A stretch of 60,438 nucleotides of DNA. Source: an uncultured Candidatus Binatia bacterium. GTDB taxonomy: Bacteria > Desulfobacterota > Binatia > HRBIN30 > CADEER01. Of this stretch, positions 1 to 60,438 are shown one piece after another. Numbering within the stretch: position 1 is the first letter of the stretch; every line of letters starts with the position of its first letter. Location: contig CAYYWP010000004.1 of assembly GCA_964475125.1 (NCBI GenBank), positions 1 through 60,438 on the forward strand, written 5' to 3'. The position numbers were made by a program, and so were the translations under genes. The notes below the pieces were generated by a model. It had not been told where the DNA came from. It did no database searches and saw only the letters and a program-made list of their open reading frames with translations.

Positions 1-106
1 ACCCGGCCCACTCGGCCCAACGTCCCCTTCCCTTCACCCTTCCCCCCCGAGCCGGTCGCCATGTGGAGTTGACCGCCGCGCGCGTGCGGAAGTAGGGTCG
101 GCCCCT

Positions 107-2491
107 ATGAAGCAGATCGGCAAGGGGTTCACCTCGCTCACCAACGCACAGCTGGCAGCCGGCAAGGGCACCTTCACCGCCGACTTCCGCCTCGATGGCA
201 TGCTGCACCTCGCCCTGGTGCGCAGTCCCTACGCGGCCGCGCGCGTGAAACGCATCGACACCAGCGCCGCCGAACGGCTGGCGGGCGTCGTCTGCACCAT
301 CACCGGCGAGGAGCTGAAGGCGCGCACCAAACCGATGATGGCGCCCTTGAATTACGACGCTCTGGGGGCCAAGGGCGTGCGGCCCTATGCCCTGGCGCTC
401 GACCGCGTGCGCTACGTCGGCGAGGCCGTCGCCGGGGTGGTGGCGGAGGACAAGTGGACGGCGCGCCAGGCCGCCGATCTGGTCGCGGTCGAGTACGAAG
501 AGCTGCCGGTGGTGAGCGATTCCGAACTGGCCCTCGAGCCCGGCGCGCAGCGCGTCGAGCCGGATTGGAGCGACAACGTCATCATCAGCCGCGACTTTCT
601 GAGCGGCGATCCGGACGCTGCCTTCGCCGCCGCCGACGGCACCATCTCCGGTCTGGTCAAACAACACCGCTACACCGGCGCGGCGATCGAGCCGCGCGCC
701 TATCTCGCCACCTACGATCCGTACCTCGACTTTCTGACCTTCTGGGCCTCGACCCAGAATCCGCATCCGCTGCGCGTCTACCTGGCCGAATCGCTCGGCA
801 TCCAGGAGAGCCGCATCCGCGTCATCCAGCCGTTCGTCGGCGGAGCCTTCGGGCTCAAGATCCCGACCTTCCAGGAAGAACCGCTGGTCGCCTACCTGGC
901 GCGCAAGCTCGAGCGGCCGGTGCGCTGGGTGGCGGAGCGCAGCGAGGATCTGCTGGCCGGGGGGCACGCGCGCGAGGAACGCATCCCCTACGAGGTCGCC
1001 TATAAGAAGGATGGCACGATCACCGGCCTGCGCGCCACGGTCATCGCCGACGTCGGGGCCCCCTCGGGGCTGCCCGGCTGGCCGATGTCGTTCGTCAGCG
1101 CCTACTGCATTCCGACTTCCTACCGGATCACCAACACGCGCGTGCAGCTCTTCTCCGTGGCCACCAACAAGTGCCCGTGGAACGCCTATCGCGGCTACGG
1201 CAAGGAGGCCGCCTCCTTCCTGATGGAGCGCATCATGGATCAGGTGGCGCGTGCCACCGGGCTCGATCGCGCCGCCGTGCGGCTGAAGAACTTCATCCCG
1301 CCCGACCAGTTTCCCTACTCGCAGATCTCCGGTGCCATGCTGGACAGCGGCGACTATCCGAAGGCGCTGCGCCGGGTGCTGGCGATGATCGACTACGAGA
1401 ACTTCGCCCCGCGGCGCGAGCAGGCGCGCAAGGAGGGCCGGCGCATCGGCCTCGGCCTGAGCTTCGAGCTCACGCCGGAGGGCTGCTCGATGCCGCAGTC
1501 GACCCTGATCGGCGGCTGGGACGGCGCCACGGTGCGGGTCAACCCTTCCGGCCAGGTGACCGTGCTGACCGGCGTCACCTCACCCGGCACCGGCAACGAG
1601 ACCGGCATCGCGCAGATCGCCGCCGAGATGCTGGGCGTCGATCTCGACCAGGTGCGGGTGATTCAGGGCGACACCGACACCTGCCCGTTCGGGCTCGGCA
1701 ACTACAGCTCGCGCAGCATCATCATGGGCGGTTCCGCCACCCAGGTCGCCGCCCAGGAGATCCGCGAAAAAATGTCGCGTGTCGCGGCGCGCATGCTCGA
1801 GGTGCGGCCGGACGAGGTGGACGTCGACGAGGGCCGCTTCTTCGCCAAGGGCGCGCCGGCGCGCCACGTGTCGTTCAAGGATGTGGCGAGTACCGCGTAT
1901 CGCGATTGCCACGGCGCCGCCGCCTGCGACGTCGAACCGGGTCTCGAGGCGACGCGCTACTTCCAGCATCCCAACGTCTACCACCAGCCGGAGACCCAGG
2001 GGCGCTTCAGCTCCTACCCGTCGTGGCCATACGGCGTGGCGGCCTGCATCGTCGAGGTGGATCCCGACACCGGCAAGTTCAAGATCCTGCGCTACTGCAT
2101 GGTCCACGACAGCGGCACGATCATCAATCCGCTGCTCGCCGAGGCCAACCTGCACGGCGGCCTGGCGCAGGGGATCGGCGGCGCGGTATTCGAGAACCTG
2201 GTCTACGACCAGGCCGGGCAGCTCCTGACCACGACGTTCATGGATTACACCTGCCCGACGGCGGTGGATCTGCCATCCTTCGAGATCGAACATCAGGAGA
2301 CGCGCTCGCCGTTCACGCCGCTCGGTACCAAGGGCGTGGGCGAGTCGGGGGTGACCGCGCCGCTGGCGGCCCTGTGCGGCGCCATCGAGGACGCCTTCCC
2401 GGACCTCGAGATGTCGCTGACCGAGCTGCCGCTGACGCCGAGCCGGGTGTGGTCGGCCATCCACGCGGCGCGGCCGCGCGCCGCGCGCTGA
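107..2491 (+). CDS. Molybdopterin-binding large subunit of the xanthine dehydrogenase / aldehyde oxidase / CoxL family (not form-I CO dehydrogenase)
   Basis: 794-codon ORF. N-terminal LHLALVRSPYAAARVKRID and C-terminal PLGTKGVGESGV are family landmarks. The active-site loop reads NAYRGYGK, not the form-I AYxCSFR signature. No 2Fe-2S or FAD subunit gene lies next to it inside the window. Confidence 0.85.
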   Translation: MKQIGKGFTSLTNAQLAAGKGTFTADFRLDGMLHLALVRSPYAAARVKRIDTSAAERLAGVVCTITGEELKARTKPMMAPLNYDALGAKGVRPYALALDRVRYVGEAVAGVVAEDKWTARQAADLVAVEYEELPVVSDSELALEPGAQRVEPDWSDNVIISRDFLSGDPDAAFAAADGTISGLVKQHRYTGAAIEPRAYLATYDPYLDFLTFWASTQNPHPLRVYLAESLGIQESRIRVIQPFVGGAFGLKIPTFQEEPLVAYLARKLERPVRWVAERSEDLLAGGHAREERIPYEVAYKKDGTITGLRATVIADVGAPSGLPGWPMSFVSAYCIPTSYRITNTRVQLFSVATNKCPWNAYRGYGKEAASFLMERIMDQVARATGLDRAAVRLKNFIPPDQFPYSQISGAMLDSGDYPKALRRVLAMIDYENFAPRREQARKEGRRIGLGLSFELTPEGCSMPQSTLIGGWDGATVRVNPSGQVTVLTGVTSPGTGNETGIAQIAAEMLGVDLDQVRVIQGDTDTCPFGLGNYSSRSIIMGGSATQVAAQEIREKMSRVAARMLEVRPDEVDVDEGRFFAKGAPARHVSFKDVASTAYRDCHGAAACDVEPGLEATRYFQHPNVYHQPETQGRFSSYPSWPYGVAACIVEVDPDTGKFKILRYCMVHDSGTIINPLLAEANLHGGLAQGIGGAVFENLVYDQAGQLLTTTFMDYTCPTAVDLPSFEIEHQETRSPFTPLGTKGVGESGVTAPLAALCGAIEDAFPDLEMSLTELPLTPSRVWSAIHAARPRAAR

Positions 2492-2516
2492 CCGAGAGGC
2501 ATTCGGAATCCCAGAC

Positions 2517-3374
2517 ATGGCGCTGGTCTTGCGCCCCGGGCGGAGCGAGGACGCCGAACGCTGCGGAACCATCTGCTGGGAGGCCTTCCAGCGCATCGGC
2601 GACCAACACCACTTTCCGCCGGACGTGCCGTCGGCGGAGGTCGGCATCAAGGTGGTCGGCGGCCTGCTGCGCCACCCGCGCTTCTACAGCGTCGTGGCCG
2701 AGCTCGACGGGCAGATCGTCGGCAGCAACTTCGCCGACGAGCGCTCGGCGATCGCCGGCATCGGCCCGATCACGGTGGCGCCCGCGGCCCAGGATCGGTC
2801 CATCGGTCGCCGGCTCCTGGTCGACACGCTCGAACGACAGGTCGCCCGCGGGACGCCGGGCACTCGCCTGGTGCAGAGCACCTATCACACGCGCTCCCAC
2901 AGCCTGTACACGAAGGCCGGCTTCGAGACGCGCGAGATGCTCTCGGTGATGCAGGGCTCGCCACCGGCGGTCAAGCTGCCCGGACACGCCGTGCGGGTGG
3001 CGCGTCGCGACGATCTGGCGGCCTGCAACCGCCTCTGCTTCGCCGTGCACGGCCACGACCGCGGCGGCGAGCTGGCGGAAGCGATCGACGGCGGCGCCGC
3101 TACGCTCGTCGAGCGCGATGGCCGCATCACCGGCTATGCCACGCGCATCGGCTGGACCGGGCACGCCGTGGCGGAGTCGAACCACGACCTCGAGGCGCTC
3201 ATCGCCGCCGCGCCCAACTATTCCGGGCTCGGCTTCCTCGTCCCGACGCGCAACGGCGAGCTGCTGCGCTGGTGCCTCGAGCACGGGCTCCGGCTCGTGG
3301 TGATCGCCACCCTCATGAGCGTCGGCCTGTACAACGAGCCGCGCGGCGCCTGGCTGCCGTCGATTCTCTTCTGA
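2517..3374 (+). CDS. GNAT-family N-acetyltransferase
   Basis: 285-codon ORF. VAPAAQDRSIGRRLL resembles GNAT motif A (acetyl-CoA binding). YTKAGFE follows, as is typical for the fold. Confidence 0.7.
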   Translation: MALVLRPGRSEDAERCGTICWEAFQRIGDQHHFPPDVPSAEVGIKVVGGLLRHPRFYSVVAELDGQIVGSNFADERSAIAGIGPITVAPAAQDRSIGRRLLVDTLERQVARGTPGTRLVQSTYHTRSHSLYTKAGFETREMLSVMQGSPPAVKLPGHAVRVARRDDLAACNRLCFAVHGHDRGGELAEAIDGGAATLVERDGRITGYATRIGWTGHAVAESNHDLEALIAAAPNYSGLGFLVPTRNGELLRWCLEHGLRLVVIATLMSVGLYNEPRGAWLPSILF

Positions 3375-3485
3375 GGCCAGCGGACCGCGCCGCCCCTCCG
3401 CGGCCGCCCATTTGGTGCGAGGTCATCCGTCAACACCGGCGACCCGCACGAGCCGGCACGCGCCTGGAACCAGTGCCGGCCGCGA

Positions 3486-4271
3486 TCACTTGGCGGGAAT
3501 CTTCCCGGCGTCGGCAAGTGGCCCGACCGTCTCCTCCACCGCCTTGGTAATGAGCACGTGCTCGCGCAGCCGTTCGGCGAGCGGCCGCACCGCTCGCGTC
3601 TGCGCGGCGTACGTCTCGATCGGTTCGAGGCCCTGGCGAATGCTGTACAGCTCTCTCCCTTCGAGGTCGTAGAGTACGGTGTTGAAACAGAGCACGACCG
3701 CAACGGTGGTTGGTTCGGTCAGGGGTGGGGCATCGGCTGGCCAGTAGATCGACGCCGTCGTCCCGCAGTAGCTCATCGTCACAGCGGGAAGGTCGACGGT
3801 GACGGCGGAGATGTAGACGTACAGCACCGCATCGACCTGGTGATCCTTGCCGAGCTCGCGAAAGACCGCTGCCTGAACGGTGTCGAAGCGCGTCTGGTCG
3901 ACTACCCCGGTGATGGGGTCGTACACGGGCCCGACATCTGCGGCGGCGCGACGCCAGTACTTCTCCATTTCGTCGGAGGGGAGGACGATGAACCCGCCCG
4001 CCTGCAGGCGCCCGGTGACGGCCGGCTCGATCTCGGCGCGGGCGGTCTCGCGGTCGGCGATTCTAGCGCCCACGATGAGGGGCGCGAGCGCGATGGTTTG
4101 AACGCGCTCCCGCACCGTCCCCGCGGGGGTCTTGAACGGGTCGTAGGGGGGCGGCGGGCGGACGCACGCGCTCAGCATGGACGCCACGGCGCAGCCGGTC
4201 AGGGCGCGGGCGATGCCGGCGACCCGTGGCACGCGGTGGTATGGCGCGCTTCCTCGTCGCCCGGGCGACAT
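3486..4271 (-). CDS. Uncharacterised lipoprotein (paralog of the 4289..5110 product)
   Basis: 261-codon ORF. The N-terminus has a basic region, then a hydrophobic stretch and the lipobox-like MLSAC. No catalytic motif recognised. Start uncertain, because it lies only 17 nt from the divergent neighbour's start. Confidence 0.6.
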   Translation of the reverse strand: MSPGRRGSAPYHRVPRVAGIARALTGCAVASMLSACVRPPPPYDPFKTPAGTVRERVQTIALAPLIVGARIADRETARAEIEPAVTGRLQAGGFIVLPSDEMEKYWRRAAADVGPVYDPITGVVDQTRFDTVQAAVFRELGKDHQVDAVLYVYISAVTVDLPAVTMSYCGTTASIYWPADAPPLTEPTTVAVVLCFNTVLYDLEGRELYSIRQGLEPIETYAAQTRAVRPLAERLREHVLITKAVEETVGPLADAGKIPAK

Positions 4272-4288
4272 GTTATGAATATCCTATC

Positions 4289-5110
4289 ATGCTGCGTCGC
4301 ATCTGTCGGGTGACGGTGCTGTGCACGTGTGTAGTCTCTGGCGTGGCGCGTGTCGAGGCCGCGGATGCGGCGCCACTCGCTCCGGGCTCGACGCTGTGCC
4401 TGCATAGCATCGGGTTGCCGCTGCCCGAGCAAGACGGCGAAGCCCGGCGAGCGAGCCTGAACAAGCGACTGCAGGACGCGCTGACCGCCGCCGCCTTCGC
4501 GGTACCCGAGCCGCAGGCCGTCTCCGATCTCATCGAGCGCGTCGAGAAGGACACCGGCGGCTTCATCGATGTCGCCACCGGACAGCGCGACCAGGCTCGC
4601 TATCAGATCTTTCAGCAGCAGCGCGCTGCCGCGTTGCGCAACGCGTTCGGCTGCGACGCGGAGATGACCGCCTACGTGGTGCGCGTGAAGGCGCGCTTTG
4701 ACGGGGCGTCGGCCATCTGGGACGGCACGTCCGACTCGGTGAGCTCGACGGGACGGTTGGTGCTGGCAGCCGTCGCCGGCGTCCGCGAGTCGGGCTGGGT
4801 CGCCGCGCTCTCGCTGTGGCTGCACGCCTTCGACCTGGAGGGCAACGATCTGGCGTTTCGCAGCGCCGGCATCGAGACCCTGGTGAGCCTGGCCGTGCTG
4901 AAAGACCAGGACATCCTTCCCGACGATCTCTGGCTGACCAACGCCGAAAAGCTCGACGCCGCCATCCGCTCCGCCCTCGGCCCGAACGGCGATGCCTTGC
5001 GACAGCGCGGGACGCCGCACGGCCTGACCAAGGCTCCGCCCGCTCCGCCGGCTCCCTACGACCGCTTTCGCTCACTGCCGGGGCGGCCGACACCATCGGA
5101 TCGACCCTGA
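4289..5110 (+). CDS. Uncharacterised secreted protein (paralog of the 3486..4271 product)
   Basis: Start moved to ATG 4289 (MLRRICRVTVLCTCVVSGVARVEA looks like a signal peptide). Shares collinear blocks with its neighbour, for example AFDLEGNDLAFRSAGIETLV versus LYDLEGRELYSIRQGLEPIE. Its stop overlaps the next start (TGATG at 5108..5112). Confidence 0.6.
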   Translation: MLRRICRVTVLCTCVVSGVARVEAADAAPLAPGSTLCLHSIGLPLPEQDGEARRASLNKRLQDALTAAAFAVPEPQAVSDLIERVEKDTGGFIDVATGQRDQARYQIFQQQRAAALRNAFGCDAEMTAYVVRVKARFDGASAIWDGTSDSVSSTGRLVLAAVAGVRESGWVAALSLWLHAFDLEGNDLAFRSAGIETLVSLAVLKDQDILPDDLWLTNAEKLDAAIRSALGPNGDALRQRGTPHGLTKAPPAPPAPYDRFRSLPGRPTPSDRP

Positions 5111-6204
5111 TGCGACGGCTGGCGTGCGCGGCACTGCTCATACTGTCCGCCTGCGCGACGGCACCGCCGGTGCCGTCCGTTCCGTCCTTGCATGACGCCA
5201 GCGGCGCCGGCGTGGCGATCGACGACGACGAACGCCGCCTCTGGGAGCGGGCGAAGGAGGAGCGGACAGAGCTGGCCGAGAAGGATCTGTTGGTGAACGA
5301 CCAGGCGTTGAACGCCTACTTGCAGGCGGTGTTGAACGGCCTGATGCCGACGCCGCTGCCCGAGCCCATTCCGAAGCCCGCGGTGTACGTGACGCGCAGC
5401 TCCGCGCGCATCGGCGGCGCCTTCGCCGACGGCGGCATCTGGGTCACGGTCGCGATGCTGGCGGCGATCGAGAACGAGGCGCAGCTCGCGGCCTTGCTCG
5501 GCCACGAGCTCGGCCACTTCACCGCTCGCCATCAGCTCATCGCGGCTCGTTTCGCCGCCACCAATGGCTCGCTGGTCGACCGCATGGAGCTCTCTCGCCA
5601 ACAGGAGAGCGCCGCCGACCAGTATGCGCTCATGGCCATGCGCCAGGCCGGCTACGACCCGCGCGAGGCAATGAAGCTGCTCGCTTTGGCCGGGGCGGAG
5701 GAAGAGGAGTGGTCGCCGGGGACGGAGGTATTTCGCAGCCATCCGTTCACGGCGGAGCGCATCCGCGATCTGAACGCCGCCATCGCCGCGGGGCACGATC
5801 AGGCCCTGCGCGTCGATGCCGAGCGCTACAACCAAGCGATCGCGTCGGTGCTTCCGCTCGCCGCCGAGGTCGAATTGAAGGCCGGCCAGCTCGATCGGGC
5901 CAACGCCTCGATCGCGCGCTTGCTCGCACTGCAGCCGCAGAACGGTCGTGCCTACTACCTCAAGGCTGAGCATGCCCGCCTGACCGAACGCGACGGGCGC
6001 AACTCGGCGCCGGCTCGCCAAGCCTACCAGCGCGCCGTCGAGCTGGCGCCGAACGATCCCGAGGTGGTCCGGGCGCTCGGGTTGCTCTACCAAGGCGACG
6101 GCAACATAGCGGCGGCAACGCCGCTGCTCGAGAAGTACCTGCAGCTCGCGCCGGACGCGGCCGATCGAAAACTGATCGAGCGCTACCTCGGCCGCCGTCA
6201 GTAA
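5110..6204 (+). CDS. M48-family zinc metalloprotease lipoprotein with C-terminal TPR-like repeats (BepA-like architecture)
   Basis: In-frame ATG at 5110 gives MRRLACAALLILSAC (lipobox). HELGH zinc motif (LLGHELGHFTARH). The C-terminal third is TPR-like (AYYLKAEHARL, AYQRAVELAPNDPEV, LLEKYLQLAPD). The 4816..5109 extension in the track is Arg/Pro-rich and not credible. Confidence 0.8.
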   Translation: MRRLACAALLILSACATAPPVPSVPSLHDASGAGVAIDDDERRLWERAKEERTELAEKDLLVNDQALNAYLQAVLNGLMPTPLPEPIPKPAVYVTRSSARIGGAFADGGIWVTVAMLAAIENEAQLAALLGHELGHFTARHQLIAARFAATNGSLVDRMELSRQQESAADQYALMAMRQAGYDPREAMKLLALAGAEEEEWSPGTEVFRSHPFTAERIRDLNAAIAAGHDQALRVDAERYNQAIASVLPLAAEVELKAGQLDRANASIARLLALQPQNGRAYYLKAEHARLTERDGRNSAPARQAYQRAVELAPNDPEVVRALGLLYQGDGNIAAATPLLEKYLQLAPDAADRKLIERYLGRRQ

Positions 6205-6323
6205 GACGCGCGCGGCCGCTGCGTCTCTGCGTTGACTGAGACCCGTCTACGGCTCACCTCGGCGAGCGGGACGCGAGCGTCAGTCCTGCGCTGAGCACCG
6301 CCCGTGCGAAGGGGCCCCGAGGA

Positions 6324-7592
6324 TCACCCGCCGCATCCGGCGGCGGCGCGCTCGACCGCGGCGACCAACTCGCTGACCGCTACCGTGGCGTCACCGTCGG
6401 TATCGAGCAAGCCGCAGGTGTCGGCCAGGTGGTGGCCGAGCGCGATGCCGACACCCCGGATCAGCTCGTCGACGGTGACGCGGCCGCTGCCGTCACAATC
6501 GCCTGGACACGCGGCGCCGCAACGCTGGAAGCCGCCGTGGTACTGCGCGGCATCGCCCGCGCGCGCGCCGCTGATGACGCCGAGCGTGAGCAATGATGGA
6601 AAGATGGGGCCGGCGCTGCTCGCGCCGGTGAAGGTCATCGGGAAGCTGAGCTGCTCGCCGCTGGCCAGCGACAGCGGGAATTGCACGTCGTCGAGGTCGG
6701 CGGTGAACCCGGTGCCGTACACGCCTCCGCCGTAGTGGAAGTGCAGATCGATGCCGAGGATGACCAATGTCTCACCCGCGCCGTCCGCATTCGTCACGGT
6801 GACGGTGAAGGTCGTCGCACAGTCGACGTCGACCTGCCGCGGTGCGATCTCGACGATGCCGCCGAGCGGGGCCAAGCCGAAATCGCGCCGGATGTCGCCG
6901 AGCACCTCAGCCGCGCTCAGGTACCCGACAAAAGGCGCGAAGCCGGACGCGCTGATCCTGAATTCGAGATAATCCTTCTCTCCGAGCGCTTGGGTGAAGG
7001 CGTAGCGACCGTCGGCGGTGGTCTGAAGCGTTCCCGGCACATCGGGAAACGCCTCGTTGTAACTGTGGTAGACGTACTCGATCTCGGCGCCGCCAATCGG
7101 TGCCGCGGGCCCGGCGGACGCATCGTAAACCAGACCGCCGATTGCCGTCGTGGCGCGTTCCGGGGCGGGCTCCAAGCCGACCGCCAGAGACGTCTGGCGC
7201 AGCTCGGGACCCGACGACCACTGGCGGAAAGGATAGAAGCCCGACGCGCTCACCGCCACGAAGACGTTGGCGTCGCCGCCAGGCGGCAGCGCCATCGCGA
7301 AGCGACCGTCGGCAGCGGTAGTGGCCGAGGTCTTTCCCCCGCTGGCACCCGGAATGGTGAGCTCGACCAACGCGAAGTGGATACCGGCGTCCGCTCCGCC
7401 TGCGGCATCGTAGACGCGACCCCGGATGATGTCCGAACCGCCGCCCGCTGCGGGCGCTGGAAGCGACGCGACCACCGCGAGGGCAAGGTCAATTACGACC
7501 AGGGATCGCAGGCCTGCGCGTGCGACGGCCAACGGAGCGATTCGCCTGCGATTGGCCTGCACCGGCAATGCCGAGTCGGGCGCACCACGCAT
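6324..7592 (-). CDS. Secreted protein with two carboxypeptidase-regulatory-like beta-sandwich repeats and a C-terminal dockerin-like double EF-hand module
   Basis: 422 codons with an N-terminal hydrophobic signal. Repeats IRGRVYDAAGG...TAADGRFAM and IGGLVYDASAG...TTADGRYAF. The C-terminus is GDCDGSGRVTVDELIRGVGIALG ... LDTDGDATVAVSELVAAV (about 6327..6509). Confidence 0.7.
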   Translation of the reverse strand: MRGAPDSALPVQANRRRIAPLAVARAGLRSLVVIDLALAVVASLPAPAAGGGSDIIRGRVYDAAGGADAGIHFALVELTIPGASGGKTSATTAADGRFAMALPPGGDANVFVAVSASGFYPFRQWSSGPELRQTSLAVGLEPAPERATTAIGGLVYDASAGPAAPIGGAEIEYVYHSYNEAFPDVPGTLQTTADGRYAFTQALGEKDYLEFRISASGFAPFVGYLSAAEVLGDIRRDFGLAPLGGIVEIAPRQVDVDCATTFTVTVTNADGAGETLVILGIDLHFHYGGGVYGTGFTADLDDVQFPLSLASGEQLSFPMTFTGASSAGPIFPSLLTLGVISGARAGDAAQYHGGFQRCGAACPGDCDGSGRVTVDELIRGVGIALGHHLADTCGLLDTDGDATVAVSELVAAVERAAAGCGG

Positions 7593-7734
7593 CTTCGAAT
7601 CTCCTCTGGCGTTACCGGTTGGGGTCTACCGGCGGGACCCACTCACCAGCGCGAGCTTGGCCCCGCCGCACGGTTGCGTCAAGCCCCAGCGCGGGAACCG
7701 AGGCCTCTCAGCCCGTTGCGGCACAAGCACTTCC

Positions 7735-7765
7735 CGCTCATCCTGAGCCCGTCGAAGGATGAGCG
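7735..7765. repeat. REP-like hairpin, family A (CGCTCATCC-TGAGCCCGTCGAA-GGATGAGCG)
   Basis: Perfect 9-bp stem with a 13-nt loop. The loop is the complement of the TCGACGGGCTC loop found at 27458 and 43716. Intergenic. Confidence 0.8.
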
Positions 7766-7844
7766 CGGCCTTTCTCAACGGATTGCTATCTCAAATCTCA
7801 TCGACCGGCGGACAGATGACTGCCAGCTGAGCGCGTGCCGAGGC

Positions 7845-9056
7845 TCAGCCGATCACGCCGTCCTGGGCGAGGCGAACCAGCTCCTCCTCGGTGACACCGA
7901 GCTCTTCGAGCAGTTCGAAGGTGTGCTCCCCGGCGGCGGGCGCGGGGCCGCGCGGGCCGATGTCGGCTCCGGCAACGTGGAACGGCGCGGCCAGCGTCTC
8001 CAGGCGGCCGAGCGTGGGGTGGTCGATGGTCGTGAACACGCCCATCTGGCGGGCTTGCGGATCGTCGATGACGTCGGTCAGCTTGGCCACCGGCGCCCAG
8101 ATGAGGCCGTGCGCATCGAGTCGTGCCGCCCACTCGGCGAAGTCGCGCTCGGCGAAGCGCGCGTCTATCGCGGCGGTCAGCGCCACCGTCTGGGCGCGCC
8201 GTTTGACGAGATTCTCGTAGCGCGGATCGCTCGCCCAGGCCGGCTCGCCGATGGCGGCGCAGAAGCGCGGCCAGTACGGGTCGGGATGCGGCATCACCAG
8301 CAGGATCCACTCGCCGTCGCGGGTGCGATACGAGTTCCAGATCGGGTTGGCGGGCTGCGTGCGGTCATGGCGCGTCGGCTGCTCGCGCGCGATCAACGCC
8401 GCCTGCAGATCGACGCCGATCGTCCACATGCCAGTGCCGAGGAGCGTCACCTCGACGAGTTGTCCTTCGCCACTGCGATCGCGCAGGCGCAGCGCCACCA
8501 GGATGGCGGCCAGCAAGTTGAGGGCGGTGGTGTGGTCGCCCTGGCCGCCGCGGCAGAGCGGCGGCGGCGAGGGCGGTTCGCCGAGCAGCCCCATCACGCC
8601 GGCGCGCGCCCAGAAGGCGGCGTAGTCGAAGCCGGGGCGATTCTGATCGGGGCCGCGGGTGCCGTAGCCGCTGAAGGAGGCGTAGACCAGGCGCGGATTG
8701 ACGGCGCGCAGGCCCTCGTAGGTGAGTCCGTAGCGCTCGCGGCGCGACGGGATCAGGTTGGTGATCACCACGTCCGTGCGCGCCGCCAGGCGCCGCACCA
8801 GCTCGGGCCCGCCCGGCTTGTCGAGCGCGACGGTCACCGAGCGCTTGCCGCGGTTATCGAGGTCGAAAGCGTAGTTGGTGGGGAAGTCGTGCTGATAGCC
8901 GAGCGAGCGCAGCACGAACTCGCGGTAGACGTCGCCGCCCGGCGGCTCGACCTTGACGACGTCGGCGCCGAGATCGGCGAGCAGCGCCCCCGCCGCCGGC
9001 GCGGCGAGCCAGTTTGCCACCTCCAGGACACGGATGCCGGCGAGCGGCGCGGTCAT
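7845..9056 (-). CDS. Family III CoA-transferase (CaiB/BaiF type)
   Basis: 403 codons. N-terminal LAGIRVLEVANWLAAPAAGALLADLGADVVKVEPPGGD is the canonical family III opening. Confidence 0.9.
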   Translation of the reverse strand: MTAPLAGIRVLEVANWLAAPAAGALLADLGADVVKVEPPGGDVYREFVLRSLGYQHDFPTNYAFDLDNRGKRSVTVALDKPGGPELVRRLAARTDVVITNLIPSRRERYGLTYEGLRAVNPRLVYASFSGYGTRGPDQNRPGFDYAAFWARAGVMGLLGEPPSPPPLCRGGQGDHTTALNLLAAILVALRLRDRSGEGQLVEVTLLGTGMWTIGVDLQAALIAREQPTRHDRTQPANPIWNSYRTRDGEWILLVMPHPDPYWPRFCAAIGEPAWASDPRYENLVKRRAQTVALTAAIDARFAERDFAEWAARLDAHGLIWAPVAKLTDVIDDPQARQMGVFTTIDHPTLGRLETLAAPFHVAGADIGPRGPAPAAGEHTFELLEELGVTEEELVRLAQDGVIG

Positions 9057-9059
9057 CCC

Positions 9060-9896
9060 TCAGCGCACCAGCGCGGCGTAGCGGTCGAGCAACGGCATGA
9101 CGGCGTCCTTGCCCTCGGACGGCAGTGGCAGGATGACGCGTTCGACCCCCATCGCTTCGTAAGCGTCGACCATGGTGCGATCGCCGCTGGCCCAGAAGAC
9201 ACTCACGCTGATCGAGCGCGGATCGCGACCCTGCTCGGCGGCCAGGCGCTGTAGGGTGGCGATGGCCTGCGCGAGGTCGCCGGCGGCGAAGGAGAGCGGC
9301 AGCCAGCCGTCGCAGTAGGCGGCGACGCGCTTCAGGCTCTTCTCGCCGTGGCCGCCGAGGAGAATCGGCGGATGGGGTTTCTGCTGCGGCTTGGGATACG
9401 ACCAGATCGCCTCGAAGCGGACGAAATCGCCCGCGTACGAGGCCTCGTCCTGTGTCCAGATGGCCTTCATCGCCTCGATGCGCTCGCGCAGCAGTTTCCA
9501 GCGCGTCGCAAAGGCGGTGCCGTGGTTCTCCATCTCCTCGACGTTCCAGCCGGCGCCGATGCCGAACAACACGCGCCCGCCCGAGAGCAGGTCGAGGCTG
9601 GCGACTTCCTTGGCGAGCACGATCGGATCGCGCTCGATCACCAGGCAGATGCCGGGCGCGAGCTTGATCGCGTTGGTCACCGCGGCGGCCATCGCCAGGG
9701 CGACGAAGGGATCGTAGGTGTGCGAGTACTCGCGCGGCAGCTCGCCCCCGGCCGGATACGGCGTGCGCCGGGAGACCGGGATGTGCGTGTGCTCGGGGAA
9801 GAACAGCGACTCGAAGCCGCGCGCCTCGGCCGCCCGCGCCAGCTCGTCGGGCCGTATCGCGTAATCGGTCGGAAACATGCTCAGGCCGTATTTCAT
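9060..9896 (-). CDS. LLM-class (luciferase-like) F420-dependent oxidoreductase
   Basis: Start set at ATG 9896 (MKYGLSMFPTDYAIRPDELARAAEARGFESLFFPEHTHIP). Typical LLM/F420 N-terminus. 3-nt gap to the downstream CoA-transferase. Confidence 0.8.
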   Translation of the reverse strand: MKYGLSMFPTDYAIRPDELARAAEARGFESLFFPEHTHIPVSRRTPYPAGGELPREYSHTYDPFVALAMAAAVTNAIKLAPGICLVIERDPIVLAKEVASLDLLSGGRVLFGIGAGWNVEEMENHGTAFATRWKLLRERIEAMKAIWTQDEASYAGDFVRFEAIWSYPKPQQKPHPPILLGGHGEKSLKRVAAYCDGWLPLSFAAGDLAQAIATLQRLAAEQGRDPRSISVSVFWASGDRTMVDAYEAMGVERVILPLPSEGKDAVMPLLDRYAALVR

Positions 9897-9933
9897 CGCA
9901 TCCCTCCGTCGCAGACGGTGCATACCAGACCGG

Positions 9934-10034
9934 GACGTCGGTTCCGAGTGTTCCGCCGAGTTGGTCCCGGCAGGTGAGAATCAGGGCGCCAGGCCGTCGA
10001 AGAAGACGAACTCGGAAGACTCGGAACCTACGTC
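9934..10034. repeat. Inverted-repeat element, family B (GGTTCCGAGT-TTCCG-AGTT arms)
   Basis: The left arm is 9934..9962 (gacgtcggttccgagtgttccgccgagtt). It pairs with the right arm 10009..10034 (aactcggaagactcggaacctacgtc) with few mismatches. Lies in a divergent intergenic region. Confidence 0.7.
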
Positions 10035-10120
10035 CCCTCTGGTGAGCCGCGAAGTCCGCATGTCGACCGGGGATGGCGGATCGGTCTAGTCTTTCGGCAA
10101 CCCCACCCCCCCGGCCCGTG

Positions 10121-11365
10121 ATGGCTTCAGAGCACCCCCCACCGCTCCGCGTACTCAGCCTGTGCACGGTCTTTCCCAACCCCACCGAGCCGGGCTGCGG
10201 CATCTTCATTGCGCGTCGCCTTCAGGCGCTCGCGGCACTCCGCAACGGGCCGCGCGTTACCGTCCTCGCGCCGGTTCAGCTGCTCGACTACGCGAAGCGG
10301 CGGCAGCGGCTGCTGCGAGCGCGTGGGGTCGTCTCGACACGCGAAGACGCGGCGATGCGCGTCATGCACCCCAAGTGGTTCTATCCCCCACTGAGCGGCG
10401 CAAGCAGCGCGGTCTTCCTGTTTGCTCGGCTCCTTCCCCTGTGTTGGCGGCTGCGGCGGCGCGGGTTTCGATTCGACCTCATCGACGCACATTTCGCGCA
10501 CCCCGAGGGCGTCGCGGCCGCCATGCTCGGTCGCGTCTTCCGATGCCCGGTCATCATCACGCTCAGGGGCAACGAGGTGGTGCATGCCAAGCGGCCGCTG
10601 CGGCGTTGGACGCAGCGCTGGGCGCTGCGACGTGCGACGCGGATCATTTGCGTGGCTCGTTGGCTGGAAGACTTCGCCGTCTCCGCGGGCGTGGCGGTGG
10701 ACCGGGTGATCACCATTCCCAACGGTGTCGACGCCGGGGTGTTCTACCGACGAGATCGGGCTGCGTGCCGCCGCATCCATGATCTGCCCATTGGTTCCCG
10801 CGTGATCTTGTCGGCCGGGTACCTGGTGGAAGGCAAGGGGCACCATGACGTGGTCGCCGCGCTGGCCACCTTGCACAGCCGTGGCATTGCGGCGCGGCTG
10901 GTGATCGCCGGCGGCAGCGGACGGGATGGAAATTTCGAGCCGGCGATTCGTCACAGCGTGCGCTCACGCGGTCTGAGCGACTACGTGCGCCTCACCGGCG
11001 CCGTGTCCCCGACGGCGCTCGCGGAGCTCATGGCGGCAGCCGACGTGCTCTGCCTCGCCAGTTTCACTGAGGGCTGGCCCAATGTCGTGCACGAGGCGCT
11101 GGCCTGTGGCACCCCGGTCGTGGCGACCGCCGTCGGCGCGGTTCCCCAACTCATTCCGGGACCTCGATACGGTCGTATCGTGCCGGTGCATGACCCGCAG
11201 GCCCTCGCGGATGCCCTCGGAGCCGCCTTGGAAACAGCGTGGGCGCACGACGAGATCGCGCGCTGGGGCCAGTCTCGGCAGTGGCGGCAGGTCGCCAAAG
11301 AGGTCCTGACCACGTTCAACGACGCGTGCCAGGGAGAGGCCCGAATCCGCGAACCGGCTGGATGA
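10121..11365 (+). CDS. GT4-family glycosyltransferase
   Basis: Start set at ATG 10121 (MASEHPPPLRVLSLCTVFPNP...). C-terminal GT-B signature SFTEGWPNVVHEALACGTPVVATAVG. Confidence 0.8.
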   Translation: MASEHPPPLRVLSLCTVFPNPTEPGCGIFIARRLQALAALRNGPRVTVLAPVQLLDYAKRRQRLLRARGVVSTREDAAMRVMHPKWFYPPLSGASSAVFLFARLLPLCWRLRRRGFRFDLIDAHFAHPEGVAAAMLGRVFRCPVIITLRGNEVVHAKRPLRRWTQRWALRRATRIICVARWLEDFAVSAGVAVDRVITIPNGVDAGVFYRRDRAACRRIHDLPIGSRVILSAGYLVEGKGHHDVVAALATLHSRGIAARLVIAGGSGRDGNFEPAIRHSVRSRGLSDYVRLTGAVSPTALAELMAAADVLCLASFTEGWPNVVHEALACGTPVVATAVGAVPQLIPGPRYGRIVPVHDPQALADALGAALETAWAHDEIARWGQSRQWRQVAKEVLTTFNDACQGEARIREPAG

Positions 11366-11379
11366 CCGCCCGGCAGGGC

Positions 11380-13332
11380 TCAGCGGCGCGGTGGCACGGG
11401 CGCACCAGGCGCTGAATGCGACGCCTCCGCGCCGGGCCAGAAACCGCGCCGGCCGGTGATGAAGCTGTCGCCCCAGACTTGCAGGGCGAGGAGGCGCCAC
11501 AGGCGCTCGGTGGCGTTCGTCTTGCCTGCCCGGTGTCGCTCGATCAGTTCACGGACCTTCGAGACGTCGAGGTACTCCGCAAGCAAGCCGTCCGGTTCAC
11601 ACAGGTAGGTCAGGATCGGGTCTGACCGGCGCTCTCTGAACCACCGCTCGAGAGGCGTGGAGAATCCTACCTTCGGGCGGTGAAGGATCTCGGCGGGCAG
11701 CAAATCTGCGGTCGCCAGCTTGAGGATGTGCTTCCCTCGCGACGGGAGTTTCATCGCGTCTGGTAGCCGCATCGCGAATTCGACCAAGGAGTGGTCGAGG
11801 AAGGGCACCCGGCTCTCGATCGACGCCGCCATGCTCATCCGGTCCTGCTTCATCAAGAGCTCGATGAGATACGTCTGATGGTCGACGTACAGCATTCGCG
11901 CCAACGTCGACTGTTGCGGCTCGACGGACCAGTGGCGCATGACATGCGCATACGGGTCGGCCGCCAAGACGGCGGCACGCCCGATCGCGCCAAGCTCAGC
12001 GCGCGAGAACCCGCCGGAAAAGTTCTCCAGATACAGCGATCGCACGTCCGAAGATCTGGCGAGAAAGGTGTGCCCCAGTTTGCGTCGCAGGGCGATCGAT
12101 GGCGTGGCCTCCAGCGCCCTGCGCAGCATCGCCGCGATCGGGCGTGGGACGGCGCCGAGCATGCGCGCTCCTCGCTCGTTGATCAGGTGATATCGATAGC
12201 GCTCGTATCCGGCGAAGAGTTCATCGGCGCCTTCGCCGGTGAGGACGACCTTGACGTGTCGAGCCGCCAGTGCCGACACGAAATACAGCGGAACGCCGGC
12301 GGGAAAGCACAGCGGCTCGTCGTGATGCCACGTCAGCCGTGGAAGCGCACCGAAAAACTGATCGAAGCCGATGACGATCTCGTGGTGGTCGGTGCCCAGG
12401 GCGGCACCCACCGCCGCCGCCCATTCGAGCTCTCCGTACGCCGCCTCGTCGTAGCCGACCGAGAACGTCTGTACGACGCCATCGCTGTGGCGGGCCGTCA
12501 GCGCGGCGATGCAACTGGAATCCAGGCCGCCGCTGAGAAACACCCCGAGCGGCACGTCAGCCATGAGGTGCGTTTGAACGGCCGTCTCGAGGCGGCTTCG
12601 GCATTCGCTCACCCAGGTCGCTTGGTCACCGTCCGCGGCGCGCTCGAGCAGCGGTGAGTGCCAGTACCGGGACACCGTCAAGTGAAACCGATCCCCCTCC
12701 CAGCTCAGTTCGAGCACGTGGCCCGGCGGGAGCTTCCGCACCGGCACGAGAAGCGTTTCGTCGCTGGAACCGTACCCGGCCGTGAGGTACTCCCCGAGCA
12801 CTGCTTCATTCACCCCGACGGACAGGCCGGGGTATGCCGAAATAGCCTTGATCTCCGAGCCGAAGACGAACGTCTGCCCGTCCCAGACGTAGTAGAACGG
12901 TTTGATGCCGTGGCGGTCTCGGACGCAATACAGCGAGCGTTCATCGCGGTTCCAAATCGCAAAGGCGAACATGCCAGCCAGGGCGGCCGCTGCCCGAACC
13001 CCGTCTTCAGCGAAGCTGTGCAGGACGGTTTCCGTGTCGCTGCGTGTGCGATACCGGTGGCCGGCGCGCTCGAGTCGAGGCCGAAGCGTGGCGTGGTTGA
13101 ACACTTCCCCGTTGAAGACGATGGTGTAGCGGCCATCGTCACTCGACATGGGTTGATGCCCGCCCGCGAGATCGACGACACTCAGGCGCCTGTGGCCGAG
13201 GAACGCGACGCCGCCATCGAAGAAACCCTCATCGTCAGGTCCGCGATGGCTGATCGCGGCTGTCATCCGCCGAAGGACGCGGTCTGCGTCGGCAGGTGGG
13301 CGATCGGTCACGAATCCGGCGATGCCACACAT
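11380..13332 (-). CDS. Asparagine synthase-type glutamine-hydrolysing amidotransferase (AsnB family), copy 1
   Basis: MCGIAGFV N-terminus, so the start is the second Met (13332) because the Ntn nucleophile Cys must follow the initiator. The synthetase domain has LSGGLDSS. Confidence 0.9.
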   Translation of the reverse strand: MCGIAGFVTDRPPADADRVLRRMTAAISHRGPDDEGFFDGGVAFLGHRRLSVVDLAGGHQPMSSDDGRYTIVFNGEVFNHATLRPRLERAGHRYRTRSDTETVLHSFAEDGVRAAAALAGMFAFAIWNRDERSLYCVRDRHGIKPFYYVWDGQTFVFGSEIKAISAYPGLSVGVNEAVLGEYLTAGYGSSDETLLVPVRKLPPGHVLELSWEGDRFHLTVSRYWHSPLLERAADGDQATWVSECRSRLETAVQTHLMADVPLGVFLSGGLDSSCIAALTARHSDGVVQTFSVGYDEAAYGELEWAAAVGAALGTDHHEIVIGFDQFFGALPRLTWHHDEPLCFPAGVPLYFVSALAARHVKVVLTGEGADELFAGYERYRYHLINERGARMLGAVPRPIAAMLRRALEATPSIALRRKLGHTFLARSSDVRSLYLENFSGGFSRAELGAIGRAAVLAADPYAHVMRHWSVEPQQSTLARMLYVDHQTYLIELLMKQDRMSMAASIESRVPFLDHSLVEFAMRLPDAMKLPSRGKHILKLATADLLPAEILHRPKVGFSTPLERWFRERRSDPILTYLCEPDGLLAEYLDVSKVRELIERHRAGKTNATERLWRLLALQVWGDSFITGRRGFWPGAEASHSAPGAPVPPRR

Positions 13333-13369
13333 CAAGGTTCCGCGCGTCGAGGTGATTGTCAGATCGAGG

Positions 13370-15259
13370 CTAATGTGGGCTAATGGTTCGCCGAGGCAGG
13401 AGGCCTGATCGCCCCGCTTCGGAGACGCCGTTCGATGGTAGGTCCTGCATCGGAATCTCGATGTCGCCGGGCAGCGTAAGCATCTCGAGGCGCAGCGACT
13501 TGGCCTTCACGGGTGGCGGGTTCGGATTCTCGTACAACAGCAGCTTCCGTCCCACCCAGTTACGGACGTTCGTTTCGATCGGAATCGTCGCCACGAGACG
13601 GAACGGCGGATCGTTGAGGACGTCGCGCAGAAGGTTCTGCGATGCAAAGCGCGTCTGACTATTGTCGACGAGCACGTAGCGAACGCCGTAGTCCGAGAGC
13701 AGGCGTTCGACCTCGGCGCGGGTGCGCACGAATTCCTTACTGCCGTACTCTGCCACGACTCGCGTAACATAGAGCGCCTTGCGGAGAATGACGGCCTGTC
13801 TCCGCGGGTCATTGGCGCGAACGTAGAAGACGAGATTGCCGTGCAATTCGCCATCGAACACCACCAATCCCGGACTGCCGTTCTGCATCAATCGCCGCGC
13901 CGCCTCCTCGTACCCGGAGACGAACGGACGCTGGTAGTGCCATGCCCACCACGTGTGGTGTCCGATCACCCCGAGCAGGACGGGAATCGTGACCCACTTC
14001 ATGCGCTTCGGAAACGCGTTGCTGGTCACACCCCCGACCGCGAAGAATATCCACGGGGGAAGCCAGTATAAAATGTAACGAGGGTCCTGCTGCGCGAAGA
14101 AGGAGAATGTCGCATAGCAGGCGACGATCCATAACACCCATGGCCGCACGCGACGGACGCTCGTCCACAGGGGCGAGATGAGGAACCCGACGACACTGAG
14201 CGCCAGCAACGGCCATCCGAGCTGTCGGGGCAGCGCCCGCGGATAGAACGTCCACGGATTCTCTCGAACCGTTCCCTGAAAGACGTCGGCGGCAATGGTC
14301 GGCAGATGGAGCGCCAGCGCCGCTGCATAGAACGGACCCGCGATGAGGATGATCATGCTGAGCGCCGCGATCATGCTCCGGCTCACGAGCAGCGAGAGTC
14401 TGCGCTCGGCGACCAACGTGAGCAGGCAGAACACCGCGAGATAGATGCTCTGTTGCTTGGTCAGCAGTGCCAGTGCCGCGAGCATGGCGAACCGGTAGAG
14501 GTCGCCGGCCGGCGCACAGTCGGACCGCAGCGCGCGCAACCAGTAGTAGGTCGCAGCGATGCACAGGCTGAGCGCCGGAAGCTCCAGCATGGCGGATTTT
14601 TCGAACAGCAACACCGCAGGCGAGAACGCGAGCAAGATCGTCGCTGCAGCGGCGGTGAGTTCGTCTTGTAGATCCGACACCAGTCGAAACCAGAAGCAGA
14701 GGCCGAAGAGCGCAAAGGCGAGCACCGCCAGACGTGCCGCGACTGCGGTCGGGCCGAGAATCAAGAAGAAGAGCGCTTCCACGACGTAGAAGAACGGCGG
14801 CCAATGGAGGAGTCCCAGGGCGGGATACTGCGCGAACCAGCGCGCCGTGTATGGTACCGGGTGGGTGATCGGCCAGTCGCGCAGCAGGTCGGCGACGAAC
14901 AACCCGCTGGCGGCGTGTACCGGCTCGTCGTGGTTGCCGAAAAACTCCCCGTGAGTGATACCCTTGATCAACACCGGGAGGATCAGGAGCAGGACTGCCG
15001 GCAGCAGCAGCCGGGCGTGTGCACGCGACGGAGTCGGTGCGGCGGACCTTGGGAGCGCACGGGCGTGGGCTACCGCGCCGGCGTCTGTCCTGGGCCAGGA
15101 GCCTCGGGTCGAACTCCATAGATGCTGCCCCACCGCAATTGCGGAGCAGGTGCTGCCCCACGCCGGGACCCGAGGCTCTCGCACCCCAGTCACCGGATTG
15201 GCCATCGCACTCCACATCATACCGCCGCCGGCGCTTGATAGCAGCGGGGATCGCGGCAC
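13370..15259 (-). CDS. Polytopic GT-C-like membrane glycosyltransferase (ArnT/PMT, GT39/GT83-like)
   Basis: Many hydrophobic segments. An early-loop acidic motif GNHDEPVHAASG comes before repeated TM helices. C-terminal soluble domain. The true start is probably downstream of 15259, since the N-terminal approx 60 codons are not membrane-like. Confidence 0.65.
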   Translation of the reverse strand: MPRSPLLSSAGGGMMWSAMANPVTGVREPRVPAWGSTCSAIAVGQHLWSSTRGSWPRTDAGAVAHARALPRSAAPTPSRAHARLLLPAVLLLILPVLIKGITHGEFFGNHDEPVHAASGLFVADLLRDWPITHPVPYTARWFAQYPALGLLHWPPFFYVVEALFFLILGPTAVAARLAVLAFALFGLCFWFRLVSDLQDELTAAAATILLAFSPAVLLFEKSAMLELPALSLCIAATYYWLRALRSDCAPAGDLYRFAMLAALALLTKQQSIYLAVFCLLTLVAERRLSLLVSRSMIAALSMIILIAGPFYAAALALHLPTIAADVFQGTVRENPWTFYPRALPRQLGWPLLALSVVGFLISPLWTSVRRVRPWVLWIVACYATFSFFAQQDPRYILYWLPPWIFFAVGGVTSNAFPKRMKWVTIPVLLGVIGHHTWWAWHYQRPFVSGYEEAARRLMQNGSPGLVVFDGELHGNLVFYVRANDPRRQAVILRKALYVTRVVAEYGSKEFVRTRAEVERLLSDYGVRYVLVDNSQTRFASQNLLRDVLNDPPFRLVATIPIETNVRNWVGRKLLLYENPNPPPVKAKSLRLEMLTLPGDIEIPMQDLPSNGVSEAGRSGLLPRRTISPH

Positions 15260-15402
15260 CCCCTCGCGGCGAAAGCGCCAGCGCGCCCCGAGACGACACG
15301 CATGCGACTCCCGCGATGCTCTCAGAAACGAACGCGTTCTGGAAGAACCCCGTGTGCGTCGCAGGGAGGCCCGAAGGGTTCGAGCGACCGGGTCCTGTCA
15401 CC

Positions 15403-15669
15403 ATGGCGCGGGATTTGATCGACTGGGTGGGCGGCTATCCATTCGAAGTGGTCCGCCCTGAAGCCATATTCGATTTCTATCGGGCCCGCGGTCTCCAATT
15501 GGAGCGGCTGGTTACCAGGGGGGCCGGGCTGGGCTGCAATGAGTCTTGCTTTCGCAGGACGGTCGACACCGGGAGGGGGGCGTCAGCCTCGCGCAGCGAC
15601 CACGCGCCTGCGAGAACGAACGAAGACCTCTGCCCGCGATTTGCCCGCCGGCAAGCTCCTGCGATATAG
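15403..15669 (+). pseudogene. C-terminal remnant of a class I SAM-dependent methyltransferase
   Basis: MARDLIDWVGGYPFEVVRPEAIFDFYRARGLQLERLV..GLGCNE matches the conserved tail (..DWLGGYPFE...GCNEFVF) of a methyltransferase family. No SAM-binding motifs occur upstream in any frame. Confidence 0.45.
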
Positions 15670-15693
15670 GCCGGCCGGCGAGCGGCGACCGCA

Positions 15694-16407
15694 ATGAGAT
15701 TCGACACCGACACCGCGTTGTTCGGGGACTACGAAGAGCGGCTCACGGCGGTCCCGGACGCGCTGCGGCCGGTGAGTGTGCCCGACGGCGCGATTCATTC
15801 GCCCGTGGCGCGGGCGCTGAAGAGAAGTATCGACATCGTGGCGGCGGTCGTCTTGCTCGTATTCGGCACGCCGCTGTGCGTGTTGGTGGGGCTGGCGATC
15901 TGGCTCGAGGATGGTGAGCCCGTCCTGTTCCGACAGATCCGCGTCGGGCGCGGCGGGGCGCTCTTCACGCTCTACAAGCTGCGCTCGATGCACAAGGACG
16001 CGGAAGCCGCTAGTGGGCCGCAGTGGGCTGCGCCGGACGATGCGCGCGCCACCCGGGTCGGCCGCTGGATCCGCGCCTTGCGCATCGACGAGATCCCGCA
16101 AGCGTGGAACGTGCTCGTCGGCGACATGTCCTTCGTCGGCCCGCGCCCGGAGCGGCCCGAGTTCGTCGGCCCGCTGCACGCCGCCATCCCCGGCTACGAC
16201 CAGCGTCATCGCATCCGACCCGGCATGACGGGGTGGGCGCAAGTCAACCAGCCGTACAGCGGCACCCTCGGCGACGCGCAGCGCAAGCACGTCTACGATT
16301 TGCACTACCTGCAGAACTGGTCGCTCTCCCTCGACGTGCTCATTCTGGCGCGGACGGCCAAGATCGTTCTGTTCGGCTGGGGCGGTCGCGCGGCCGCTCC
16401 GAGATGA
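15694..16407 (+). CDS. Small monotopic phosphoglycosyl transferase (bacterial sugar transferase family, PglC / WbaP-C type); priming enzyme
   Basis: KRSIDIVAAVVLLVFGTPLCVLVGLAIWLEDGEPVLFRQIRVG...LYKLRSM...DEIPQAWNVLVGDMSFVGPRPERPEF are hallmark blocks. Confidence 0.9.
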   Translation: MRFDTDTALFGDYEERLTAVPDALRPVSVPDGAIHSPVARALKRSIDIVAAVVLLVFGTPLCVLVGLAIWLEDGEPVLFRQIRVGRGGALFTLYKLRSMHKDAEAASGPQWAAPDDARATRVGRWIRALRIDEIPQAWNVLVGDMSFVGPRPERPEFVGPLHAAIPGYDQRHRIRPGMTGWAQVNQPYSGTLGDAQRKHVYDLHYLQNWSLSLDVLILARTAKIVLFGWGGRAAAPR

Positions 16408-17318
16408 GCCGCCCGGCGCCTTCGCCGCCGCCGATCGTCAATGCCCTCACCATCGACGTCGAGGAGTACTTCCACGCCAACGCGCTGGACGGCGCCGTCT
16501 CACCGGCCGATTGGAACAGCCTGCCGCAGCGCGTCGAGCACAATACGCTGCGCCTCCTCGATGTGCTCGACGAGCACGGCGCGCGCGCCACGTTCTTCAT
16601 GCTCGGCTGGGTGGCGGAACGCTGGCCGCAGCTGGTCACCGAAGTGGCGCGGCGCGGTCACGAGCTCGCCAGCCACGGCTACGCGCACCGCCTCGTCTAC
16701 CGGCAGGACCCGCAGCAGTTCCGCGCCGATGTCGTGCGCGGCAAGGCCATCCTCGAGGATCGGCTCGGCGCGCCGGTCTTCGGCTTCCGCGCCGCCAGTT
16801 ACTCGCTCGTCGCGCGGACGCTGTGGGCGCTCGACGTCTTGATCGAAGAGGGGTTCCGCTACGACTCCAGCATCTTCCCGATTCGACACGACATCTACGG
16901 CATCCCCGACTTCACCCGTTTCGCGGTGAAGCTGCAGCGCCCGGCGGGCGAGATCGTCGAGATCCCGGCCTCCACGCTGCGCTTCCTCGGCCGCAACTGG
17001 CCGGTGGGGGGCGGCGGCTACTTCCGGCTGTTTCCGTACGCGCTCACCCGCAGCGCCTTGCGCTACCTCAACCGACACGACCGCGCCCCGGCGATCGTCT
17101 ACCTGCATCCGTGGGAGCTCGATCCCGAGCAACCCCGGCTGGCCGCCGGCGTCCGGTCCCGCTTCCGGCAGTATACCAATCTCCACCGCACCGAAGCGCG
17201 CCTGCGGCGGTTGCTGCGCGACTTCCGCTTCGCACCCATCGCCGAGGCACTGCCGGCGTTCGGCCTGCCGCTCGTCGGTACCTTCCGCGGGCAGCCGCGC
17301 CACACGGCGGTGGCATAG
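16404..17318 (+). CDS. Polysaccharide deacetylase with DUF3473 C-terminal region (XrtA/PEP-CTERM-system type)
   Basis: ATGA overlap with the upstream gene at 16404. NALTIDVEEYFH...ATFFMLGWVAERWPQLV...GHELASHGYAH...GGGYFRLFPY...YLHPWELDPEQP are family blocks. Confidence 0.9.
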   Translation: MSRPAPSPPPIVNALTIDVEEYFHANALDGAVSPADWNSLPQRVEHNTLRLLDVLDEHGARATFFMLGWVAERWPQLVTEVARRGHELASHGYAHRLVYRQDPQQFRADVVRGKAILEDRLGAPVFGFRAASYSLVARTLWALDVLIEEGFRYDSSIFPIRHDIYGIPDFTRFAVKLQRPAGEIVEIPASTLRFLGRNWPVGGGGYFRLFPYALTRSALRYLNRHDRAPAIVYLHPWELDPEQPRLAAGVRSRFRQYTNLHRTEARLRRLLRDFRFAPIAEALPAFGLPLVGTFRGQPRHTAVA

Positions 17319-17349
17319 CGCCTCGCGGCGCGCTCGGAGGCGTGCTGAG

Positions 17350-18501
17350 GTGAAGATCATCAACGTCGCCGGCGCGCGGCCGAACTTCGTCAAGATCGCG
17401 CCGATCATGCGCGCCCTGGCGGGCGCCGGCGAGCGGCGGCCAGGGGCACGGATCGAATCCCTCCTGGTCGACACCGGACAGCACTACGACGATGTCATGT
17501 CCGCGGCGTTTTTTCGCGACCTCGAGATCCCGCGACCCGACCGGGCGCTCCGCGTCGGTTCGGGCTCGCACGCCGCGCAGACCGCCGCGGTGCTGTCCGC
17601 TTTCGAGGCGGTGCTGGTCGAGGAACGGCCCGACCTGGTGCTGGTCGTCGGCGACGTCAACTCCACGCTCGCCTGCGCGCTGGCGGCCGCCAAGCTCGGG
17701 GTCGCGGTGGCGCATGTCGAGGCCGGCCTGCGCAGCTTCGATCGCACCATGCCGGAAGAGATCAACCGGCGGCTCACCGATGCCCTGGCCGACGTCCTCT
17801 TCACGACCGAGGAAGACGCCGACCAGAACTTGCGGCGCGAAGGGGTGCCGGGCGAGCGGATCTTTTTCGTCGGCAACGTGATGGTCGACGCGCTGCGCTG
17901 GGCGCAACGCGCGGCGCGGCCGTCGACCATCCTCGAGCGTCTCGGGCTGCGGGATCGCGAACGCGGCGAGGGCTTCGCCCTTGTCACGCTGCACCGGCCG
18001 AGCAATGTCGACTCGCGCCGGACACTCGGCGGGCTGATCGATGCCCTCGGGCAACTGAGCCACGACCTGCCGGTGATCTTCCCGGCCCATCCGCGCACGC
18101 GCGCACGCCTGGAGGAATTCGGCCTGACCTCCGCGTTGCGGCCGGTCGCGTCTGGTCCCGACCCCACCCGGGTGCAGCGCGGACGGGTGTGCTTGCTCGA
18201 CGCGCTACCCTACGTCGACTGCCTGTGCGCGCTGGGCGCGGCGCGCTTGGTGCTCACCGATTCGGGCGGTGTTCAGGAGGAAACCACCTGCCTCGGCGTA
18301 CCGTGTGTCACGCTGCGCGACACGACGGAGCGACCCATTACCGTACGCGCCGGAACGAATGTCGTCGCCGGCACCGACCCCGAGCGCATTCTCCAGCTGG
18401 CGCGCCGGGCCCTGGCGAACGGCAGGCCGCCCGCGGTCGCGCCGCCCCTATGGGACGGCCACGCGGCGGAGCGCATCGTCGACATCCTCATCGATCGATG
18501 A
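17350..18501 (+). CDS. wecB: UDP-N-acetylglucosamine 2-epimerase (non-hydrolysing)
   Basis: GTG start 9 nt after GGAGG. MKIINVAGARPNFVKIAPIMRAL, DTGQHYD, VVGDVNSTLACALAAAKLGV.VAHVEAGLRS and DSGGVQEE blocks. Confidence 0.9.
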   Translation: MKIINVAGARPNFVKIAPIMRALAGAGERRPGARIESLLVDTGQHYDDVMSAAFFRDLEIPRPDRALRVGSGSHAAQTAAVLSAFEAVLVEERPDLVLVVGDVNSTLACALAAAKLGVAVAHVEAGLRSFDRTMPEEINRRLTDALADVLFTTEEDADQNLRREGVPGERIFFVGNVMVDALRWAQRAARPSTILERLGLRDRERGEGFALVTLHRPSNVDSRRTLGGLIDALGQLSHDLPVIFPAHPRTRARLEEFGLTSALRPVASGPDPTRVQRGRVCLLDALPYVDCLCALGAARLVLTDSGGVQEETTCLGVPCVTLRDTTERPITVRAGTNVVAGTDPERILQLARRALANGRPPAVAPPLWDGHAAERIVDILIDR

Positions 18502-18544
18502 TGAACGGCAGGCAACCGCCCGCGGCGGATTCGAGAGGCCCGTC

Positions 18545-19708
18545 TTGACGGCAACCGGTGGCGGAACACCGCGCCCGCGCGTGCTGCACGTGCTGGACAG
18601 CCTCGCCGTGGGCGGACTGGAACTGGCGCTTCTGGGGCTGATCGAACGAACCGGCGACCGTTTCGAGCACTCCGTCTGTTGCATCCGGGACCTGGGAGCA
18701 CTCATGGATCGATTCGCTAACGCCGGCGCCGGCATCACTCTCGTCGGCAAGCGAGTGGGGCGGGACAGAAGTGTGCCGTGGCGCATCGCGCGCCTGTGCC
18801 GCGCACTGCGGCCGCACATCGTGCACACCCGCAACTGGGCGACGATCGATGGAGTGGTGGCCGCCCGTCTGGCGCGCGTCCCGGTCGTCATCCACGGCGA
18901 GCACGGCCGCGACGACGCGGAAGACGCCGCGCCCAGCCGCCGGCAGGTGCGGATCTGCCGCCTTCTGTTCCGGTTCGTCAACCGCATCGTCGTGGTGTCG
19001 AAACGTCTGCAGCGCTGGTTGGTCGAAGAGCTGGCGGTGCGCCCGCGCAAGGTCGTGTTCATCCCGAACGGAGTCGACACGGAACGATTTCGCCCCAGCG
19101 CGCACCGCGACCGGTTGCGACGCACGCGCGGCTACGAGCCGGCGCACGTGCTCATCGGCGCGCTCGGCCGCCTGCAGGCGATCAAGGACTACGCCACGCT
19201 GATCGCCGCGTTCGAGACGGTGCTGCGCCGCCAGCCCGAGGCCAGGCTGGTCATCGTCGGCGACGGGCCGGAGCGGGCATCGCTCGCGGACGAGGTCGAC
19301 CGTCGCCGCCTGCGGCACGCGGTTCGGCTGGCGGGCCATCAGGACGACGTAGAGGAGTGGCTGGCGGCCATGGACCTCTTCGTGCACCCCTCGCTCATGG
19401 AAGGCACGAGCAACGCCCTCCTCGAGGCCATGGCGGTAGGTTTGCCGGTGGTGGCAGGGCAGGTGGGCGGGAATCCCGAGATCGTGGTCGACGGCGTCAC
19501 CGGTCGGCTGGTTCCCATACGCGATCCCGCGGCGCTGGCGGCGGCGATGCGGTTCTACAGCGTCGACGTCGACGCTCGCCGCCAGCACGGCGCGACCGGC
19601 CGCGCTCGCGTCGCGCAGGGGTACTCCATGGATGCGATGGTTGCCGGATACACGGCCGTGTATCAGCAGGCACTGGCGCGCCGGAGCTCGCGATGGTTGG
19701 CAGCCTGA
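18545..19708 (+). CDS. GT4 glycosyltransferase of the PEP-CTERM/EpsH1-associated sugar-transferase type (stp2-like)
   Basis: RVLHVLDSLAVGGLELALLGLIERTGDRFEH...IVHTRNWATIDG...IHGEHGRD...IPNGVDTERFRP. The only plausible in-frame start is TTG 18545, preceded by GAGAGG. The upstream part of the track ORF overlaps wecB out of frame. Confidence 0.8.
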   Translation: MTATGGGTPRPRVLHVLDSLAVGGLELALLGLIERTGDRFEHSVCCIRDLGALMDRFANAGAGITLVGKRVGRDRSVPWRIARLCRALRPHIVHTRNWATIDGVVAARLARVPVVIHGEHGRDDAEDAAPSRRQVRICRLLFRFVNRIVVVSKRLQRWLVEELAVRPRKVVFIPNGVDTERFRPSAHRDRLRRTRGYEPAHVLIGALGRLQAIKDYATLIAAFETVLRRQPEARLVIVGDGPERASLADEVDRRRLRHAVRLAGHQDDVEEWLAAMDLFVHPSLMEGTSNALLEAMAVGLPVVAGQVGGNPEIVVDGVTGRLVPIRDPAALAAAMRFYSVDVDARRQHGATGRARVAQGYSMDAMVAGYTAVYQQALARRSSRWLAA

Positions 19709-19795
19709 CCCGCATCGCGCCGCGAACCGCAGCGGTTGGGTTGCCCTAGTGTCCCGTCGCGGCGACGGGACACTAGCCCGTGAGTGATCTCTCCG

Positions 19796-21676
19796 ATGTG
19801 CGGCATCGCGGGCATGTACCATCGCGCCGGCGCGCCTTCCGGCGAGCGGCTGACGGTCCTGGAACAGATGACGCGCACGCTCATCCATCGCGGGCCCGAT
19901 GACGAGGGATACTTCATCGACGACTTCGTCGGTTTGGGCCACCGCCGCCTCAGCATCGTCGATGTCGAGACCGGCCACCAACCGATGGCGAACGAGGATG
20001 GCAGTGTGTGGCTGGTGTTCAACGGCGAGATCTACAACTTCCGCGAGCTGCGGCACCTGCTCGAGGGCAAAGGCCACCGCTTTCGCACCCACAGCGACAC
20101 CGAGGGGATCGTGCACGCCTATGAAGAGTGGGACACGGGGTGCCTCGACCGCCTGCGCGGCATGTTCGCCTTCGCACTCTGGGACGCGCGGCGTCGCCGG
20201 CTCTTCCTCGCCCGCGACCGCCTGGGCAAGAAACCGCTCTACTACGCGCGCGTCGGCGAGGCCCTGGTGTTCGGCTCGGAGATCAAAGCGCTGGCCGCCT
20301 TTCCCGGCCTCGATCGCAGGCTCGACCTCGAGGCCGTCAGCGACTACCTCTCCCTGCTCTACATCCCGCGCCAGAAGAGCATCTATCGCGGCGTCAGCAA
20401 GCTGTTGCCGGGGCATTACCTGCTGGCCGACGCCAGGCAGTGCGACGTGCGCTGTTACTGGGACCTCGACTTCACCCCCAGGGTGCACGACGGCCAGCGG
20501 GCGGCGCAGCACCTGGCGGAGCTGCTGCGCGACGCGGTGTCGGCACGGCTGCACAGCGAGGTTCCGCTGGGCGCTTTTCTCAGCGGCGGGATCGATTCGT
20601 CCGCCGTCGTCGGCCTGATGGCGCGGGCGGCCCCGGCGCCCGTCATCACGGCCTCGATCGGCTTTCCCGAAGAGTCCTTCGACGAGCTGCCGTACGCCCG
20701 CATGGCGGCGCAGCACTTTCGCACCGACCACCGTGAGGACGTCGTCACCGCGCGCGCCGTCGACGCGCTGCACGACCTCATCTGGCATTACGACGAGCCA
20801 TTCGGCGACTCGTCGGCGATCCCGACCTACTACGTCTCGAAGCTGGCGCGGCAGCGGGTAACCGTGGCGCTCTCCGGCGACGGCGGTGACGAGAGCTTTG
20901 CCGGGTATCGCCGCTACTACTTCGACGTGTGCGAGCAGAAGGTGCGCTCGCTCGTTCCCGCGGCCGTGCGGCAGCCCCTCTTCCGCGCCATCGGCGGGTT
21001 GTATCCGAAGGCCGACTTCTTGCCGCGGCTGTTTCGCGGCAAGACGTTTCTGAGCAACCTCGCGCGCACCCCGCCGGAGGCGTACCTGCACTCGGTCAGC
21101 GGCGTCACCGAGGCCGACAAGCTCCAGCTGCTGAATCCAGACGTGTCGCGCGCTCTGGGCGGATACCGCACCGCGGATCTGTTCGCCGACCTGTACCGAA
21201 CCGCCGCCGCCTGGGACCCGCTGGCGCGCATTCAGTACATCGACTTCAAGACGTACCTGCCGGACGACATCCTCACCAAGGTCGACCGCGCCAGTATGGC
21301 GCACTCCCTCGAGGTACGCTGCCCCCTGCTCGATCACCCAATGGTCGAGTACGCGGCCTCGTTGCCGTCGCACCTGAAGCTGCGCGGCACGCGTGCGAAA
21401 CTGATCCTGAAAGAAGCGGTCCGCGACTTCGTGCCGGCGGAGATTCTGCAGCGGCCCAAGATGGGATTCGCCATGCCGCTGGCGACGTGGTTGCGCGGCG
21501 AGCTGCGCCCGCTGGTCGAAGAGGAGGTCCTGCGCGCTCGCCACGGGCTGTTCGACGAGCAGACGATCCGGCGGCTGTGGCGCCAGCATCTCTCGGGCCG
21601 GCGCGAGCGCACGTCGGAGCTGTGGGGCGTGCTCATCTTCAACCTCTGGCACAAGCGTTTCGGAGCCGCGCCGTGA
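19796..21676 (+). CDS. Asparagine synthase-type amidotransferase (AsnB family), copy 2, exosortase-A-locus type
   Basis: Start at ATG 19796 gives MCGIAGMY. Contains FLSGGIDSS. Sits between the stp2-like GT4 and the O-antigen-ligase-like gene, as in XrtA-type loci. Confidence 0.9.
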   Translation: MCGIAGMYHRAGAPSGERLTVLEQMTRTLIHRGPDDEGYFIDDFVGLGHRRLSIVDVETGHQPMANEDGSVWLVFNGEIYNFRELRHLLEGKGHRFRTHSDTEGIVHAYEEWDTGCLDRLRGMFAFALWDARRRRLFLARDRLGKKPLYYARVGEALVFGSEIKALAAFPGLDRRLDLEAVSDYLSLLYIPRQKSIYRGVSKLLPGHYLLADARQCDVRCYWDLDFTPRVHDGQRAAQHLAELLRDAVSARLHSEVPLGAFLSGGIDSSAVVGLMARAAPAPVITASIGFPEESFDELPYARMAAQHFRTDHREDVVTARAVDALHDLIWHYDEPFGDSSAIPTYYVSKLARQRVTVALSGDGGDESFAGYRRYYFDVCEQKVRSLVPAAVRQPLFRAIGGLYPKADFLPRLFRGKTFLSNLARTPPEAYLHSVSGVTEADKLQLLNPDVSRALGGYRTADLFADLYRTAAAWDPLARIQYIDFKTYLPDDILTKVDRASMAHSLEVRCPLLDHPMVEYAASLPSHLKLRGTRAKLILKEAVRDFVPAEILQRPKMGFAMPLATWLRGELRPLVEEEVLRARHGLFDEQTIRRLWRQHLSGRRERTSELWGVLIFNLWHKRFGAAP

Positions 21677-21869
21677 TCTCGCCGCCGCCCCGGAGGTCGG
21701 CGATCCGGTCACTTCCACCAGGCGCTGCGGATCTGGGGCCTATGATACGGAGAGCATCGTGACCGCCCATCTCGCGTCCATGCTGGCCACCGTCGCGACC
21801 GCGTACCGGTTGTTGCTTTGGCAGCGGCCGTCGGCCATGCCCGCGGAGGCGACGCCTGTCGCGTGAGTC

Positions 21870-23201
21870 GTGTTCGGTGTCGACATCCTGCTCATCGCAC
21901 TCGTCGTCGCGTCGCTCCCAGTGTGCATCTGGAGGCCGTGGATCGGCGTGCTGGTCTTCACCTGGCTCGGCTGCATGCACCCGCACCGGATCGTCGGCGG
22001 GCTGGCGGACGACCTGCCGTTGTCCAGGCTGGTCGCGCTGGCGACGTTGCTCGGCCTGCTGTTCACCAGACAGCGTTACGCGCTGCCGCGACGGCGCGAG
22101 CTCTACCTGCTGGGCGGGTTGTGGCTGACGTTCCTGGCCTCGACGATGCTGACCGCCCTCGAGCCGCAACGGGCCTGGAGCGACTTCGTCGAGGTCTCCA
22201 AGATCATGGTGATGGCAGGTGTGACCATGGTCTTGTTCCAGGACCGCGCCAAGCTGCACGCCCTGCTCCTGGTCATCGCGCTGTCCATCGGCATCGTCGG
22301 TATCGGCGGCGGCCTGTGGGGCTTCTACACCGGTTTTCACGCCCCGCTCTTCGGACCACCCCACTCGAATATTTCCGACAACAACGGGCTCGGATTCGTG
22401 CTGGTCGTGGTCCTGCCCCTGCTCGCCTACGTCCGTCAAGCGGAGGAACGCGCGCCGCTCCGCGCGCTGCTGCTGATCGCCTTCGGCCTGTCGATCATCG
22501 CCCTATTCGCCACCTATTCGCGCGGTGCCTTCGTCGGCTTCTGCCTCGTCTTGGCGCTCATCGCCGTGCAGATCCGGACCAAGGACCTGGCCCTGTTGGG
22601 CACTGGGCTCGCGGCCTGCCTGGTGTTCTATCTCTTCGCTCCGCAACAATGGGTCGAGCGGATCGAAACGATCACGCCGACGGCGTACCGCACGGATCCC
22701 TCCGGCGTGAAGCGGATGAAGTCGTGGTACGTCGCCCTGCGCCTCGGCGCCGACCATCCCTTCCTCGGCGCCGGTTTTCGCCCCTTCTCGCCCGCCGTGT
22801 ACCAGCGCTATCTCGCCGGCTACTCGGACGACCATGACGCACACAGCCATTTCCTGCAGGTCTTCGCCGAGCACGGGTTGATCGGGTTGGGGCTGTTCGT
22901 CGCGCTCCTGGTGTCGGTCCTGCTCCGTCTCTGGCGTCTGGCACGCCTGACCCGCGGCGACCCCCACCGCGAATGGATCGGCCGCTGCGCGCAGTCGGTC
23001 GGCGTCGCCGTGATCGCCTATGTCGCCGGAGGGATGTTCATCAACCTGCCGTACTTCGACCTCTACTATGAACTCGTGGCGGTGGTGGTCATCCTGCAGG
23101 AAATCGCCACCTCCGCGGACGGCCGCGCCTGCGCTCCACTCGACGAGGGCTGGGTTACGGCGGTGATCCGGCGCGCCCAGGGCATCACGCGGCAGGCGTA
23201 G
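21870..23201 (+). CDS. O-antigen ligase / Wzy-like polytopic membrane protein (exosortase-A-locus type)
   Basis: GTG start. MFGVDILLIALVVASLPVCIWRPWIGVLVFTWLGCMHPHRIV matches the conserved N-terminus of the PEP-CTERM-associated O-glycosylation ligase family. HSHFLQVFAEHG lies in the Wzy_C-type loop. Confidence 0.85.
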   Translation: MFGVDILLIALVVASLPVCIWRPWIGVLVFTWLGCMHPHRIVGGLADDLPLSRLVALATLLGLLFTRQRYALPRRRELYLLGGLWLTFLASTMLTALEPQRAWSDFVEVSKIMVMAGVTMVLFQDRAKLHALLLVIALSIGIVGIGGGLWGFYTGFHAPLFGPPHSNISDNNGLGFVLVVVLPLLAYVRQAEERAPLRALLLIAFGLSIIALFATYSRGAFVGFCLVLALIAVQIRTKDLALLGTGLAACLVFYLFAPQQWVERIETITPTAYRTDPSGVKRMKSWYVALRLGADHPFLGAGFRPFSPAVYQRYLAGYSDDHDAHSHFLQVFAEHGLIGLGLFVALLVSVLLRLWRLARLTRGDPHREWIGRCAQSVGVAVIAYVAGGMFINLPYFDLYYELVAVVVILQEIATSADGRACAPLDEGWVTAVIRRAQGITRQA

Positions 23202-23239
23202 CGCCCTGCAACGCCCTGGTTCTCGACCCGCGGCCCGGC

Positions 23240-25081
23240 TCAGCCTGAAGGCGGCGGCGCACTCTCGACGAGCTCAAACGAAGTCAGATAGAGCCCCTCT
23301 ACGCTCCGCTGCGCCGTGCGCCGAACGCCGTGCGTTCTCAGCTCGCCAACCTCGACCGGGCTGAGGCTGGCAAAGGTAAAGCGCCTGACGCCGGTGGCCG
23401 TGGCCAACTGAATCCAGCGTGCGGTGTGTGCGCGGTCCGCGACGAAGAACATCTCGCGCTCGGCGTAGGCCACTGCGACGGCGGATGGAAGCCACCAGAC
23501 GTCGGTGACGATGACCTCCTCGGCCCGCAGGGCAGCATCCCAGGTCGACAGCGCCTCCCGGGTGGTGTGCAGCATGGTCAGGCCGCGGATCTCCAGTCCC
23601 ACGCCGACGACCATCATCGCCGCGACGGCGAGGCTGAAGACTCGTCTCAGCCAGAGCGGGCGCTCCGATCTCCCGTAGCTCCGCAGGCCCGCCAGCATCG
23701 CGATCGACAACAGCGGATAGAGGACCAACAGCAGCCGTTGTCCCCACTCCATTCCGGCCTCGAGTTTGCCATTCCAGAGATACGACATCGCGATCGCGAA
23801 TGCGCCGATGACGAGATAGCCGAGCGACACATTCGCCAACGCCATCGGGACATAGCGGCGCTCCCGCCACGCCTCCCGCAAGGCGTATGGCCACACGATC
23901 AGAAACGGCGCGACGGGGAACAGACCGTGCAGGGCGCGATAATTCTGCGCGGTGCACAAGAGAAAAAGGCTGAAGCCGAGCATGACGACGCAGCCGGAGA
24001 GGACCAAGGCTGCCTCGATGCGCGTAGACCTTGCGAAGGCGGCGACCCAACACGACAGCAGCGCGAGCGCCACCGCGACCGCGAGCCCGTCGCCAACGAC
24101 TGCGCCCTCGCTCACCTGGCTGTGAACCAAGACCTCGACGAGGCCACCGGGATGCTCCAGGAGCCCAGTTGCAGCCGTTTCGATCCGCGCCGGTACGGAC
24201 GCCAGGAGGTTGCGGTGGCGCAGCGTCAGTGACGCCTGGAGAACGAAGAGCAAGCCGGCGGTCAGTCCGGCGAGCAGCAGGGGAAGGGCAACGCGCCGGA
24301 GCGGCCTCGACGCCGGCCGGCTGCTCGGCGGCGCCGTGGGCCGCGGGCGGGCGGCGAGGCTGGAGACACCCCAGCCCGAGAAAACGGCCACCGCAAGCGC
24401 CGACATCTCGAAGCGCAGGATCCACGCCGCCGTCAGGGCGGCGGCGGCCGCCAACACGGCGGCCGGGCGCCAACGCGGCGAGGCGGTGACGACGTAGACG
24501 GCGAGCAGCGCCAGGAAACCCGCCGCGCTGTGCTCCCAGAAGACCATGCCGTAGAACCACACCGGCGTGGCCAGGCCCACCAGGAGCACGGCGAAGGGCG
24601 CCCAGCGCGGGTCTATGCGCGCCATCAGCATCCCGCTCACGATGGCGATGCCCCAGGCGCTCAAGAGCGGGAGCAGGTACAGGCCGGTCAGACCGAACCA
24701 TCGCAGCGGCACGCGGTTGACCAGCGGGAAGAGGACGGGGGTTTGGAACGGGAGGTAGGTACTGCCGTCATCGGCGACCACCGGAGGAGGGAAAATCACC
24801 GGGGGCGGAAGAAATTCGAAGCCGGGATCGATGCGCCGGGCCGGGAACGGCACCTCGTAGCGGACGTCGCCGGCCCAGTTCACGCTGACACTGCGCAGCT
24901 CCAGGTAATTGGCACCCTCATCGGGCATCCAGAACACATGCTTCGGCAGGACGCTCAGACTCACGGCGTAGATCGCCAGCACGGCGAGCGCCGCCAGAAG
25001 GGTCCACCCGTGGCCTCGGATCCGCGTCACGCCTCTCCAGGGGGCGGGCGCCTGGCCCAGAGGCGCTGGCCTTCCCGGCAA
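23240..25081 (-). CDS. Large polytopic membrane protein, GT-C-like candidate glycosyltransferase (family not recognised)
   Basis: 613 codons with at least 10 hydrophobic helices. Early-loop acidic motif FWMPDEGANYLEL. C-terminal approx 100-aa soluble region. Co-oriented with the SGNH hydrolase gene upstream. Confidence 0.55.
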   Translation of the reverse strand: MPGRPAPLGQAPAPWRGVTRIRGHGWTLLAALAVLAIYAVSLSVLPKHVFWMPDEGANYLELRSVSVNWAGDVRYEVPFPARRIDPGFEFLPPPVIFPPPVVADDGSTYLPFQTPVLFPLVNRVPLRWFGLTGLYLLPLLSAWGIAIVSGMLMARIDPRWAPFAVLLVGLATPVWFYGMVFWEHSAAGFLALLAVYVVTASPRWRPAAVLAAAAALTAAWILRFEMSALAVAVFSGWGVSSLAARPRPTAPPSSRPASRPLRRVALPLLLAGLTAGLLFVLQASLTLRHRNLLASVPARIETAATGLLEHPGGLVEVLVHSQVSEGAVVGDGLAVAVALALLSCWVAAFARSTRIEAALVLSGCVVMLGFSLFLLCTAQNYRALHGLFPVAPFLIVWPYALREAWRERRYVPMALANVSLGYLVIGAFAIAMSYLWNGKLEAGMEWGQRLLLVLYPLLSIAMLAGLRSYGRSERPLWLRRVFSLAVAAMMVVGVGLEIRGLTMLHTTREALSTWDAALRAEEVIVTDVWWLPSAVAVAYAEREMFFVADRAHTARWIQLATATGVRRFTFASLSPVEVGELRTHGVRRTAQRSVEGLYLTSFELVESAPPPSG

Positions 25082-25203
25082 GCGCCTTCAACCAGGCCAC
25101 GCATGGCGGAGGTCATGGCAGCATCGCGGCGAGCGAGCAAGATCCACTGACTTGCCGGCAGCGAGCGGCCGGCGCGGCGCCACGCAGCCGAGAGGTATCG
25201 CCG

Positions 25204-26286
25204 CTATCGGCCAGCGCGCGCAGACACCAGCTCCCGAAACGGCGGCGCGTCGAGAAGCGCCTGGCTCACGCGCGCCGCCATGGCGCGGCTTCCGGTATCG
25301 CGAAAGTGCACGGAGTCGTTGTAGTGCACGTCATCCGCCGGGATTTGCTCCTCGCCACCGATGAGCACGGCTCCAGTTTCGGCGGCCACCGACCGGATGA
25401 CGCGATTGTACTCCTCGTAGCCGGCTACCAGTCCGTCGAGGGTCATGTACGGCATGTAATACAACGAGGTGACGGCCGCCTGCTTTCGCTCCGCGACCGA
25501 CTGGCCGCGCCGGATGCGGGGCGAAAAGGTCACGACCGCAACCACTTCGGCGACCTCTTGGGCTGCGTGGATGGTGTTGCGCAGCCGTTGCTCGAAGCCG
25601 CGTGACAGCTCGCGTGGGTCGAAGACGAGCTTTCCAGCGTCGCTCTCAGCAGTGGCCTGGAGGCGTCGGATCGACAGGTTCATGTCGACGAGGAACCACA
25701 ACAGGGAATATCGCGCCAGCCCGCCGGCCTGCGTCGGCACGTCAGGGATGAGCTGCCGGTCCCGCGCCAGCCGACGGCTGTCCAGGGAGAGGTCATTGGT
25801 CGCTTCGTAGATCACGACGACGTCGGGCTCCAAGCGCTGGACCCGCAGCGTGAAGGTGCGCAGAATCGCCTCCAGGCCGTAGCCCGGGACGCCGGTGTTC
25901 ACGTAGTCGAACTGGACGTCCGGAAGCGCTTCCTCGAGGGATGCCCAGACCAGATGTGGCCAGGTCACCTCGTTGCCGCCGACCTCTGCACAGAAAGTGG
26001 TTGATCCGCCGAGAAAGGCCAGGCGAACCACCCCGGGCGGCTTTGGCATCACCAGCTCCGGGCCGCGGAATCCGAGTGAATTGACGCGGATCTTGCCGTG
26101 AACGCGATTCGGAATGAGAACGCGCAAGCCGGTCTCGGGATCGATCGCGAGCGCCTCGTCGATCGGACTTGCGGTGCCGTGTCTCACCCATTGCCGGAAT
26201 CTGACCGCACCTTCGGCGAGCAGCGCGCTCGCAGCGCCGAGGGCGAGGAGGGCGGCGACCATGCGGAGCACACGCCCCGGCTTCAT
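25204..26286 (-). CDS. SGNH/GDSL-family hydrolase or acyltransferase with N-terminal membrane anchor
   Basis: Signal/anchor MVAALLALGAASALLA. Block I-like LAFLGGSTTF, block III-like IYEATNDL, block V-like DSVHFRDTG. Confidence 0.65.
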   Translation of the reverse strand: MKPGRVLRMVAALLALGAASALLAEGAVRFRQWVRHGTASPIDEALAIDPETGLRVLIPNRVHGKIRVNSLGFRGPELVMPKPPGVVRLAFLGGSTTFCAEVGGNEVTWPHLVWASLEEALPDVQFDYVNTGVPGYGLEAILRTFTLRVQRLEPDVVVIYEATNDLSLDSRRLARDRQLIPDVPTQAGGLARYSLLWFLVDMNLSIRRLQATAESDAGKLVFDPRELSRGFEQRLRNTIHAAQEVAEVVAVVTFSPRIRRGQSVAERKQAAVTSLYYMPYMTLDGLVAGYEEYNRVIRSVAAETGAVLIGGEEQIPADDVHYNDSVHFRDTGSRAMAARVSQALLDAPPFRELVSARAGR

Positions 26287-26435
26287 CGGCAGCGCCTCCG
26301 GGAGCGGGCCGCTGACCGACGGGGCATCGCCGGATGTTTGCCGCTGCGCGCGTCTCGCCAGTAGCCAACCACGAAGGATATGCTACGGGTGACGGACGAA
26401 ACGGTCCAGGACGGGGACGAGATCGAGGGAGCAGT

Positions 26436-27218
26436 GTGAGCAGTACGGCAGGTTCGTCCGAGGCGGGCATCGCGCAGGTGCTGCGCCTCAAATACGGGGA
26501 CCCGCCGACGGGCTGGGGCCCGCTGCTGCACCAGCGCTTCGGCTACCGGACACCCGATGACCTGTACGAGGCCGCGGTGGCAGAGCTGGTGACTCCGGGC
26601 TGCGCGTGGGCCGACATCGGCTGCGGCCATGAGCTGTTCCCGAGCAACCGAGCCCTCGCGCGCCTGCTTGCCGCCCGCGCCGGCCTGCTCGTCGGCGTCG
26701 ACCCCGACGCGACCATCGAGGAGAACCCCTACGTCCATCGCAAGGTGCGTGTGACGCTCGCGGACTTCCAGCCGGACCGGTCCTTCGACCTCGTGACGCT
26801 GCGCATGGTGGCCGAACACCTCGCCGACCCGGAGGCGGCGGCCGCGGCGCTGGGGCGTATCGTGCGGCGGGGCGGCACCGTACTCATCTACACGGTCAAC
26901 CGCTGGGCGCCGGTCTCGCTCGCGGCGAAGTGCGTGCCCTTCCGCTTGCACCAGCCGATCAAGCAGGTGCTCTGGGGCACGCAGGAGCAGGACACCTTCC
27001 CCACCTACTTCCGCATGAACACGCGGCGGCAGCTGCGTGCGCTGCTCGACCGCCACGGCCTCCGCGAGGTCTCCTTCCGCTACCTCGATGACTGCCGCAC
27101 GCTGCAGCGCATCCGCTTGCTCGCCCGCCTCGAGCTGATCACCTGGCGCGTCCTGCACGCCGTCGGCCTGCCCTACCCCGAGACCTGCCTGCTCGGCACC
27201 TATCGGAAGGGGACGTAG
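26436..27218 (+). CDS. Class I SAM-dependent methyltransferase
   Basis: Start placed at GTG 26436, 5-6 nt after GAGGGA. Motif I-like WADIGCGHE. VAEHLADP post-motif II block. Confidence 0.65.
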   Translation: MSSTAGSSEAGIAQVLRLKYGDPPTGWGPLLHQRFGYRTPDDLYEAAVAELVTPGCAWADIGCGHELFPSNRALARLLAARAGLLVGVDPDATIEENPYVHRKVRVTLADFQPDRSFDLVTLRMVAEHLADPEAAAAALGRIVRRGGTVLIYTVNRWAPVSLAAKCVPFRLHQPIKQVLWGTQEQDTFPTYFRMNTRRQLRALLDRHGLREVSFRYLDDCRTLQRIRLLARLELITWRVLHAVGLPYPETCLLGTYRKGT

Positions 27219-27328
27219 TTTCAAGTGTTCCGAGTTACCCCCCACGGGCCCCAATGCGGCCATTCCGGGGAGGGGGTCGGCCATGACGGAACGCTCGGAA
27301 GCCATCCTTGATCTGACAAAACCTCAAC

Positions 27329-27540
27329 GCAGAGACCCAGAGTACGCAGAGGACCCGGAGGCTGCGTGCATGAGTTCGAGCGCTGACTCATGGTCATCGT
27401 CAATTGGGTCTGGGGGTCAATCTCTCGCAGGATGCTGAACAACCCGCCGCTCACCCTTCGACGGGCTCAGGGTGAGCGGAACCGCGGGTTTTTCAGCATC
27501 CTGCTCGACCCTCGTACTCCGCGTTCTCTGCGGTCTCCGC
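27329..27540. repeat. Composite nested palindromic element: outer family C arms, inner 76-nt palindrome carrying a family A hairpin
   Basis: The outer arms are 27329..27355 (gcagagacccagagtacgcagaggacc) and 27510..27540 (ccctcgtactccgcgttctctgcggtctccg), in inverted orientation. The inner palindrome is 27428..27503 (caggatgctgaa..aacccgc..gctcaccct / agggtgagc..gcgggtt..ttcagcatcctg), with core hairpin 27449..27477. Confidence 0.75.
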
Positions 27541-27670
27541 GCCTCGGCTTCGAATTTCTCTTGTCCGATCAAGGCTATGTCCCGCATGCTTTGCTTGTCT
27601 TCACCCGTGCCGGGCGGCATTCTGGCGCCGTGCCTGGGGGGGAGCAGTGTAACCGTCTCGCCGGGCGGCG

Positions 27671-29059
27671 TTGCGGATTCCCGTCGAACGCCGGGGCGGA
27701 GGCCTGCTCACGCTCGTGACCACGCCAGACTGGATCGGTCTCTTCGCCTCGCGCCGCGCCCGGGTGGGGGTGCTCGGCCTCGGCTATGTCGGCCTGCCGC
27801 TGGCGGTGACGATCGCGGAGGCGGGGTTTGCCACCCTCGGCTTCGATACCGACGGTGAAAAGATCGCCATGCTCGAGCGTGGCGAGTCGTACATCCGCCA
27901 CGTGCCGAGCGATCGGTTGGGTGCTGTCCTCGGCACTCGGCCGCCGGCGAACGCTGATGCCGCCGGGCTGTATCCGAGCCGGGAATGGGGGGACCTGCGG
28001 GCATGCGACGTCGTCGTGCTCTGCGTGCCGACGCCGCTGACCGCAAACCGGGAGCCCGACTTGTCGTATGTCGTCGGCACGACGGAAACCGTCGCGGCCC
28101 ACCTGCGTCCGGGTCAGCTCGTGACGCTCGAGAGCACGACCTATCCAGGCACGACGGAGGAGGTGCTGCGCCCGATTCTCGAGCGCAGCGGGCTGCGCGC
28201 CGGGCGCGACTTCCACCTCGCCTTCTCGCCCGAGCGCGAGGATCCGAACAACCCCGCCTTCACCATCCGCACGATCCCCAAGCTCGTCGGCGGCGTCACG
28301 CCGGAATGCGGCCGCGTCGCGGCGGCCTTCTACGGCGCCGTGGTCGAGCACGTGGTCCCGCTCTCGAGCGCCGCCGCCGCCGAAGCGGCCAAGCTGCTGG
28401 AGAACATCTATCGCAGCGTCAACATCGCGCTCGTCAACGAGCTCAAGGTGCTCTTCGAGCGCATGGGGCTCGACACGTGGGAGGTCATCGACGCCGCCGC
28501 CACCAAGCCGTTCGGCTTCACCCCCTTCTACCCGGGCCCCGGCCTGGGCGGGCACTGCATCCCGATCGATCCATTCTATCTGACCTGGCGGGCACGGCAG
28601 TTCGATCTCAGCACGCGCTTCATCGAGCTCGCCGGCGAGATCAACGTCGGCATGCCGAGCTACGTGATCGAACGCCTGGTCGGTGCCCTGAACGAGCGCG
28701 GGCGCGCCCTCAAGGGCGCCAAGATTCTCATCCTCGGCGTTGCCTACAAGCGCGATGTCGAGGACGACCGCGAATCACCGGCGGTGAAGCTGATCGAGAT
28801 CCTCCGCCACAAGCACGCCGAGGTGAGCTATCACGATCCGTTCGTCGCAGTGCTCAAGCCCGGCCGTCGCCACAACCTCGGCCTGCGTTCGGTGCCGCTG
28901 ACCGCGGCGACGCTTGCCGCGGTCGACGCGGTGGTCATCGCCACGGACCACAGCGGCGTCGACTACGAGCTCGTCGTGCGCCATGCCGCGTTGGTGGTGG
29001 ACGCCCGCAACGCCACCCGCAACGTGCGTACGGCGCGGGACAAGATCGTCCGCGCCTGA
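27671..29059 (+). CDS. UDP-sugar 6-dehydrogenase of the UDP-glucose/GDP-mannose dehydrogenase family; probably UDP-N-acetyl-D-mannosamine dehydrogenase (WecC-like), given wecB in the island
   Basis: VGVLGLGYVGLPLAVTIAEAG Rossmann opening, CVPTPL, the catalytic-Cys block GPGLGGHCIPIDP, and ILGVAYKRDVEDDRESPA. The start may be an internal GTG. Confidence 0.85.
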   Translation: MRIPVERRGGGLLTLVTTPDWIGLFASRRARVGVLGLGYVGLPLAVTIAEAGFATLGFDTDGEKIAMLERGESYIRHVPSDRLGAVLGTRPPANADAAGLYPSREWGDLRACDVVVLCVPTPLTANREPDLSYVVGTTETVAAHLRPGQLVTLESTTYPGTTEEVLRPILERSGLRAGRDFHLAFSPEREDPNNPAFTIRTIPKLVGGVTPECGRVAAAFYGAVVEHVVPLSSAAAAEAAKLLENIYRSVNIALVNELKVLFERMGLDTWEVIDAAATKPFGFTPFYPGPGLGGHCIPIDPFYLTWRARQFDLSTRFIELAGEINVGMPSYVIERLVGALNERGRALKGAKILILGVAYKRDVEDDRESPAVKLIEILRHKHAEVSYHDPFVAVLKPGRRHNLGLRSVPLTAATLAAVDAVVIATDHSGVDYELVVRHAALVVDARNATRNVRTARDKIVRA

Positions 29060-29086
29060 TGAACTGCCGCGAGTACGTCGGCGGCG

Positions 29087-30643
29087 TTGCTGGTCGAGAC
29101 CGGATGCCGAGCCGTCGACGACCATGACGCAAGACGACGCGCGAGTCTGGAGCGCCCGGCGTTGAGCGCGGTCTCTGCGAGCCCCCGCGACCGACGGGCG
29201 CACGGCTACCGCGACGCGGCGTGGAGTGTACTGGCCGCGGCGCTGCCCTTCCTGGTTTTCCTGCGCACGATGGCGCCGACGGTCTACGGCCTCGACAGCG
29301 CCGAGCTCAGCACCGGCGCGTATGCGCTCGGCATCGTGCACGCCCCGGGCAGCCCGACCTACATGCTGCTCGGCCATCTCTTCTCCCGCTTGCCGATCGG
29401 CGACGTGGGCTACCGCTTGAACCTCATGTCGGCGGTCGCGGCGGCGCTCGCCGCGCTCTTCCTGTTCCGCGTCCTGATGCGCCTCACCGGCGAGCGAGCC
29501 CTGGCCCTCGCGGGCAGTTGGTTTACCGCCTTCACCTACTACTTCTGGGTGAGCGCGCTGGCGGCGGAGCTGTACGCGCTGCATGCCGCATTCGTCGCCG
29601 GTCTGCTGCTGTTGGCGCTGCGCTGGCGCGAAGAGGCCCGTGCGTCCTCGCTCTGCCTGCTGGCGCTGCTGTTCGGCATCGGCGCCGGCAATCACATCGC
29701 CATGGTCCTGCTTCTCCCCGGCTTCGCCTGGCTCGCCGCAACCGGGCGCGCGGTGCCGTGGCGCCCGCTCTGGCTGGCGTCGGCGGCGGTCGCCTGCGGC
29801 CTCGTCGGTGCCGCCGTCTATCTGTATCTGCCTCTGCGCTACCTGTCGGACACGCCACTCAACTATGCGCGTACGTATTGGCACGTCGACCTCACCACCG
29901 CCGAGGGCTTGCGCTGGATGGTCACGGCGCGCCTGTTCAAGTCTTCGCTCTTCGGGGTGCTGGCGGCGGACCTGCCCGGCGAAGTGGCCACCTACCTGCG
30001 GCGGCTGTGGAGCAACTTCGCCGGCCTCGGTGTGTTGCTCGGCCTATTGGGCCTCATCGGGGACTTTCGCCGCCGGCCTTCGCTGCACATCGGCCTCGGG
30101 CTTCTCTTCGCGGCCCACCTCGCCTTCTATCTGTGCTACCGGGTCGGCGACAAGGAGCTCATGCTGTTGCCCACCTATTTGGTCTGGGCCGTATGGGCCG
30201 CGCTGGGGGCGCGAACGCTCTGTCGCCTCCTCGATCCATGGCTCGCCCCGCGCTGGTCGATCCCTGCCGCGGCGCTGCTGTTGGCCTTGGCGGCGGCGTG
30301 TCTGGTTGAGAACTTCGACCGCGTCGACCTCAGCCGCGACTGGTCGGCCCGACAGCGCGGGGAACGCATCCTCGCCAGCCTCGAGCCCGGCGCCGTCTAC
30401 CTCGGGACGTGGGCCGACGTGCCGATTCTCGAATACCTGCAGATCGTCGAGCGCGTTCGACCCGACGTGCGCACGGTGAACCTGTTCTTCACGCCCGGGC
30501 AGGGCGCGAGTATCGCCGGCGAGATGCTGCGCGGCCGCCGAGCCGTCTACACATCGGCGCCGCGTGTCCTCGCCGGCAGCGGACTCGGCCTCGATCCGGT
30601 GGCGGCATGCGGCTGCTACCGGGTATACCCGGCGGCCTCATAG
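29087..30643 (+). CDS. DUF2723-family polytopic membrane protein (TMEM260-type, GT-C fold; named GT117 in some annotations)
   Basis: FLVFLRTMAPTVYGLDSAELSTGAYALGIVHAPGSPTYMLLGHLF is the characteristic DUF2723 opening. About 11 TM segments, then a soluble C-terminal domain. Confidence 0.75.
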   Translation: MLVETGCRAVDDHDARRRASLERPALSAVSASPRDRRAHGYRDAAWSVLAAALPFLVFLRTMAPTVYGLDSAELSTGAYALGIVHAPGSPTYMLLGHLFSRLPIGDVGYRLNLMSAVAAALAALFLFRVLMRLTGERALALAGSWFTAFTYYFWVSALAAELYALHAAFVAGLLLLALRWREEARASSLCLLALLFGIGAGNHIAMVLLLPGFAWLAATGRAVPWRPLWLASAAVACGLVGAAVYLYLPLRYLSDTPLNYARTYWHVDLTTAEGLRWMVTARLFKSSLFGVLAADLPGEVATYLRRLWSNFAGLGVLLGLLGLIGDFRRRPSLHIGLGLLFAAHLAFYLCYRVGDKELMLLPTYLVWAVWAALGARTLCRLLDPWLAPRWSIPAAALLLALAAACLVENFDRVDLSRDWSARQRGERILASLEPGAVYLGTWADVPILEYLQIVERVRPDVRTVNLFFTPGQGASIAGEMLRGRRAVYTSAPRVLAGSGLGLDPVAACGCYRVYPAAS

Positions 30644-30787
30644 ACCGCGCCGGCGGTCCCGGGAGCGACTCGGCCGCCATTTTGGAAGGGTGACAGCGGG
30701 TTACTCGGGTGCCATCGGCCTCGCCATCTGGTGCTGGATCCGGCCGAGACACGCCTCGGGGACGTGAAGTTTTTACCTTGATCAGAC

Positions 30788-30814
30788 TGGACAGGCGCGC
30801 CGCGTGAGTATAAG
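30788..30814 (+). promoter_or_regulatory. Candidate sigma70-like promoter for the small Cys-rich protein gene
   Basis: TGGACA (30788..30793) and TATAAG (30809..30814) in an unusually AT-rich patch. The spacer is only 15 nt, so this is weak. Confidence 0.25.
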
Positions 30815-30841
30815 AGCAGGCGGCGGACTGTAGGAGAGAGA

Positions 30842-31282
30842 GTGTTGCTTTCTGCAGTGGCCATGCATGGCCGAGGATCACTGCTCGCGGCTGCGATCGT
30901 GGCCGTGAACTTCGCTCTGGCGCTCGATCTCACCGGCCTTTCTTATGGCCGCTACCAGTGGACTGCCTACGCCCTGATCGCCTACACACCGACCAATACA
31001 CCGACCAACACACCGACCGCGACGCCCACCAATACACCAATCCCGATCGGCGGGAGCTGTACGGCTGGAACGGAGTGCACCTCGACGTTCTGTGTCGACG
31101 GTGTGTGTTGCAACGAGATCTGCGACCAGCCGGGCGAGTTCTGCAACCTCCCGGGGAACGCGGGTACCTGCTCGATGCCCACGGCCCCCGCACCGACGCT
31201 GCGTGGTCCGTGGCTGGCGGTGACGGTGCTGCTGCTCGCCGCCATCGCGCTCTTCGCTTTACGCGCGCGACGAACCCGTTAG
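30842..31282 (+). CDS. Small secreted Cys-rich protein with a TPTN-repeat linker and a C-terminal TM-plus-basic tail (sorting-signal-like)
   Basis: GTG 30842 follows GGAGAG; the alternative ATG 30863 gives MHGRGSLLAAAIVAVNFALA. The linker is TPTNTPTNTPTATPTNTPIP. The 8-Cys module is CTAGTECTSTFCVDGVCCNEICDQPGEFCNLPGNAGTC. The tail is PTAPAPTLRGPWLAVTVLLLAAIALFALRARRTR. Confidence 0.6.
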   Translation: MLLSAVAMHGRGSLLAAAIVAVNFALALDLTGLSYGRYQWTAYALIAYTPTNTPTNTPTATPTNTPIPIGGSCTAGTECTSTFCVDGVCCNEICDQPGEFCNLPGNAGTCSMPTAPAPTLRGPWLAVTVLLLAAIALFALRARRTR

Positions 31283-31442
31283 CACCCCGAGGTTCCACCT
31301 CGCAGACCTGGCCGCGGGTGTCACTCGGTCCGATCGAGGGGGCGTGCCGTCGGACGGGCAGACGCAAGCGTCGCCGGGTGACAGGCATGTGCACGGTGCC
31401 TCGCACGACACCTGATTGCGTCGGCGTGCGAATGCACTCGCC

Positions 31443-32639
31443 GTGAAGATCCTGCACGTTCTCAATCACTCGCTGCCCCATGTCGACGGCTACAGCGTGC
31501 GCAGCGCCAACGTCTTGCGGCTGCAGTGCGAGGATGGGCTCACTCCGATAGCCCTGACCTCACCGCGACAGGAACCGGTCTCTTCCGTCGCTTCGGAGCG
31601 CATAGACGGCATCCTGCACTACCGTACCGCGCCGCCCCGGGCGGCGCCGCCGGCCGTGCGGCCGCTGCTCGACGCCAAGACCGTGTACCAGCGCATCGCG
31701 GCGGTCCTGCGCTGCGAGCAGCCGAGCGTGATCCACGCCCACTCCCCGAGCCCGTGGGGCGCCGCGGCGGCGGTTGCGGCGCGACGCCACCGGCTGCCGT
31801 TCGTCTACGAAGTGCGCGGCTGTTGGGAGGACGCCGCGGTCGACGCCGGCACGACGCGGCCCGCATCCGTACGCTACCGCCTGACGCGGGCGCTGGAGAC
31901 CTGGGTGTTGCGCCGCGCCGCGGCGGTCACGACGATCTGCGCTGGACTGGCATATGAGATCTCAGCCCGCGGGATTTCGAGCCCGAAGCTCTTCCTGACC
32001 CCGAACGGCGTCGACGGCGAGCGCTTCGCCCCGCTGCCGCGCGACGCCGCGCTGGCCGCCCGCCTCCAGCTGCCTCCCGATGGCCCCACCGTAGGGTTCG
32101 TCGGCTCGCTGCTCGCCTGCGAGGGCGTCGAGGACCTCGTGGCGTCCGTGCCGGTGATCATGCGGCGTGTCCCAGGCGTGCATGTCATCGTCGCGGGAGT
32201 TGGGCCACGCCTCGACCCGGTGCGCATGCTGCAACAGCGGCTGCCGCAACCGGATCGGGTCCATATCGTGGGCGCCGTGCCGGCCAGCGAGGTGCGGCGC
32301 TACTACTCCCTGCTCGACGTCGTGATCTATCCGCGCCGGCCGACCCGTCAGACCGAGATGGTGACACCGCTGAAACCGCTGGAAGCGATGGCGATGCAGA
32401 AAGCCGTGTTGGTCGCCGACGTCGGCGGGCTGCGGGAACTGGTCGATGCGGCCGTCGGGGCCACGTTCCGCGCCGGCGACGTGGAACACCTGGCCGAGCA
32501 GTGTATCGCGCTGCTCTCTGACCCAGCCCGCCGCGCCGAGCTGGGACGCGAGGCGCGCCGGCACGTCCTGGCGACGCGCTCCTGGCGTCGGCTGGCGCCG
32601 ATCTACCGCGCCGCCTACGCGGCGGCGAGCGATCGCTGA
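31443..32639 (+). CDS. GT4 glycosyltransferase of the PEP-CTERM/exosortase-A-associated type (Daro_2409-like)
   Basis: GTG 31443 gives VKILHVLNHSLPHVDGYSVRSANVLRLQ..., matching that family's opening. C-terminal GT-B block EMVTPLKPLEAMAMQKAVLVADVGG. Confidence 0.8.
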   Translation: MKILHVLNHSLPHVDGYSVRSANVLRLQCEDGLTPIALTSPRQEPVSSVASERIDGILHYRTAPPRAAPPAVRPLLDAKTVYQRIAAVLRCEQPSVIHAHSPSPWGAAAAVAARRHRLPFVYEVRGCWEDAAVDAGTTRPASVRYRLTRALETWVLRRAAAVTTICAGLAYEISARGISSPKLFLTPNGVDGERFAPLPRDAALAARLQLPPDGPTVGFVGSLLACEGVEDLVASVPVIMRRVPGVHVIVAGVGPRLDPVRMLQQRLPQPDRVHIVGAVPASEVRRYYSLLDVVIYPRRPTRQTEMVTPLKPLEAMAMQKAVLVADVGGLRELVDAAVGATFRAGDVEHLAEQCIALLSDPARRAELGREARRHVLATRSWRRLAPIYRAAYAAASDR

Positions 32640-32679
32640 CCGTCGAGCAACCGAATCTCGCCACGCCTTGACTGCGTTC

Positions 32680-33795
32680 TCATCGCGTCCCGCGCTCGTG
32701 CCGGCTCGGTGACGCGCTGACCATCTCGACGAGGATCCCCACCCCCGCCCCGGCGTGGATCGTCACGATGGCCGCGAGCAGCCAGGGCAGCAGGCGCCAA
32801 CCGCACCGTCGCGCCAACCAGATCGCCTGCACGGCGACGACGCCGAGGTACAGCCCAGCGCCGAGGGCGTACGCCGCGGCAAGAGCGTTCGACAGCGCAA
32901 GCAGCGGCAGCGTCGCGATGGCGCTCAGCACGAGGAGCGCGGGCAGGAACGTCGCGAGCGCAAACGTGCCGGGATGGCGGCGCAGCAGGCGCAGGCGCCC
33001 GCGCCCGTAGCGCACTTGCTGGCGGAAGAGCGCCCGCAGGCTGGTGCGGGCGTAGTAGGGCGTCGACAGCTCCGACGTGTAATAGCAACGGAAGCCACTC
33101 CGTGCGACGCGGAGGCTGAACTCCAGGTCCTGACAGGCGTCGAACGATTCGTCGAAACCGCCGACGCGCTCGAAGACGGCGCGGCGATAAGCCACGGCGG
33201 CGGGGTGGGGTGAGACGAAGCCGGACTCGGCCGCGTAAGTGACCGAGGCTGGGTGGCGACCCAGAGCAGAGGCTCGCGCCGCGACGACGGCCAGCTGGAT
33301 CTGGTCGCCCGACTCACTCGTGAGCGGCTGCGGGTAGCCGACACAGTCGGCGCCGGTGCGCTCGAAAACCTCGGCCAGCCGCGACAGGAACTGCCGGTCG
33401 TGCACGTCGGTGTGCCCGTCGACGATGGCCACGATGTCGCCGCGACACGCGGCGATACCGGCATTGTGTCCCGCGCTCGCCCAGCGCTTCGGATTGTGCA
33501 GGAGGCGTACGCGCCGCTCGCGTTGCGCCACCGCCGCGGCGATCGCGGCGGTGGCATCGGTCGACTGCCCGTCGACGACGAGCACCTCGAAGCGGTCGGG
33601 CGGATAGTCCTGATGCAGCAGCCCGTCCAGCGTCGCCGCCAAGTAGCGCGCTTCGTTCCACACCGCGATGATCACGGACACGAACGGCCGCGCCACGACG
33701 TTCGCCTTCGCACCGACCTCGGCAGGCGCTCCAACAGTCCCGAGTCCAGGCAAGGGGTCCGCATCTGCCTGCAGGTTGATCCGCGTCGGGTCCAC
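32680..33795 (-). CDS. GT2-family glycosyltransferase with C-terminal transmembrane helices
   Basis: VSVIIAVWNEARYLAATLDGLLHQDYPPDRFEVLVVDGQSTD. The C-terminal approx 100 aa are hydrophobic. Confidence 0.85.
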   Translation of the reverse strand: MDPTRINLQADADPLPGLGTVGAPAEVGAKANVVARPFVSVIIAVWNEARYLAATLDGLLHQDYPPDRFEVLVVDGQSTDATAAIAAAVAQRERRVRLLHNPKRWASAGHNAGIAACRGDIVAIVDGHTDVHDRQFLSRLAEVFERTGADCVGYPQPLTSESGDQIQLAVVAARASALGRHPASVTYAAESGFVSPHPAAVAYRRAVFERVGGFDESFDACQDLEFSLRVARSGFRCYYTSELSTPYYARTSLRALFRQQVRYGRGRLRLLRRHPGTFALATFLPALLVLSAIATLPLLALSNALAAAYALGAGLYLGVVAVQAIWLARRCGWRLLPWLLAAIVTIHAGAGVGILVEMVSASPSRHERGTR

Positions 33796-34096
33796 TCCGG
33801 CCGCTTCTCGTCGTCGCCCTGTTATCCGCGGTGGGTGGGAAGATCAAACCTCGCCGGCGGCTGCAGGGGCGACCTCGAGCGCCGCGTGGCGCGCCGCAGC
33901 CGCGGGGACAGGCGTGACGTTTCAGGCGCTGCGCCGGTGGTCAGCGGTCGGTCTTCGACGCGCCGGCGGCGTCTGGTTTCAGCCTGGGCGGCCGCGGTCG
34001 CCGCCAGCTCGGCGAGCCGTGCGCAGCCGCCGCGCTTCGGCGGCGCGGTAGAGAAGTCGGCACGGTCACGGTAGAAGCTCAGGCGACGGGCTGGCC

Positions 34097-35428
34097 ATGG
34101 AGGTGCACTCGGAGCGGCGGAATGACCCGCCACCCCCTGCCGCCGATCGGCACCGTGCCGCCGCTCGGCGGCGGGTGCTGATCGTTACCCTCTATTACGC
34201 TCCCGGCAACACCAGTGGCAGCCTGCGCATGGTCAAGTTGACCAAGTATCTGGCGCGCTACGGTTGGGACGCCAGCGTGCTGACGGCGCCGACCGCGCGC
34301 TACGCGACGACCGACCCCGCTCTCCTGCTCGAGCTGCCGCGCAGCACGCGCATCTATCGCGCCCCGTGCTGGGATGCGCGGGTGGCGTTCGGCGTGCGCG
34401 GAAAGTACCCGGCCCTCGTCGAAGTGCCCGACCGCTACATCTCCTGGCTGCCGGGTGGCGTGTGGACCGCGCTGCGTGTCATGCGCGCCGATCGAGTCAG
34501 CGCCGTGCTGTCCACCAGCCCGGTCCCCACGGCCCATCTCATCGGGCGCATCGTCACGGCGCTCCGCCGCACGCCGTGGATCGCCGACTTCCGCGATCCG
34601 TGGCCATATGCGGAGCACCGGACGCGGCTGCGCCGCGGAGTCGAACGACGCTTGGAAGCGCTCGTGCTCCGCCACGCCGACCGCGTCCTCGCCAGCACGC
34701 CGGAGATTCTCGCTGCCCTCACCGCAGACGAGCCGCGGGTGGAACCGAAGGGCCAGGTGCTGTACAACGGCTACGACGAGGACGACATCGGCAGCGCCGA
34801 TGCGTCGGCCGATGCGGAGAGCGACTTCGTGCTCTTGCACGCCGGGCTGCTGCATCGAGACTATCGCAACCCCCGCGCCCTGCTGATCGCGGTGCAACGC
34901 TGTCTGCAGCGGGGGGGGCTGCCGCCGAGCACCCGGGTGAACCTGATGGCCGGCGGCGAGGATGGCATGGCCGCACTGGTCGAGGATCTGCGCCTCACCC
35001 TCGGCCTCGCCGACCGCGTGCACATCGGTGGGCGTCTGCCGCATCGACAGTCCGTCGCCGCCATGTCGGCAGCCTCGGTCCTGGTGCTGCTGCAGGGCGA
35101 GCGCATGCTGCCGCAAATTCCCGCCAAGGCCTTCGAGTATCTGCGCAGCGGACGGCCCATCCTGGCACTGGCGCCGGCGCACAGCGCCACGGCGCAGTTC
35201 GTACGCGGATTCGCGGGGGTCTACCTCGCCGCTCCAGATGATGTCGCGGCGATCGAACAGCGACTCGGAGAGATCGCCGACGCCTGGCGCGGTGGCCTGC
35301 GCCTCTTCGATCGGCGCGACGCCGTGCGGCGCTTCACCCGCGAAGCCGCGGCGCGCGAGTTGGCGGAGATGCTCACCGCGGTCAGCGGCGAGGTGAACGG
35401 CGCGCCGCTTGCCCGCCGAACGGTATGA
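34097..35428 (+). CDS. GT-B fold glycosyltransferase (GT4-like)
   Basis: RVLIVTLYYAPGNTSGSLRMVKLTKYLARYGWD opening. C-terminal KAFEYLRSGRPILALAP block. Confidence 0.7.
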   Translation: MEVHSERRNDPPPPAADRHRAAARRRVLIVTLYYAPGNTSGSLRMVKLTKYLARYGWDASVLTAPTARYATTDPALLLELPRSTRIYRAPCWDARVAFGVRGKYPALVEVPDRYISWLPGGVWTALRVMRADRVSAVLSTSPVPTAHLIGRIVTALRRTPWIADFRDPWPYAEHRTRLRRGVERRLEALVLRHADRVLASTPEILAALTADEPRVEPKGQVLYNGYDEDDIGSADASADAESDFVLLHAGLLHRDYRNPRALLIAVQRCLQRGGLPPSTRVNLMAGGEDGMAALVEDLRLTLGLADRVHIGGRLPHRQSVAAMSAASVLVLLQGERMLPQIPAKAFEYLRSGRPILALAPAHSATAQFVRGFAGVYLAAPDDVAAIEQRLGEIADAWRGGLRLFDRRDAVRRFTREAAARELAEMLTAVSGEVNGAPLARRTV

Positions 35429-36570
35429 CCATGCCATCGGGCCCGGCCGATACGGCGCCGGTGGCAGCGGTGCCGGCGGGCCGCGTCGATGTGAGCATTC
35501 ACGTGGTCGAACAACCCGATGCACAGGTACACGGACAGGTGCGTGCGTTTCTCGCCGCTGCGCCGGCCGGCTCGATCGCCTTCGCCGAGCACGATCCGGG
35601 CTGGTTGGACGTCCTCGCGGCGGGCCTTAGGCATCGTCCATACGCCGTCATCGCGCGGCGCGAGGGAGAGACGGCGGGGGAGGGGATCGTCGGCTATCTG
35701 CCGTTGGCCCTGACCACCAGCCGCATCTTCGGCCGCTTTCTGGTCAGCCTGCCGTACCTGGATCGGGCCGGGATCGTCGCCGCGGATTCGACCGTCGCCG
35801 CCGCGCTCATCGACGCCGCCGTTCGCCTTGCCGCAGCAGTGGACGCCGACTACCTCGAGCTGCGGCAGGAACGCGTACACGTACACCCGGCGCTGACGGC
35901 GCAGCGATCCGACAAGGCGCGCCTGGTGCTGGGGCTGCCGGCGACGGCCGACAACTTGTGGCAGCAGGTCGGTAGCAAGGTGCGCAATCAGGTGCGCAAG
36001 GGCGAACGAAACGCGCTGACGGTTCACTGGGGCGGCGCGGAGCTGGTCGACGAGTTCTACACCGTATTCGCCGCCACCATGCGCGACCTCGGCACGCCGG
36101 TGTTTTCTCGGCGGCTTTTCGATCAGCTTCTGGAGCGCTTTGCGACCGCAGCCGAGCTCGCTGTGGTGCGACATCGCGGACGCCCGCTGGCCGCGGCGCT
36201 GCTCATCCACACCCGCGGCGGCGGTCTCACGCCACAGACACACGTCCCCTCTGCGGCCAGCCTGCGGCGGGCGCGCAGCATGAACGCCAACATGTGGATG
36301 TACTATCAGCTCCTGGTGCGCGCCATCGAGCGCGGCAGTCATCTGTTCGACTTCGGGCGTTCCACCGTCGACTCGCCGACCTACCGTTTCAAGCAGCAGT
36401 GGGGCGCGCACGCGCAACCGACGGTCTGGCAGTACCACGTGCGCCGCGGCACCATCGACGCCGCGCGCCCACACGACCCGCGTTTCGCACTGGCGCGTGC
36501 GCTGTGGCGTCGCTTGCCGGTCGCGGTCACGCGGTGGCTCGGTCCGCCCCTCGCCCGCGGCCTCCCCTGA
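35425..36570 (+). CDS. FemAB-family protein, PEP-CTERM-system-associated type
   Basis: ATGA overlap at 35425. GYLPLALTTSRIFGRFLVSLPYLDRAGIVA...DYLELRQ...MRDLGTPVFSRRLF...MWMYYQLLVRAIERGSHLFDFGRS are family blocks. Confidence 0.8.
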   Translation: MTMPSGPADTAPVAAVPAGRVDVSIHVVEQPDAQVHGQVRAFLAAAPAGSIAFAEHDPGWLDVLAAGLRHRPYAVIARREGETAGEGIVGYLPLALTTSRIFGRFLVSLPYLDRAGIVAADSTVAAALIDAAVRLAAAVDADYLELRQERVHVHPALTAQRSDKARLVLGLPATADNLWQQVGSKVRNQVRKGERNALTVHWGGAELVDEFYTVFAATMRDLGTPVFSRRLFDQLLERFATAAELAVVRHRGRPLAAALLIHTRGGGLTPQTHVPSAASLRRARSMNANMWMYYQLLVRAIERGSHLFDFGRSTVDSPTYRFKQQWGAHAQPTVWQYHVRRGTIDAARPHDPRFALARALWRRLPVAVTRWLGPPLARGLP

Positions 36571-36586
36571 GGGCCGCGGCGCCTCG

Positions 36587-37213
36587 TCAGGCCAGGTGCC
36601 GGTGCGGTGTATCCATCACCGTCACCTCGAAGTAGGGCTTGGAAGAACCGCGGACTTGAACTGCGGCACCGAGCTCGGCCTGCCAGCGCCGTGCGGCGGC
36701 GCGCTCTTCGTCCCGACCAGCATCATCGAGGAGGATGACGCAGCCCGGCCCGAGCCGTTCCTGCATGATCGGGACCAGGCCGTATCGCCCTCCTTTGGTG
36801 TCGGCGGGAGGGCCATCACAGATGACCACGGAGAAACTGTCGGGCATCGCTGCCAAGGGGGCGTCGTACCAACAATAGGGACCATGGTCGCTGAGAGGAT
36901 CCGTGCACAGGACGACGCGATCGAGCTGGTACCTCTTCAGACATCGCTGCACTTTGGCGGCCCACTCCGGTTTGTGCTCGAGCGCCCAGTGGCTTCGGCC
37001 GCGCTTGGTCGCGATCGCCCCAACCAAGATCGTGGACAGCCCGGAGCCGCATTCCAATATCGGCCCGCGCGCGGTCAGCGCGTGCTGCAGGCACGCGGCG
37101 AGGTACTCGTCCTGAGCACTCCAAGCCTCATTCCCCCACCCGTAGATCAAATCGATCAGGACGGGGTGTCCAGGATGGGAACAGGCGGCGGGATCTCGCA
37201 GGAACCGCGTCAT
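36587..37213 (-). CDS. Putative class I methyltransferase-fold protein
   Basis: ATG 37213 gives MTRFLRDP...LIYGWGNEAWSA...ILECGSGLSTILVG (motif I-like)...VVICDGPP. The longer track ORF runs antisense through the RHH gene and is rejected. A GTG at 37282 is an alternative start. Confidence 0.5.
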   Translation of the reverse strand: MTRFLRDPAACSHPGHPVLIDLIYGWGNEAWSAQDEYLAACLQHALTARGPILECGSGLSTILVGAIATKRGRSHWALEHKPEWAAKVQRCLKRYQLDRVVLCTDPLSDHGPYCWYDAPLAAMPDSFSVVICDGPPADTKGGRYGLVPIMQERLGPGCVILLDDAGRDEERAAARRWQAELGAAVQVRGSSKPYFEVTVMDTPHRHLA

Positions 37214-37406
37214 GGCTCGCGAGAAAACGAACTGGCGGTGTGCCGTCCGAAGAAGCCGTCGAATTCGAAAGAGTGATTTCACCTCTTTGAGAATGCGGCA
37301 AACCGCGTGATCTTGTCGATCGTCGGGCGTCGGCGCTCTGCGGCGCCATCTCCGCCAGGGCGCGGTGTGTCTTGCGGTGCCGTCGCAGCGTATTACACGA
37401 TGGATC

Positions 37407-37661
37407 ATGAAATCGCTGACCGTGCGCCTGCCGGAGCCGTTGGTGCGCGAGATCGAGGCCGAGTCATGGGCCCGCGGCGTGTCCAAGTCCGACGTCGTGC
37501 GCGAGCGCCTGGCGCGGGCGCCGGAAGGCCGCGGCGCGGCCGATCCGGCGGCGGCAGTCGCCGACCTCATCGGCGCCGTCGACGGGCTTCCGGCTGACAT
37601 GAGCGGCCGGCGCAAGGCCTCCCTGCGTTCCACCGGGTATGGTCAGAAGCGTCCTGGTTGA
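37407..37661 (+). CDS. Ribbon-helix-helix (CopG/MetJ-type) antitoxin-like protein
   Basis: ATG 37407 gives MKSLTVRLPEPLVREIEAESWARGVSKSDVVRERLA, the classic RHH beta-alpha-alpha opening. Overlaps the following PIN-like ORF by 23 nt. Confidence 0.75.
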   Translation: MKSLTVRLPEPLVREIEAESWARGVSKSDVVRERLARAPEGRGAADPAAAVADLIGAVDGLPADMSGRRKASLRSTGYGQKRPG

Positions 37662-37863
37662 CGCCGGCTATCTGGTTCGCCCTCCTCAGCCGCCGAGATC
37701 GGCACCACGGTTCGGCCGCCGCGCTGGCACGGCGCTACCCGCCCCCCTGGCGGACCTGAACGCGGCGCGTCTTGCCGCCGGTCGGCACACTTTCGCTTCC
37801 CCCACGGGCTTCGTGCTATTCGCGGCCGCATGCGACAGCGCGACGACTCGCCGGCCCCGGTGA
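37639..37863 (+). pseudogene. Decayed PIN-domain (VapC-like) toxin gene
   Basis: It starts MVRSVLVDAGYLV. The next PIN-like stretch ALLSRRDRHHGSAAALARRYPPP is only readable in the +1 frame. The total open length is far below the usual approx 130 aa for a PIN domain. Confidence 0.5.
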
Positions 37864-37900
37864 GTTGTCGTTCCGCTTGTTCGCCCGGAAGGAGCACCGC

Positions 37901-39127
37901 ATGGACTTCGCCCTGACGGCCGACCAGGAGAGGATCCGCGAGGTCTCTCGCGCGCTGGCGGTGGGTCTCGCCAGCCGCGCCGCGAAGTACGACCGCGACG
38001 GGTCGTCTCCGCTCGAAGACTACGCCGCGCTGCGCGATGCCGGACTGTACGCATTGGTGGTGCCGAGGGAGTTCGGTGGCTGGGGCAGCGGCTTCCTCGG
38101 CTACACCATCGCCGCCGAGGAGCTGGCGCAAGGCTCGCCGGCGACGGCGCTGTCGTACAACATGCACTGCGTCGCGCTCCTCATCCTGCTCACCAAGTCG
38201 GTGCTGTCGACCGAGAGGAAGCGCTGGGTCGCGGAGCTGGCGGTCGAACGGAAGCAGCTCATCTGCGCGCTGCTCTCCGAGCCGGGTACCACCGGGCTGC
38301 TCTACTCCACCCGGGCCTGCGGAACGCGCGTGCGGCGCACGCCGGAGGGCCACGTGCTGAACGGCAAGAAGGCCTTCTGCAGCATGGTCGAAGCCTCCGA
38401 CTACGGCGCGCTCTTCGCCTGCCCGGAGGGCGCCAGCCGCACGGCCGCGATCCCCGTGCTGTTTCCGCTCAACCTCAAGGGGCTGCGCATCGAGAGGGTC
38501 TGGGACACGCTCGGCATGCGCGCCACGCGCAGCGACAACCTCATCCTCGAGGACTGCCTGGTGCCGAGCCAGGGGGCGCTGGAGGAAGTGTTCTTCCCCG
38601 ACATCGGCGACTTCGTCAGGGACTACGAGCCGATCATCAACCTGCCGTACACCGCCACCTACCTCGGCGTCGGTCTGGCCGCGCTCAACGCCGCCGCCGC
38701 CGCCGTCAAGCAACGCGTGCCGAAGGGCTACCGCCATTCGCTCGCCTACCACCCGGACGTGCGCCGCCGCATCGGCACGATGAGCGCACAGCTCGAGGCG
38801 GCGCGGCACCTGCTCTATTACGCCGCCTGGCTGATCGACATCGACGCGCCGCTGCGCGACCAGTTGAGCGCGTTCCTGCAGGCCAAGTACGTGGTCGGCG
38901 AGGCCGTCGCCGGCGCCACGCGCTCGGCCCTCGAGATCGGCGGCGGGCACGCGTTGTTCAAAGGCTCGACCATCGAGCGGCTGTTCCGCGACGGCGCCAC
39001 CGCCACGATCATGCAGCCGCCGAGCGACGTCTGCCTCGGCCAGATCGGCACGCTTGCGCTCGGGCTCGAACCGTCGGACATTCCTTCACCGTTGCTACCG
39101 GTCGAGGCGGAGGTGGCGCGGAAGTAG
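37901..39127 (+). CDS. Acyl-CoA dehydrogenase family protein
   Basis: ATG 37901 follows GGAAGGAG. MDFALTADQERIRE...LYALVVPREFGG... has ACAD N-terminal, middle and C-terminal domain organisation. Confidence 0.85.
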   Translation: MDFALTADQERIREVSRALAVGLASRAAKYDRDGSSPLEDYAALRDAGLYALVVPREFGGWGSGFLGYTIAAEELAQGSPATALSYNMHCVALLILLTKSVLSTERKRWVAELAVERKQLICALLSEPGTTGLLYSTRACGTRVRRTPEGHVLNGKKAFCSMVEASDYGALFACPEGASRTAAIPVLFPLNLKGLRIERVWDTLGMRATRSDNLILEDCLVPSQGALEEVFFPDIGDFVRDYEPIINLPYTATYLGVGLAALNAAAAAVKQRVPKGYRHSLAYHPDVRRRIGTMSAQLEAARHLLYYAAWLIDIDAPLRDQLSAFLQAKYVVGEAVAGATRSALEIGGGHALFKGSTIERLFRDGATATIMQPPSDVCLGQIGTLALGLEPSDIPSPLLPVEAEVARK

Positions 39128-39137
39128 GGAGAAGAAT

Positions 39138-39276
39138 CCACAGATGAACACGGAGCGCCCATCCCCCATTCGGCCCCCGCTGCCGATGAACACAGTGCGA
39201 CCCATCCCTCTCTTCGGAGATCGAGCGCCTTGTTTGTCGGCGAGGTGGCAGGTGGGGGCTCCGTGTTCATCTGTGG
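39138..39276. repeat. Inverted-repeat element, family D (CCACAGATGAACAC core)
   Basis: Perfect 19-bp terminal inverted repeats, ccacagatgaacacggagc (39138..39156) and gctccgtgttcatctgtgg (39258..39276), separated by 101 nt. There is an internal partial copy gatgaacac. Confidence 0.85.
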
Positions 39277-39318
39277 TGTTCTGACACAGCGCCGAGGTCC
39301 GGCGAGCGAGGGATCAAC

Positions 39319-40338
39319 ATGAAACGCATGGGCGTGACGCTGCCGGTGTACAACACTTCGATGGCCAGGCTGGCCGAGATGGCGGAGTGGGCGGAGGCGG
39401 CGGGCTTCGACGGCGTGTGGCCGTACGAGATCTGCCGCAATCCCTTTCTGACGCTCGCCGCCGCCGCGGCGACCACCAAGCGCATCCGGCTCGGCACGGC
39501 GATCGCGCTCGCCTTCAGCCGCAGCCCGTTCGTCACCGCCAACGCGGCGGCGGACGTGGACGAGCTGTCCAACGGCCGCATGGTTCTCGGCCTCGGCCCC
39601 GGCGAGGGCCAGCACCTCACCGGCCTGCACAACACCGACCTCGCCCACGCCATTCCGCGCATGCGGGAGTACGTCGACTGCGTGCGGCTGGCCTGGGACT
39701 CCCTGGCGACCGGCGAGTCGGCGACCTACGAGGGCCGCTTCTACCGCCTGCGACTCGACGAGGGGCTGCGGCGCCCGCTCGCCCGGCCGCGCATTCCCAT
39801 CTATCTCGCCGCCATGGAGTCGAAGAAGATGATGGCGCTGGCCGGGGAGATCGCCGACGGGCTGCTCGCCTTCTTCTTCTCGGCCCGCTACCTGCGCGAG
39901 GTCGGCCGGCCGCAGCTCGCCGCCGGCGCGCGCCGCGCCGGGCGCGATCCCGATCAGGTCGATCTGTGCTCGTACATCATCTGCTCGGTGTCGAAGGACC
40001 GCGCCGAAGCCCTGCGCCGCGCCCGCATTCAAGTCGGCTTCTACGCCTTCCTGCACTCGAGCGACGCGATCATCCGCTTCCACGGGTTGGAGCAGGAACA
40101 GGCGGCCGTGCGCGCCGGGCTGGAGAGAGACGGCCCCGGCGCACTCGAGCAGGTGACGGACGACAAGCTGGTCGAGGCGTTCAGCATCGCCGGCACACCG
40201 GACGAATGCCGGCGCCAGTTCGAAGCCTACCGCGACCTGGTGCCGCTGCCGTTGATGCACGTGCCGTACTTCGCGCCGCTCGGCGCGGCGGAGAGTGAGG
40301 ACGCGTTCCGCAATCTGCTAGACACGTTCGGGACCTGA
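39319..40338 (+). CDS. LLM-class flavin/F420-dependent oxidoreductase
   Basis: 339 codons with GAGGGA 5 nt upstream. MGVTLPVYNTSMARLAEMAEWAEAAGFDGVWPYE is luciferase-like monooxygenase family in appearance. Confidence 0.75.
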   Translation: MKRMGVTLPVYNTSMARLAEMAEWAEAAGFDGVWPYEICRNPFLTLAAAAATTKRIRLGTAIALAFSRSPFVTANAAADVDELSNGRMVLGLGPGEGQHLTGLHNTDLAHAIPRMREYVDCVRLAWDSLATGESATYEGRFYRLRLDEGLRRPLARPRIPIYLAAMESKKMMALAGEIADGLLAFFFSARYLREVGRPQLAAGARRAGRDPDQVDLCSYIICSVSKDRAEALRRARIQVGFYAFLHSSDAIIRFHGLEQEQAAVRAGLERDGPGALEQVTDDKLVEAFSIAGTPDECRRQFEAYRDLVPLPLMHVPYFAPLGAAESEDAFRNLLDTFGT

Positions 40339-40386
40339 GCGCGGCGCCGCCGCCGACGCGCGCCGGAGCCGAGGGAGGTGAAGCGC

Positions 40387-41397
40387 ATGGAGCCGACCAG
40401 TGAGCAGCTGCTCTGGATGTACAAGACGATGCTCGTCATCCGCGACCTGGAGGAGACGCTGGCCAAGGTCTACCTCGAGGGCAAGCTGCCGCCCCACATT
40501 CAGAAGGGCCTGGCCTTCGACATCGGCAGCGGCCCGGTGCCGGGTGAGATGCACCTCGCCGCCGGCCAGGAGCCGGTCGCGGTCGGCGTGTGCGCGCACT
40601 TGCGGCCCGAGGACACGGTGACGGCGCCGCACCGCCCGCACCACTTCGCCATCGCCAAGGGCGTGCCGCTCGACCGCATGGTGGCCGAGATCTTCGGCAA
40701 GGTGACGGGCCTCTGCCGCGGCAAGGGCGGCCACATGCACCTCTTCGATCCGGCGCACAAGTTCTCGTGCAGCGGGATCGAAGGCGCCGGCATGCCGATC
40801 GCCTGTGGCGCCGCGCTGGCGGCGAAGAAGAAAGGGAAGGATTGGGTGGCGGTCGCGCTCTTCGGCGAAGGCGCCGCCAACCAGGGCACCTTCCACGAGT
40901 CGCTCAATCTGGCGGCGCTGTGGCAGCTGCCGGTGGTGTTCGTCTGCGAGGACAACAAGTACGCCATCTCGGTGGAGAAGAGTATGTCGACGGCGGTGGC
41001 CTCGAACGCCGAGCGCGCCGCGGCCAACGGCGTGCCCGGGGTGAACGTGGAGCGCAACGACCCGGTCGAGATCTTCCGCGCCGCCGGCGCGGCCGTGCAG
41101 CGGGCGCGCGGCGGCGGCGGGCCGACGCTGATCGAGGTCAAGACCGACCGCTACCTGGGGCACTTCGAGGGCGACGCGCAGGCCTATCGCCCCAAGGGCG
41201 AGAGCGAGGAGCTGCGCCGGCGCGATCCCATCCCGGCGCTCGCCGCGCACCTGCGCGAGCGCGGCATCATGCCGGCGCAGGAGGAGGAGGCGTTTCGCCA
41301 GCAGGCCCGAGCGCGCGTCGCCGCGGCCATCGAGTTCGCCCGCACCAGTCCGTATCCGGATGCGCGCGAGGCGCTGCAGCACGTCTTCGTCGGCTAG
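40387..41397 (+). CDS. TPP-dependent 2-oxoacid/acetoin dehydrogenase E1 alpha subunit
   Basis: ATG 40387 lies 8 nt after GGGAGG; the track uses GTG 40378. Contains GEMHLAAGQEPVAVG, GKGGHMHL, and the TPP-binding GEGAANQGTFHESLNLAALWQLPVVFVCEDNKYA. Confidence 0.9.
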   Translation: MEPTSEQLLWMYKTMLVIRDLEETLAKVYLEGKLPPHIQKGLAFDIGSGPVPGEMHLAAGQEPVAVGVCAHLRPEDTVTAPHRPHHFAIAKGVPLDRMVAEIFGKVTGLCRGKGGHMHLFDPAHKFSCSGIEGAGMPIACGAALAAKKKGKDWVAVALFGEGAANQGTFHESLNLAALWQLPVVFVCEDNKYAISVEKSMSTAVASNAERAAANGVPGVNVERNDPVEIFRAAGAAVQRARGGGGPTLIEVKTDRYLGHFEGDAQAYRPKGESEELRRRDPIPALAAHLRERGIMPAQEEEAFRQQARARVAAAIEFARTSPYPDAREALQHVFVG

Positions 41398-41426
41398 CGG
41401 ACAAGTCGGGTGAGAGGAGATCCGCC

Positions 41427-42461
41427 ATGACGACCACCAACCGCACCCTGACGATGGCCCAGGCGATCGCCGAGGCATTGGGGCAGGAAATGGAACGCGA
41501 TGCCGACGTCTTCGTCATGGGCGAGGACGTCGGCCGCTACGGCGGCATCTTCGGCGCCACCGGCGGGCTGCATCAGCGCTTCGGCTCCGAGCGCGTCATG
41601 GACACGGCGATCTCGGAGGCGGGCTTCATCGGCATGGCGATCGGCGCCGCCGCCGAGGGCATGCGCCCGGTCGCGGAGCTGATGTTCGTCGACTTCTTCG
41701 GCGTCTGCATGGACCAGATCTACAACCACCTGGCCAAGAACACGTACATGTCGGGCGGTGCGGTGCGGCTGCCGGTGGTGCTGATGACCGCCATCGGCGG
41801 CGGCTACAGCGACGCCGCCCAGCACTCCCAGTGCCTGTACGCGACTTTCGCCCACGTGCCGGGCCTCAAGGTCGTCGTCCCGTCCACTGCCTACGATGCC
41901 AAGGGGCTGATGATCCAGGCGATCCGCGACGACAACCCGGTGATGTACTTCTTCCACAAGGGCATCATGGGCCTGCCGTGGATGGCCTACTTCGAGGGCA
42001 GCCGCGGCGACGTGCCGGCGCAGGCCTACGCGATCCCGTTCGGGCAGGCGGCGGTGCGGCGCGAGGGGAGCGACCTGACGCTCGTCAGCCTGAGCCAGAT
42101 GGTGCACAAGGCGGCGCTGGCGGCGGAGGAGGTGGCGAAGGAGGGCATCAGCGTCGAGATCATCGACCTGCGCACGCTGGTGCCACTCGACACCGAGGCG
42201 GTCGTGCGCTCGGTGGCCAAGACCGGCCGGCTGTTGATCGCCGACGAGGATTACCTGTGCTTCGGCCTGAGCGGCGAGATCGCCGCGCTGATCGCCGAGC
42301 GCCTGGATGCGATCCGCCTCAAGGCACCGATCCGGCGCCTCGGCGTGCCGAGCGTACCGATTCCGTACAGCCGCCCGCTCGAGCAGGCCGTGATCCCGCA
42401 GGTCGCCCACATCGCCGAGGCGATCCGCGCCACCGTGCGCGCCCGCGTCGCCGCTCCGTAG
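41427..42461 (+). CDS. 2-oxoacid/acetoin dehydrogenase E1 beta subunit
   Basis: ATG 41427 follows GAGAGGAG. LTMAQAIAEALGQEMERDADVFVMGEDVG.YGG.F. is the transketolase-like pyrimidine-binding and C-terminal domain pattern. Confidence 0.9.
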   Translation: MTTTNRTLTMAQAIAEALGQEMERDADVFVMGEDVGRYGGIFGATGGLHQRFGSERVMDTAISEAGFIGMAIGAAAEGMRPVAELMFVDFFGVCMDQIYNHLAKNTYMSGGAVRLPVVLMTAIGGGYSDAAQHSQCLYATFAHVPGLKVVVPSTAYDAKGLMIQAIRDDNPVMYFFHKGIMGLPWMAYFEGSRGDVPAQAYAIPFGQAAVRREGSDLTLVSLSQMVHKAALAAEEVAKEGISVEIIDLRTLVPLDTEAVVRSVAKTGRLLIADEDYLCFGLSGEIAALIAERLDAIRLKAPIRRLGVPSVPIPYSRPLEQAVIPQVAHIAEAIRATVRARVAAP

Positions 42462-42522
42462 CTCGCTCGTCGGCGGCCTACCTCATGGTTACAGCTCGCT
42501 CCGGGCACTCACTGGCTGGGCG

Positions 42523-43524
42523 ATGATTGAGATCAGTCTGCCCGACGAGGCGTGGACGGACGTCGAGGAGGGCACGGAGGCGCTGCTCGATCAGTGGTTG
42601 GTGGCGGAGGGCAGCGCGGTGGCGCGCAGCCAGGCGGTCGCGCTGGTCGTGCTCGTCAAGACCAGTTACGAGGTGAGCGCGCCGGCCGACGGGCGCATCG
42701 CCCGGATCCTGGTGGCACCAGGGGAGACGTTCGCACGCGGGCGAGCGCTCGCCGAGCTCGAAGGAGCCGCGGCGTCGGCGCCGACTGGCGCTGCGGCACC
42801 CGTTGCGGCGCCGCCGGCGGCGGCAGAAGAAGCGCCGGCCAGCACCGTGCTGGAGCGCATTCCGTTTACCGGCCTGCGCGGCGCCGTGGTCCGCACCATG
42901 GCGTCGACCTGGCAGACGGTGCCTCCGGTGGCCCTCTTCGCCGAGGTCGAGACTTCGGCCGGCGATCGCCGCCTCGAGACGCTGCAGCGCGAGGTGGGTG
43001 GCGAGCCGCGCCTCTCGCTCACGCATCTGATCCTGCGCGCTGTGGCCCTGACGCTGCGCGAGCATCCGCGGTTGAACGCGCGCGTCCATGCCGATGGCAT
43101 CGAGGTGTTGCGCGAGATCCACCTCGGCCTCGCCGTCAATCTCGAGGATGCCCTGGTCGTGCCGGTGATTCGCGGCGCCGACCGCAGGTCGATCCCCGAG
43201 CTGGCGCGCGAGGCGCAACATCTGGCCGCCGCGGCGCGCGCCGGCCAGCTCGCGCCGGCGGCGTTTCAGGGCGGCACGTTCACGGTGAGCAACCTCGGCG
43301 CCACCGGTATCGATGCGTTCACGCCGATCATCAATCCGCCGCAGGTCGCCATCCTCGGCGTCGGGCGCCGGGCCCTGCGCGCCATCGTGCGCGACGGCCG
43401 GGTCGTCGCCGCGCCGACGCTCGTGCTGACGCTGGTCTTCGATCACCGCGCCATCGACGGTTTTCCCGCCGCGACCTTCTTGGCCGCGCTGCGCGCGCGG
43501 CTCGAGCGCGCCGCCGATCTCTGA
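42523..43524 (+). CDS. Dihydrolipoamide acyltransferase (E2), short form: lipoyl domain plus catalytic domain, no recognisable subunit-binding domain
   Basis: Lipoyl domain with VVLVKTSYEVSAPADG (lipoyl-Lys context). Ala/Pro linker. Catalytic domain ending in DHRAIDG. Confidence 0.85.
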   Translation: MIEISLPDEAWTDVEEGTEALLDQWLVAEGSAVARSQAVALVVLVKTSYEVSAPADGRIARILVAPGETFARGRALAELEGAAASAPTGAAAPVAAPPAAAEEAPASTVLERIPFTGLRGAVVRTMASTWQTVPPVALFAEVETSAGDRRLETLQREVGGEPRLSLTHLILRAVALTLREHPRLNARVHADGIEVLREIHLGLAVNLEDALVVPVIRGADRRSIPELAREAQHLAAAARAGQLAPAAFQGGTFTVSNLGATGIDAFTPIINPPQVAILGVGRRALRAIVRDGRVVAAPTLVLTLVFDHRAIDGFPAATFLAALRARLERAADL

Positions 43525-43531
43525 CCGTACC

Positions 43532-44563
43532 GTGTCGTTCGCGCTGCGCTGTGTCACCGCCGCCGAGGAACAGGCGTGGAACGACCGCCAGCTCGCCACA
43601 CCGGTCACTGCCCCGCGCCTGGCGTTCTGGACGTATCGCGACACGGCCGTCGTGGTCGGACGGTCGCAGCGCCACGGTGCGGGCACCGACTGTCCCGCCG
43701 CGTTCCGCTCGCCCTTCGACGGGCTCAGGGCGAGCGGAACGCTCGACGGCGGATGTCCCTTTCCGCTCGCGCTGAGCCCAGCCAAGCATGAGCGCGCGCT
43801 GCTTCCACCGCCTGCTAGCCCTTTCCTGCTCACGCTGAGCCCCCCCAAGCATGAGGGCGCGCTCCTTGCACCGCCCGCTAGCCCTTTCCCGCTCATGCTG
43901 AGCCCGTCGCAGCATGAGCGCGCGCTCTTTCCACCGCCTGCGAGTCCTTTCCCGCTCATGCTGAGCCTGTCGAAGCATGAGCGCGCGCTTTCTCGGACGC
44001 CTGCTCGGGTGCCGATCGTTCACCGCCGTTCCGGCGGTGGCGCGGTGCTGGTCGGGCCCGAGGTGCTCGGCGTGTCCGTGCTGCTACCGCTGGAACACCC
44101 GTTCGCCGTCTCGGGACTCGTGTCTTCTTATGAATGGTTCGGATGCGCGCACGCGCGCGCCTTGCGGCGCCTGGGAGTGCTATGTGAGGCCGTCAGCCCC
44201 AAGGCACTGCCCCGCGCCGCCGCCGACCCGATTGCGGCCTGGGCTTGCTTCGGTGCGGTATCGCCGTGGGAAGTCGTGACACTCACCGGTCGCCGCAAGC
44301 TCGTCGGCCTGGCCCAGCGGCGCACGCGCACCGGCGTGCTGCTCGTCAGCGGCACTTTGATCGAGGACCAGCGATGGGACGTCCTCTGCGATGCCCTCGG
44401 CCAGTCGGTCGAAGCCGCCGCCATCCTGCGGGGATCGACATCGTCATGCCGCCGCGAGCTCGGGAAGTCGATCGCCGTCGCCGACGTCGCCCGACGGGTT
44501 GCCCGCGAGCTCGACGTCGCACTGCGCTTCGAGATGCCACCCGGCGCGCAGGGCGAGCCGTAG
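43532..44563 (+). CDS. Lipoate-protein ligase family protein (BPL/LplA/LipB catalytic domain) carrying an approx 100-aa in-frame repeat-derived insertion
   Basis: GTG start. Landmarks VVVGRSQ, HRRSGGGAVLVG and GRRKLVGLAQRR (catalytic Lys context). Residues between the first two landmarks are encoded by the repeats at 43702..44007. The stop codon lies inside the 56-bp repeat 44555..44610. Confidence 0.7.
   Translation: MSFALRCVTAAEEQAWNDRQLATPVTAPRLAFWTYRDTAVVVGRSQRHGAGTDCPAAFRSPFDGLRASGTLDGGCPFPLALSPAKHERALLPPPASPFLLTLSPPKHEGALLAPPASPFPLMLSPSQHERALFPPPASPFPLMLSLSKHERALSRTPARVPIVHRRSGGGAVLVGPEVLGVSVLLPLEHPFAVSGLVSSYEWFGCAHARALRRLGVLCEAVSPKALPRAAADPIAAWACFGAVSPWEVVTLTGRRKLVGLAQRRTRTGVLLVSGTLIEDQRWDVLCDALGQSVEAAAILRGSTSSCRRELGKSIAVADVARRVARELDVALRFEMPPGAQGEP
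43702..43740. repeat. REP-like hairpin, family A, inside a coding sequence
   Basis: gttccgctcgccct-tcgacgggctc-agggcgagcggaac: perfect 14-bp stem, 11-nt loop identical to the loop at 27458..27468. Confidence 0.85.
43756..44007. repeat. Tandem array of four 63-nt family-A-related hairpin units inside a coding sequence
   Basis: Units start near 43756, 43819, 43882 and 43945. Units 3 and 4 keep perfect stems (cgctcatgctg..cagcatgagcg). Units 1 and 2 are decayed. The period of 63 nt equals 21 codons. Confidence 0.9.
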
Positions 44564-44610
44564 CCGTGGAACCCGTGCCCGCCGGCAGCGCCGCGCGCTG
44601 CCCGGTGGGG
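44555..44610. repeat. 56-bp GC-rich palindromic element, family E, copy 1
   Basis: gagccgtagccgtggaacccgtgcccgccggcagcgccgcgcgctgcccggtgggg is 53/56 identical to 56951..57006. It contains the stem ccggcagcgc/gcgctgcccgg. Both copies lie at gene 3' ends. Confidence 0.85.
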
Positions 44611-44669
44611 TAATCACTCGCCAGAAAAATCCCCTTGTTCCTTATGCTCGGGCTGGCAGGCTAGAGGGA

Positions 44670-47600
44670 ATGACGGACGGGCGTAGTGAAATGAGACGGG
44701 TGTCGGGCGGGAGAATTGGTTTGCTCGCGGCGTTGGCCGCGCTCGGGCTGGCGGCGTGCGGTGGCGGCGGTGGAAAGAGCCCGACACCGGGCGCACCGGT
44801 GCTGGATCCGATCGAAGATCAGCAGATCGAGCCGACCCGCTCGCTCGTCCTGGCGCTGACGGCCACCGACGCCGAGGGCGATCGCCTCGTCTATTCCAGC
44901 ACGGCGCTGCCCGCCAATGCCGCGCTCGTCCCGTCGACCGGCTTGTTCGTCTTCACCCCCGATGCGAGCCAGGCCGGCACGAGTCAGACCATCACCTTCA
45001 CCGTCAGCGACGGCGAGCAGGAGGACCACGAGCGCGTCCGCATCCGCGTCACTCGCTCCGTGCCGCCCACCAATCTCAGTCCCGATCTGGCGCCGATCGG
45101 CGACCACACGGTGCGCGCCGGTTCGACGCTGACCCTGCAGCAGAGCGCTACCGACCCGGAAAACGATCGGATCACCTTCAGCGTCCACCCGGCGCTGCCG
45201 CCCAATGCGACCTACGACAGCCACACGGGCCGCTTCACGTTTGCCCCGTCGGCGGCTCAGAAAGGGACGTACCCGTTCAGCTTCGTCGCCAGCGACGGCA
45301 ACAGCGCCGATTACGAAACCGTGCACATCGCCGTCACCGACGGCGACACGCCGTGCGCGGTGAGCACGCCGGCCGGGTGCGCGCCGCTGCCGACCGCCAC
45401 GCCGAGCACGCCAGCGCCCCCGTCCGCCACCCCGGCGACGCCGCCCAATCTCGTCATCACCAACCAGTGCTACACAGTTTCGTCCGGCAGCTACACGTAC
45501 AACTACGTCAACGTCGCCGAGGGTGGCCAGCTCATCTTCCTCGACGACGGCGGCACCATCGACTTCCGCGTCAGCTCGATGCTGGTGGAGCAGGGCGGCT
45601 CGGTACAGGCCGGCTCGCTCGAGTGCCCCTTCGGCTCGGCCGACGGCAAGCTGAAGATCGGCCTCTGGGGTACCGATCCGACCCAACAAGGAACGGTATT
45701 GAGCCCTACGCCGGCGGGGATCACCTGCGTCGGGACGACGATGAACCCGGGCGAGTGCTTCGATCCGGCGCTGACCGAATCGCCGCACTACTGCATGGAA
45801 CCCGATCCATCCGGGACGTGGAGCCCGAGTGACCCGTGCAACGTCACCCTGCCGAGCGATCAGCAGCAGGCCAACGGCAATGCCCTCTTCGAAGGCTACG
45901 ACGCCCTGAACTTCGACTACGGCGAGAACTACTTCGGCTACAAGGTGTTCGCCGTCAGCTATGGCGGCAGCGTGCAGTTCTTCGGTCGCAAGGGCGTCGC
46001 CGACGCGGACCTGTCGCCGACGCCGCCGACCACCTGCGACACGCCGGAGAATCAGTACGACGTCAACCAGTGGGCGGCGCTCAGCGGCTCGAGCTGGGCG
46101 CGCCTCGACCAGACGGTCAGCGCCGGCCAGACGATGGTGACGCTCGACCGCCCGGTCGATTGGGAAGAGGGCGATCAGGTCGTCGTGGCGACGACGGACT
46201 GGTACCCGAGTCACTCCGAGCTGATGGAGGTCCAGTCGGCGTCCACCACCGGCGGGCAGACGACCCTGACGCTCGACGGGCAGTTCTCATACGCTCATAA
46301 CGGGCAGACCTATGCCGTGCCGGAGACGCTGCGCACCAACGCGGGCAACCCCAACACCGAGGTCGAGCTGCGCGCCCCCGTCGGCCTGCTGACGCGCAGC
46401 ATCGTCATCTACTCGCTCGGCGAGACTCCCGACCAGCCGTTCCCGAGCCCGCCGTCGGGAAACGAGCAGCCGAGCCAGGAGTGGCTCAACTGCAGCTACG
46501 CCAACAACGGCGCGACACCATCGCCCGCTGCAACACCGTCGGCGACACCATCGGCGACGTCGTCGCCGACGGTGGCGCCCCATCCCGAGTGCTACTTCGG
46601 CGGTCACGTCATCGTGCGCCAGGGGTTTGGCACCTTCCAGGCACAAGGCGTCGAATTCCGCCAGCTCGGCCAGGGCGGCCGCATGGGGCACTATCCCATG
46701 CACTTCCACCTGGCGAAGTCGACCGACTACACCGATGCCTTCCTCAAGGACAGCTCGATCTGGGATTCGATGAACCGCTTCGTGGTCCTGCACGCCTCCC
46801 ACGGCATCACCGTGGCGCGCAACGTCGGCTTCCTCTCGATCGGCCATGCCTACTACCTCGAGGACGGCTCGGAGATCGAGAACCTGCTCTGTCACAACCT
46901 CGCCGTCTCCGTGCGCGGCGCGCTGAACGAGTTCTTCGCGGCCCAGCCGGTGCAGGATCCCTCGTACCGATTCGTGCCGCCGATCCTCGACGCCACCGAA
47001 GAAGAGGCGGGTGGGACATGTGCGTTCGGCGGCGACACGCTCCTTCCCACCGCGTTCTGGACCATGAACACCTGGAACGAGCTGGTCGGCAACGCCGCAT
47101 CCGGCGTGTACGGCTTCGGCTCCTGTTACTGGCTGCTGGGCTCGGGGGTGAGCGGACCGAGCAACAGCCCAGATTTCACCTGGTCGAAGAACACCGACTC
47201 GCCGGCCGACTACGCCGACTTCAACCTCGCCGGCACCCAGCAGGCTCCCCTCAAACGCTTTCGCGGCAACTCGTGCAGCAGCGCCGGCTACGGTCTGCAG
47301 AGCACGCTCCAAATCGAGCCGGTGGGCAACACGCCGCTGCTCACCGGCTTCACGCCCTCCACCAATCCTTACCTCACCAACAATCCGACGCAGTTCGACC
47401 GGCCGATGGTCACCGGCAACTATCTGCCGGTGAAATATGGCACCAACCCGAGCTGTGCGAGCGGCTATCCGGAGGAGAGCCAGTTCGCCTCCAACCCCGA
47501 CTACTGCGTCACCACGGTGATCGACCGCTTCACCACCTCGTTCAATCGCGCCGGCGCCAACTTCGCCGCGGTGTGGCTACGGCCGGAGTGGTTCGTGTTC

Positions 47601-50102
47601 ATGAACGGTGCGGTGACCGACCAGCTTGCCGGCGGCCTCACTTTCGTCACCGGTGGGAGCTGGACGCAGACCCCGCCCGGGTATTTCGCCATCACCAAGA
47701 ACAGCGTCTTCGTCGGCTCCACGCAGCCCGACAATCCTGACGCGGCGCCGATCGGCCCGGCCGTGTGCCCGAGCCCGACGCCGTCGACGACCTGCGCGCA
47801 AGCCTGCAGCGGCGGGGTCTGCCCGTTACCGGCCGATGGCATCGGCCTGTTCACCGGCGGCCTCAATCCGAAGCGCATGATCAGCATCTACGACGGGCCG
47901 TTCTACGCCGACGGCACGGTGTTCACCGACACGTCGCCGTTGACGTGCAACACGACGGGGCCGGCGCCGTACAACGACCCGAACGGTTGCCAGATCTACT
48001 CCTCGACTACTCAGCCGGAATACCAGAATCCGAACCCGACTCCGGGCGCGACCCCGCAGCCGCAGATGAACGTCGTCAATGCGGCGGTGGGCTGGAAGCA
48101 GCCGAACGGCTTCTATTATCCCCCGGCATTCGCCTTCCGGAAGTCCGCCTTCGATACCGCCACCTTCCGCCACAACGTCATCGATCAGTACGCCAACTAC
48201 TTGCAGGGGTCGCTGGCGGCTCCCGACTGCACGACGACGCCTTCCGGATGCCCGGCGCGCTTCGTGCCGCTCGGCGAGACGTACCCGGGCATCACGCCGA
48301 TCGACTTCTCCACCATCCTCAACGACATGGACGGCAGCTTGACCGGCTGGGTGCCGCAGGGCGGCACGCGCACTTCCTCGGTGAGCAAGAACGTCTTCTT
48401 CGACGCCCCCTCGCAGGATGCCGAGTGCCAGTCGTTCGGCGTGCAGACCGCGCCCTACGAGTTCGTGTCTTCGGTGATCGCCCCGCTCGGCGGTACGAGC
48501 CCGAATCAATACGTCGACCCCACGGTGTGGGGGATCGCCAACCTCCCCGCGGTGCCGATCTACCGCCAGCTCGCCCTGCCGGATGACCAGTGCCTGGGCG
48601 ACCAATCGGTGTGCTGCGCCCCCGGCCAGCAGGACTGCCCGGTCGGCACCGTCGGCTGTACGCGCGCCAGCTTCATGCTCGGCGGCCAGAACGGCCAGGC
48701 GCCGTACCTCACCTCGAACAACGGCGTCTACTACATCGACACCAACAAGCAGGAGGACAACCCGAGCTGCTTCATGCAGGCGCAGGTGTTCGAGCCCGGC
48801 TTCGCGGCCGATCAGTCGTACGTGCTCTACAACCTGTTCGCCAACGAGAACACCAAGGTCACCTATCAGCTTTACGTCGGCGACGGCTTCCAAGCCTCGG
48901 CCGGCCAGTGGGTGTTGGTGCAGCCGCATGTCTTCAGCACCTCCTCCGGACAGGGCGGCAATGCCACGGTGGTCACGCCCATCACCGATGCGCCGACGCT
49001 CGCCACCCTGAACGCCGGCGTGAGCGTGAGCAACGGCATCCTGCAGGTGGTCCTCAATCACTCCGCCATCGCCGACGACTATCTGTTCTCCAGCCGTCCG
49101 GACTACGACGTCTGCCTGCCGCGCGATATCTGTCAGATCGACACCAGCTCGCCGACACCGACCTCCTGCACCATCCAGGCGCAACCCAGCTTCCTCGACG
49201 GCAACGCTACCGACTACGCCGACTATCAGGCCGCCGTGACCGACATCTGCGAATACTGGGCGACTGCGACCGCCGGCCGCACCTCGCTGCCCAACACGCC
49301 GGGCGACGATGCCGACGATCCGATCTTCGCCGACTGTCCCACCGGCGGCTGCCTCGGTTACGCCTTCACCCTGCCGTCGAGCTTCACGCCCATGCCGTAT
49401 GCGGCCGTCGCGCCGACGCCCGGCTGCTTTGAGGCAGGCACCTGGAACATCTCGATGAGCTCGATCGACCCGGACTGCCCGACGCCGGCGCCTCCCGATC
49501 CCAGCGCGTTTTGCTCCGGCGGCACGCCGACGCCGACGCCAGGGACGCCCGGCGCGACGCCGACGGCTACGGCGACGAACGGCCAATTGGCTACCGCAAC
49601 TGCGACCGGTACCGGACCTGCCGCCACCGAAACGCCGACCGTTCCGCCAACCACGGCGGCCGCGACCGCGACGGCAACTCCCGGGATCGCGACGCCGACT
49701 CCCACCGGGTCGCTTCCGGAAGCAACCCCTACTCCGACACCACTCACGACTCCGACCGGCTCGCTCGTCTGGGTCTTGAACGGCAGCACCACCACGGCGA
49801 CGCTCACCGGGATATCGACCAGCGGCACGACCTATACGCAGGGGCAGCTCGCGCTGCAGGACGCGCAACAGCGCTTCTGCACCGCGACCGGAACGTTCCC
49901 GGTCCTCCAGGTCGTCGTCTCCTCGACCGACCTGCAAACGATCGGCCTATTCCCGGTCACCAGCATGGAGACCGTCGGCATCAGCGCGCTTCCCGCCGTG
50001 TCGGCCGGCACCTACGACGTGCAGATCCAGACCTTCCCCGGCTGCGACAGCACCAAACCGCCCATCTTCATCACTATGCCCAGCGCGATCATGTACGAGT
50101 GA
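44670..50102 (+). CDS. Giant lipoprotein (approx 1810 aa): two He_PIG-type Ig-like domains, a G8 domain, a CEMIP/TMEM2-like parallel beta-helix core, a long Cys-rich region, a Thr/Pro linker and an unknown C-terminal domain
   Basis: - Start: ATG 44670 or 44691 gives the signal LLAALAALGLAAC (lipobox). The 44391 start in the track is an Arg/Ser-rich artefact that overlaps the previous gene.
- Ig-like repeats: about 44796..45054 and 45087..45342 (TATDAEGDRLVYSSTALPANA... / SATDPENDRITFSVHPALPPNA...).
- G8-like region: about 45444..45675 (VNVAEGGQLIFLDDGGTIDFRVSSMLVEQGGSVQAGS...KLKIGLWG).
- Core block: GRMGHYPMHFHL...SIWDSMNRFVVLHASHGITVARNVGFLSIGHAYYLEDGSEIEN (about 46680..46880). It parallels the LGRYPIHFHL...GHCFFTEDGPEE block I recall from CEMIP. 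Confidence 0.8.
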   Translation: MTDGRSEMRRVSGGRIGLLAALAALGLAACGGGGGKSPTPGAPVLDPIEDQQIEPTRSLVLALTATDAEGDRLVYSSTALPANAALVPSTGLFVFTPDASQAGTSQTITFTVSDGEQEDHERVRIRVTRSVPPTNLSPDLAPIGDHTVRAGSTLTLQQSATDPENDRITFSVHPALPPNATYDSHTGRFTFAPSAAQKGTYPFSFVASDGNSADYETVHIAVTDGDTPCAVSTPAGCAPLPTATPSTPAPPSATPATPPNLVITNQCYTVSSGSYTYNYVNVAEGGQLIFLDDGGTIDFRVSSMLVEQGGSVQAGSLECPFGSADGKLKIGLWGTDPTQQGTVLSPTPAGITCVGTTMNPGECFDPALTESPHYCMEPDPSGTWSPSDPCNVTLPSDQQQANGNALFEGYDALNFDYGENYFGYKVFAVSYGGSVQFFGRKGVADADLSPTPPTTCDTPENQYDVNQWAALSGSSWARLDQTVSAGQTMVTLDRPVDWEEGDQVVVATTDWYPSHSELMEVQSASTTGGQTTLTLDGQFSYAHNGQTYAVPETLRTNAGNPNTEVELRAPVGLLTRSIVIYSLGETPDQPFPSPPSGNEQPSQEWLNCSYANNGATPSPAATPSATPSATSSPTVAPHPECYFGGHVIVRQGFGTFQAQGVEFRQLGQGGRMGHYPMHFHLAKSTDYTDAFLKDSSIWDSMNRFVVLHASHGITVARNVGFLSIGHAYYLEDGSEIENLLCHNLAVSVRGALNEFFAAQPVQDPSYRFVPPILDATEEEAGGTCAFGGDTLLPTAFWTMNTWNELVGNAASGVYGFGSCYWLLGSGVSGPSNSPDFTWSKNTDSPADYADFNLAGTQQAPLKRFRGNSCSSAGYGLQSTLQIEPVGNTPLLTGFTPSTNPYLTNNPTQFDRPMVTGNYLPVKYGTNPSCASGYPEESQFASNPDYCVTTVIDRFTTSFNRAGANFAAVWLRPEWFVFMNGAVTDQLAGGLTFVTGGSWTQTPPGYFAITKNSVFVGSTQPDNPDAAPIGPAVCPSPTPSTTCAQACSGGVCPLPADGIGLFTGGLNPKRMISIYDGPFYADGTVFTDTSPLTCNTTGPAPYNDPNGCQIYSSTTQPEYQNPNPTPGATPQPQMNVVNAAVGWKQPNGFYYPPAFAFRKSAFDTATFRHNVIDQYANYLQGSLAAPDCTTTPSGCPARFVPLGETYPGITPIDFSTILNDMDGSLTGWVPQGGTRTSSVSKNVFFDAPSQDAECQSFGVQTAPYEFVSSVIAPLGGTSPNQYVDPTVWGIANLPAVPIYRQLALPDDQCLGDQSVCCAPGQQDCPVGTVGCTRASFMLGGQNGQAPYLTSNNGVYYIDTNKQEDNPSCFMQAQVFEPGFAADQSYVLYNLFANENTKVTYQLYVGDGFQASAGQWVLVQPHVFSTSSGQGGNATVVTPITDAPTLATLNAGVSVSNGILQVVLNHSAIADDYLFSSRPDYDVCLPRDICQIDTSSPTPTSCTIQAQPSFLDGNATDYADYQAAVTDICEYWATATAGRTSLPNTPGDDADDPIFADCPTGGCLGYAFTLPSSFTPMPYAAVAPTPGCFEAGTWNISMSSIDPDCPTPAPPDPSAFCSGGTPTPTPGTPGATPTATATNGQLATATATGTGPAATETPTVPPTTAAATATATPGIATPTPTGSLPEATPTPTPLTTPTGSLVWVLNGSTTTATLTGISTSGTTYTQGQLALQDAQQRFCTATGTFPVLQVVVSSTDLQTIGLFPVTSMETVGISALPAVSAGTYDVQIQTFPGCDSTKPPIFITMPSAIMYE

Positions 50103-50151
50103 GCCAGCAGCCTGACGCTTGCAGGTCATGCCGTGGGCGGAGGAGGAAGGT

Positions 50152-50273
50152 ATGCCGGCGACCAAGATCGCGGTCAGCGTGCCGAGTGATCTCAGGTCGA
50201 GCGTATCCGGCGTCGCAAGGGAGTGACGCGCAGCGCCGCGGTCGAGAGCGGGCCGCGCGCCCATCGGGCGTAG
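50152..50273 (+). pseudogene. Frameshifted ribbon-helix-helix gene remnant
   Basis: GGAGGAGGAAGG precedes ATG 50152. MPATKIAVSVPSDL stops after 24 codons. The continuation VERIRRRKGVTRSAAVE (typical RHH helix region) is readable only from 50196 in another frame. Confidence 0.4.
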
Positions 50274-50282
50274 GGAAGAGAT

Positions 50283-51444
50283 GGGGACGTAGGGCCGGGG
50301 AGGCCGGGTGTGACGGACTCACCGTGGATCGGATCTGCGCAGCCAGTGCGTGCAGCGAGTGCGAAGTGAAGGGTCCTCGGCTATCCGTAACGGATGCCGC
50401 GGGGTCCGCGTCTCGATTTCAGTGGCGCCCTCCATCACGTCATCGTCCGCGGTATCGAGCGCGGGCGCATCTTCCGTGACGGTCGCGACCGCGCCGAGTG
50501 TCGCGAGCGGCTGGGCCGGGCGCTTCGTGACGGCGGCGCGGCGCTGTACGCTTGGTGCTTCATGCCCAACCATGCCCATGCGTTGGTGCGCACGGGGGCG
50601 GTTCCCCTCTCGCGGGTGATCCAGCGCTGGCTCGGTCACTACGCGGTGCGCTTCAATCTCCGCCATCGACGCGCCGGTCATCTGTTCCAGAATCGCTTTA
50701 AGAGCACCCTGGTCGAGGAGGAGCGGTATTTTCTCGAGCTGGTGCGCTACATCCACCTCAATCCTGTCCGCGGGCAACGGCCGCTTGTCACGCTCGACGG
50801 GCTGGACAACTACCGCTGGAGCGGGCACGCAGTCTTGCTCGGTCGCCAGAGTTTCGCGGCGCAAGACACGGACTTCGTCCTGCGGCAGTTTGCTGCCCGT
50901 GCCGGACCAGCGCGCAGTGGCTACCGCGCCTTCGTGCGCGCCGGAAACGGTCGGCACGCGGCGCTTGACCTGGACGGCGGCGGGCTGCGGCGCAGCGCCG
51001 GCGGTTGGTGGATGGTGCGCGTGCTGGCACGCGGCCGTGAGCGTTGGGCGCACGACGAACGGGTGCTCGGCGACGGCGAGTTCGTCAATCGCGTCGTGCG
51101 CGAATCGATCAGTGCCTTCGCCCCGCCAGCGGCGAATCCGGCAGAGCTCGTGACCAACCTGTGCGGCCGATTCGCCTCGCGGTTCGCCCTCACCCCGGCG
51201 GAGGTGGCTCGGCCGAGCCTGCGCGCCCCCGTGCTCGATGCACGTGCACTCGTGAGCGAGGCGGCCGTGCGCGAGCACGGTCTGCCCCTGACCACAGTCG
51301 GACGGCAGCTTGGCGTGTCCAAGCAGAGCATCGCTCGCGCCCTTCTGCGCGCTGCCAGGCTGCGCCACGGGCGATGACAGACCGCGGAGGCATACGCGGG
51401 TTGGCGCTCTATCCTCACCCCGGCCGACCCGGCCCTACGTCCCC
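50283..51444. mobile_element. RAYT-type unit: HUH transposase gene bracketed by 17-18-bp perfect inverted repeats
   Basis: ggggacgtagggccgggg (50283..50300) is the exact reverse complement of (c)cccggccctacgtcccc (51428..51444). Confidence 0.7.
50394..51377 (+). CDS. IS200/IS605-type Y1 HUH transposase, REP-associated (RAYT-like), with a C-terminal DnaA-domain-IV-like HTH
   Basis: MPRGPRLDFSGALHHVIVRGIERGRIF. HUH motif HAH at 50571..50579 (FMPNHAHALV). Catalytic Tyr context LVRYIHLNPV. C-terminal LPLTTVGRQLGVSKQSIARALLRA. Confidence 0.85.
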   Translation: MPRGPRLDFSGALHHVIVRGIERGRIFRDGRDRAECRERLGRALRDGGAALYAWCFMPNHAHALVRTGAVPLSRVIQRWLGHYAVRFNLRHRRAGHLFQNRFKSTLVEEERYFLELVRYIHLNPVRGQRPLVTLDGLDNYRWSGHAVLLGRQSFAAQDTDFVLRQFAARAGPARSGYRAFVRAGNGRHAALDLDGGGLRRSAGGWWMVRVLARGRERWAHDERVLGDGEFVNRVVRESISAFAPPAANPAELVTNLCGRFASRFALTPAEVARPSLRAPVLDARALVSEAAVREHGLPLTTVGRQLGVSKQSIARALLRAARLRHGR

Positions 51445-51517
51445 TTGTGGTACCCCCCCCTACGTCCCCTTGTGGTACCGCCCCTTGTGGTACCCGCTAC
51501 GTCCCCTTGTGGTACCC
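51435..51517. repeat. Tandem short repeats (CTACGTCCCCTTGTGGTACC, 3 full units plus 1 partial)
   Basis: Full units at 51435..51454, 51460..51479 and 51497..51516. Partial unit at 51481..51495. They immediately follow the right inverted repeat of the RAYT unit. Confidence 0.85.
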
Positions 51518-51762
51518 GCCAGCGGATCCTCGCCGCGCTCGAAGGCCAGGTCGTTGACGTGTTCGTCGGCGAAGGTGTTGTAGGTCTCCGGTGAGCCGGT
51601 GGCAGATCACCTGGAGGGCGCCGCGGCCCACCAGGGCCGGTCTTCCGTGCCGACTCTGGACACGGCACGCCTCTCGGTGCCAGAAAGTACCCTTCGGGTC
51701 GGGCCGTCAGGCCGGCCCGGCCACCCACGACAGCGCGACCACATCACCAAGGAGGAGCGAAG

Positions 51763-52233
51763 GTGAAGATTACCGTGACGGTAAACGGCGAGCGCCACGA
51801 GGACGACGTGCCGCCGCGCTTGTTGCTCGTCCACTGGCTGCGCGAGCAGCTGGCGCTGACCGGCACGCACATCGGCTGCGAGACGACGGTGTGCGGGGCT
51901 TGCACGGTGCACCTCGACGGCCGAGCGGTGAAGAGCTGCACGATGTTCGCGGTGCAGGCCGACGGCCGCGCCGTGACGACCATCGAAGGCCTCGGCGGCG
52001 ACGAGCTCCACCCGCTGCAGATGGGCTTCTGGGAGAAGCACGGCCTGCAGTGCGGCTACTGCACGCCGGGCATGATCATGACCGCCGCCCAGCTCCTGCA
52101 GGACGATCCGGATCCGAGCGAGGAGGCGATCCGCGCCGCGATCGAGGGCAACATCTGTCGCTGTACGGGCTACCAGCAGATCGTCGACGCGGTCCAATAC
52201 GGCGCCGCGCTGGCACGGGAGAAGCGCTCATGA
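51763..52233 (+). CDS. (2Fe-2S)-binding small subunit of a Mo-hydroxylase (CoxS-like)
   Basis: GTG start after AAGGAGGAG. Cys clusters [11 protein letters not shown] and [10 protein letters not shown]...[10 protein letters not shown]. Confidence 0.9.
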
Positions 52234-54578
52234 CCGCCAGACCTTCGCTGATCGGCGCCCCGATCAAACGGCGCGAGGATCCGCGCTTGATCCGCGGCCT
52301 CGCCACCTACACCGACGACCTCAAGCTGCCGCGCATGGTGCACGCCGCCTTCGTGCACAGCCAGCACGCCGCCGGCCGCATCCGCCGCGTCGACACTGCG
52401 CGCGCCCGCGCCCGCCGCGGCGTGCTCGCCGTCTACACCATCGACGACATCCGCGGCCACGTCGGCCCCACGCCACTGCTCGTCCCCCTCCCCGAGGATC
52501 GCAAGGTCGAGCACCCGCTGCTCGCCGATGGCTTCGTGCGCTACGTCGGCCAGCCGATCGCGGTGGTCATCGCCGAGGACCGCTACCTGGCGCGCGACGC
52601 CGCCGCCGAGGTGGAGGTGGACATCGATCCCGCCCCAGCCGTGGTCGACGTCGAAGCCGCTCTCGCCCCCAACGCCCCGCGCGTCTACGCCGAGCTGCCG
52701 GACAACGTCTGCTCGCGCCTGGGGGCCGAGAACCCGATGGCGGATCAGCTGTTCGCCGCCGCGGCGGGCACGGTCAAGCTCCGCCTGGTCAATCAGCGCG
52801 TCGCGCCGGTGTCGATGGAGCCGCGCGCCGTGCTGGCGCAGTGGGACGAGGGTCAGCAGAAGCTGACCATGTGGACGTCCAACCAGGCGCCGCATGGCGT
52901 CAAGCAGAACGTCGCCGTGTGCCTGGGGATTCCCGAGATGCGCGTCCGCATCATCGCCCCCGAGGTCGGCGGCGCCTTCGGGTGCAAGATTCCCACCTAC
53001 CCGGAGGAGTGCCTGCTGCCGTGGATCGCGCGCAAGCTGCGGCGGCCGGTCAAGTGGGCCGAGACGCGCACCGAGAACCTGCAGAACACCACCCACGGCC
53101 GCGGCCACGTCGAGTACATCGAGGCGTCCTACACCGCGAGCGGTGAGGTGACGGCGCTGAAGATGAAGACCATCGCCGAGATCGGCGGCTATCCGTCGAT
53201 GATCGGGCCCGCGATCGCCGGCTTCACGCTGCTCTTGGTGCCGGGCTGCTACCGCCTGCAGGCGGTGTCGTTCGAGATCATCAACGTCTACACCAACACC
53301 ATGGCCACCGAGGCCTACCGCGGCGCCGGCCGGCCGGAGGCCGCCTATATCATCGAGCGCGTGATGGATGAGGTGGCGGTGGCGCTCAAGCTCGATCCGG
53401 TCGAGGTGCGGCGGCGAAACTTCATCCCCCCCGATGCGTTCCCGCACGCCACCATCACCGGCGCGGTGTACGACAGCGGCAACTACCAGGCCGCGCTCGA
53501 CCGCGCCCTGACGCTGTTCGACTACGACCAGGCGCGGCGCGACCAGGCCGAGGCGCGCCGCGCCGGGCGCCTGGTCGGCATCGGCGTCGCCTCCTTCACC
53601 GAGATCTGCGGCATCGGACCGAGCACCGGCGCCTCGGATATCGAGCGGCGCGGCTTCTGGGAGAGCGCCGAGATCCGCGTCGAGCCGACCGGCAACGCCA
53701 CCGTGATGACCGGCACCTCGCCGCACGGCCAGGGTCAGGAGACGGTCTTCGCGCAGATGACCGCCGACGCCCTCGGCATCGACATCGACGACGTGGTGGT
53801 GGTGCATGGGGATACCGACATGGTCACGCACGGCGTCGGCACCTTCGGCAGCCGCGGCCTCAACGTCGGCGGCACGGCGGTGCAGATGGCGCTCGACAAG
53901 ATCATCGCCAAGGGCAAGCGCATTGCCGGGCACCTGCTCGAGGTCCACGACCGCGACATCGAGTTCAAGGACGGCGTCTTTTCCGCCGTCGGCGGCGGGC
54001 CGCAGATCGGTTTCCGCAAGGTGGCACTGGCGGCGCACGTGTGGAACCGGCCGATGGCCGGCGAGGAGCCGGGCCTGGAGGCGTTGGCGCGCTTCGAGCC
54101 GACCGCCACGACCTTCCCGTTCGGCACGCATCTGTGCGAGGTCGAGGTCGACCGCAAGACCGGCGAGCTGACCATCCGCCGCTACGTCGCCGTGGACGAC
54201 TGCGGCACCGTCATCAACCCCCTGCTGGTCGACGGCCAGCGCCTGGGCGGCATCGTCCAGGGCCTCGGGCAAGCGCTGTGTGAAGAGGTGCGCTACGACG
54301 AGGCCGGGCAGCTGCTCTCCGGCACGCTCGCCGAGTACGCCGTGCCGCGCGCGCCGATGTTCCCGCGCATGGTGCTCGACCGCACCTGTACGCCGACCAA
54401 GGTCAACCCGCTCGGCGCCAAGGGCATCGGCGAGCTCGGCACCATCGGTGCCACCCCCTGCCTGGTGAACGCCGTGATCGATGCGCTGCGTCCGCTCGGC
54501 GTCACCCACCTCGACATGCCGCTCAAGCCCGAGCGCCTGTGGCGCGCCATGCGCGATGCCGAAGGGAGGCGGTCATGA
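52230..54578 (+). CDS. Molybdopterin-binding large subunit, form-II CoxL-like
   Basis: ATGA overlap at 52230. [23 protein letters not shown] opening. The active-site loop is [11 protein letters not shown] (form-II AYRGAGR, not form-I AYxCSFR). Confidence 0.9.
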
Positions 54579-55432
54579 TTCCGGCCGAGTTCAACTACCA
54601 GGTGCCGCGCTCGCTCGACGAGGCGCTGCGCCTGCTCACCGCCTCGGAGGCCAAGATCGTCGCCGGCGGCATGAGCCTCATCCCGGCGATGAAGCTGCGC
54701 CTGGTGGCGCCGCCCGCCCTGATCGACATCGCGCGCGTCGCCGAGCTGGGCGGTGTGCGGCGCGACGGCGGCGCCGTGCGCGTCGGCGCCTGTGTCACCC
54801 ACGATCAGCTCATGCGCAGCGCCGAGCTCGGCGGCGCGCACGTGGTCGCCGAGGCGGCGGGCGCCATCGGCGACCTGCAGGTGCGCAACCGCGGCACGAT
54901 CGGCGGCAGCCTCGTGCACGCCGACCCGGCCGCCGACTGGCCGGCGGTGTTCCTCGCCCTCGACGGTGAAGCTGTGCTGCGCGGTCCGCGCGGCGAGCGC
55001 CGCCTGCCGGCGGCCAAGTTCTTCACCGGCCTGCTGCAGAGCGCGACGGCCGCCGACGAGATCCTCACCGAGGTTCGACTCGCCATGCCCGCCGGGCGCA
55101 GCGGGACGGCCTACGCCAAGATGCGACATCCGGCCTCGGGCTTCGCCGTCGTCGGCGCCGCTGCCGTGCTCACCCTCGACGCCAAGGGCCGCTGCGAGCG
55201 CGCCGCCATCGGCGTGACCGGCGTCAACGCCAGCGCGTTCCGCGCTCACAGCGTCGAGAAGGCGCTGCAGGGAACGGGGCTCGACGCCGCCGCGGTCGAG
55301 AAGGCCTGCGCCACCATCGCCGAGTGCGACGCCCTCGGCGATGCCTTCGCCTCGGCCGAGTACCGCCGCCATCTCGCCGGCGTGTACATCGGCCGCGCCG
55401 TCGCGCGCGCCAAGGAGCGAGTGAAGAATTAG
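54575..55432 (+). CDS. FAD-binding medium subunit (CoxM-like)
   Basis: ATGA overlap at 54575. [18 protein letters not shown]...IVAGGMSLIPAMKLR is the PCMH-type FAD-binding pattern. Confidence 0.9.
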   Translation: MIPAEFNYQVPRSLDEALRLLTASEAKIVAGGMSLIPAMKLRLVAPPALIDIARVAELGGVRRDGGAVRVGACVTHDQLMRSAELGGAHVVAEAAGAIGDLQVRNRGTIGGSLVHADPAADWPAVFLALDGEAVLRGPRGERRLPAAKFFTGLLQSATAADEILTEVRLAMPAGRSGTAYAKMRHPASGFAVVGAAAVLTLDAKGRCERAAIGVTGVNASAFRAHSVEKALQGTGLDAAAVEKACATIAECDALGDAFASAEYRRHLAGVYIGRAVARAKERVKN

Positions 55433-55452
55433 CCCTCGTTCGAAATGCCTTG

Positions 55453-55603
55453 AAACCACGAAGGCCACGAAGAGGACGAATGGCAAGGGTTGCTGGGCCG
55501 TGCGAGGCAGGGCGAGAGGCTCACAGCTATGAGAATGATCCATGCGTCGCTGCCCTGCGCCGTGATCTTCGCCGGCTTCGTGTTCTTCGTGGTGAAAGGT
55601 TTT
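55453..55603. repeat. Inverted-repeat element, family F (CCACGAAG.ACACGAAG arms)
   Basis: Arms aaaccacgaaggccacgaagaggacgaa (55453..55480) and cttcgtgttcttcgtggtgaaaggttt (55576..55603) are imperfect reverse complements. There is an inner gcagggc/gccctgc stem. Confidence 0.65.
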
Positions 55604-55623
55604 TTCGGATTGGGGCTCGTTAG

Positions 55624-55702
55624 CCACGGATGAGCACCGATGGACACAGCGCCTCGTCGCCAGACTCTGTGTTCATCCGTGGTCATTGGTGTTCATCTGT
55701 GG
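55624..55702. repeat. Family D hairpin plus an extra half-site
   Basis: ccacggatgagcac (55624..55637) pairs with gtgttcatccgtgg (55669..55682). A third half-site gtgttcatctgtgg lies at 55689..55702 and is identical to the arm of the 39138..39276 element. Confidence 0.8.
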
Positions 55703-55731
55703 TTTCTCAACCAACTGCGTGAGGAGGAACC

Positions 55732-56928
55732 ATGGCGCCGAAGAAAACCATCTACACCGCTCCGAGTCTCAAGTGGACCGATTCGCTGCCCACCGGCAGC
55801 GCCTGCGTGCGCGTCGGCGACCTGCTCTGCATCAGCGGCCAGGTCAGCCTCGATGCCAAGTTCCGCGCCGTCGCCGCGGGCGACGTCAAGGCGCAGGCGC
55901 GCAACATCTTCAGCCAGATCCAGGCCGCCGTCGAAGCGGCCGGCGGATCGCTGGACGACGTCCTCGACCTGCTCTCGTTTCACAAGGACTGCCGCCAGCT
56001 CATGGACGTGGTGGAGGTCGCCAGGGAGTTCTTCAAGAAGGACTATCCGGCGTGGACGGCGATCGGCACCACGGGCACCTATGACCCCGACCTGCTGGTG
56101 AGCATCAAGGCGATCGCGCACCTCGGCAAGGAAAAGAAGCAGTGCTACACCCCGGACTCCGTCAAGTGGTTCCGCAGCCTGCCGCTGTCGGCCGCCTGCC
56201 GCAAGGGCAACCTGATGTTCCTCTCCGGCCAGGTGTCGGTCGATCCGGACGGCAACATGGTGGCGCCCGGCAATCACGCGCTGCAGGCGCGACAAGCGTG
56301 GGTGAACATCAAGTCCGTCATCGAGGCCGCCGGCGGCACGCTCGATGACGTCATCGAAACCCTGTCGTTCCACGTCGACCCGCGCGGCATGGAGATCGCC
56401 GGCGACCTGGTCCTGGCGGAGGTCTGGGGCCAGACCCCGCTGGCAAACGCGGCCTCGTGGACGGCGATCGGCACGCCGGCGCTGTATGCCCTGGGGATCA
56501 TGGGCGAGTACCGCACGATGGTCGATTTCAGCCCCGGCAAGCGCATCGCCCACACACCCGACACGATCTGGTGGCGTGTCATCCCCGTCTCCGGCGGCAG
56601 CAAGAAAGAGGGCGGCACCCTGATCGCCGTCTCCGGCCAGGTCTCCTCGGACGGCGACGGCAACATCCTGCACGCCGGCGACGTCGCCGGGCAGGCGCGC
56701 TACGACTTCAAGCAGATCCGCAGGATCCTGGCCGGCTTCAACGCCACGCTCGATAACATCGTCGAGATCACCTCCTTCCACAAAGACATCCGTGCCTGGG
56801 AGACCGTGATGAAGGTCGGCGCCGAGCACTTCCGCAAGGGCGAGGCGCCGGCGTGGACGGCGGTCGGCATGTCGGGCATGTGGAAGGAAGGCTACCTGCA
56901 CGAGATCCACGCCCTCGCGGTGGTGTGA
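55732..56928 (+). CDS. Triple-domain RidA/YjgF/UK114-family protein (three tandem Rid domains in one chain)
   Basis: GAGGAGGAAC precedes ATG 55732. Three collinear approx 130-aa repeats each have the pattern [LI]xxSGQV...A[QG]xQA...I...AGG[ST]LD[DN][IV]...[ST]FH...[PS][AS]WTA[IV]G. Confidence 0.85.
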   Translation: MAPKKTIYTAPSLKWTDSLPTGSACVRVGDLLCISGQVSLDAKFRAVAAGDVKAQARNIFSQIQAAVEAAGGSLDDVLDLLSFHKDCRQLMDVVEVAREFFKKDYPAWTAIGTTGTYDPDLLVSIKAIAHLGKEKKQCYTPDSVKWFRSLPLSAACRKGNLMFLSGQVSVDPDGNMVAPGNHALQARQAWVNIKSVIEAAGGTLDDVIETLSFHVDPRGMEIAGDLVLAEVWGQTPLANAASWTAIGTPALYALGIMGEYRTMVDFSPGKRIAHTPDTIWWRVIPVSGGSKKEGGTLIAVSGQVSSDGDGNILHAGDVAGQARYDFKQIRRILAGFNATLDNIVEITSFHKDIRAWETVMKVGAEHFRKGEAPAWTAVGMSGMWKEGYLHEIHALAVV

Positions 56929-56950
56929 GCGGGGAACGAGCGACCGCGAC

Positions 56951-57006
56951 GAGCCGTAGCCGCGGGACCCGTGCCCGCCGGCAGCGCGGCGCGCTGCCCG
57001 GTGGGG
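56951..57006. repeat. 56-bp GC-rich palindromic element, family E, copy 2
   Basis: 53/56 identical to 44555..44610. Starts 23 nt after the stop of the RidA-triple gene. Confidence 0.85.
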
Positions 57007-57134
57007 CGGGGCCCGGCAACGGTGCGCCGGACGCAGGAGTCCAGCACCGGCGGTGATCCTCCGGCGACATTCCCCGCCAATCCCGGACGCACGCATCGCG
57101 CGGGCACAATACGGCGCGCCCCGCCTCTCCGCGC

Positions 57135-57427
57135 GGCGCACGCCGTGCGCCCCGACGCGGAATGGATGTGTGCCACGCGTGCCGACACGACTCGCGCCGT
57201 GGGTTCCGACGCACCGCGCGCCGCACGGGGCAATGTGGTGTGCCCGCCGCCCCCCCCCGCCGGGCGCACGCCGTGCGCCCCTACGCGGAATGGATGTGTA
57301 CCACGCGTGCCGATACGACTCGCGCCGCGTGGGCGCGTGCCGTGGGCCCTTCACGCGCCCACCGGATTGGGGCACGGCGTGGGTTCGGGGTGCTACCTGC
57401 ACCGTAGGGGCGCACGGCGTGCGCCCG
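57135..57427. repeat. Family G repeats (GGCGCACGCCGTGCGCCCC-ACGCGGAATGGATGTGT.CCACGCGTGCCGA.ACGACTCGCGCC): two direct approx 70-nt copies plus one inverted partial copy
   Basis: Copies at 57135..57203 and 57263..57333 (128-nt period, few mismatches). The inverted core ccgtaggggcgcacggcgtgcgcccg lies at 57402..57427. The core GCGCACGCCGTGCGC has 6-bp self-complementary arms (GCGCAC / GTGCGC) around a central GCC. Confidence 0.85.
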
Positions 57428-57580
57428 AGCGACCGCGCCCATGGCGCCCGACCGCGAGAATGACGTGGTAGTTCTGGCCGGTGTCGGCGATCGGCCAAAT
57501 GTTCGTTTGTGCCGCCTCCACGGCGCCGGGAAACCCGCAGAATCGGCATAGGGAGTGATGTACAAGCGCGGGTTAGGCAG

Positions 57581-58930
57581 CTAGCCCCGCCCGAGCCCGG
57601 CGCTGCGCTGCGCCCACACGGCGGTGAGGGCGATGGCGACGGCGACCAGGCCGATGCAGAGGCCGATCCACAGGCCGACCACGCCCCAGCCGGCGCTGAA
57701 ACAGAGCGCCGCGCCGATCGGCAGGCCGAACAACCAGTGCCCGCCGAGGTTGGCGAGAAACGCCGTGCGCGTGTCGCCGAGCCCGCGCAGCGCACCCGTG
57801 GCGACGACCTGGATGCCGTCGAAGAGCTGGAAGGCGGCGGCGACGGAGAGCAGCGTGACGCCGCTCGCCAGGACGGCGGGCACGTCGGTGAAGATCGCCA
57901 GGATGGCGCGCGGCGCGGTGAGAAACACCGTCGCCGAGATGCTCATCGCGGCGACGCCGAGCGCCAGCGCGGTCCAGCCGGCGCGCGCCGCCGCCGCGGG
58001 GTGACGGCGCCCGAGCGCGTGGCCCACCCGCACCGCGGCAGCCGACGAGATACCGAGCGGGATCATGAAGGTGAACGATGCCGCGCTGAGGGCGATCTGG
58101 TGGGCCGCCAGGGCGTCAGTGGTCAGCCGGCCGGCGAGCAGCGTCGCGGCGGTGAACACCCCGCTCTCGAGCAACAGGTGGAATGCCGCCGGCGTGCCGA
58201 GGCGGACGACCTCGATGAAGCGCGCGATCTCGAAGCGCAGCGGCAGCCGCCAACCGCGCCCGGCGCGCGCCTCGCAGCGCAGCACGTAGGCGAGGATGAC
58301 GACAAACATGTAGACCCGCGAGGCGCAGGTCGCCCACCCGGCGCCCTCCGCGCCGAGCGCCGGAAGCCCGAAGGAGCCGAAGATCAGCACCCAGGCGACG
58401 GCGGCGTTGATGACGTTGGCGCTCACCAGGGTCACCATGATGATACGCACGTGGCCGAGGGCCTGGGCGTAACGCCGCAGGGTCGCATAGAGCAGCAGCG
58501 GCAAGAGGCTCCAGGTGACGGCGCGCAGGTACGGATGCGTCGCCTCGGCCACCGCCGGCTGAATGCCGAACCAGGTGAGGTGCGCATCGATGATGAGCAA
58601 GACGGGCGTGAGCAGCGCGGCCAGCGCGACGCTCAGATACGCACCGTGCACCAGGGCGCGGCGCGCATCCTCCAAGCGCCCGGCGCCGAAAGCGTGCGCC
58701 ACCAGGTAGTCGAGCCCGAGCAGCATGCCGATGCCGAACAGGCCGACGGTGAAGTACACGTGGCTGCCGATACTCACCGCGCCGATCGCCTCGGCGCCGA
58801 TGCGGCCGACCAGAATGGTGTCGACCAGCCCCATCGCCATCCAGCCGAGCTCGGCGAGCGCGACCGGCCAGGCCAGCGCGAACATCGCCGGCAGCTCGTT
58901 GCGCCAGGCGCGCAGGGTCTTGCTGGTCAT
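57581..58930 (-). CDS. MATE-family efflux transporter
   Basis: 449 codons. LRAWRNELPAMFALAWPVALAELGWMAMGLVDTILVGRIGAEAIGAVSIG is a typical MATE N-terminus. 12 predicted hydrophobic segments. Confidence 0.85.
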   Translation of the reverse strand: MTSKTLRAWRNELPAMFALAWPVALAELGWMAMGLVDTILVGRIGAEAIGAVSIGSHVYFTVGLFGIGMLLGLDYLVAHAFGAGRLEDARRALVHGAYLSVALAALLTPVLLIIDAHLTWFGIQPAVAEATHPYLRAVTWSLLPLLLYATLRRYAQALGHVRIIMVTLVSANVINAAVAWVLIFGSFGLPALGAEGAGWATCASRVYMFVVILAYVLRCEARAGRGWRLPLRFEIARFIEVVRLGTPAAFHLLLESGVFTAATLLAGRLTTDALAAHQIALSAASFTFMIPLGISSAAAVRVGHALGRRHPAAAARAGWTALALGVAAMSISATVFLTAPRAILAIFTDVPAVLASGVTLLSVAAAFQLFDGIQVVATGALRGLGDTRTAFLANLGGHWLFGLPIGAALCFSAGWGVVGLWIGLCIGLVAVAIALTAVWAQRSAGLGRG

Positions 58931-59020
58931 CGGTCAGCGCACCTCTTGCCCGGCCCGAGCGCCGAGCGCCAGTCCTGCGCGCGGTCGACGAGCGCCGGCG
59001 GCGACAGCCCCTCGCAGGCG

Positions 59021-59189
59021 CGCTAGTGTCCTGAGTCCGAAATTCGCTGCATATCTCGGCGAGGCATCGGCGGCCCTGGCCAGGCGGCCGACGCAGGAAT
59101 ATCTGGCTATATTCCGAGGAGGCCAACGCCGCCAGGGGCGCTGAGGACCGCCGCGATATGCAGCGAATTTCGGACTCAGGACACTAGCG
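59021..59189. mobile_element. 169-bp MITE with perfect 35-bp terminal inverted repeats
   Basis: cgctagtgtcctgagtccgaaattcgctgcatatc (59021..59055) is the exact reverse complement of 59155..59189. CTAG sits at both ends. There is no coding capacity. The right arm contains the stop codon (59184..59186) of the EEP gene. Confidence 0.9.
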
Positions 59190-60221
59190 GCAGTTGAGAT
59201 CCATCTCGACGCCGGTGTGGTCCGACGGCCAGCAGATCGGCTGCGGTGCTGGTCCGCAGCTGGCGGCGAACGGGTTCGGCAGCTCGGCGAAGAGACGCGT
59301 CGCCGTACCGTCGCCGTCGCGGTCGGCGGCGGGATCGAGCCCGACGCGACAGGGAAAGCCCTCGCCCGCGGGAACGAGAAAGATGAAATCGATGCGTTGG
59401 GTCTCGCCGCTGGCCGGCGACTCCAGCTCTGCCAGCGAGGCGTCGTCGCGTCCCGACGTACAGCCGGTACCGGAGGTCGGATCGCACTCGGCGTTGCGTG
59501 CGGCGAGGTAGACATCGCGCCAGCCGCGCTCGGTGAAGAGCCGATGCACGAAGCCGCCCGGCGGGCTGTTGAAGTCGCCGCCGATCAGCGCCGGCGCCGG
59601 GCCCATGCGCGTCGCGTCGATGAAGTCCATCATCTCGAGGGCCTGGCAGTCGCGGCGGACTTGTGCCCCCCGTTCCGTGCAATGGGCCGGGCAGGGTGGG
59701 CTGCCGGCATCGCAGGGCAGCGGCCCGCCGTCGGAGCCCGAGGCGAGGTGCGTGGTGTAGACGTCGAGCGCACCGAGGGGGTGGTCGACGCGCACGTGCA
59801 GCACCTTGCGAAAACCGGGGAACAGCGCCTGGCGCTCGACGAGCAGCACCGGGTAGCGGCTCAGCACCGCTTCGTCGTCGACGCCGAGCCGCTGGCTGCC
59901 CAGCGCCACCTCGTAGGGGAACGGGCAGGCGGTGAGGGCGTGCGCCTCGAGCAGTGGCAGCCACTCCCGCCACACTTCTTGCAACGTCACCACATCGGGG
60001 CAGCCGCGTTCGGCGATCCATTGAAAGAGCAGCTCGGCGCGGTCGGCGAGGCGGCAGTTGTCCAGGGTCGCGCAAGCGCCGGTGATGCCGTGCAGCACGT
60101 TGAGCTGCGCCATGGTCAGGTCGCGTTCGCCCGCCGAGCCGTCACCGTCATCGCCGCAGCCGGCGAGCAGTGCCAGTCCCAGCGCCACGACAAGCCGTTG
60201 GATGCGAAACAGGCGTCCCAT
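59184..60221 (-). CDS. Endonuclease/exonuclease/phosphatase (EEP) family lipoprotein
   Basis: ATG 60221 gives MGRLFRIQRLVVALGLALLAGC (lipobox). EEP blocks LNVLHG, VVTLQEVW, IGGDFNSPPG and WPSDHTGV. Confidence 0.8.
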   Translation of the reverse strand: MGRLFRIQRLVVALGLALLAGCGDDGDGSAGERDLTMAQLNVLHGITGACATLDNCRLADRAELLFQWIAERGCPDVVTLQEVWREWLPLLEAHALTACPFPYEVALGSQRLGVDDEAVLSRYPVLLVERQALFPGFRKVLHVRVDHPLGALDVYTTHLASGSDGGPLPCDAGSPPCPAHCTERGAQVRRDCQALEMMDFIDATRMGPAPALIGGDFNSPPGGFVHRLFTERGWRDVYLAARNAECDPTSGTGCTSGRDDASLAELESPASGETQRIDFIFLVPAGEGFPCRVGLDPAADRDGDGTATRLFAELPNPFAASCGPAPQPICWPSDHTGVEMDLNCR

Positions 60222-60308
60222 GCTGGTGCCAACCTCACCGACCAGAGGCTGCAATTGCAAGCCTTGCTCGGGATCGGTTTCCGAGTCGGCACACTCTTTG
60301 GCCAAGCT

Positions 60309-60340
60309 CCGACACCTGGCCCCTGACACCCGACACCTGG
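60309..60340. promoter_or_regulatory. Direct repeats CCGACACCTGG x2 (21-nt spacing) with a central GACACC, upstream of the cysteine-synthase-like gene
   Basis: ccgacacctgg occurs at 60309..60319 and 60330..60340, with ctgacacc between them. Located 20 nt before ATG 60360. Confidence 0.3.
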
Positions 60341-60359
60341 TGTGATAGCCACCGCGCCG

Positions 60360-60438
60360 ATGGCGATCGCCTCCGGTTTCGTCGACTTGGTCGGCAACAC
60401 TCCGCTGGTCCGCCTGCGCGGGGCCTCGGCCCGCACCG
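60360..60438 (+). CDS. PLP-dependent cysteine synthase / cystathionine beta-synthase family protein (5' fragment, runs off the window)
   Basis: MAIASGFVDLVGNTPLVRLRGASART contains the family-typical GNTPLVRL opening. Only 26 codons are visible. Confidence 0.55.
   Translation, partial: MAIASGFVDLVGNTPLVRLRGASART

Follow-up and report, generated by a model that had tools for sequence, protein, structure and literature searches.

A TMEM260-type glycosyltransferase and its tagged neighbour in a Binatia exopolysaccharide locus: a candidate enzyme-client pair

What would a bacterium do with a relative of human TMEM260, and on which protein would such an enzyme act? TMEM260 is understood biochemically in its human form only, and no client is known for the bacterial homologues. 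The question is raised by a 60,438-nucleotide stretch of DNA from an uncultured Candidatus Binatia bacterium (the whole stretch is hereafter “the window”), in which a gene of this family, also known as DUF2723, stands beside a gene for a small Thr/Pro-repeat protein. A sequence-only reading had proposed that the small protein, and possibly a giant lipoprotein encoded further along, is O-glycosylated on its TP repeats by this enzyme. It had noted that human TMEM260 is reported to be a protein O-mannosyltransferase, and the literature bears this out: a single mannose is transferred from a monophosphate carrier (PMC10214176). It had also supposed that no bacterial DUF2723 enzyme had been paired with a substrate before, in agreement with our literature search, which returned no paper on a bacterial DUF2723 protein and in which the sole mention of DUF2723 was human TMEM260.

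The enzyme and its exopolysaccharide locus

The enzyme gene, correctly recognized from the start as a DUF2723 gene ending at 30643, occupies 29087..30643 on the plus strand. Its longest ORF encodes 518 aa, and the database gene call (P0093, 493 aa) places the start at 29162. The product matches the Pfam TMEM260-like family PF11028 (E 6.7e-29, 101.4 bits against a cut-off of 24.2), and its sole sequence relative in a profile search of the PDB is human TMEM260 (9rql/9rqm/9rqn, E 1.4e-19). Positions 22-438 of the 496 in the enzyme profile align with TMEM260 chain residues 31-464, which span the GT-C membrane module and the luminal Rossmann-like “palm.” Residues D70, H85, R282, D444, and P446, invariant among four aligned orthologues, correspond to TMEM260 D52, H67, R264 (offset by one column), D441, and P443. 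All five TMEM260 residues are of proven function: the Asp and His of the donor site, the Arg that binds phosphate, and the catalytic Asp-x-Pro of the palm. In the human enzyme, mutation of D52, H67, R264, or D441 abolishes activity, and the palm Asp is the base for the peptide hydroxyl (bioRxiv 10.64898/2026.03.17.711096). The two proteins also have in common the palm motif D-V-P..L-E-Y-L-x-I-x-E-x2-R-P-D-V, while TMEM260 Y267 aligns with F284 and R355 lands in an insertion. Judged by these alignments, the bacterial protein truly belongs to the TMEM260 family and has kept its catalytic residues. What it lacks are the TPR “fingers”: the chain ends 74 residues past the palm Asp, and no TPR family is matched in Pfam.

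The gene lies within an exopolysaccharide (EPS) locus of the XrtA/PEP-CTERM type, delimited at 10073..37633 with Pfam and NCBIfam. The locus contains GT4 enzymes, two AsnB-like amidotransferases, a deacetylase, a UDP-GlcNAc 2-epimerase, a Wzy_C “O-glycosylation ligase,” a methyltransferase, a FemAB-like protein, and, according to Pfam, a PMT_2-type GT-C (13370..15259). It also includes a UDP-sugar dehydrogenase (27671..29059), an stp3 GT4 (31416..32639), and a GT2 on the minus strand (32680..33795). Three XrtA-system markers exceed their NCBIfam cut-offs (TIGR03006 with 390 bits against 276, TIGR03097 with 355 against 188, and TIGR03019 with 315 against 260), and TIGR03108, TIGR03088, and TIGR04063 fall slightly below theirs. 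The ORFs scanned in the window included no gene for a sortase, exosortase, or rhombosortase, and no polyprenyl-phosphate sugar synthase was recognized beside the enzyme and its partner. The GT2 was considered as such a synthase, feeding the GT-C, and set aside: its nearest solved relatives are GalT1 and PcManGT (6yv7), not GtrB or DPMS. Nothing relevant to Binatia EPS came from a search of the literature.

A second membrane enzyme with a predicted GT-C fold is encoded at 23240..25081 on the minus strand (613-aa ORF, in a family of about 600 aa). It was identified only by structure prediction and Foldseek, not by sequence methods: the family has no Pfam match (10 members) and no PDB sequence match, its hhalign probability against the TMEM260-like profile is 0.4%, and the NCBIfam LA_3751/LA_3752 “putative glycosyltransferase” model hits it at E 9e-27, below the cut-off. 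The AF2 model (pLDDT 86, pTM 0.87), on the other hand, adopts a GT-C fold, and the top 11 PDB matches in Foldseek are all GT-C, with ArnT (5f15, E 3.9e-6) first, then ALG12, DPY19, PglB, AftA, AftD, and ALG3. The first extracytoplasmic loop carries an acidic motif, P53-D54-E55-G56, which follows helix 1 and is entirely invariant in 10 sequences; in a set of 26, D54 never changes, and conservation of E55 and G56 is 90% or more. The family as a whole shows an invariant P-D and a near-invariant F-W..E-G past this helix. Homologues adjoin the TMEM260-type enzyme in loci L008-L011, L013, and L017-L019, and lie nearby in L002 and L003. This protein is the third recurrent member of the cassette and belongs to a family previously undescribed.

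The small partner and its N-terminal tag

Enzyme and partner genes are separated by 198 nt on the plus strand (30644..30841); the partner starts with GTG, preceded at a distance of 8 nt by an AGGAG ribosome-binding site. The spacer had been described as AT-richer with a possible promoter. Its length and composition (64.6% GC vs. 68.9% for the window) are as described, but no sigma-70-like promoter, terminator, or Rfam element was found in it or its surroundings. The 146-codon gene announced behind the spacer is at 30842..31282 on the plus strand. Its GC3 is modest (0.76), and an antisense ORF (30982..31245) has a higher one; the partner is nevertheless judged a real gene, because the plus-strand ORF has at least 17 full-length orthologues (E 1e-81 to 1e-26).

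From N- to C-terminus, the partner consists of a membrane helix, a TP linker, an eight-Cys knot, and a membrane tail. Its first 48 residues (30842..30985, plus strand), here called the tag, comprise a basic N-terminus, a membrane helix with Asn23, and a juxtamembrane motif, which reads GLSY-GR-Y-Q-W-TA-Y...Y48 in the window protein and GL[S/A]Y-x2-[F/Y]-x-W-x2-[F/Y]-x4-Y in the family; N23, Y35, and W40 are invariant in the alignments. The mature product had been described as linker, knot, and tail. These parts are indeed present, but the removal of residues 1-48 as a signal peptide finds no support, since no other part of the protein is as family-specific or as conserved. The alignment, too, speaks against a cleaved Sec signal peptide: the residues just after the helix vary (ALA, VVL, LML, LVT, FVV), and there is no conserved AxA site. 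An exhaustive search with the tag profile among 1.84 billion representatives gave 36 clusters, and the match is N-terminal in almost all of them. In the AF2 model, residues 3-31 form a helix and the loop at 33-40 has low confidence. Residues 33-40 combine the highest conservation with the least confident folding, as would be expected of a segment that binds a partner in extended form; TMEM260 itself acts on extended peptides.

The Thr/Pro linker (residues 49-69; 30986..31048, plus strand), TPTNTPTNTPTATPTNTPIPI, is encoded by a 12-nt tandem repeat (30986..31038 in TRF, period 12, 4.4 copies). It is disordered in the AF2 model, varies in length, and is missing in several orthologues. The knot (residues 70-110; 31049..31171, plus strand) follows the pattern G-G-x-C-x5-C-x-S-x-F-C-x-D-G-x-C-C-x3-C-x6-C-x8-C, with cysteines at positions 73, 79, 84, 89, 90, 94, 101, and 110; all eight are invariant in 21 aligned sequences, and the AF2 pLDDT is about 90. 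No Pfam or NCBIfam family is matched, and the best Foldseek matches, to spider toxins and a plant trypsin inhibitor, are knottin-like but weak (E 1.8-8 over 21-26 columns). The eight cysteines and the charge distribution place this passenger outside the cytoplasm, on the same side as the GT-C active site. The same eight-Cys module also closes many unrelated larger proteins.

What is inherited with the enzyme

Is the proximity of the two genes peculiar to this window? An enzyme orthologue and a partner relative are adjacent or one gene apart in all 18 distinct loci: 8 of 8 from searches started with the partner, 9 of 9 informative ones from searches started with the enzyme, and the window itself. 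Four arrangements occur (partner first, enzyme first, the two convergent, or one gene between them), and tag HMM matches stand beside the enzyme in all loci of the pairing subfamily, seen in uncultured Binatia and Chloroflexota. The pairing is not a trait of all DUF2723 proteins: the distant L014 (Armatimonadota, 32% identity, 729 aa) and L015 (Anaerolineae, 38%) have no adjoining tag gene, so that it is specific to one enzyme subfamily. Most loci come from related uncultured Binatia, and one might therefore see in the adjacency a neighbourhood inherited by descent and devoid of functional meaning. This is hardly credible, however, as order and orientation have been reshuffled in at least four ways with proximity kept, and the pairing reaches Anaerolineae-type genomes whose enzymes are only 48% identical and whose passenger domains differ.

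The survey once proposed, of DUF2723 genes and TP-repeat mini-proteins, thus confirms the pairing but not the repeat as its link, and the earlier reading is supported in part. Three enzyme-linked loci (L003, L010, L017) have a partner devoid of the T-rich linker, and in L016 and L019 acidic or other sequence takes its place; only 25 of 59 tag-bearing proteins have such a linker. What stands behind the tag beside the enzyme varies widely: a Cys knot, an unrelated 230-aa domain (L019), a 396-aa CarboxypepD_reg protein (L020), a 437-aa protein (P0271), or, in the largest case, an 857-aa cupredoxin protein (L016). The tag is portable among passengers, and the element co-inherited with the enzyme is this N-terminal signal-anchor module rather than the TP repeat.

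It could still be argued that Thr/Pro repeats as such are the acceptors, both on the small protein and on other proteins with TP linkers. A 21-residue TP linker lies directly behind the tag in the window's partner, T-rich linkers recur in the 25 proteins just counted, and actinobacterial GT39 PMT enzymes mannosylate Thr/Pro-rich regions. But the linkage survives where the linker is lost or replaced, and untagged proteins with TP linker, knot, and tail (P0018-P0092) share no contig size with the 120 listed enzyme matches, whereas four tag-bearing proteins do (a weak test). The giant lipoprotein (44391..50102, 1903 codons) does carry its three T/P/A-rich linkers where they had been reported (about 45342..45450, 46500..46590, and 49517..49760); it has no tag, however, and nothing links it to the enzyme. 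The PMT_2-type GT-C of the same locus could serve generic T/P linkers equally well. We hold acceptor repeats of this kind to be quite improbable.

The other end of the partner also deserves attention. The tail (residues 113-146 and the stop codon; 31178..31282, plus strand) consists of PTAPAPTL, a membrane helix (122-145 in the AF2 model), and RARRTR. With its short motif (APAPTL), helix, and extreme C-terminal basic cluster, it looks like a sorting signal. Assignment to PEP-CTERM, IPTL-CTERM, MYXO-CTERM, or LPXTG was tried and rejected: the window protein gives no match, and the highest scores among its relatives, 14.9 bits for IPTL-CTERM and 19.5 bits for midcut-by-XrtH, stay below the NCBIfam cut-offs of 20.5 and 45, respectively. 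Could the tagged protein then be a membrane primer or anchor that receives the polysaccharide of the locus en bloc and so becomes a protein-polysaccharide conjugate, before exosortase-type processing of its tail? The weak scores of these related modules would fit, as would the C-terminal helix and basic cluster that close 46 of the 59 tag proteins, and the cassette does lie in XrtA/PEP-CTERM-type EPS loci in the window and L018, and in Wzx/Wzy loci elsewhere. Against this, every sorting-domain model stays below its cut-off, the ORF scan of the window gave no exosortase, the tail is missing in L016, P0262, P0265, and P0271, and the chemistry known for the TMEM260 family is the transfer of a single mannose from a monophosphate carrier (PMC10214176). 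We consider such a primer very unlikely.

Candidate tag-directed glycosylation and known systems

Tag-directed glycosylation of a dedicated client by the TMEM260-like enzyme is the explanation that we tentatively favour, at a little short of even chances. The enzyme would be a periplasm-facing GT-C of the TMEM260 family, taking its sugar from a polyprenyl-phosphate carrier. Human TMEM260 recruits the acceptor peptide with its TPR fingers; with these lost, recruitment would take place inside the membrane instead. The client would keep its N-terminal signal-anchor uncleaved, with a buried-Asn helix and an aromatic juxtamembrane motif, and this tag would dock on the enzyme so that the emerging chain (in the window the TP linker, then the Cys knot) is fed into the palm. 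The second GT-C of the cassette may extend the glycan, and the C-terminal tail may leave the product membrane-bound or pass it to a sortase-like EPS step. Homology, conserved catalytic residues, conserved synteny, the portability of the tag, and the predicted GT-C fold of the third protein are what the analysis shows; the glycosylation of the partner, its site and its sugar, and recognition through the tag are what we infer.

Which residue would accept the sugar? Neither the TMEM260 sequon (P-x5-P-x3-G-P-x2-G/A-G-G-x2-T/S) nor an IPT domain is present in the partner, which has no Pfam match. By analogy with this sequon, a Thr after the G-G preceding the knot was considered and discarded, since neither it nor the partial P-x-G-G resemblance is conserved. 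Ser34 fails as a universal acceptor too, being Ala in P0002, L016, and P0261, His in P0255, and Gly in P0271. In the tag-protein alignments neither Ser nor Thr holds an invariant position within the tag or behind it, and 20 of the 59 proteins have three or fewer Ser/Thr within the 30 residues that follow it. A universal acceptor would consequently have to be Tyr35, Tyr48, or Trp40, or else the site varies; the acceptor could thus be an unconventional one, an invariant Tyr or Trp of the tag.

This absence of invariant hydroxyl residues also suits another explanation, in which the partner is an accessory subunit or a scaffold within a GT-C complex (TMEM260-like plus ArnT-like) acting on EPS or a lipid-linked precursor. 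The tag helix would stabilize or regulate the enzyme, as Ost4 does for STT3 and PIG-X for PIG-M, and the passenger would be periplasmic for some other purpose. GT-C enzymes with small single-pass subunits exist; a polar-Asn helix followed by an interfacial aromatic segment is typical of helix-helix packing; the cassette is always found among polysaccharide genes, often with the second GT-C adjoining; and each locus seems to contain about as many partner genes as enzyme genes, one to one. Yet a subunit would be expected to be conserved over its whole length, while here the whole part past residue 48 or so can be exchanged and ranges from a 40-residue knot to an 800-residue multi-domain protein, and the enzyme retains the palm Asp that in TMEM260 is the base for a peptide hydroxyl. 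With about 45 partner residues conserved and the rest freely exchanged, a recognition tag fits better than a structural subunit, which we hold to be unlikely.

If the partner is a client, the cassette offers a one-enzyme, one-client pair directly testable by co-expression, and a short portable tag could be the means by which a GT-C with no TPR domain locates its acceptor. In the broadest form of this proposal, the N-terminal tag addresses unrelated extracytoplasmic proteins to a TMEM260-type enzyme, in-membrane tag recognition replaces TPR recruitment, and the new GT-C family is a co-worker; this is possible, though we regard it with some doubt. If true, it would mean a new tag-directed protein glycosylation, or protein-to-polysaccharide coupling, in exosortase-type EPS loci. 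Glycosylation of surface proteins has been suspected in XrtA-type EPS loci without being assigned, and the cassette adds a component to them as well as revealing a new GT-C family. Should the tag alone suffice, it would be a usable handle for targeted periplasmic glycosylation.

How does this cassette compare with known systems? With human TMEM260 (GT117) the enzyme shares a homologous GT-C module and palm (the E 1.4e-19 match above), and the donor-site, phosphate-binding, and catalytic residues are kept. The bacterial chain is shorter, however (518 aa vs. 707 aa), without the TPR fingers; its partner has neither IPT domain nor TMEM260 sequon; and the enzyme gene stands in a bacterial EPS locus, where its neighbours encode a second GT-C and a dedicated membrane protein with the tag. 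Actinobacterial Pmt (GT39, e.g., Rv1002c) is likewise a GT-C, which acts on the outer face of the membrane and modifies exported proteins, often on Thr/Pro-rich stretches, with polyprenyl-phosphate mannose. It belongs to another family, PMT/PMT_2, and has many substrates, with no known dedicated adjoining client or N-terminal recognition tag; a gene of that broader kind is present separately in the window, at 13370..15259.

The gene arrangement recalls Pseudomonas pilA with tfpO/pilO or tfpW, where the gene of a polytopic glycosyltransferase adjoins that of its sole client, a membrane-anchored protein with a conserved N-terminal hydrophobic segment. Those enzymes are of the Wzy_C type or a different GT-C, and the client is a type IV pilin whose leader is cleaved and methylated, whereas here the tag motif is another one and the passenger domains vary. 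PEP-CTERM/exosortase systems also combine a short membrane-proximal tag on diverse proteins with a polytopic membrane enzyme nearby, and in both cases the EPS locus bears XrtA markers. In our cassette, however, the tag is N-terminal rather than C-terminal, the enzyme is a glycosyltransferase and not a transpeptidase, and the C-terminal tail matches no curated sorting-domain model. Finally, STT3-Ost4 and PIG-M-PIG-X associate a GT-C with a small protein whose conserved part amounts to about one membrane helix. These subunits, unlike the tagged partners described here, are conserved throughout and carry no exchangeable passengers.

A TMEM260-type enzyme without TPR fingers

The gene at 29087..30643 (+) encodes a 518-aa protein (493 aa in the database gene call P0093, which begins at 29162). 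The sequence-only reading had identified it as a DUF2723 (TMEM260-type) protein, and this is upheld by a match to the Pfam family PF11028 “TMEM260-like” (E 6.7e-29) as well as by homology to human TMEM260 itself. When a profile of four orthologues is compared with all PDB sequences, TMEM260 (9rql) is the sole relative (E 1.4e-19); the alignment pairs positions 22-438 of the 496-position profile with residues 31-464 of the chain. The cryo-EM structure and mutagenesis of TMEM260 assign binding of the Dol-P-Man donor to D52 and H67, and contacts with its phosphate and sugar to R264 and Y267; in the Rossmann-like “palm,” D441 acts as catalytic base beside the acceptor Thr, and the extended acceptor peptide is recruited by TPR “fingers” (bioRxiv 10.64898/2026.03.17.711096).

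In the alignment, D52 and H67 correspond to D70 (within YGLDSAEL) and H85 of the bacterial enzyme, R264 to R282 with an offset of one column, and D441 and P443 to D444 and P446 (within W-A-D-V-P). All five enzyme residues are invariant among its orthologues. Neither the Pfam scan nor the TMEM260 alignment reveals a TPR domain, and just 74 residues remain after D444. Since the TMEM260-type residues are kept and the TPR is missing, the catalytic machinery appears to be present without the known device for recruiting acceptors. Four TMEM260/GT117 features are found (profile match, full-length homology, donor-site residues and palm base) and two are not (TPR fingers and the IPT sequon), so the protein belongs to a divergent bacterial subfamily and is not an orthologue in function. 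Judged by its residues, it is a catalytically competent-looking TMEM260-type GT-C protein lacking the fingers.

A small partner gene with a portable N-terminal tag

The enzyme gene is followed by a 198-nt spacer (30644..30841 (+); 64.6% GC in a window of 68.9% G+C). The promoter suspected there could not be recovered: the spacer holds neither a promoter-like nor a terminator-like site, and no Rfam family. Next comes a 146-codon ORF at 30842..31282 (+), preceded by AGGAG, whose coordinates and anatomy agree with the first description. Its product has a basic N-terminus, a hydrophobic helix, the linker TPTNTPTNTPTATPTNTPIPI (at the DNA level a 12-nt unit repeated 4.4 times), eight Cys within residues 73-110, and an end made of PTAPAPTL, a second hydrophobic helix and the C-terminal RARRTR. 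The AF2 model consists of a helix (3-31), a low-confidence loop (33-40), a disordered linker, a confident Cys knot (pLDDT about 90) with a weak resemblance to knottins, and a further helix (122-145). An 87-aa antisense ORF lies inside the gene (30982..31245 (-)), and there a composition-only gene caller would choose the wrong strand. Its GC3 is 0.81, higher than the moderate 0.76 of the + strand ORF, but the latter is considered real because it has full-length orthologues (E 1e-81 to 1e-26).

How faithfully do the two genes travel together? Among orthologues of the small protein on contigs long enough to judge, a PF11028 gene is the neighbor in 6/6, in one of them at one-gene distance. In the opposite direction, with the enzyme as query, the GTDB species representatives gave seven loci with at least 52% identity, all in Candidatus Binatia or “Deltaproteobacteria” MAGs; the small gene adjoins the enzyme in all five informative ones, the other two stopping at the enzyme. 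A protein search added four relatives of 48-56% identity, one from an Anaerolineae MAG, each of which has a related gene as its neighbor or with a single gene in between, and an exhaustive profile search added two tag-bearing proteins whose genes follow a DUF2723 gene at a distance of 10 or 28 nt. Altogether the pairing is seen in 18/18 distinct loci, with the partner before the enzyme, after it, convergent with it, or separated from it by one gene. No tag-type neighbor accompanies DUF2723 proteins that are farther away in sequence (32-38% identity, one form being 729 aa long). The link is thus genuine and confined to one subfamily of the enzyme; the prospect that the genes might never be neighbors elsewhere falls away, and synteny without meaning deserves hardly any credence.

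Two loci call for comment. The Candidatus Binatia MAG JBOHWA01 has two enzyme copies on separate contigs (loci L007 and L012, 63% and 68% identical to the window enzyme), so some genomes may hold more than one cassette. At locus L006 (6302..7887), a stretch rich in Asp and Arg takes the place of the partner's TP linker, the knot lacks one Cys and the enzyme gene is reduced to 301 aa; together these anomalies have the look of frameshifts introduced by long-read assembly, not of a biological change.

The orthologue alignment contains two conserved blocks, the Cys knot and the first ~48 residues, separated by a T-rich linker of variable length. The N-terminal block, or tag, is made of a helix with an invariant Asn23 followed by G-L-S-Y35-x2-[F/Y]-x-W40-x2-[F/Y]-x4-Y48. 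Its strong conservation, with no conserved AxA site, speaks against the signal peptide that the first reading implied and for what is probably an uncleaved signal anchor. At the more distant loci the same tag precedes very different passengers: an unrelated 230-aa protein at locus L019, a 396-aa CarboxypepD_reg/SdrD_B protein at L020, a 437-aa protein on the contig of P0271, and, in the Anaerolineae MAG GCA_023384415.1 (L016, 7613..10186), an 857-aa multi-pass protein. The last has an acidic DN/EN repeat, several more membrane helices and two cupredoxin domains; it is very unlike the Cys knot and lacks the C-terminal tail. When the tag profile was run without a word filter against 1.84 billion representative proteins (E <=1e-3), only 36 clusters of 60-437 aa were retrieved, the match lying inside the first ~90 residues in all except the weakest, repeat-like one. 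The tag persists as linker and passenger change, and is therefore the element that co-travels with the enzyme. Strict linkage joins the enzyme to the gene for a protein that begins with a conserved, portable signal-anchor tag and has its passenger outside the cytoplasm.

The sequence-only reading had instead based the pairing on the Thr/Pro repeat, making the enzyme a generic TP-repeat glycosyltransferase. T/P/A-rich linkers do occur where it placed them, three of them in the giant lipoprotein ORF (44391..50102 (+), lipobox LAAC), yet the partners at L003, L010 and L017 have no T-rich linker and still lie beside or near the enzyme. In the 30 residues after the tag, at least 8 Ser/Thr are present in 25/59 tag-bearing proteins and at most 3 in 20/59. 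The giant lipoprotein, which probably starts near 44691 (MRRVSGGRIGLLAALAALGLAAC), has neither a C-terminal sorting tail nor the N-terminal tag; in its N-terminal part there are matches to tandem-95 repeats and to sortase-dependent M36 peptidases, in the latter case to their C-terminal region (E 4e-13 to 1e-11). A generic TP-repeat enzyme is improbable, and a candidate for such Thr/Pro-linker glycosylation is the PMT_2 GT-C-type protein encoded at 13370..15259 (-) (629 aa, E 2.8e-9). Directly 3′ of the giant gene lies an IS200-like Y1 transposase-domain ORF (50394..51377 (+), 327 aa, PF01797 E 2e-10).

The rest of the partner also has a life of its own. The linker-knot-tail module, covered by no Pfam or NCBIfam model, ends many unrelated proteins without the tag (e.g., CHRD or choice-of-anchor Q proteins) and may be an independent and widespread device for anchoring or sorting. 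The database relatives of 30986..31282, P0018-P0092, share its T/P linker, 8-Cys knot, APAPxL, membrane helix and Arg cluster; they are metagenomic, some labelled Dormibacteraeota or Rhizomicrobium. As a weak test, contig sizes shared with the 120 listed enzyme matches were found for four tag-bearing proteins and for no untagged module protein. The knot is present in 31/59 tag-bearing proteins, and a C-terminal helix with a basic tail in 46/59. In the window protein this tail is built like a sorting signal; no curated sorting model reaches its cut-off on it, and the window yielded no exosortase gene. That the partner serves as a protein primer or anchor to which polysaccharide is attached en bloc, its tail being processed later, is improbable.

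A second GT-C protein in an exopolysaccharide locus

The pair is set in EPS biosynthesis. The window from ~10073 to 37633 is an exopolysaccharide locus with XrtA/PEP-CTERM-system markers: TIGR03006 (deacetylase), TIGR03097 (ligase-like) and TIGR03019 (FemAB-like) are above cut-off, and TIGR03108, TIGR03088 and TIGR04063 slightly under it. AsnB-like amidotransferases are encoded at 11380..13335 and 19784..21676, and a Wzy_C protein at 21870..23201. Locus L018 is of the same XrtA/PEP-CTERM type, and L003 of the WbaP/Wzx/Wzy type.

Next to the Wzy_C gene, 23240..25081 (-) encodes a polytopic protein of 613 aa that falls into no Pfam family, lacks sequence relatives in the PDB and could not be related to the TMEM260-like enzyme by profile comparison; its only NCBIfam hit, LA_3751/LA_3752 “putative glycosyltransferase,” is below cut-off. 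Its AlphaFold model (pLDDT 86, pTM 0.87) predicts with high confidence an ArnT-like GT-C fold: the best eleven PDB matches are all GT-C glycosyltransferases, including ArnT (E 3.9e-6), ALG12, DPY19, PglB, AftA, AftD and ALG3. After the first helix it carries F-W-x-P-D-E-G, in which P-D is invariant and F-W and E-G are near-invariant, and it appears to represent an undescribed GT-C family. Homologues lie directly beside the enzyme at L008-L011, L013, L018 and L019, between partner and enzyme at L017, and nearby at L002 and L003; eight database relatives share contig sizes with enzyme matches. A 590-aa gene without a Pfam match, between enzyme and partner on the contig of P0014, may encode another. 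This second GT-C protein is often part of the enzyme-partner unit.

Counting the PMT_2 and Wzy_C genes, the window locus has four polytopic glycan-handling enzymes. The partner could also be an accessory subunit of a GT-C complex acting on polysaccharide, a rather unlikely reading. What most weakens tag-directed glycosylation is that neither the tag nor the sequence beyond it has an invariant Ser or Thr.

Proposed tag-directed O-glycosylation and known systems

Tag-directed O-glycosylation of the partner is nevertheless the best explanation, if a tentative one. The tag would dock on the enzyme inside the membrane, standing in for the TPR fingers, and would offer the emerging chain to the palm, where it would be O-glycosylated with a sugar from a polyprenyl-phosphate carrier; lengthening of the glycan may then fall to the second GT-C protein. 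That the most conserved motif is predicted to be poorly ordered fits extended binding, as seen with TMEM260 acceptors. Without an invariant Ser or Thr, either the site varies or the acceptor would be an invariant aromatic residue, Tyr35, Tyr48 or Trp40.

A literature search found no paper on bacterial DUF2723, and neither Pfam nor NCBIfam has a model for the tag or the second GT-C protein. GT-C enzymes that perform protein O-glycosylation are known, and so are paired genes for an enzyme and its client (pilin and TfpO or TfpW, for example). What appear to be undescribed are the N-terminal tag, the fact that it is strictly paired with a TMEM260-type enzyme, and the GT-C family that accompanies them.

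Follow-up and report, generated by a model that had tools for sequence, protein, structure and literature searches.

Palindromic repeats that are read in frame with a gene are textbook knowledge for Rickettsia only, and the study of Ogata et al. in 2000 is said to be the source for these Rickettsia palindromic elements (RPEs). In the parts of a review that describe them, RPEs are palindromic, ∼100 to 150 bp long and restricted to Rickettsia, each encodes a conserved peptide, and they occur in intergenic DNA as well as in frame in unrelated housekeeping genes, at sites predicted to be compatible with the protein fold (PMC10969869). The same review considers a similar mechanism in other prokaryotes to be conceivable and unexplored (PMC10969869). 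Besides RPEs, there are REPs and REPINs, short and imperfect palindromes in high copy number, overwhelmingly extragenic, mobilised by RAYTs and often arranged as inverted doublets; in P. fluorescens SBW25, REPs also form evenly spaced tandem arrays, and a classical REP is by definition extragenic and has a cognate RAYT gene beside it or associated with it (PMC3116915, PMC3337134). Finally, intragenic MITEs (ERIC, BOX, Anabaena MITEs and Coxiella QMITE1) are non-autonomous elements that occasionally form in-frame fusions with host ORFs; MITEs carry terminal inverted repeats and target-site duplications, are usually AT-rich and measure 100 to 500 bp (PMC10969869).

By analogy, the locus described here would be the counterpart of the in-frame Rickettsia elements in a free-living bacterium. 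Within the window (the whole stretch of 60,438 nucleotides that was analysed), a gene for an LplA/LipB-fold enzyme contains ∼300 extra bases, made of one reverse-oriented hairpin followed by four forward 63-nt units (Table 1). The initial annotation, drawn from the sequence alone, had proposed that an intergenic-type palindromic repeat invaded a surface loop of this gene and amplified in multiples of three, which the foreign nature of the insert, its mostly extragenic hairpin family and its site in a loop now support.

Table 1. Positions of the host gene, its neighbour, the inserted hairpins and the other family copies in the window.
Feature	Positions	Strand	Remarks
Family copy	7729-7788	+	Intergenic, with a CarboxypepD_reg gene and a CoA-transferase III gene on either side; nhmmer E = 5e-18
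Family copy	27425-27482 (feature 27425..27510)	-	Apparently intergenic; nested in a longer outer palindrome
E2 gene upstream	42523..43524	+	Lipoyl domain and 2-oxoacid dehydrogenase acyltransferase
Host gene	43532..44563	+	LplA/LipB-fold catalytic-domain protein, stand-alone, 343 aa, GTG start
N-terminal conserved enzyme part	43532..43691	+	Residues 1-53, ending in ...VVVGRSQRHGAGTDC; aligned with all homologues
Reverse hairpin copy	43692..43755	-	nhmmer E = 5.7e-10, minus strand; translated ...AAFRSPFDGLRASGTLDGG
Tandem unit 1	43756..43818	+	PFPLALSPAKHERALLPPPAS; degenerate stem
Tandem unit 2	43819..43881	+	PFLLTLSPPKHEGALLAPPAS; stem lost
Tandem unit 3	43882..43944	+	PFPLMLSPSQHERALFPPPAS; 11-bp perfect stem 43890-43900 / 43910-43920
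Tandem unit 4	43945..44007	+	PFPLMLSLSKHERALSRTPAR; 10-bp perfect stem 43953-43962 / 43974-43983
C-terminal conserved catalytic part	44008..44563	+	HRRSGGG, Cys239, Lys256; aligned to T. acidophilum LplA
HRRSGGG motif	44021-44041	+	In the C-terminal part
Cys239	44246-44248	+	Near-invariant; in the C-terminal part
Lys256	44297-44299	+	Invariant; in the C-terminal part

An insert foreign to its host gene

The host gene is the final one of an E1alpha-E1beta-E2 operon, and the adjoining E2 is its presumed substrate. As initially annotated, its frame stays open for 343 codons, with neither stop nor frameshift, and displays the BPL/LplA landmarks VVVGRSQ, HRRSGGGAVLVG and GRRKLVGLAQRR. The protein matches Pfam PF21948 (LplA-B_cat) with 49.7 bits for a cut-off of 27, over residues 158-327 (profile 54-199) because the insert splits the domain. 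Its top Foldseek matches are T. acidophilum LplA 2ART (E = 5e-10, TM(target) 0.68) and M. tuberculosis LipB 1W66, and an hmmsearch against PDB places 2ARS at 3.6e-6. R165-R166-S-G168-G169-G170 and K256 are invariant in the homologue alignment, the host protein keeping both the RRxxGGG motif and the catalytic lysine, and Cys239, 17 residues before that lysine, recalls LipM/LipL-type transferases. NCBIfam returned no match to the host protein, and its orthologue P0003 scores 32 bits against NCBIfam LplAB, for a cut-off of 550. ATP-dependent LplA proper is recognised by adenylation or ligase activity or by an equivalog-level match, and no such match was found for the host protein. The earlier designation as a lipoate-protein ligase is right as to the LplA/LipB fold, seen by both PF21948 and Foldseek, and too specific as to the ligase identity; a better name for the protein would be lipoyl or octanoyl ligase/transferase of the LplA/LipB fold.

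The insert is foreign to this gene. Between Gln46 and Arg165, two invariant residues that delimit the segment from GRSQ to HRRSGGG, the host protein counts 118 residues versus 12 to 24 (median 19) in 83 homologues, which agrees with the ∼20 initially given for such enzymes. Alignment with orthologues, proposed together with the annotation, gave the same answer at three scales: the insert is lacking in each of the 83 other proteins of a word-indexed search, in all 80 retained genomic loci, two syntenic Binatia MAGs included, and in the best 150 of the 1007 relatives found by an exhaustive search of 1.84 billion representative proteins. That no relative carries the segment thus holds for 201 genomic loci and these best 150 relatives, the closest available relatives being ∼66% identical at most. 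Repeat-free orthologues with this ∼100-aa segment, which would have made it a genuine conserved domain and refuted the annotation, were thus not found among them. In one Candidatus Binatia MAG (locus L001), where E1alpha is 87.5% identical and host residues 5-47 are matched by tblastn at 74% identity, the gap amounts to 13 codons versus 112 in the host gene; gene order at the operon is kept there and in a second Binatia MAG (L002). Family copies near the orthologues were not found by nhmmer in the 80 loci, of which Binatia DNA makes up only ∼21 kb.

The enzyme itself looks intact, as judged from its conserved columns and from a structural model. Indeed, the host protein keeps 34 of 34 columns that are invariant in 15 homologues and, where conservation reaches ≥85%, 71 of 75 columns. 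AlphaFold models 197 core residues with a pLDDT ≥90 (90-98 in the N-terminal part and 91-98 in the C-terminal catalytic part) and residues 51-147 below 50; these inserted residues are predicted to be disordered around an intact core. The model of an insert-free orthologue (P0002; pLDDT 93, pTM 0.91) places the insertion site in a coil between two strands, the stretch of lowest confidence in its N-terminal half. The loop position that had been suggested is thus supported, and the comparison of structures with and without the insert, also suggested, gives a host core as confident as that of P0002. The insert is situated only ∼10 residues before the ligand-binding motif RRSGGG and, being so near, could impair activity despite an intact ORF. 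Besides, early decay could account for the four residues that depart from the consensus at highly conserved columns.

The array and its hairpin family

The array at 43757-43989 is by far the strongest of the window in Tandem Repeats Finder (period 63, 3.7 copies, 86% matches, 0% indels, score 326) and, together with the in-register boundaries, this period confirms the four tandem units previously placed at 43756..44007. For the hairpin that precedes them, the perfect stem stands, and its reported 14-bp length (43702..43740) has to be extended to 16-bp perfect arms (43700-43715 / 43727-43742) around an 11-nt loop, with an outer 5-bp stem beyond a bulge and a folding energy of -43.4 kcal/mol (z = -6.25). 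Its orientation, opposite to that of the tandem units, had been left unsaid. This leading inverted copy pairs with unit 1 in a REPIN-like doublet (34 nt, 79% complementary). The stems of the two 3' units are perfect and those of the two 5' units are decayed, just as initially described. Unit 4 is the nearest to the family consensus (pattern match with 0 mismatches), and its 3' tail resembles that of the intergenic copy at 7735. Pairwise, the four units are 73-84% identical with 0 indels, 22 of their 63 columns being different, and they have a spacer in common that is not seen beside other family copies; as this shared spacer is not part of the hairpin, the array would have arisen by duplication in place. 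Folding of the complete insert is more stable than that of its shuffles (z = -3.9). Peptides encoded by the insert include ALLPPPASPF and ALFPPPASPFPLM.

With 21 codons per 63-nt period, the gene frame runs open through the insert, and the other two forward frames contain 4 and 6 stops. Since forward units have a TGA in both of these, the gene frame is the sole forward frame that allows read-through, in line with the stop-free array of 21-codon units that had been noted. The GC3 of the insert (0.735 versus 0.82-0.87 in the flanks) and the even spread of inter-unit differences over codon positions (8/5/9) indicate that the peptide is not selected as a protein. When the 103-aa insert peptide was compared with 5.8 billion proteins, none of 285 candidates was significant, single 21-aa units being too short for the method.

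Several other identities were considered for the insert or its surroundings. The antisense ORFs 42478-43959 and 43331-44023 (- strand) were not accepted as genes, for they overlap those of the E2 and the LplA-fold enzyme and stay open across the insert because of the high GC content. A CRISPR array was dismissed as the whole 63-nt unit repeats, 'spacer' included, and Rfam CRISPR-DR23 scores 19 bits versus a gathering score of 45. A structured-RNA family was set aside as well, since Rfam has nothing at the gathering threshold in the whole window and sub-threshold chance matches alone in 43500-44200. The best candidate for a target-site duplication, and the only one at the insert borders, cgggcaccga / cgggtgccga (43680-43689 / 44006-44015, 8/10, 326 nt apart), was discarded, as it is at chance level by our own estimate and its spacing is not divisible by three. 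Terminator-like or promoter-like sites were not found in a scan of 42400-44800, nor was any blastn match to plasmids.

The insert is tied to the copies at 7735 and 27449 by nhmmer and pattern matches, and 0 of 100 shuffles gave any match, so that no copy in the window is expected by chance. The membership of both copies in the family, as initially claimed, is confirmed, and so is the intergenic position of the copy at 7735, with its Pfam-supported neighbours; the copy at 27449 (-55.8 kcal/mol, z = -7.96) is flanked by ORFs that have no Pfam match, so that it is called intergenic from ORF positions only. In metagenomes, the family core occurs on at least 120 contigs and, among the matches listed, 104 of 115 testable sites do not have a coding signal on both sides, being either outside it or at its edge, which supports the intergenic type ascribed to the family. 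The family thus belongs to the abundant, mostly extragenic REP-like class. Its stems covary, the variable stem triplets being fully complementary in 78 of the 128 metagenome copies among the matches listed, with 8 types. Among the metagenome loci listed, neighbours in opposite orientation, 28-141 nt apart, form the commonest arrangement. The conserved part is the loop CTGAGCCYGTCGAAG and not a GTAG-type foot, and conservation does not extend past the hairpin foot (C before GCTC, G after GAGC). The core of ∼33 nt, or ∼12 codons, is shorter than the 63-nt unit, which is composed of a forward hairpin and a 32-nt spacer, and 63-nt arrays of the family were not found in the other 120 loci listed. 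A literature search with core DNA words and typical peptides (SLSKHE, FDKLRANG, PEPVEGR) found no paper describing the family.

A RAYT or transposase linked to the family was not found in the window or in the 120 loci by phmmer with E. coli RayT, whose comparison with the six-frame ORFs gave one weak match (E = 0.12), located in the window and a Y1 transposase by Pfam. This match, the only RAYT-like gene of the window, at 50394-51377 (PF01797, 41 bits; NF047646, 58.7 bits, below the cut-off of 80) is flanked by another repeat (CCCTACGTCCCC...) that does not belong to the hairpin family.

Common variants of the family leave two of the three frames open in either orientation, and further in-frame copies do occur. 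In RarA (L093), guanylate cyclase (L145, L180) and RecG (L186), they lie within Pfam-matched domains; nitroreductase, FAD_binding_4 and PMT_2/TPR proteins contain others. Of two cyclases with 61% identity, one carries 1 and the other 2 family copies at the same site, which argues that such inserts persist for a long time. We put forward, tentatively and with some doubt, that the hairpin represents an undescribed REP-like family, very widespread among bacteria of soils and sediments, unusually translation-compatible and repeatedly fixed in frame in conserved enzyme domains, from which new loops and linkers of a disordered kind would generally arise. If so, the Rickettsia RPE phenomenon would extend to free-living phyla, and the LplA array would reveal that such inserts also grow by 21-codon tandem amplification.

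Origin of the array and fate of the gene

The course of events that we consider fairly probable is that a REP-like element invaded a permissive loop, was amplified in place in 21-codon steps and has been tolerated. A short REP-like palindrome would have transposed into the variable surface loop between the strands VVVGRSQ and IVHRR, probably as an inverted REPIN-like doublet made of the reverse copy and unit 1. The 63-nt segment would then have been duplicated in place three times, likely by slippage or unequal recombination, with only the frame-keeping versions surviving. The outcome would be ∼100 proline-rich and disordered residues protruding from an otherwise intact enzyme. To judge from its sequence, the host gene would have remained subject to purifying selection, and its product most likely continues to modify the adjoining E2. 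Because the invariant residues are all kept despite the divergence of the units, the balance leans to a tolerated insert over a gene in early inactivation.

Alternatively, the gene might be dead or dying, the insertion beside RRSGGG having ended its activity and the open frame being a remnant shortly after the event. Such a fate could be expected from an insert of this size (∼100 aa) near the ligand-binding motif, and the four substitutions at columns conserved at ≥85% and the unit differences free of protein-level constraint would fit it; moreover, high-GC DNA keeps frames open by chance, as illustrated by the two antisense frames open across the insert. We nevertheless hold it to be unlikely, given that all 34 invariant residues are kept over 343 codons free of stops and frameshifts, that the core is modelled as confidently as that of the insert-free orthologue and that the family persists in frame in conserved domains elsewhere. 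In addition, the units have diverged by 16-27% without any indel, implying that the array has been resident for long and that the other parts of the gene remained intact all the while.

A second alternative is that the insert has been co-opted, either as a proline-rich tether or docking arm to the E2 core or through RNA-level hairpins that tune the last gene of the operon. REP elements influence mRNA stability, units 3 and 4 keep perfect stems though the units have otherwise diverged, and the insert as a whole folds above its shuffles (z = -3.9). However, the stems of units 1 and 2 are lost, unit differences are even over codon positions, no homologue has a similar segment at the site, and neither a terminator- or promoter-like site nor an Rfam match accompanies the insert, which makes co-option very improbable. 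The least weight of all, and a slight one, goes to an artefact of metagenome assembly, either a chimera induced by the repeats or an incorrect copy number. The contig is of metagenome type, the host protein forms a singleton cluster with no identical product on record elsewhere, and the hairpin family is repetitive by nature; yet the two flanks make up one gene between them, share its frame and lie in conserved synteny. Moreover, 22 of 63 columns vary among the units and no exact repeated word in the region exceeds 22 nt, so that assembly at k > 22 would be unambiguous. An in-place amplification of a tolerated REP-like insert consequently remains our preferred account.

Likeness to known systems

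The array bears on the question of whether new segments of proteins are seeded by extragenic repeats. Along with the in-frame copies that unrelated metagenome contigs carry in RarA, RecG and cyclase genes, it provides a clean example in a free-living, high-GC lineage. With one enzyme, an adjoining cognate E2 and an insert-free orthologue, it also offers a system for studying the amount of foreign disordered sequence that a loop tolerates. On the practical side, such inserts split domain-model matches (here, Pfam saw the C-terminal two thirds only) and may mislead annotation and pseudogene calls.

Coding VNTRs are typically found in surface or contingency genes and do not stem from an extragenic palindrome family. 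The array resembles them by a period divisible by three, a presumable origin by slippage or recombination and a repetitive, disordered and variable segment, but its units come from an extragenic palindrome family and have diverged to 73-84% identity, making rapid phase variation unlikely. With MITEs, it has in common that a small non-autonomous repeat makes an in-frame fusion; unlike them, the insert is devoid of their typical features, with neither conserved flanks nor an above-chance target-site duplication. The likeness to REPs and REPINs is closer, as the element is a short palindrome (stems of 10-16 bp and an 11-nt loop) with many extragenic copies and inverted doublets. It differs in that five copies are read as part of a gene here and that no RAYT is tied to the family in the window or the 120 loci. 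With RPEs, the locus shares an insert that is in frame, translated as an extra peptide (a prediction from the gene here), preserves the host ORF and occupies a fold-compatible site. The differences reside in the element, a ∼33-nt hairpin (63 nt with its spacer), in the free-living Binatia-like host and in the four-fold tandem within the gene. By its size and host, the hairpin family is thus set apart from the RPE families and is no member of them, although it behaves alike, and the best reading of the event is a further example of a known, RPE-like kind.

Architecture and probable history of the insert

The host gene, of LplA/LipB fold, starts 8 nt past the E2 stop codon and stays open through an array delimited by Tandem Repeats Finder at 43757-43989 (period 63, 3.7 copies, 86% matches, no indels), which at a score of 326 far exceeds every other array in the 60-kb window. 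The hairpin preceding the units is prolonged by an outer 5-bp stem and is strongly folded (-43.4 kcal/mol, z = -6.25 versus shuffles). The initial annotation was right about its presence and perfect stem but gave 14 bp where 16 bp are found; in addition, reverse-complementing identified it as an inverted copy of the unit element. Two corrections aside, the factual statements on ORF, array, stems and family copies all held on rechecking, including the decay of the 5' units next to 3' units with perfect stems and the kinship with hairpins at 7735 and 27449. A 31-nt hairpin pattern (at most 3 mismatches) is found at 3 sites in the window versus 0 expected.

Coordinates of the host gene, its hairpins and operon, and of metagenome genes with in-frame copies
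Feature	Position	Strand	Remarks
Host ORF	43532-44563	+	GTG start, 343 aa, open
Leading hairpin	arms 43700-43715 / 43727-43742		16 bp perfect, 11-nt loop; 5' of four units
Unit 1	43756-43818	+	in-register reading; perfect stem lost
Unit 2	43819-43881	+	in-register reading; perfect stem lost
Unit 3	43882-43944	+	in-register reading; 11-bp perfect stem kept
Unit 4	43945-44007	+	in-register reading; 10-bp perfect stem kept
Hairpin-family copy	7729-7788	+	between ORFs
Hairpin-family copy	27425-27482	-	between ORFs
E1alpha	40378-41397		2-oxoacid dehydrogenase, upstream of host gene
E1beta	41394-42461		2-oxoacid dehydrogenase, upstream of host gene
E2	42523-43524		2-oxoacid dehydrogenase, upstream of host gene
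RarA/MgsA ATPase	L093:1467-2474	-	one copy inside AAA_assoc_2, translated SAHPEPVEGRAA
Guanylate/adenylate cyclase domain	L145:1835-2401	-	in-frame copy
Guanylate/adenylate cyclase domain	L180:59-1585	-	in-frame copy
RecG helicase	L186:492-3191	-	two in-frame copies, one inside DEAD domain
Nitroreductase-family protein	L082		in-frame copy
FAD_binding_4 protein	L166		in-frame copy
PMT_2/TPR protein	L152		in-frame copy

Sequence comparisons indicate that the insert is foreign to the host gene. The invariant residues Gln46 and Arg165 are separated by 118 residues in the host protein versus 12-24 (median 19) in 83 other proteins of 188-302 aa retrieved by word-indexed search. Among 185,579 species genomes, 201 loci were confirmed and 80 retained for comparison; in all 80 the match spans 399-748 nt, with no room for a 300-nt insert, and in the Binatia locus L001 the two conserved halves lie 13 codons apart versus 112 in the host gene. 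Likewise, phmmer found 1007 relatives among 1.84 billion representative proteins, and the best 150 of them display the conserved segments on either side, with no match to host residues ~51-150. The refuting condition named initially, a genuine ~100-aa domain shared with repeat-free orthologues, is therefore not borne out in these comparison sets.

One insertion followed by duplication in place would be the simplest history of the array, because the four units have in common, besides the hairpin, a 32-nt non-hairpin part that is not beside family copies elsewhere, and a 63-nt spacing that is at no other locus, both among the matches listed. The inserted element was possibly a doublet, since the reverse copy is paired with unit 1 as an inverted repeat (34 nt, 79% complementary), and tandem duplication at the site would have produced the four units of the assembly, now 73-84% identical in pairs. 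Of the 22 columns that vary among them, 8, 5 and 9 fall on codon positions 1, 2 and 3, and GC3 is 0.735 in the insert versus 0.82-0.87 in the flanks; the insert therefore has neither the evolution nor the composition of host coding sequence. In the two remaining forward frames, TGA codons of the forward-oriented units give rise to 4 and 6 stops; the array is thus readable only in the host gene's frame, where it runs without a stop in units of exactly 21 codons, as had been noticed initially. This sole open forward frame, the 21-codon period and the lack of indels point to selection that filtered for an intact ORF, not for a particular peptide.

State and assignment of the host enzyme

The host protein keeps all 34 alignment columns that are invariant in 15 homologues and 71 of the 75 conserved at ≥85%. 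In its AlphaFold2 model, 197 core residues reach a pLDDT ≥90, while the insert (residues 51-113 and 115-147) stays below 50. The insert-free orthologue P0002 is predicted to be well folded (mean pLDDT 93, pTM 0.91), and its residues ~47-58, at the insert site, form a coil between strands 39-42 and 59-63 with the lowest confidence of the N-terminal half. The insertion site is thus a variable surface loop, as initially proposed.

Divergence among the units reaches 16-27%, yet the rest of the gene has kept every invariant residue, which suggests that purifying selection went on acting on the gene after the insert had arrived; a caveat is the distance of only ~10 residues between the insert and the RRSGGG motif. 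An early pseudogene is possible but disfavoured by these intact residues and by units that diverged yet show no indels. An assembly artefact is unlikely, given that the two flanks are parts of a single syntenic gene, read in the same frame, and that no exact repeated word exceeds 22 nt. Co-option of the insert as a linker or RNA structure has no support other than the stems retained in units 3 and 4, and neither terminator-like nor promoter-like signals are present. Overall, the initial observation is confirmed, and the original reading of a palindromic repeat that invaded an enzyme loop and was amplified in multiples of three is supported.

The order of the operon genes recurs in the Candidatus Binatia MAGs L001 and L002, and the proteins of L001 are 87.5% (E1alpha), 85.8% (E1beta) and 67.8% (E2) identical to those of the window. 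The window therefore comes from a Binatia-like bacterium, and the host gene appears to encode the lipoyl- or octanoyl-attaching enzyme that belongs to this operon. The PF21948 match (LplA/LipB catalytic domain; 49.7 bits versus a cut-off of 27) is confined to residues 158-327 (profile positions 54-199), so the domain is split. In a PDB search the family profile matches Thermoplasma LplA (2ARS), and the closest structural neighbours of the AlphaFold model are 2ART (LplA) and 1W66 (LipB). No NCBIfam equivalog matches the host protein, and the choice of "ligase" over "transferase" is therefore not established. In the homologue alignment, near-invariant Cys239 (WACFG) lies 17 residues N-terminal of invariant Lys256, an arrangement presumably resembling the Cys/Lys pair of LipM/LipL transferases; for this reason, the label "lipoate-protein ligase A" used by some sources may be wrong for this subfamily.

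Members of the subfamily are stand-alone proteins of ~230 aa that match PF21948 (a few also PF03099), and an E2 gene always precedes them. In Burkholderiales (L003-L079), the order E1alpha-E1beta-(short lipoyl-domain ORF)-LplA-fold gene recurs in many Comamonadaceae, with a match upstream of the LplA-fold gene limited to the first 80-90 residues of the window E2. Directly 3' of the host gene, 44670-50102 (+) encodes a ~1800-aa protein that has linkers rich in Thr and Pro as well as cadherin-like/Big_9, G8 and CEMIP beta-helix domains.

The hairpin family and its in-frame copies

The core pattern GCTCNNNCTGAGCCNGTCGAAGNNNGAGC is found on at least 120 metagenome contigs. Among the matches listed, 78 of 128 distinct copies show full complementarity at the three variable stem positions, with eight complementary triplet types, a covariation that maintains a hairpin; an opposite-orientation partner at 28-141 nt is common, and 104 of 115 testable sites have coding signal on one side or neither. 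In anatomy and distribution, the family shows REP/REPIN properties (PMC3116915, PMC3337134). No Rfam family matches the element, a full-text literature search on core DNA words or typical encoded peptides gave no description of it, and no cognate RAYT transposase was found in the window or the at least 120 metagenome loci.

At 27425-27510, the family copy is nested in a longer outer palindrome, gcaggatgctgaa ... ttcagcatcctgc; this ~80-nt composite hairpin (-55.8 kcal/mol, z = -8) may be a larger element carrying the core hairpin. Besides, a RAYT-like Y1 (IS200-like) transposase of 327 aa is encoded at 50394-51377 (+), 6 kb downstream of the host gene (PF01797, 41 bits; NF047646, 58.7 bits where the cut-off is 80); its HUH motif reads NHAHAL and its Tyr motif YIHLNPV. 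Inverted repeats of 26 nt, 92% complementary, enclose the gene (flanks 50283-50308 and 51419-51516), with a small array of CCCTACGTCCCCTTGTGGTACC on its 3' side, and these repeats are a family distinct from that of the host gene.

A survey of hairpin copies in the at least 120 metagenome loci revealed in-frame copies in several genes with Pfam-supported domains (table). The cyclases of L145 and L180, from different metagenomes, share 61% identity, and at the same domain position one has a single copy and the other has two; in-frame copies can therefore persist long and vary in number. In a crude census based on coding signal, 5 sites were in frame, 2 were in a different phase of the same strand and 1 contained an internal stop; the numbers are small but fit a filter that preserves the frame.

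Relation to known palindromic elements

Functionally, the closest described phenomenon is that of the Rickettsia palindromic elements, repeats that have entered numerous housekeeping genes in frame, at fold-compatible positions (Ogata et al. 2000, as related in PMC10969869). According to the latter source, MITEs located within genes (ERIC, BOX and others) are also able to form in-frame fusions, and a similar process is deemed conceivable in other prokaryotes. The present element is not a Rickettsia palindromic element, being distinct in its size, its host and the repeat family to which it belongs. Evenly spaced REPs in tandem arrays are known from extragenic DNA (PMC3116915), whereas the present array lies inside the catalytic domain of an enzyme. 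The insert would matter more if this widespread hairpin family proved, genome-wide, to become fixed in frame as a rule within the genes of free-living bacteria. To conclude, what is unusual is the combination of a REP-like element in a catalytic domain, a four-fold 21-codon amplification and ~100 disordered residues, and the host-gene insert adds a new, well-documented case to a known type of event rather than representing a novel sort of system.

Follow-up and report, generated by a model that had tools for sequence, protein, structure and literature searches.

CEMIP and TMEM2 are medically important for their links to hyaluronan turnover, cancer, deafness, and arthritis. Their status as enzymes is debated and their active site is unsettled (PMC10206443, PMC11275217, PMC13113925). 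CEMIP made recombinantly shows no activity in vitro, and that of human TMEM2 is disputed (PMC10206443, PMC10276149, PMC10474455, PMC12423501). In one study, no hyaluronidase activity was seen with soluble human TMEM2, whose crystal structure has no assignable active site (PMC10206443, PMC12423501), and some authors propose that the human protein is a non-catalytic surface protein (PMC10206443; PMC10276149), whereas mouse TMEM2 degrades hyaluronan and, in one study, so does the purified human ectodomain (PMC10474455). Both proteins carry two lectin-like GG domains. The mutations that abolish activity lie in GG domain 1 (R187 in CEMIP, R265 in TMEM2), a domain needed for hyaluronan degradation, and the functional data for the superfamily concern solely the scission of hyaluronan chains (PMC12423501). 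The G8 domain of TMEM2 is part of its helix (PMC10206443).

Here we describe a bacterial relative of these proteins. The original prediction for its gene, made from the sequence, took CEMIP and TMEM2 as settled hyaluronan-depolymerising enzymes, a premise that the literature above does not bear out. Since their activity is disputed and they have no known active site, homology to them carries over no catalytic mechanism. The same prediction supposed that the family has essentially no characterised bacterial member. This agrees with the literature searched, where we found no characterised bacterial G8/CEMIP homologue, and with a 2026 review of microbial hyaluronidases, which includes no bacterial member of the family.

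Gene and domain layout

The window analysed is the whole stretch of 60,438 nucleotides from the genome of an uncultured Candidatus Binatia bacterium. A reading frame on its forward strand is open from 44391 to 50102 and, when translated from the ATG at 44670, gives a protein of 1,810 residues. The closest homologues have 20-29 residues upstream of the lipobox cysteine (P0002-P0006 and P0009) or fewer (P0007 and P0008), so that either 44670 or the ATG at 44691 fits as the start. The GC3 of the gene is 0.87, the usual value for genes of the window. A promoter and terminator scan found no promoter-like site and a single terminator-like site, which is below the number expected from shuffled sequences. 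The features are as follows (amino acid limits marked ~ are approximate).

44670..50102, + strand: whole gene, stop codon at 50100-50102 (open reading frame and translation, GC3, Pfam, full-length homologues)
44670..44759, + strand: signal peptide with lipobox LAAC (from sequence; lipidation predicted)
44793..45053, + strand: Ig-like repeat 1, aa ~42-128, of Big_9/Cadherin_5/He_PIG type (Pfam scans)
45090..45344, + strand: Ig-like repeat 2, aa ~141-225, the best He_PIG stretch
45447..45686, + strand: G8 segment, aa ~260-339 (PF10162; aligns with the start of the TMEM2 chain)
45687..45929, + strand: Cys-rich insert, aa ~340-420 (no part of TMEM2 corresponds to profile positions 140-211)
45930..46469, + strand: helix rung and small beta-sandwich insert, aa ~421-600 (corresponds to the small sandwich of TMEM2)
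46593..47285, + strand: CEMIP-type beta-helix core, aa 642-872 (PF24606; matches to TMEM2 8c6i)
46677..46898, + strand: most conserved block, aa 670-743 (residues at least 95% conserved or invariant in 100 homologues)
47286..48440, + strand: further beta-helix, with long loops, aa ~873-1257, limits approximate (TMEM2 alignment, models, conservation)
48441..49523, + strand: family-specific C-terminal module, aa ~1258-1618 (limits placed from secondary structure)
49524..49757, + strand: Thr/Pro-rich disordered linker, aa ~1619-1696 (37% Thr, 22% Pro; pLDDT ~29)
49758..50099, + strand: terminal beta domain of ~114 residues (eight predicted strands, pLDDT 55-78)

The lipobox signal noted in the original prediction is present. 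LAAC (aa 27-30) follows a basic n-region and a hydrophobic stretch and fits the pattern [LVI][ASTVI][GAS]C, and the mature protein is predicted to begin at a lipidated Cys30 (44757-44759). A GLAAC or VGC lipobox is kept in the 8 closest homologues and is common across the family: a regular-expression test recovers the same type of signal in 39 of the 115 homologues that start with Met, and many others have plain Sec signals. These family-wide signals, together with the 44 cysteines of the protein, many of them invariant, support an extracytoplasmic location.

The two He_PIG-type Ig-like repeats that had been predicted were also recovered, although with a segment scan: He_PIG had no match in the Pfam scan of the whole protein, and matched in 2 stretches (E=3.6e-17) when aa 36-230 were scanned alone, overlapping matches to Big_9 (6.6e-18) and Cadherin_5. 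The repeats are variable accessories, with an occupancy of ~0.3-0.4 in the family alignment. The same can be said of the terminal beta domain, which is found in ~30% of homologues (occupancy ~0.3) and lies in a stretch, aa 1690-1810, without a Pfam match even at E<=10.

Homology of the core to CEMIP and TMEM2

The G8 segment and the core block patterned like CEMIP/TMEM2, the two central elements of the original prediction, were both borne out. PF10162 (G8) matches aa 255-339 (E=1.4e-9, 38.3 bits for a cut-off of 22.9), and this segment, modelled with a pLDDT of 95-98, provides the initial rungs of the beta-helix. PF24606 (CEMIP_beta-hel) matches aa 642-872 (E=5.5e-41, 141 bits for a cut-off of 27.3). 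Within the latter match, the segments GRMGHYPMHFHL (aa 670-681) and NRFVV...SEIEN (aa 702-738) pair residue by residue with YPVHFHL ... GHCFFLEDGIEQRN of human TMEM2. In searches of the PDB, the human TMEM2 ectodomain (8c6i) is the sole significant match and the sole solved relative, with E=1e-20 for the single sequence and E=2.1e-54 for the family profile, whose co-linear alignment pieces extend from the G8 segment as far as aa ~1018. Matches to a RES domain (0.48) and to Rv2302 (0.28) were dismissed as chance.

Structure prediction, run on 51 homologous sequences, gave an AlphaFold2 model of aa 258-1457 with a pLDDT of 86 and a pTM of 0.90. The structural comparison that had been proposed as a check places 8c6i_A at the top of the Foldseek matches (E=8.7e-31, TM 0.49/0.47), followed at 1e-8 to 1e-4 by a Klebsiella K1 capsule lyase, a GH87 alpha-1,3-glucanase, GH110, and phage tailspike depolymerases; all the significant matches after TMEM2 are enzymes. 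The BFVD viral library returned the same classes of depolymerases, and there only generic phage depolymerase helices with TM<=0.17. An adhesin or protease fold in place of a CEMIP-type one would have spoken against the prediction, and it is TMEM2 that tops the fold search. Of the profile searches proposed at the same time, those for G8 and He_PIG were positive and that for Beta_helix was negative. Pfam models for Beta_helix, GH, and PL have no match, with limits of E<=1 for the whole protein and E<=10 for segments, which sets the protein apart from the classified beta-helix CAZymes (GH28/49/55/87/110, PL1/3/6/9). Sequence, profile, and fold thus confirm, far beyond chance, that the core is homologous to CEMIP and TMEM2.

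The regions around the core show how the bacterial protein departs from its animal relatives. No Pfam or NCBIfam model matches aa 335-640, even at E<=10. The Cys-rich insert in this stretch has four invariant cysteines (A1 positions 96/106/118/133, aa 353/363/375/390), and aa 479-585 align with TMEM2 chain residues 326-415. At the site of lectin-like domain 1 of TMEM2, ~50 profile positions stand against ~179 TMEM2 residues, and no GG/ILEI-type Pfam domain was found anywhere, even at E<=10 on segments. Judged by sequence, lectin-like (GG) domain 1 is absent from the bacterial protein, which makes hyaluronan an unlikely substrate; a second GG domain was not detected by sequence either.

The 938 residues that follow the PF24606 match had been described as some 900 residues rich in cysteine and aromatics that could not be assigned. 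The composition holds (3.5% Cys and 11% Phe+Tyr+Trp in aa 873-1618), and aa 1020-1620 have no Pfam or NCBIfam match even at E<=10, but these residues mostly belong to the same TMEM2-like unit and are not a separate part. The continuation of the helix has short periodic strands in the models and the invariant motifs IYDGP (1073-1077), GWKQPNGFYYPP (1141-1152), and RHNV (1167-1170), and its aa 946-1018 align with TMEM2 chain residues 687-753. The C-terminal module is modelled as a beta-sandwich and, after it, a Cys-rich alpha/beta subdomain, mostly at pLDDT 90-98, and among full-length proteins it is only ever found downstream of a CEMIP-type helix. For the model of aa 1020-1810, TMEM2 8c6i is the sole significant Foldseek match (E=3.1e-7, 429 columns). 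Matches of this C-terminal model to GH51 and botulinum HA70 fragments were rejected (Foldseek E>0.2).

Taken as a whole, the bacterial protein shares with TMEM2 and CEMIP the core helix motif YPxHFH ... R ... H ... GHxxxLEDGxExxNxxxHN, a post-helix region that matches by fold, and probably a disulfide-rich extracellular character. It differs in lacking GG domain 1, along with the sites of its activity-abolishing mutations, and in having a predicted lipobox anchor and N-terminal Ig repeats where the animal proteins have a type II transmembrane helix or are freely secreted. The Cys-rich insert is absent from TMEM2, the C-terminal module is specific to the family, and identity to TMEM2 is only ~15% over the structural alignment. 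With the beta-helix depolymerases (the phage K1 lyase 7W1C, GH87 6K0V, GH110, tailspikes, and the PL6 chondroitinase B), which act extracellularly on long glycans, it shares the right-handed parallel beta-helix. However, TM values are only 0.1-0.3, identities 6-11%, and the catalytic motifs are unmatched; moreover, phage tailspikes are trimeric whereas the bacterial protein has a monomer-type architecture.

The bacterial family and its genomic context

A family search gave 190 matches, and nearly all the full-length ones align over 96-100% of a unit of ~1,350 residues. This unit (aa ~265-1615) is conserved as one piece, with homologues 38-78% identical to the query, and what varies among members is the Ig repeats, the linker, the terminal beta domain, and the choice between lipobox and Sec signals. 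It is found in Binatia, Acidobacteriota (Acidobacteriaceae and Thermoanaerobaculia), Myxococcota, Methylobacter, Methylocella, Burkholderiales, and others, as well as in the protist Capsaspora owczarzaki (CAOG_08583). NCBI annotates the bacterial homologues as 'G8 domain-containing protein'. The closest relatives are metagenomic proteins with 67-78% identity, and cultured carriers include Methylobacter tundripaludum OWC-G53F (NZ_PTIY01000011.1, at ~79.9-83.2 kb) and Sorangium sp. So ce726 (CP150349.1). The hosts are polymer-degrading bacteria of soil and peat, and six MAGs encode two paralogues each. No carbohydrate-binding module or CAZyme fusion was found in five longer homologues.

Across 100 homologues that are 38-78% identical to the query, 81 positions occupied by Asp, Glu, His, Lys, Arg, Asn, Gln, Tyr, or Trp reach a conservation of at least 95%, and human TMEM2 has the identical residue at 17 of these near-invariant positions. 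The most conserved block, a candidate functional site, holds Y675, H678, H680, K683, Y687, S700, R703, H708, R717, N718, H726, E731, D732, E735, N738, and N743, among which H678, H680, R703, H708, H726, E731, D732, E735, N738, and N743 recur unchanged in TMEM2. In the model, conserved His and acidic residues lie on or just past the first strand of four consecutive rungs.

The window also contains a complete exopolysaccharide (EPS) island of XrtA/PEP-CTERM type, at ~10.07-36.57 kb. The original prediction placed it 7 kb away, which is close: it ends ~8 kb upstream of the gene, or ~7 kb if the open reading frame at 36587-37633 is counted in. Six genes separate the two, five of lipid and 2-oxoacid metabolism (acyl-CoA dehydrogenase, luciferase-like monooxygenase, 2-oxoacid dehydrogenase E1 and E2, and a lipoate ligase-like gene) and one open reading frame without assignment. 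The genes around it in the window are metabolic, apart from one for a RAYT-type Y1 transposase, and there are no glycosaminoglycan-utilisation genes near the lipoprotein gene. We compared flanks of up to 8-10 kb at 84 homologous loci, with open reading frames called crudely and clustered by all-against-all BLAST. No neighbour cluster occurs at more than 8 of the 84 loci, and inspection of recurrent clusters showed generic families of paralogues (Ser/Thr kinase, histidine kinase, response regulator, ABC ATPase, acyl-CoA synthetase, and SDR). No operon partner, transporter, regulator, or sugar-catabolic gene is conserved among the 84 loci, and no EPS gene recurs beside homologues in the loci compared. 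At two loci, a secreted GH81 or GH62 gene adjoins the homologue.

Proposed function and alternative readings

The reading we favour, with a probability of roughly 0.55, is that the gene encodes a lipid-anchored, endo-acting depolymerase of extracellular polysaccharide with a TMEM2-like beta-helix body. The lipoprotein would be exported and probably anchored through Cys30, with the two Ig-like repeats holding the body away from the membrane. That body (aa ~265-1615) would be a single rigid unit, a long right-handed beta-helix whose first part is the G8 segment, bears the small beta-sandwich insert, and ends in the family-specific beta-sandwich and alpha/beta module. A glycan chain could run along the groove of the helix and be cleaved at a candidate site on successive rungs (H678/H680, H708, H726, E731/D732, and E735, with R703, N738, and N743 nearby), by acid/base hydrolysis or with the assistance of a metal. 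The Klebsiella pullulanase PulA and Bacteroides SusG are large surface glycanases tethered by an N-terminal lipid. By its proposed function, the present protein would follow the same logic of a big lipid-tethered surface enzyme, although PulA and SusG have unrelated GH13 catalytic folds and their genes, unlike this solitary one, sit in dedicated loci for utilisation or secretion.

The 81 conserved polar and aromatic residues, 17 of them common to TMEM2, favour an enzyme, which would most likely depolymerise glycans at the cell surface. Paralogues in the same MAG, polymer-degrading hosts, and adjoining GH81 or GH62 genes are behaviour typical of carbohydrate-active enzymes. Several observations weigh against a depolymerase: the activity of the fold is itself disputed, the key TMEM2/CEMIP residues are in the absent lectin-like domain 1, no sugar gene is a conserved neighbour in the 84 loci, the longer homologues examined carry no fusion to a carbohydrate-binding module or CAZyme, and the protein matches no GH or PL Pfam model. 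The earlier assignment to a CEMIP/TMEM2-family polysaccharide enzyme therefore stands as regards homology, but no catalytic mechanism comes with it. As substrate, an environmental or foreign microbial glycan is more likely than hyaluronan or the bacterium's own EPS.

The protein might instead be non-catalytic, a glycan- or matrix-binding adhesin or scaffold for which the helix is a rigid platform. We regard this as possible but rather doubtful. Soluble human TMEM2 offers a precedent, having neither detectable activity nor an assignable active site (PMC10206443; PMC10276149), and the N-terminal Ig-like repeats, the long Thr/Pro linker, and the lack of catabolic genes nearby would suit an adhesin. 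Beta-helix adhesins do exist, and one of them, PfbA, is among the Foldseek matches, though at E=0.024. However, adhesin surfaces are usually variable, whereas here the near-invariant residues include clustered His, Glu, and Asp that bacteria and humans have in common, and the enzymes that make up the significant structural matches after TMEM2, like the hyaluronan degradation by mouse TMEM2 and, in one study, by the purified human ectodomain (PMC10474455), speak for catalysis.

The proximity of the EPS island had led to the suggestion that the enzyme trims or remodels the bacterium's own XrtA/PEP-CTERM-type exopolysaccharide, which now seems unlikely. Glycanases acting on self-EPS are known (PslG, PelA, AlgL, and RbmB), some with a beta-helix, and RbmB is in the Foldseek list at E=0.07; such a complete island on the same replicon would provide the substrate. 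Yet these enzymes are normally encoded inside the operon, and the lipoprotein gene, six genes away, is neither inside an EPS locus nor conserved beside one. A catalytic role other than the scission of glycan chains, as an epimerase or some other modifier of polysaccharides, or on a polymer that is not a carbohydrate, is likewise improbable. The pectate-lyase-like fold also hosts mannuronan C5-epimerases and other activities, and the His-rich ladder of the bacterial protein is not a canonical GH or PL motif, in line with the unmatched Pfam models. Nevertheless, its structural neighbours are depolymerases and hyaluronan chain scission is all that has been described functionally in the superfamily (PMC12423501). 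Finally, it is very unlikely that the protein is a true hyaluronidase or degrader of glycosaminoglycans with the same function as CEMIP/TMEM2: homology to TMEM2 and the label 'cell surface hyaluronidase' given by JGI to two homologues, evidently a transferred annotation, would argue for it, but the protein lacks the GG domain 1 that TMEM2 and CEMIP need (PMC12423501), its free-living hosts of soil, peat, and sediment have no obvious source of hyaluronan, and the gene has no glycosaminoglycan-utilisation genes around it.

One may speculate further that the family represents a self-sufficient, catalytically active ancestral scaffold of CEMIP/TMEM2 and would found an unclassified family of glycoside hydrolases or lyases. 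H678, H680, H708, H726, E731, D732, and E735 (with R703, N738, and N743) would then mark the active site of CEMIP/TMEM2 itself, and the lectin domains of the animal proteins would be later additions conferring specificity for hyaluronan. We put this forward tentatively, at less than even odds.

The widespread bacterial relatives of CEMIP/TMEM2, as they appear here from sequences and models, keep the helix core and the 17 polar residues but have neither the lectin domains nor the glycosylation of the animal proteins and do not share their dependence on the cellular context. They offer a simple prokaryotic system for asking whether this fold catalyses and where the site lies, and their recurrence in Binatia, peat Acidobacteriaceae, and Myxococcota may reflect an uncatalogued route of polymer turnover in soil.

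Homology of the lipoprotein to TMEM2

The reading frame is open over 44391-50102 and yields 1,810 residues from the ATG at 44670, with a GC3 (0.87) like that of the other genes in the window (GC content of 69%). The closest homologues have 20-29 residues (P0002-P0006, P0009) or fewer (P0007/P0008) ahead of a GLAAC/VGC lipobox, so that a start at ATG 44670 or at ATG 44691 fits. The original prediction described a lipobox signal, two He_PIG-type Ig-like repeats, a G8-like segment and a core block resembling that of CEMIP and TMEM2. All these elements are present in the protein at the stated coordinates, far beyond what is expected by chance. In the N-terminus (MTDGRSEMRRVSGGRIGLLAALAALGLAAC), a basic n-region and a hydrophobic core lead to the lipobox LAAC, which ends in Cys30, and the motifs of the core block lie at aa 670-681 and 702-738. 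He_PIG was missing from the Pfam scan of the whole protein and matched two stretches (E=3.6e-17) once aa 36-230 were scanned alone. Coding-strand GC skew is strongly negative at 46000-50000 (-0.10 to -0.15), the lowest of the window; the lipoprotein is rich in Thr, Pro and Ala there, and the skew is probably a codon-composition effect.

Pfam matches of the lipoprotein
N-terminal part: two Ig-like repeats (Big_9/Cadherin_5; whole-protein scan)
aa 255-339: G8, E=1.4e-9, over the curated cut-off
aa 642-872: CEMIP_beta-hel (PF24606), E=5.5e-41

The only significant match among all PDB sequences is the human TMEM2 ectodomain (8C6I), with E=1e-20 by single sequence and E=2.1e-54 by a profile of 100 homologues. 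The alignment runs co-linearly through the G8 segment, a single helix rung, a small beta-sandwich (LDRxVDWxxGDxIVV...), the helix core and a helix stretch at aa 946-1018. When an AlphaFold2 model of aa 258-1457 (51 sequences, mean pLDDT 86, pTM 0.90) was compared with the PDB by Foldseek, 8c6i_A, and not an adhesin or protease fold, came first (E=8.7e-31, TM 0.49/0.47). Some 22 orders of magnitude separate it from the next matches: a Klebsiella phage K1 capsule lyase, a GH87 alpha-1,3-glucanase, GH110 and phage tailspikes. Homology to the CEMIP/TMEM2 scaffold is thus solid.

The C-terminal region and the differences from TMEM2

The original prediction set apart about 900 further residues that it could not assign. 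No Pfam model matches the module at aa 1040-1618, but the bulk of the region is not separate from the helix. Of the 190 proteins retrieved with aa 260-1618 as query, almost all the full-length ones align over 96-100% of it, at 38-78% identity. Occupancy and identity of the family alignment stay high from aa ~265 through ~1615 and drop only where accessories lie, at the Ig repeats, a loop specific to the lineage (aa 601-640), the Thr/Pro linker and the C-terminal ~114 residues, which shows that the helix and the next ~750 residues are one conserved unit. Alone, aa 1040-1618 had 374 matches at E<=1e-3 among 1.84 billion representative proteins (237 at E<=1e-10, 47 at E<=1e-30); a helix-sized N-terminal part precedes it in every full-length match, and among these sequences the module does not stand alone. 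The second model, covering aa 1020-1810, reaches pLDDT >90 across most of aa 1220-1610, then a disordered linker (aa ~1618-1696) and an eight-strand terminal domain. Its sole PDB match is TMEM2 (E=3.1e-7, 429 columns), which suggests that the end of the TMEM2 helix and "domain X", described by the crystallographers as unlike other known structures (PMC10206443), have their counterpart in at least part of the C-terminal region.

TMEM2 carries a lectin-like domain inserted beside the small sandwich, ~26% identical to the POMGNT1 stem domain, and a second one after domain X (PMC10206443). At the site of the first, the profile alignment has ~179 residues in TMEM2 and ~50 positions in the bacterial family, and whole-protein and segment scans gave no GG-type Pfam match anywhere in the lipoprotein. 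This absence matters because the reported loss-of-activity substitutions in TMEM2 or CEMIP fall in lectin-like domain 1, which also sets the difference in hyaluronan degradation between mouse and human TMEM2 (PMC10206443, PMC12423501). TMEM2 in turn has no counterpart of a Cys-rich insert that the bacterial family carries at aa ~340-420, with four invariant Cys. Given these domain differences, the lipoprotein is a member of the wider G8/CEMIP-helix superfamily and not an orthologue of the hyaluronan-specific proteins.

Gene neighbourhood and proposed function

Genes and repeats in the window
10073-36570: large XrtA/PEP-CTERM (exosortase A)-type exopolysaccharide (EPS) island, including a UDP-GlcNAc 2-epimerase, several GT4 transferases, a UDP-sugar dehydrogenase and the next five entries
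11383-13335 (-) and 19784-21676: two TIGR03108 amidotransferases
15694-16407: TIGR03013 priming glycosyltransferase
21867-23201: TIGR03097 O-antigen-ligase-like protein with DUF5935
29063-30643: TMEM260-like protein O-mannosyltransferase-type membrane protein
35425-36570: TIGR03019 FemAB-family protein
Upstream of the lipoprotein gene: acyl-CoA dehydrogenase, luciferase-like monooxygenase, 2-oxoacid dehydrogenase E1 and E2, lipoate ligase-like gene
43757-43989: 63-bp unit x 3.7 (86% matches), keeping the reading frame of the lipoate ligase-like gene (ORF 43532-44563)
44670-50102 (+): lipoprotein gene
Downstream of it: RAYT-type Y1 transposase (next entry), molybdenum hydroxylase
50394-51377: directly downstream, IS200-like Y1 transposase (RAYT-type, PF01797)
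51433-51516: tandem 25/37-bp repeats (CCCCTTGTGGTACC…), after the Y1 transposase
55723-56928: 401-aa protein with three tandem RidA/L-PSP domains (PF01042), downstream of a CoxL/CoxM-like molybdenum hydroxylase pair

The 63-bp repeats encode ~21-aa repeats (…PFPLMLSPSQHERALFPPPAS…); short palindromes within the unit (GCTCA-CGC-TGAGC) make a REP-like insertion a possible alternative to true coding sequence. A neighbouring CoxL-like molybdoenzyme has its best named matches in Candidatus Binatia (80% and 78% identity), the probable source of the window. The homologue of Binatia locus L004 likewise has a Y1_Tnp gene nearby.

Across 84 homologous loci we found no conserved neighbour: even the largest cluster of neighbours is present in only 8, and those that recur are generic paralogue families. 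A secreted 1,463-aa GH81 beta-1,3-glucanase-type protein adjoins the homologue in a metagenomic locus (L001 15727-20118 (-), 71% identical), and a secreted GH62 does so in Sorangium sp. So ce726 (L005 8085-9383 (-)); these are isolated cases and form no conserved pattern.

Constraint on the family is very strong: within aa 416-1399, conservation across 100 homologues reaches at least 95% at 81 Asp/Glu/His/Lys/Arg/Asn/Gln/Tyr/Trp positions. By profile alignment to 8C6I, 17 conserved positions are identical in human TMEM2: Y675, H678, H680, Y687, S700, R703, H708, H726, E731, D732, E735, N738, N743, D789, W797, N803 and N808. In the model, the first strands of four successive rungs are GHVIV (645-649), MHFHLAKS (677-684), VVLHASH (705-711) and YYL (728-730, then EDG), a placement by which alternating His and acidic residues could form a ladder along one helix face.

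The protein is exported and disulfide-rich (44 Cys); it combines a lipoprotein signal and Ig-like spacers with a TMEM2-like helix scaffold. As to function and substrate, we infer, with a probability of about 0.55, that the ladder would be a catalytic or metal-assisted site within a glycan-binding groove and the lipoprotein a surface-tethered endo-depolymerase of an extracellular polysaccharide. Caution is needed because no catalytic mechanism is established for the fold, its animal members included, and because the family lacks a catabolic gene context, carbohydrate-binding fusions (in five longer homologues searched) and, for the lipoprotein, matches to any GH or PL profile. The chief rival, a non-catalytic binding or scaffold protein, is unlikely. 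Processing of the cell's own EPS is improbable: the nearby island noted in the original prediction is real, of XrtA/PEP-CTERM type and ends at ~36.6 kb, but at the other loci no link between such an island and the family was seen. We give similarly little credit to a different chemistry on the same scaffold, and a true hyaluronidase is very improbable, since lectin-like domain 1 is absent.

Distribution and significance of the family

With one genome scanned per GTDB species, 116 encoded relatives came to light. Their hosts are Candidatus Binatia/Binataceae, many Acidobacteriaceae of peat and bogs, Thermoanaerobaculia, Myxococcota (among them the isolate Sorangium sp. So ce726), the cultured Methylobacter tundripaludum OWC-G53F, Methylocella, Methylocapsa, Burkholderiales, Telluria, Geobacter and Rokubacteria. 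Six MAGs have two diverged paralogues each (loci L006/L019, L008/L013, L014/L016, L033/L034, L032/L074 and L047/L078), which points to diversified substrates.

Such proteins already carry the database label "G8 domain-containing protein" and are recognised by PF24606, so the bacterial homologues are not new at the level of annotation. Our literature searches found no paper characterising or discussing bacterial G8/CEMIP-type proteins. A 2024 review names PKHD1 as the only other G8 protein (PMC11275217), and a 2026 review of microbial hyaluronidases includes no enzyme of CEMIP type and regards the CEMIP mechanism as unresolved (PMC13113925). The lipoprotein is a variant of the CEMIP/TMEM2 scaffold that lacks the lectin domains and has its own C-terminal module and a predicted lipid anchor.

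A full-length copy of bacterial type, joined to leucine-rich repeats, is also encoded by Capsaspora owczarzaki, a unicellular holozoan related to animals (CAOG_08583, P0045). It is 42% identical across 99% of the query, C-terminal module included, has no GG domains that could be recognised, and shares only about 52% identity with the nearest bacterial relatives over conserved columns. This copy bears on the origin of animal CEMIP/TMEM2, by vertical ancestry or by ancient transfer, and the lipoprotein is a tractable bacterial model for a question still open in hyaluronan biology.
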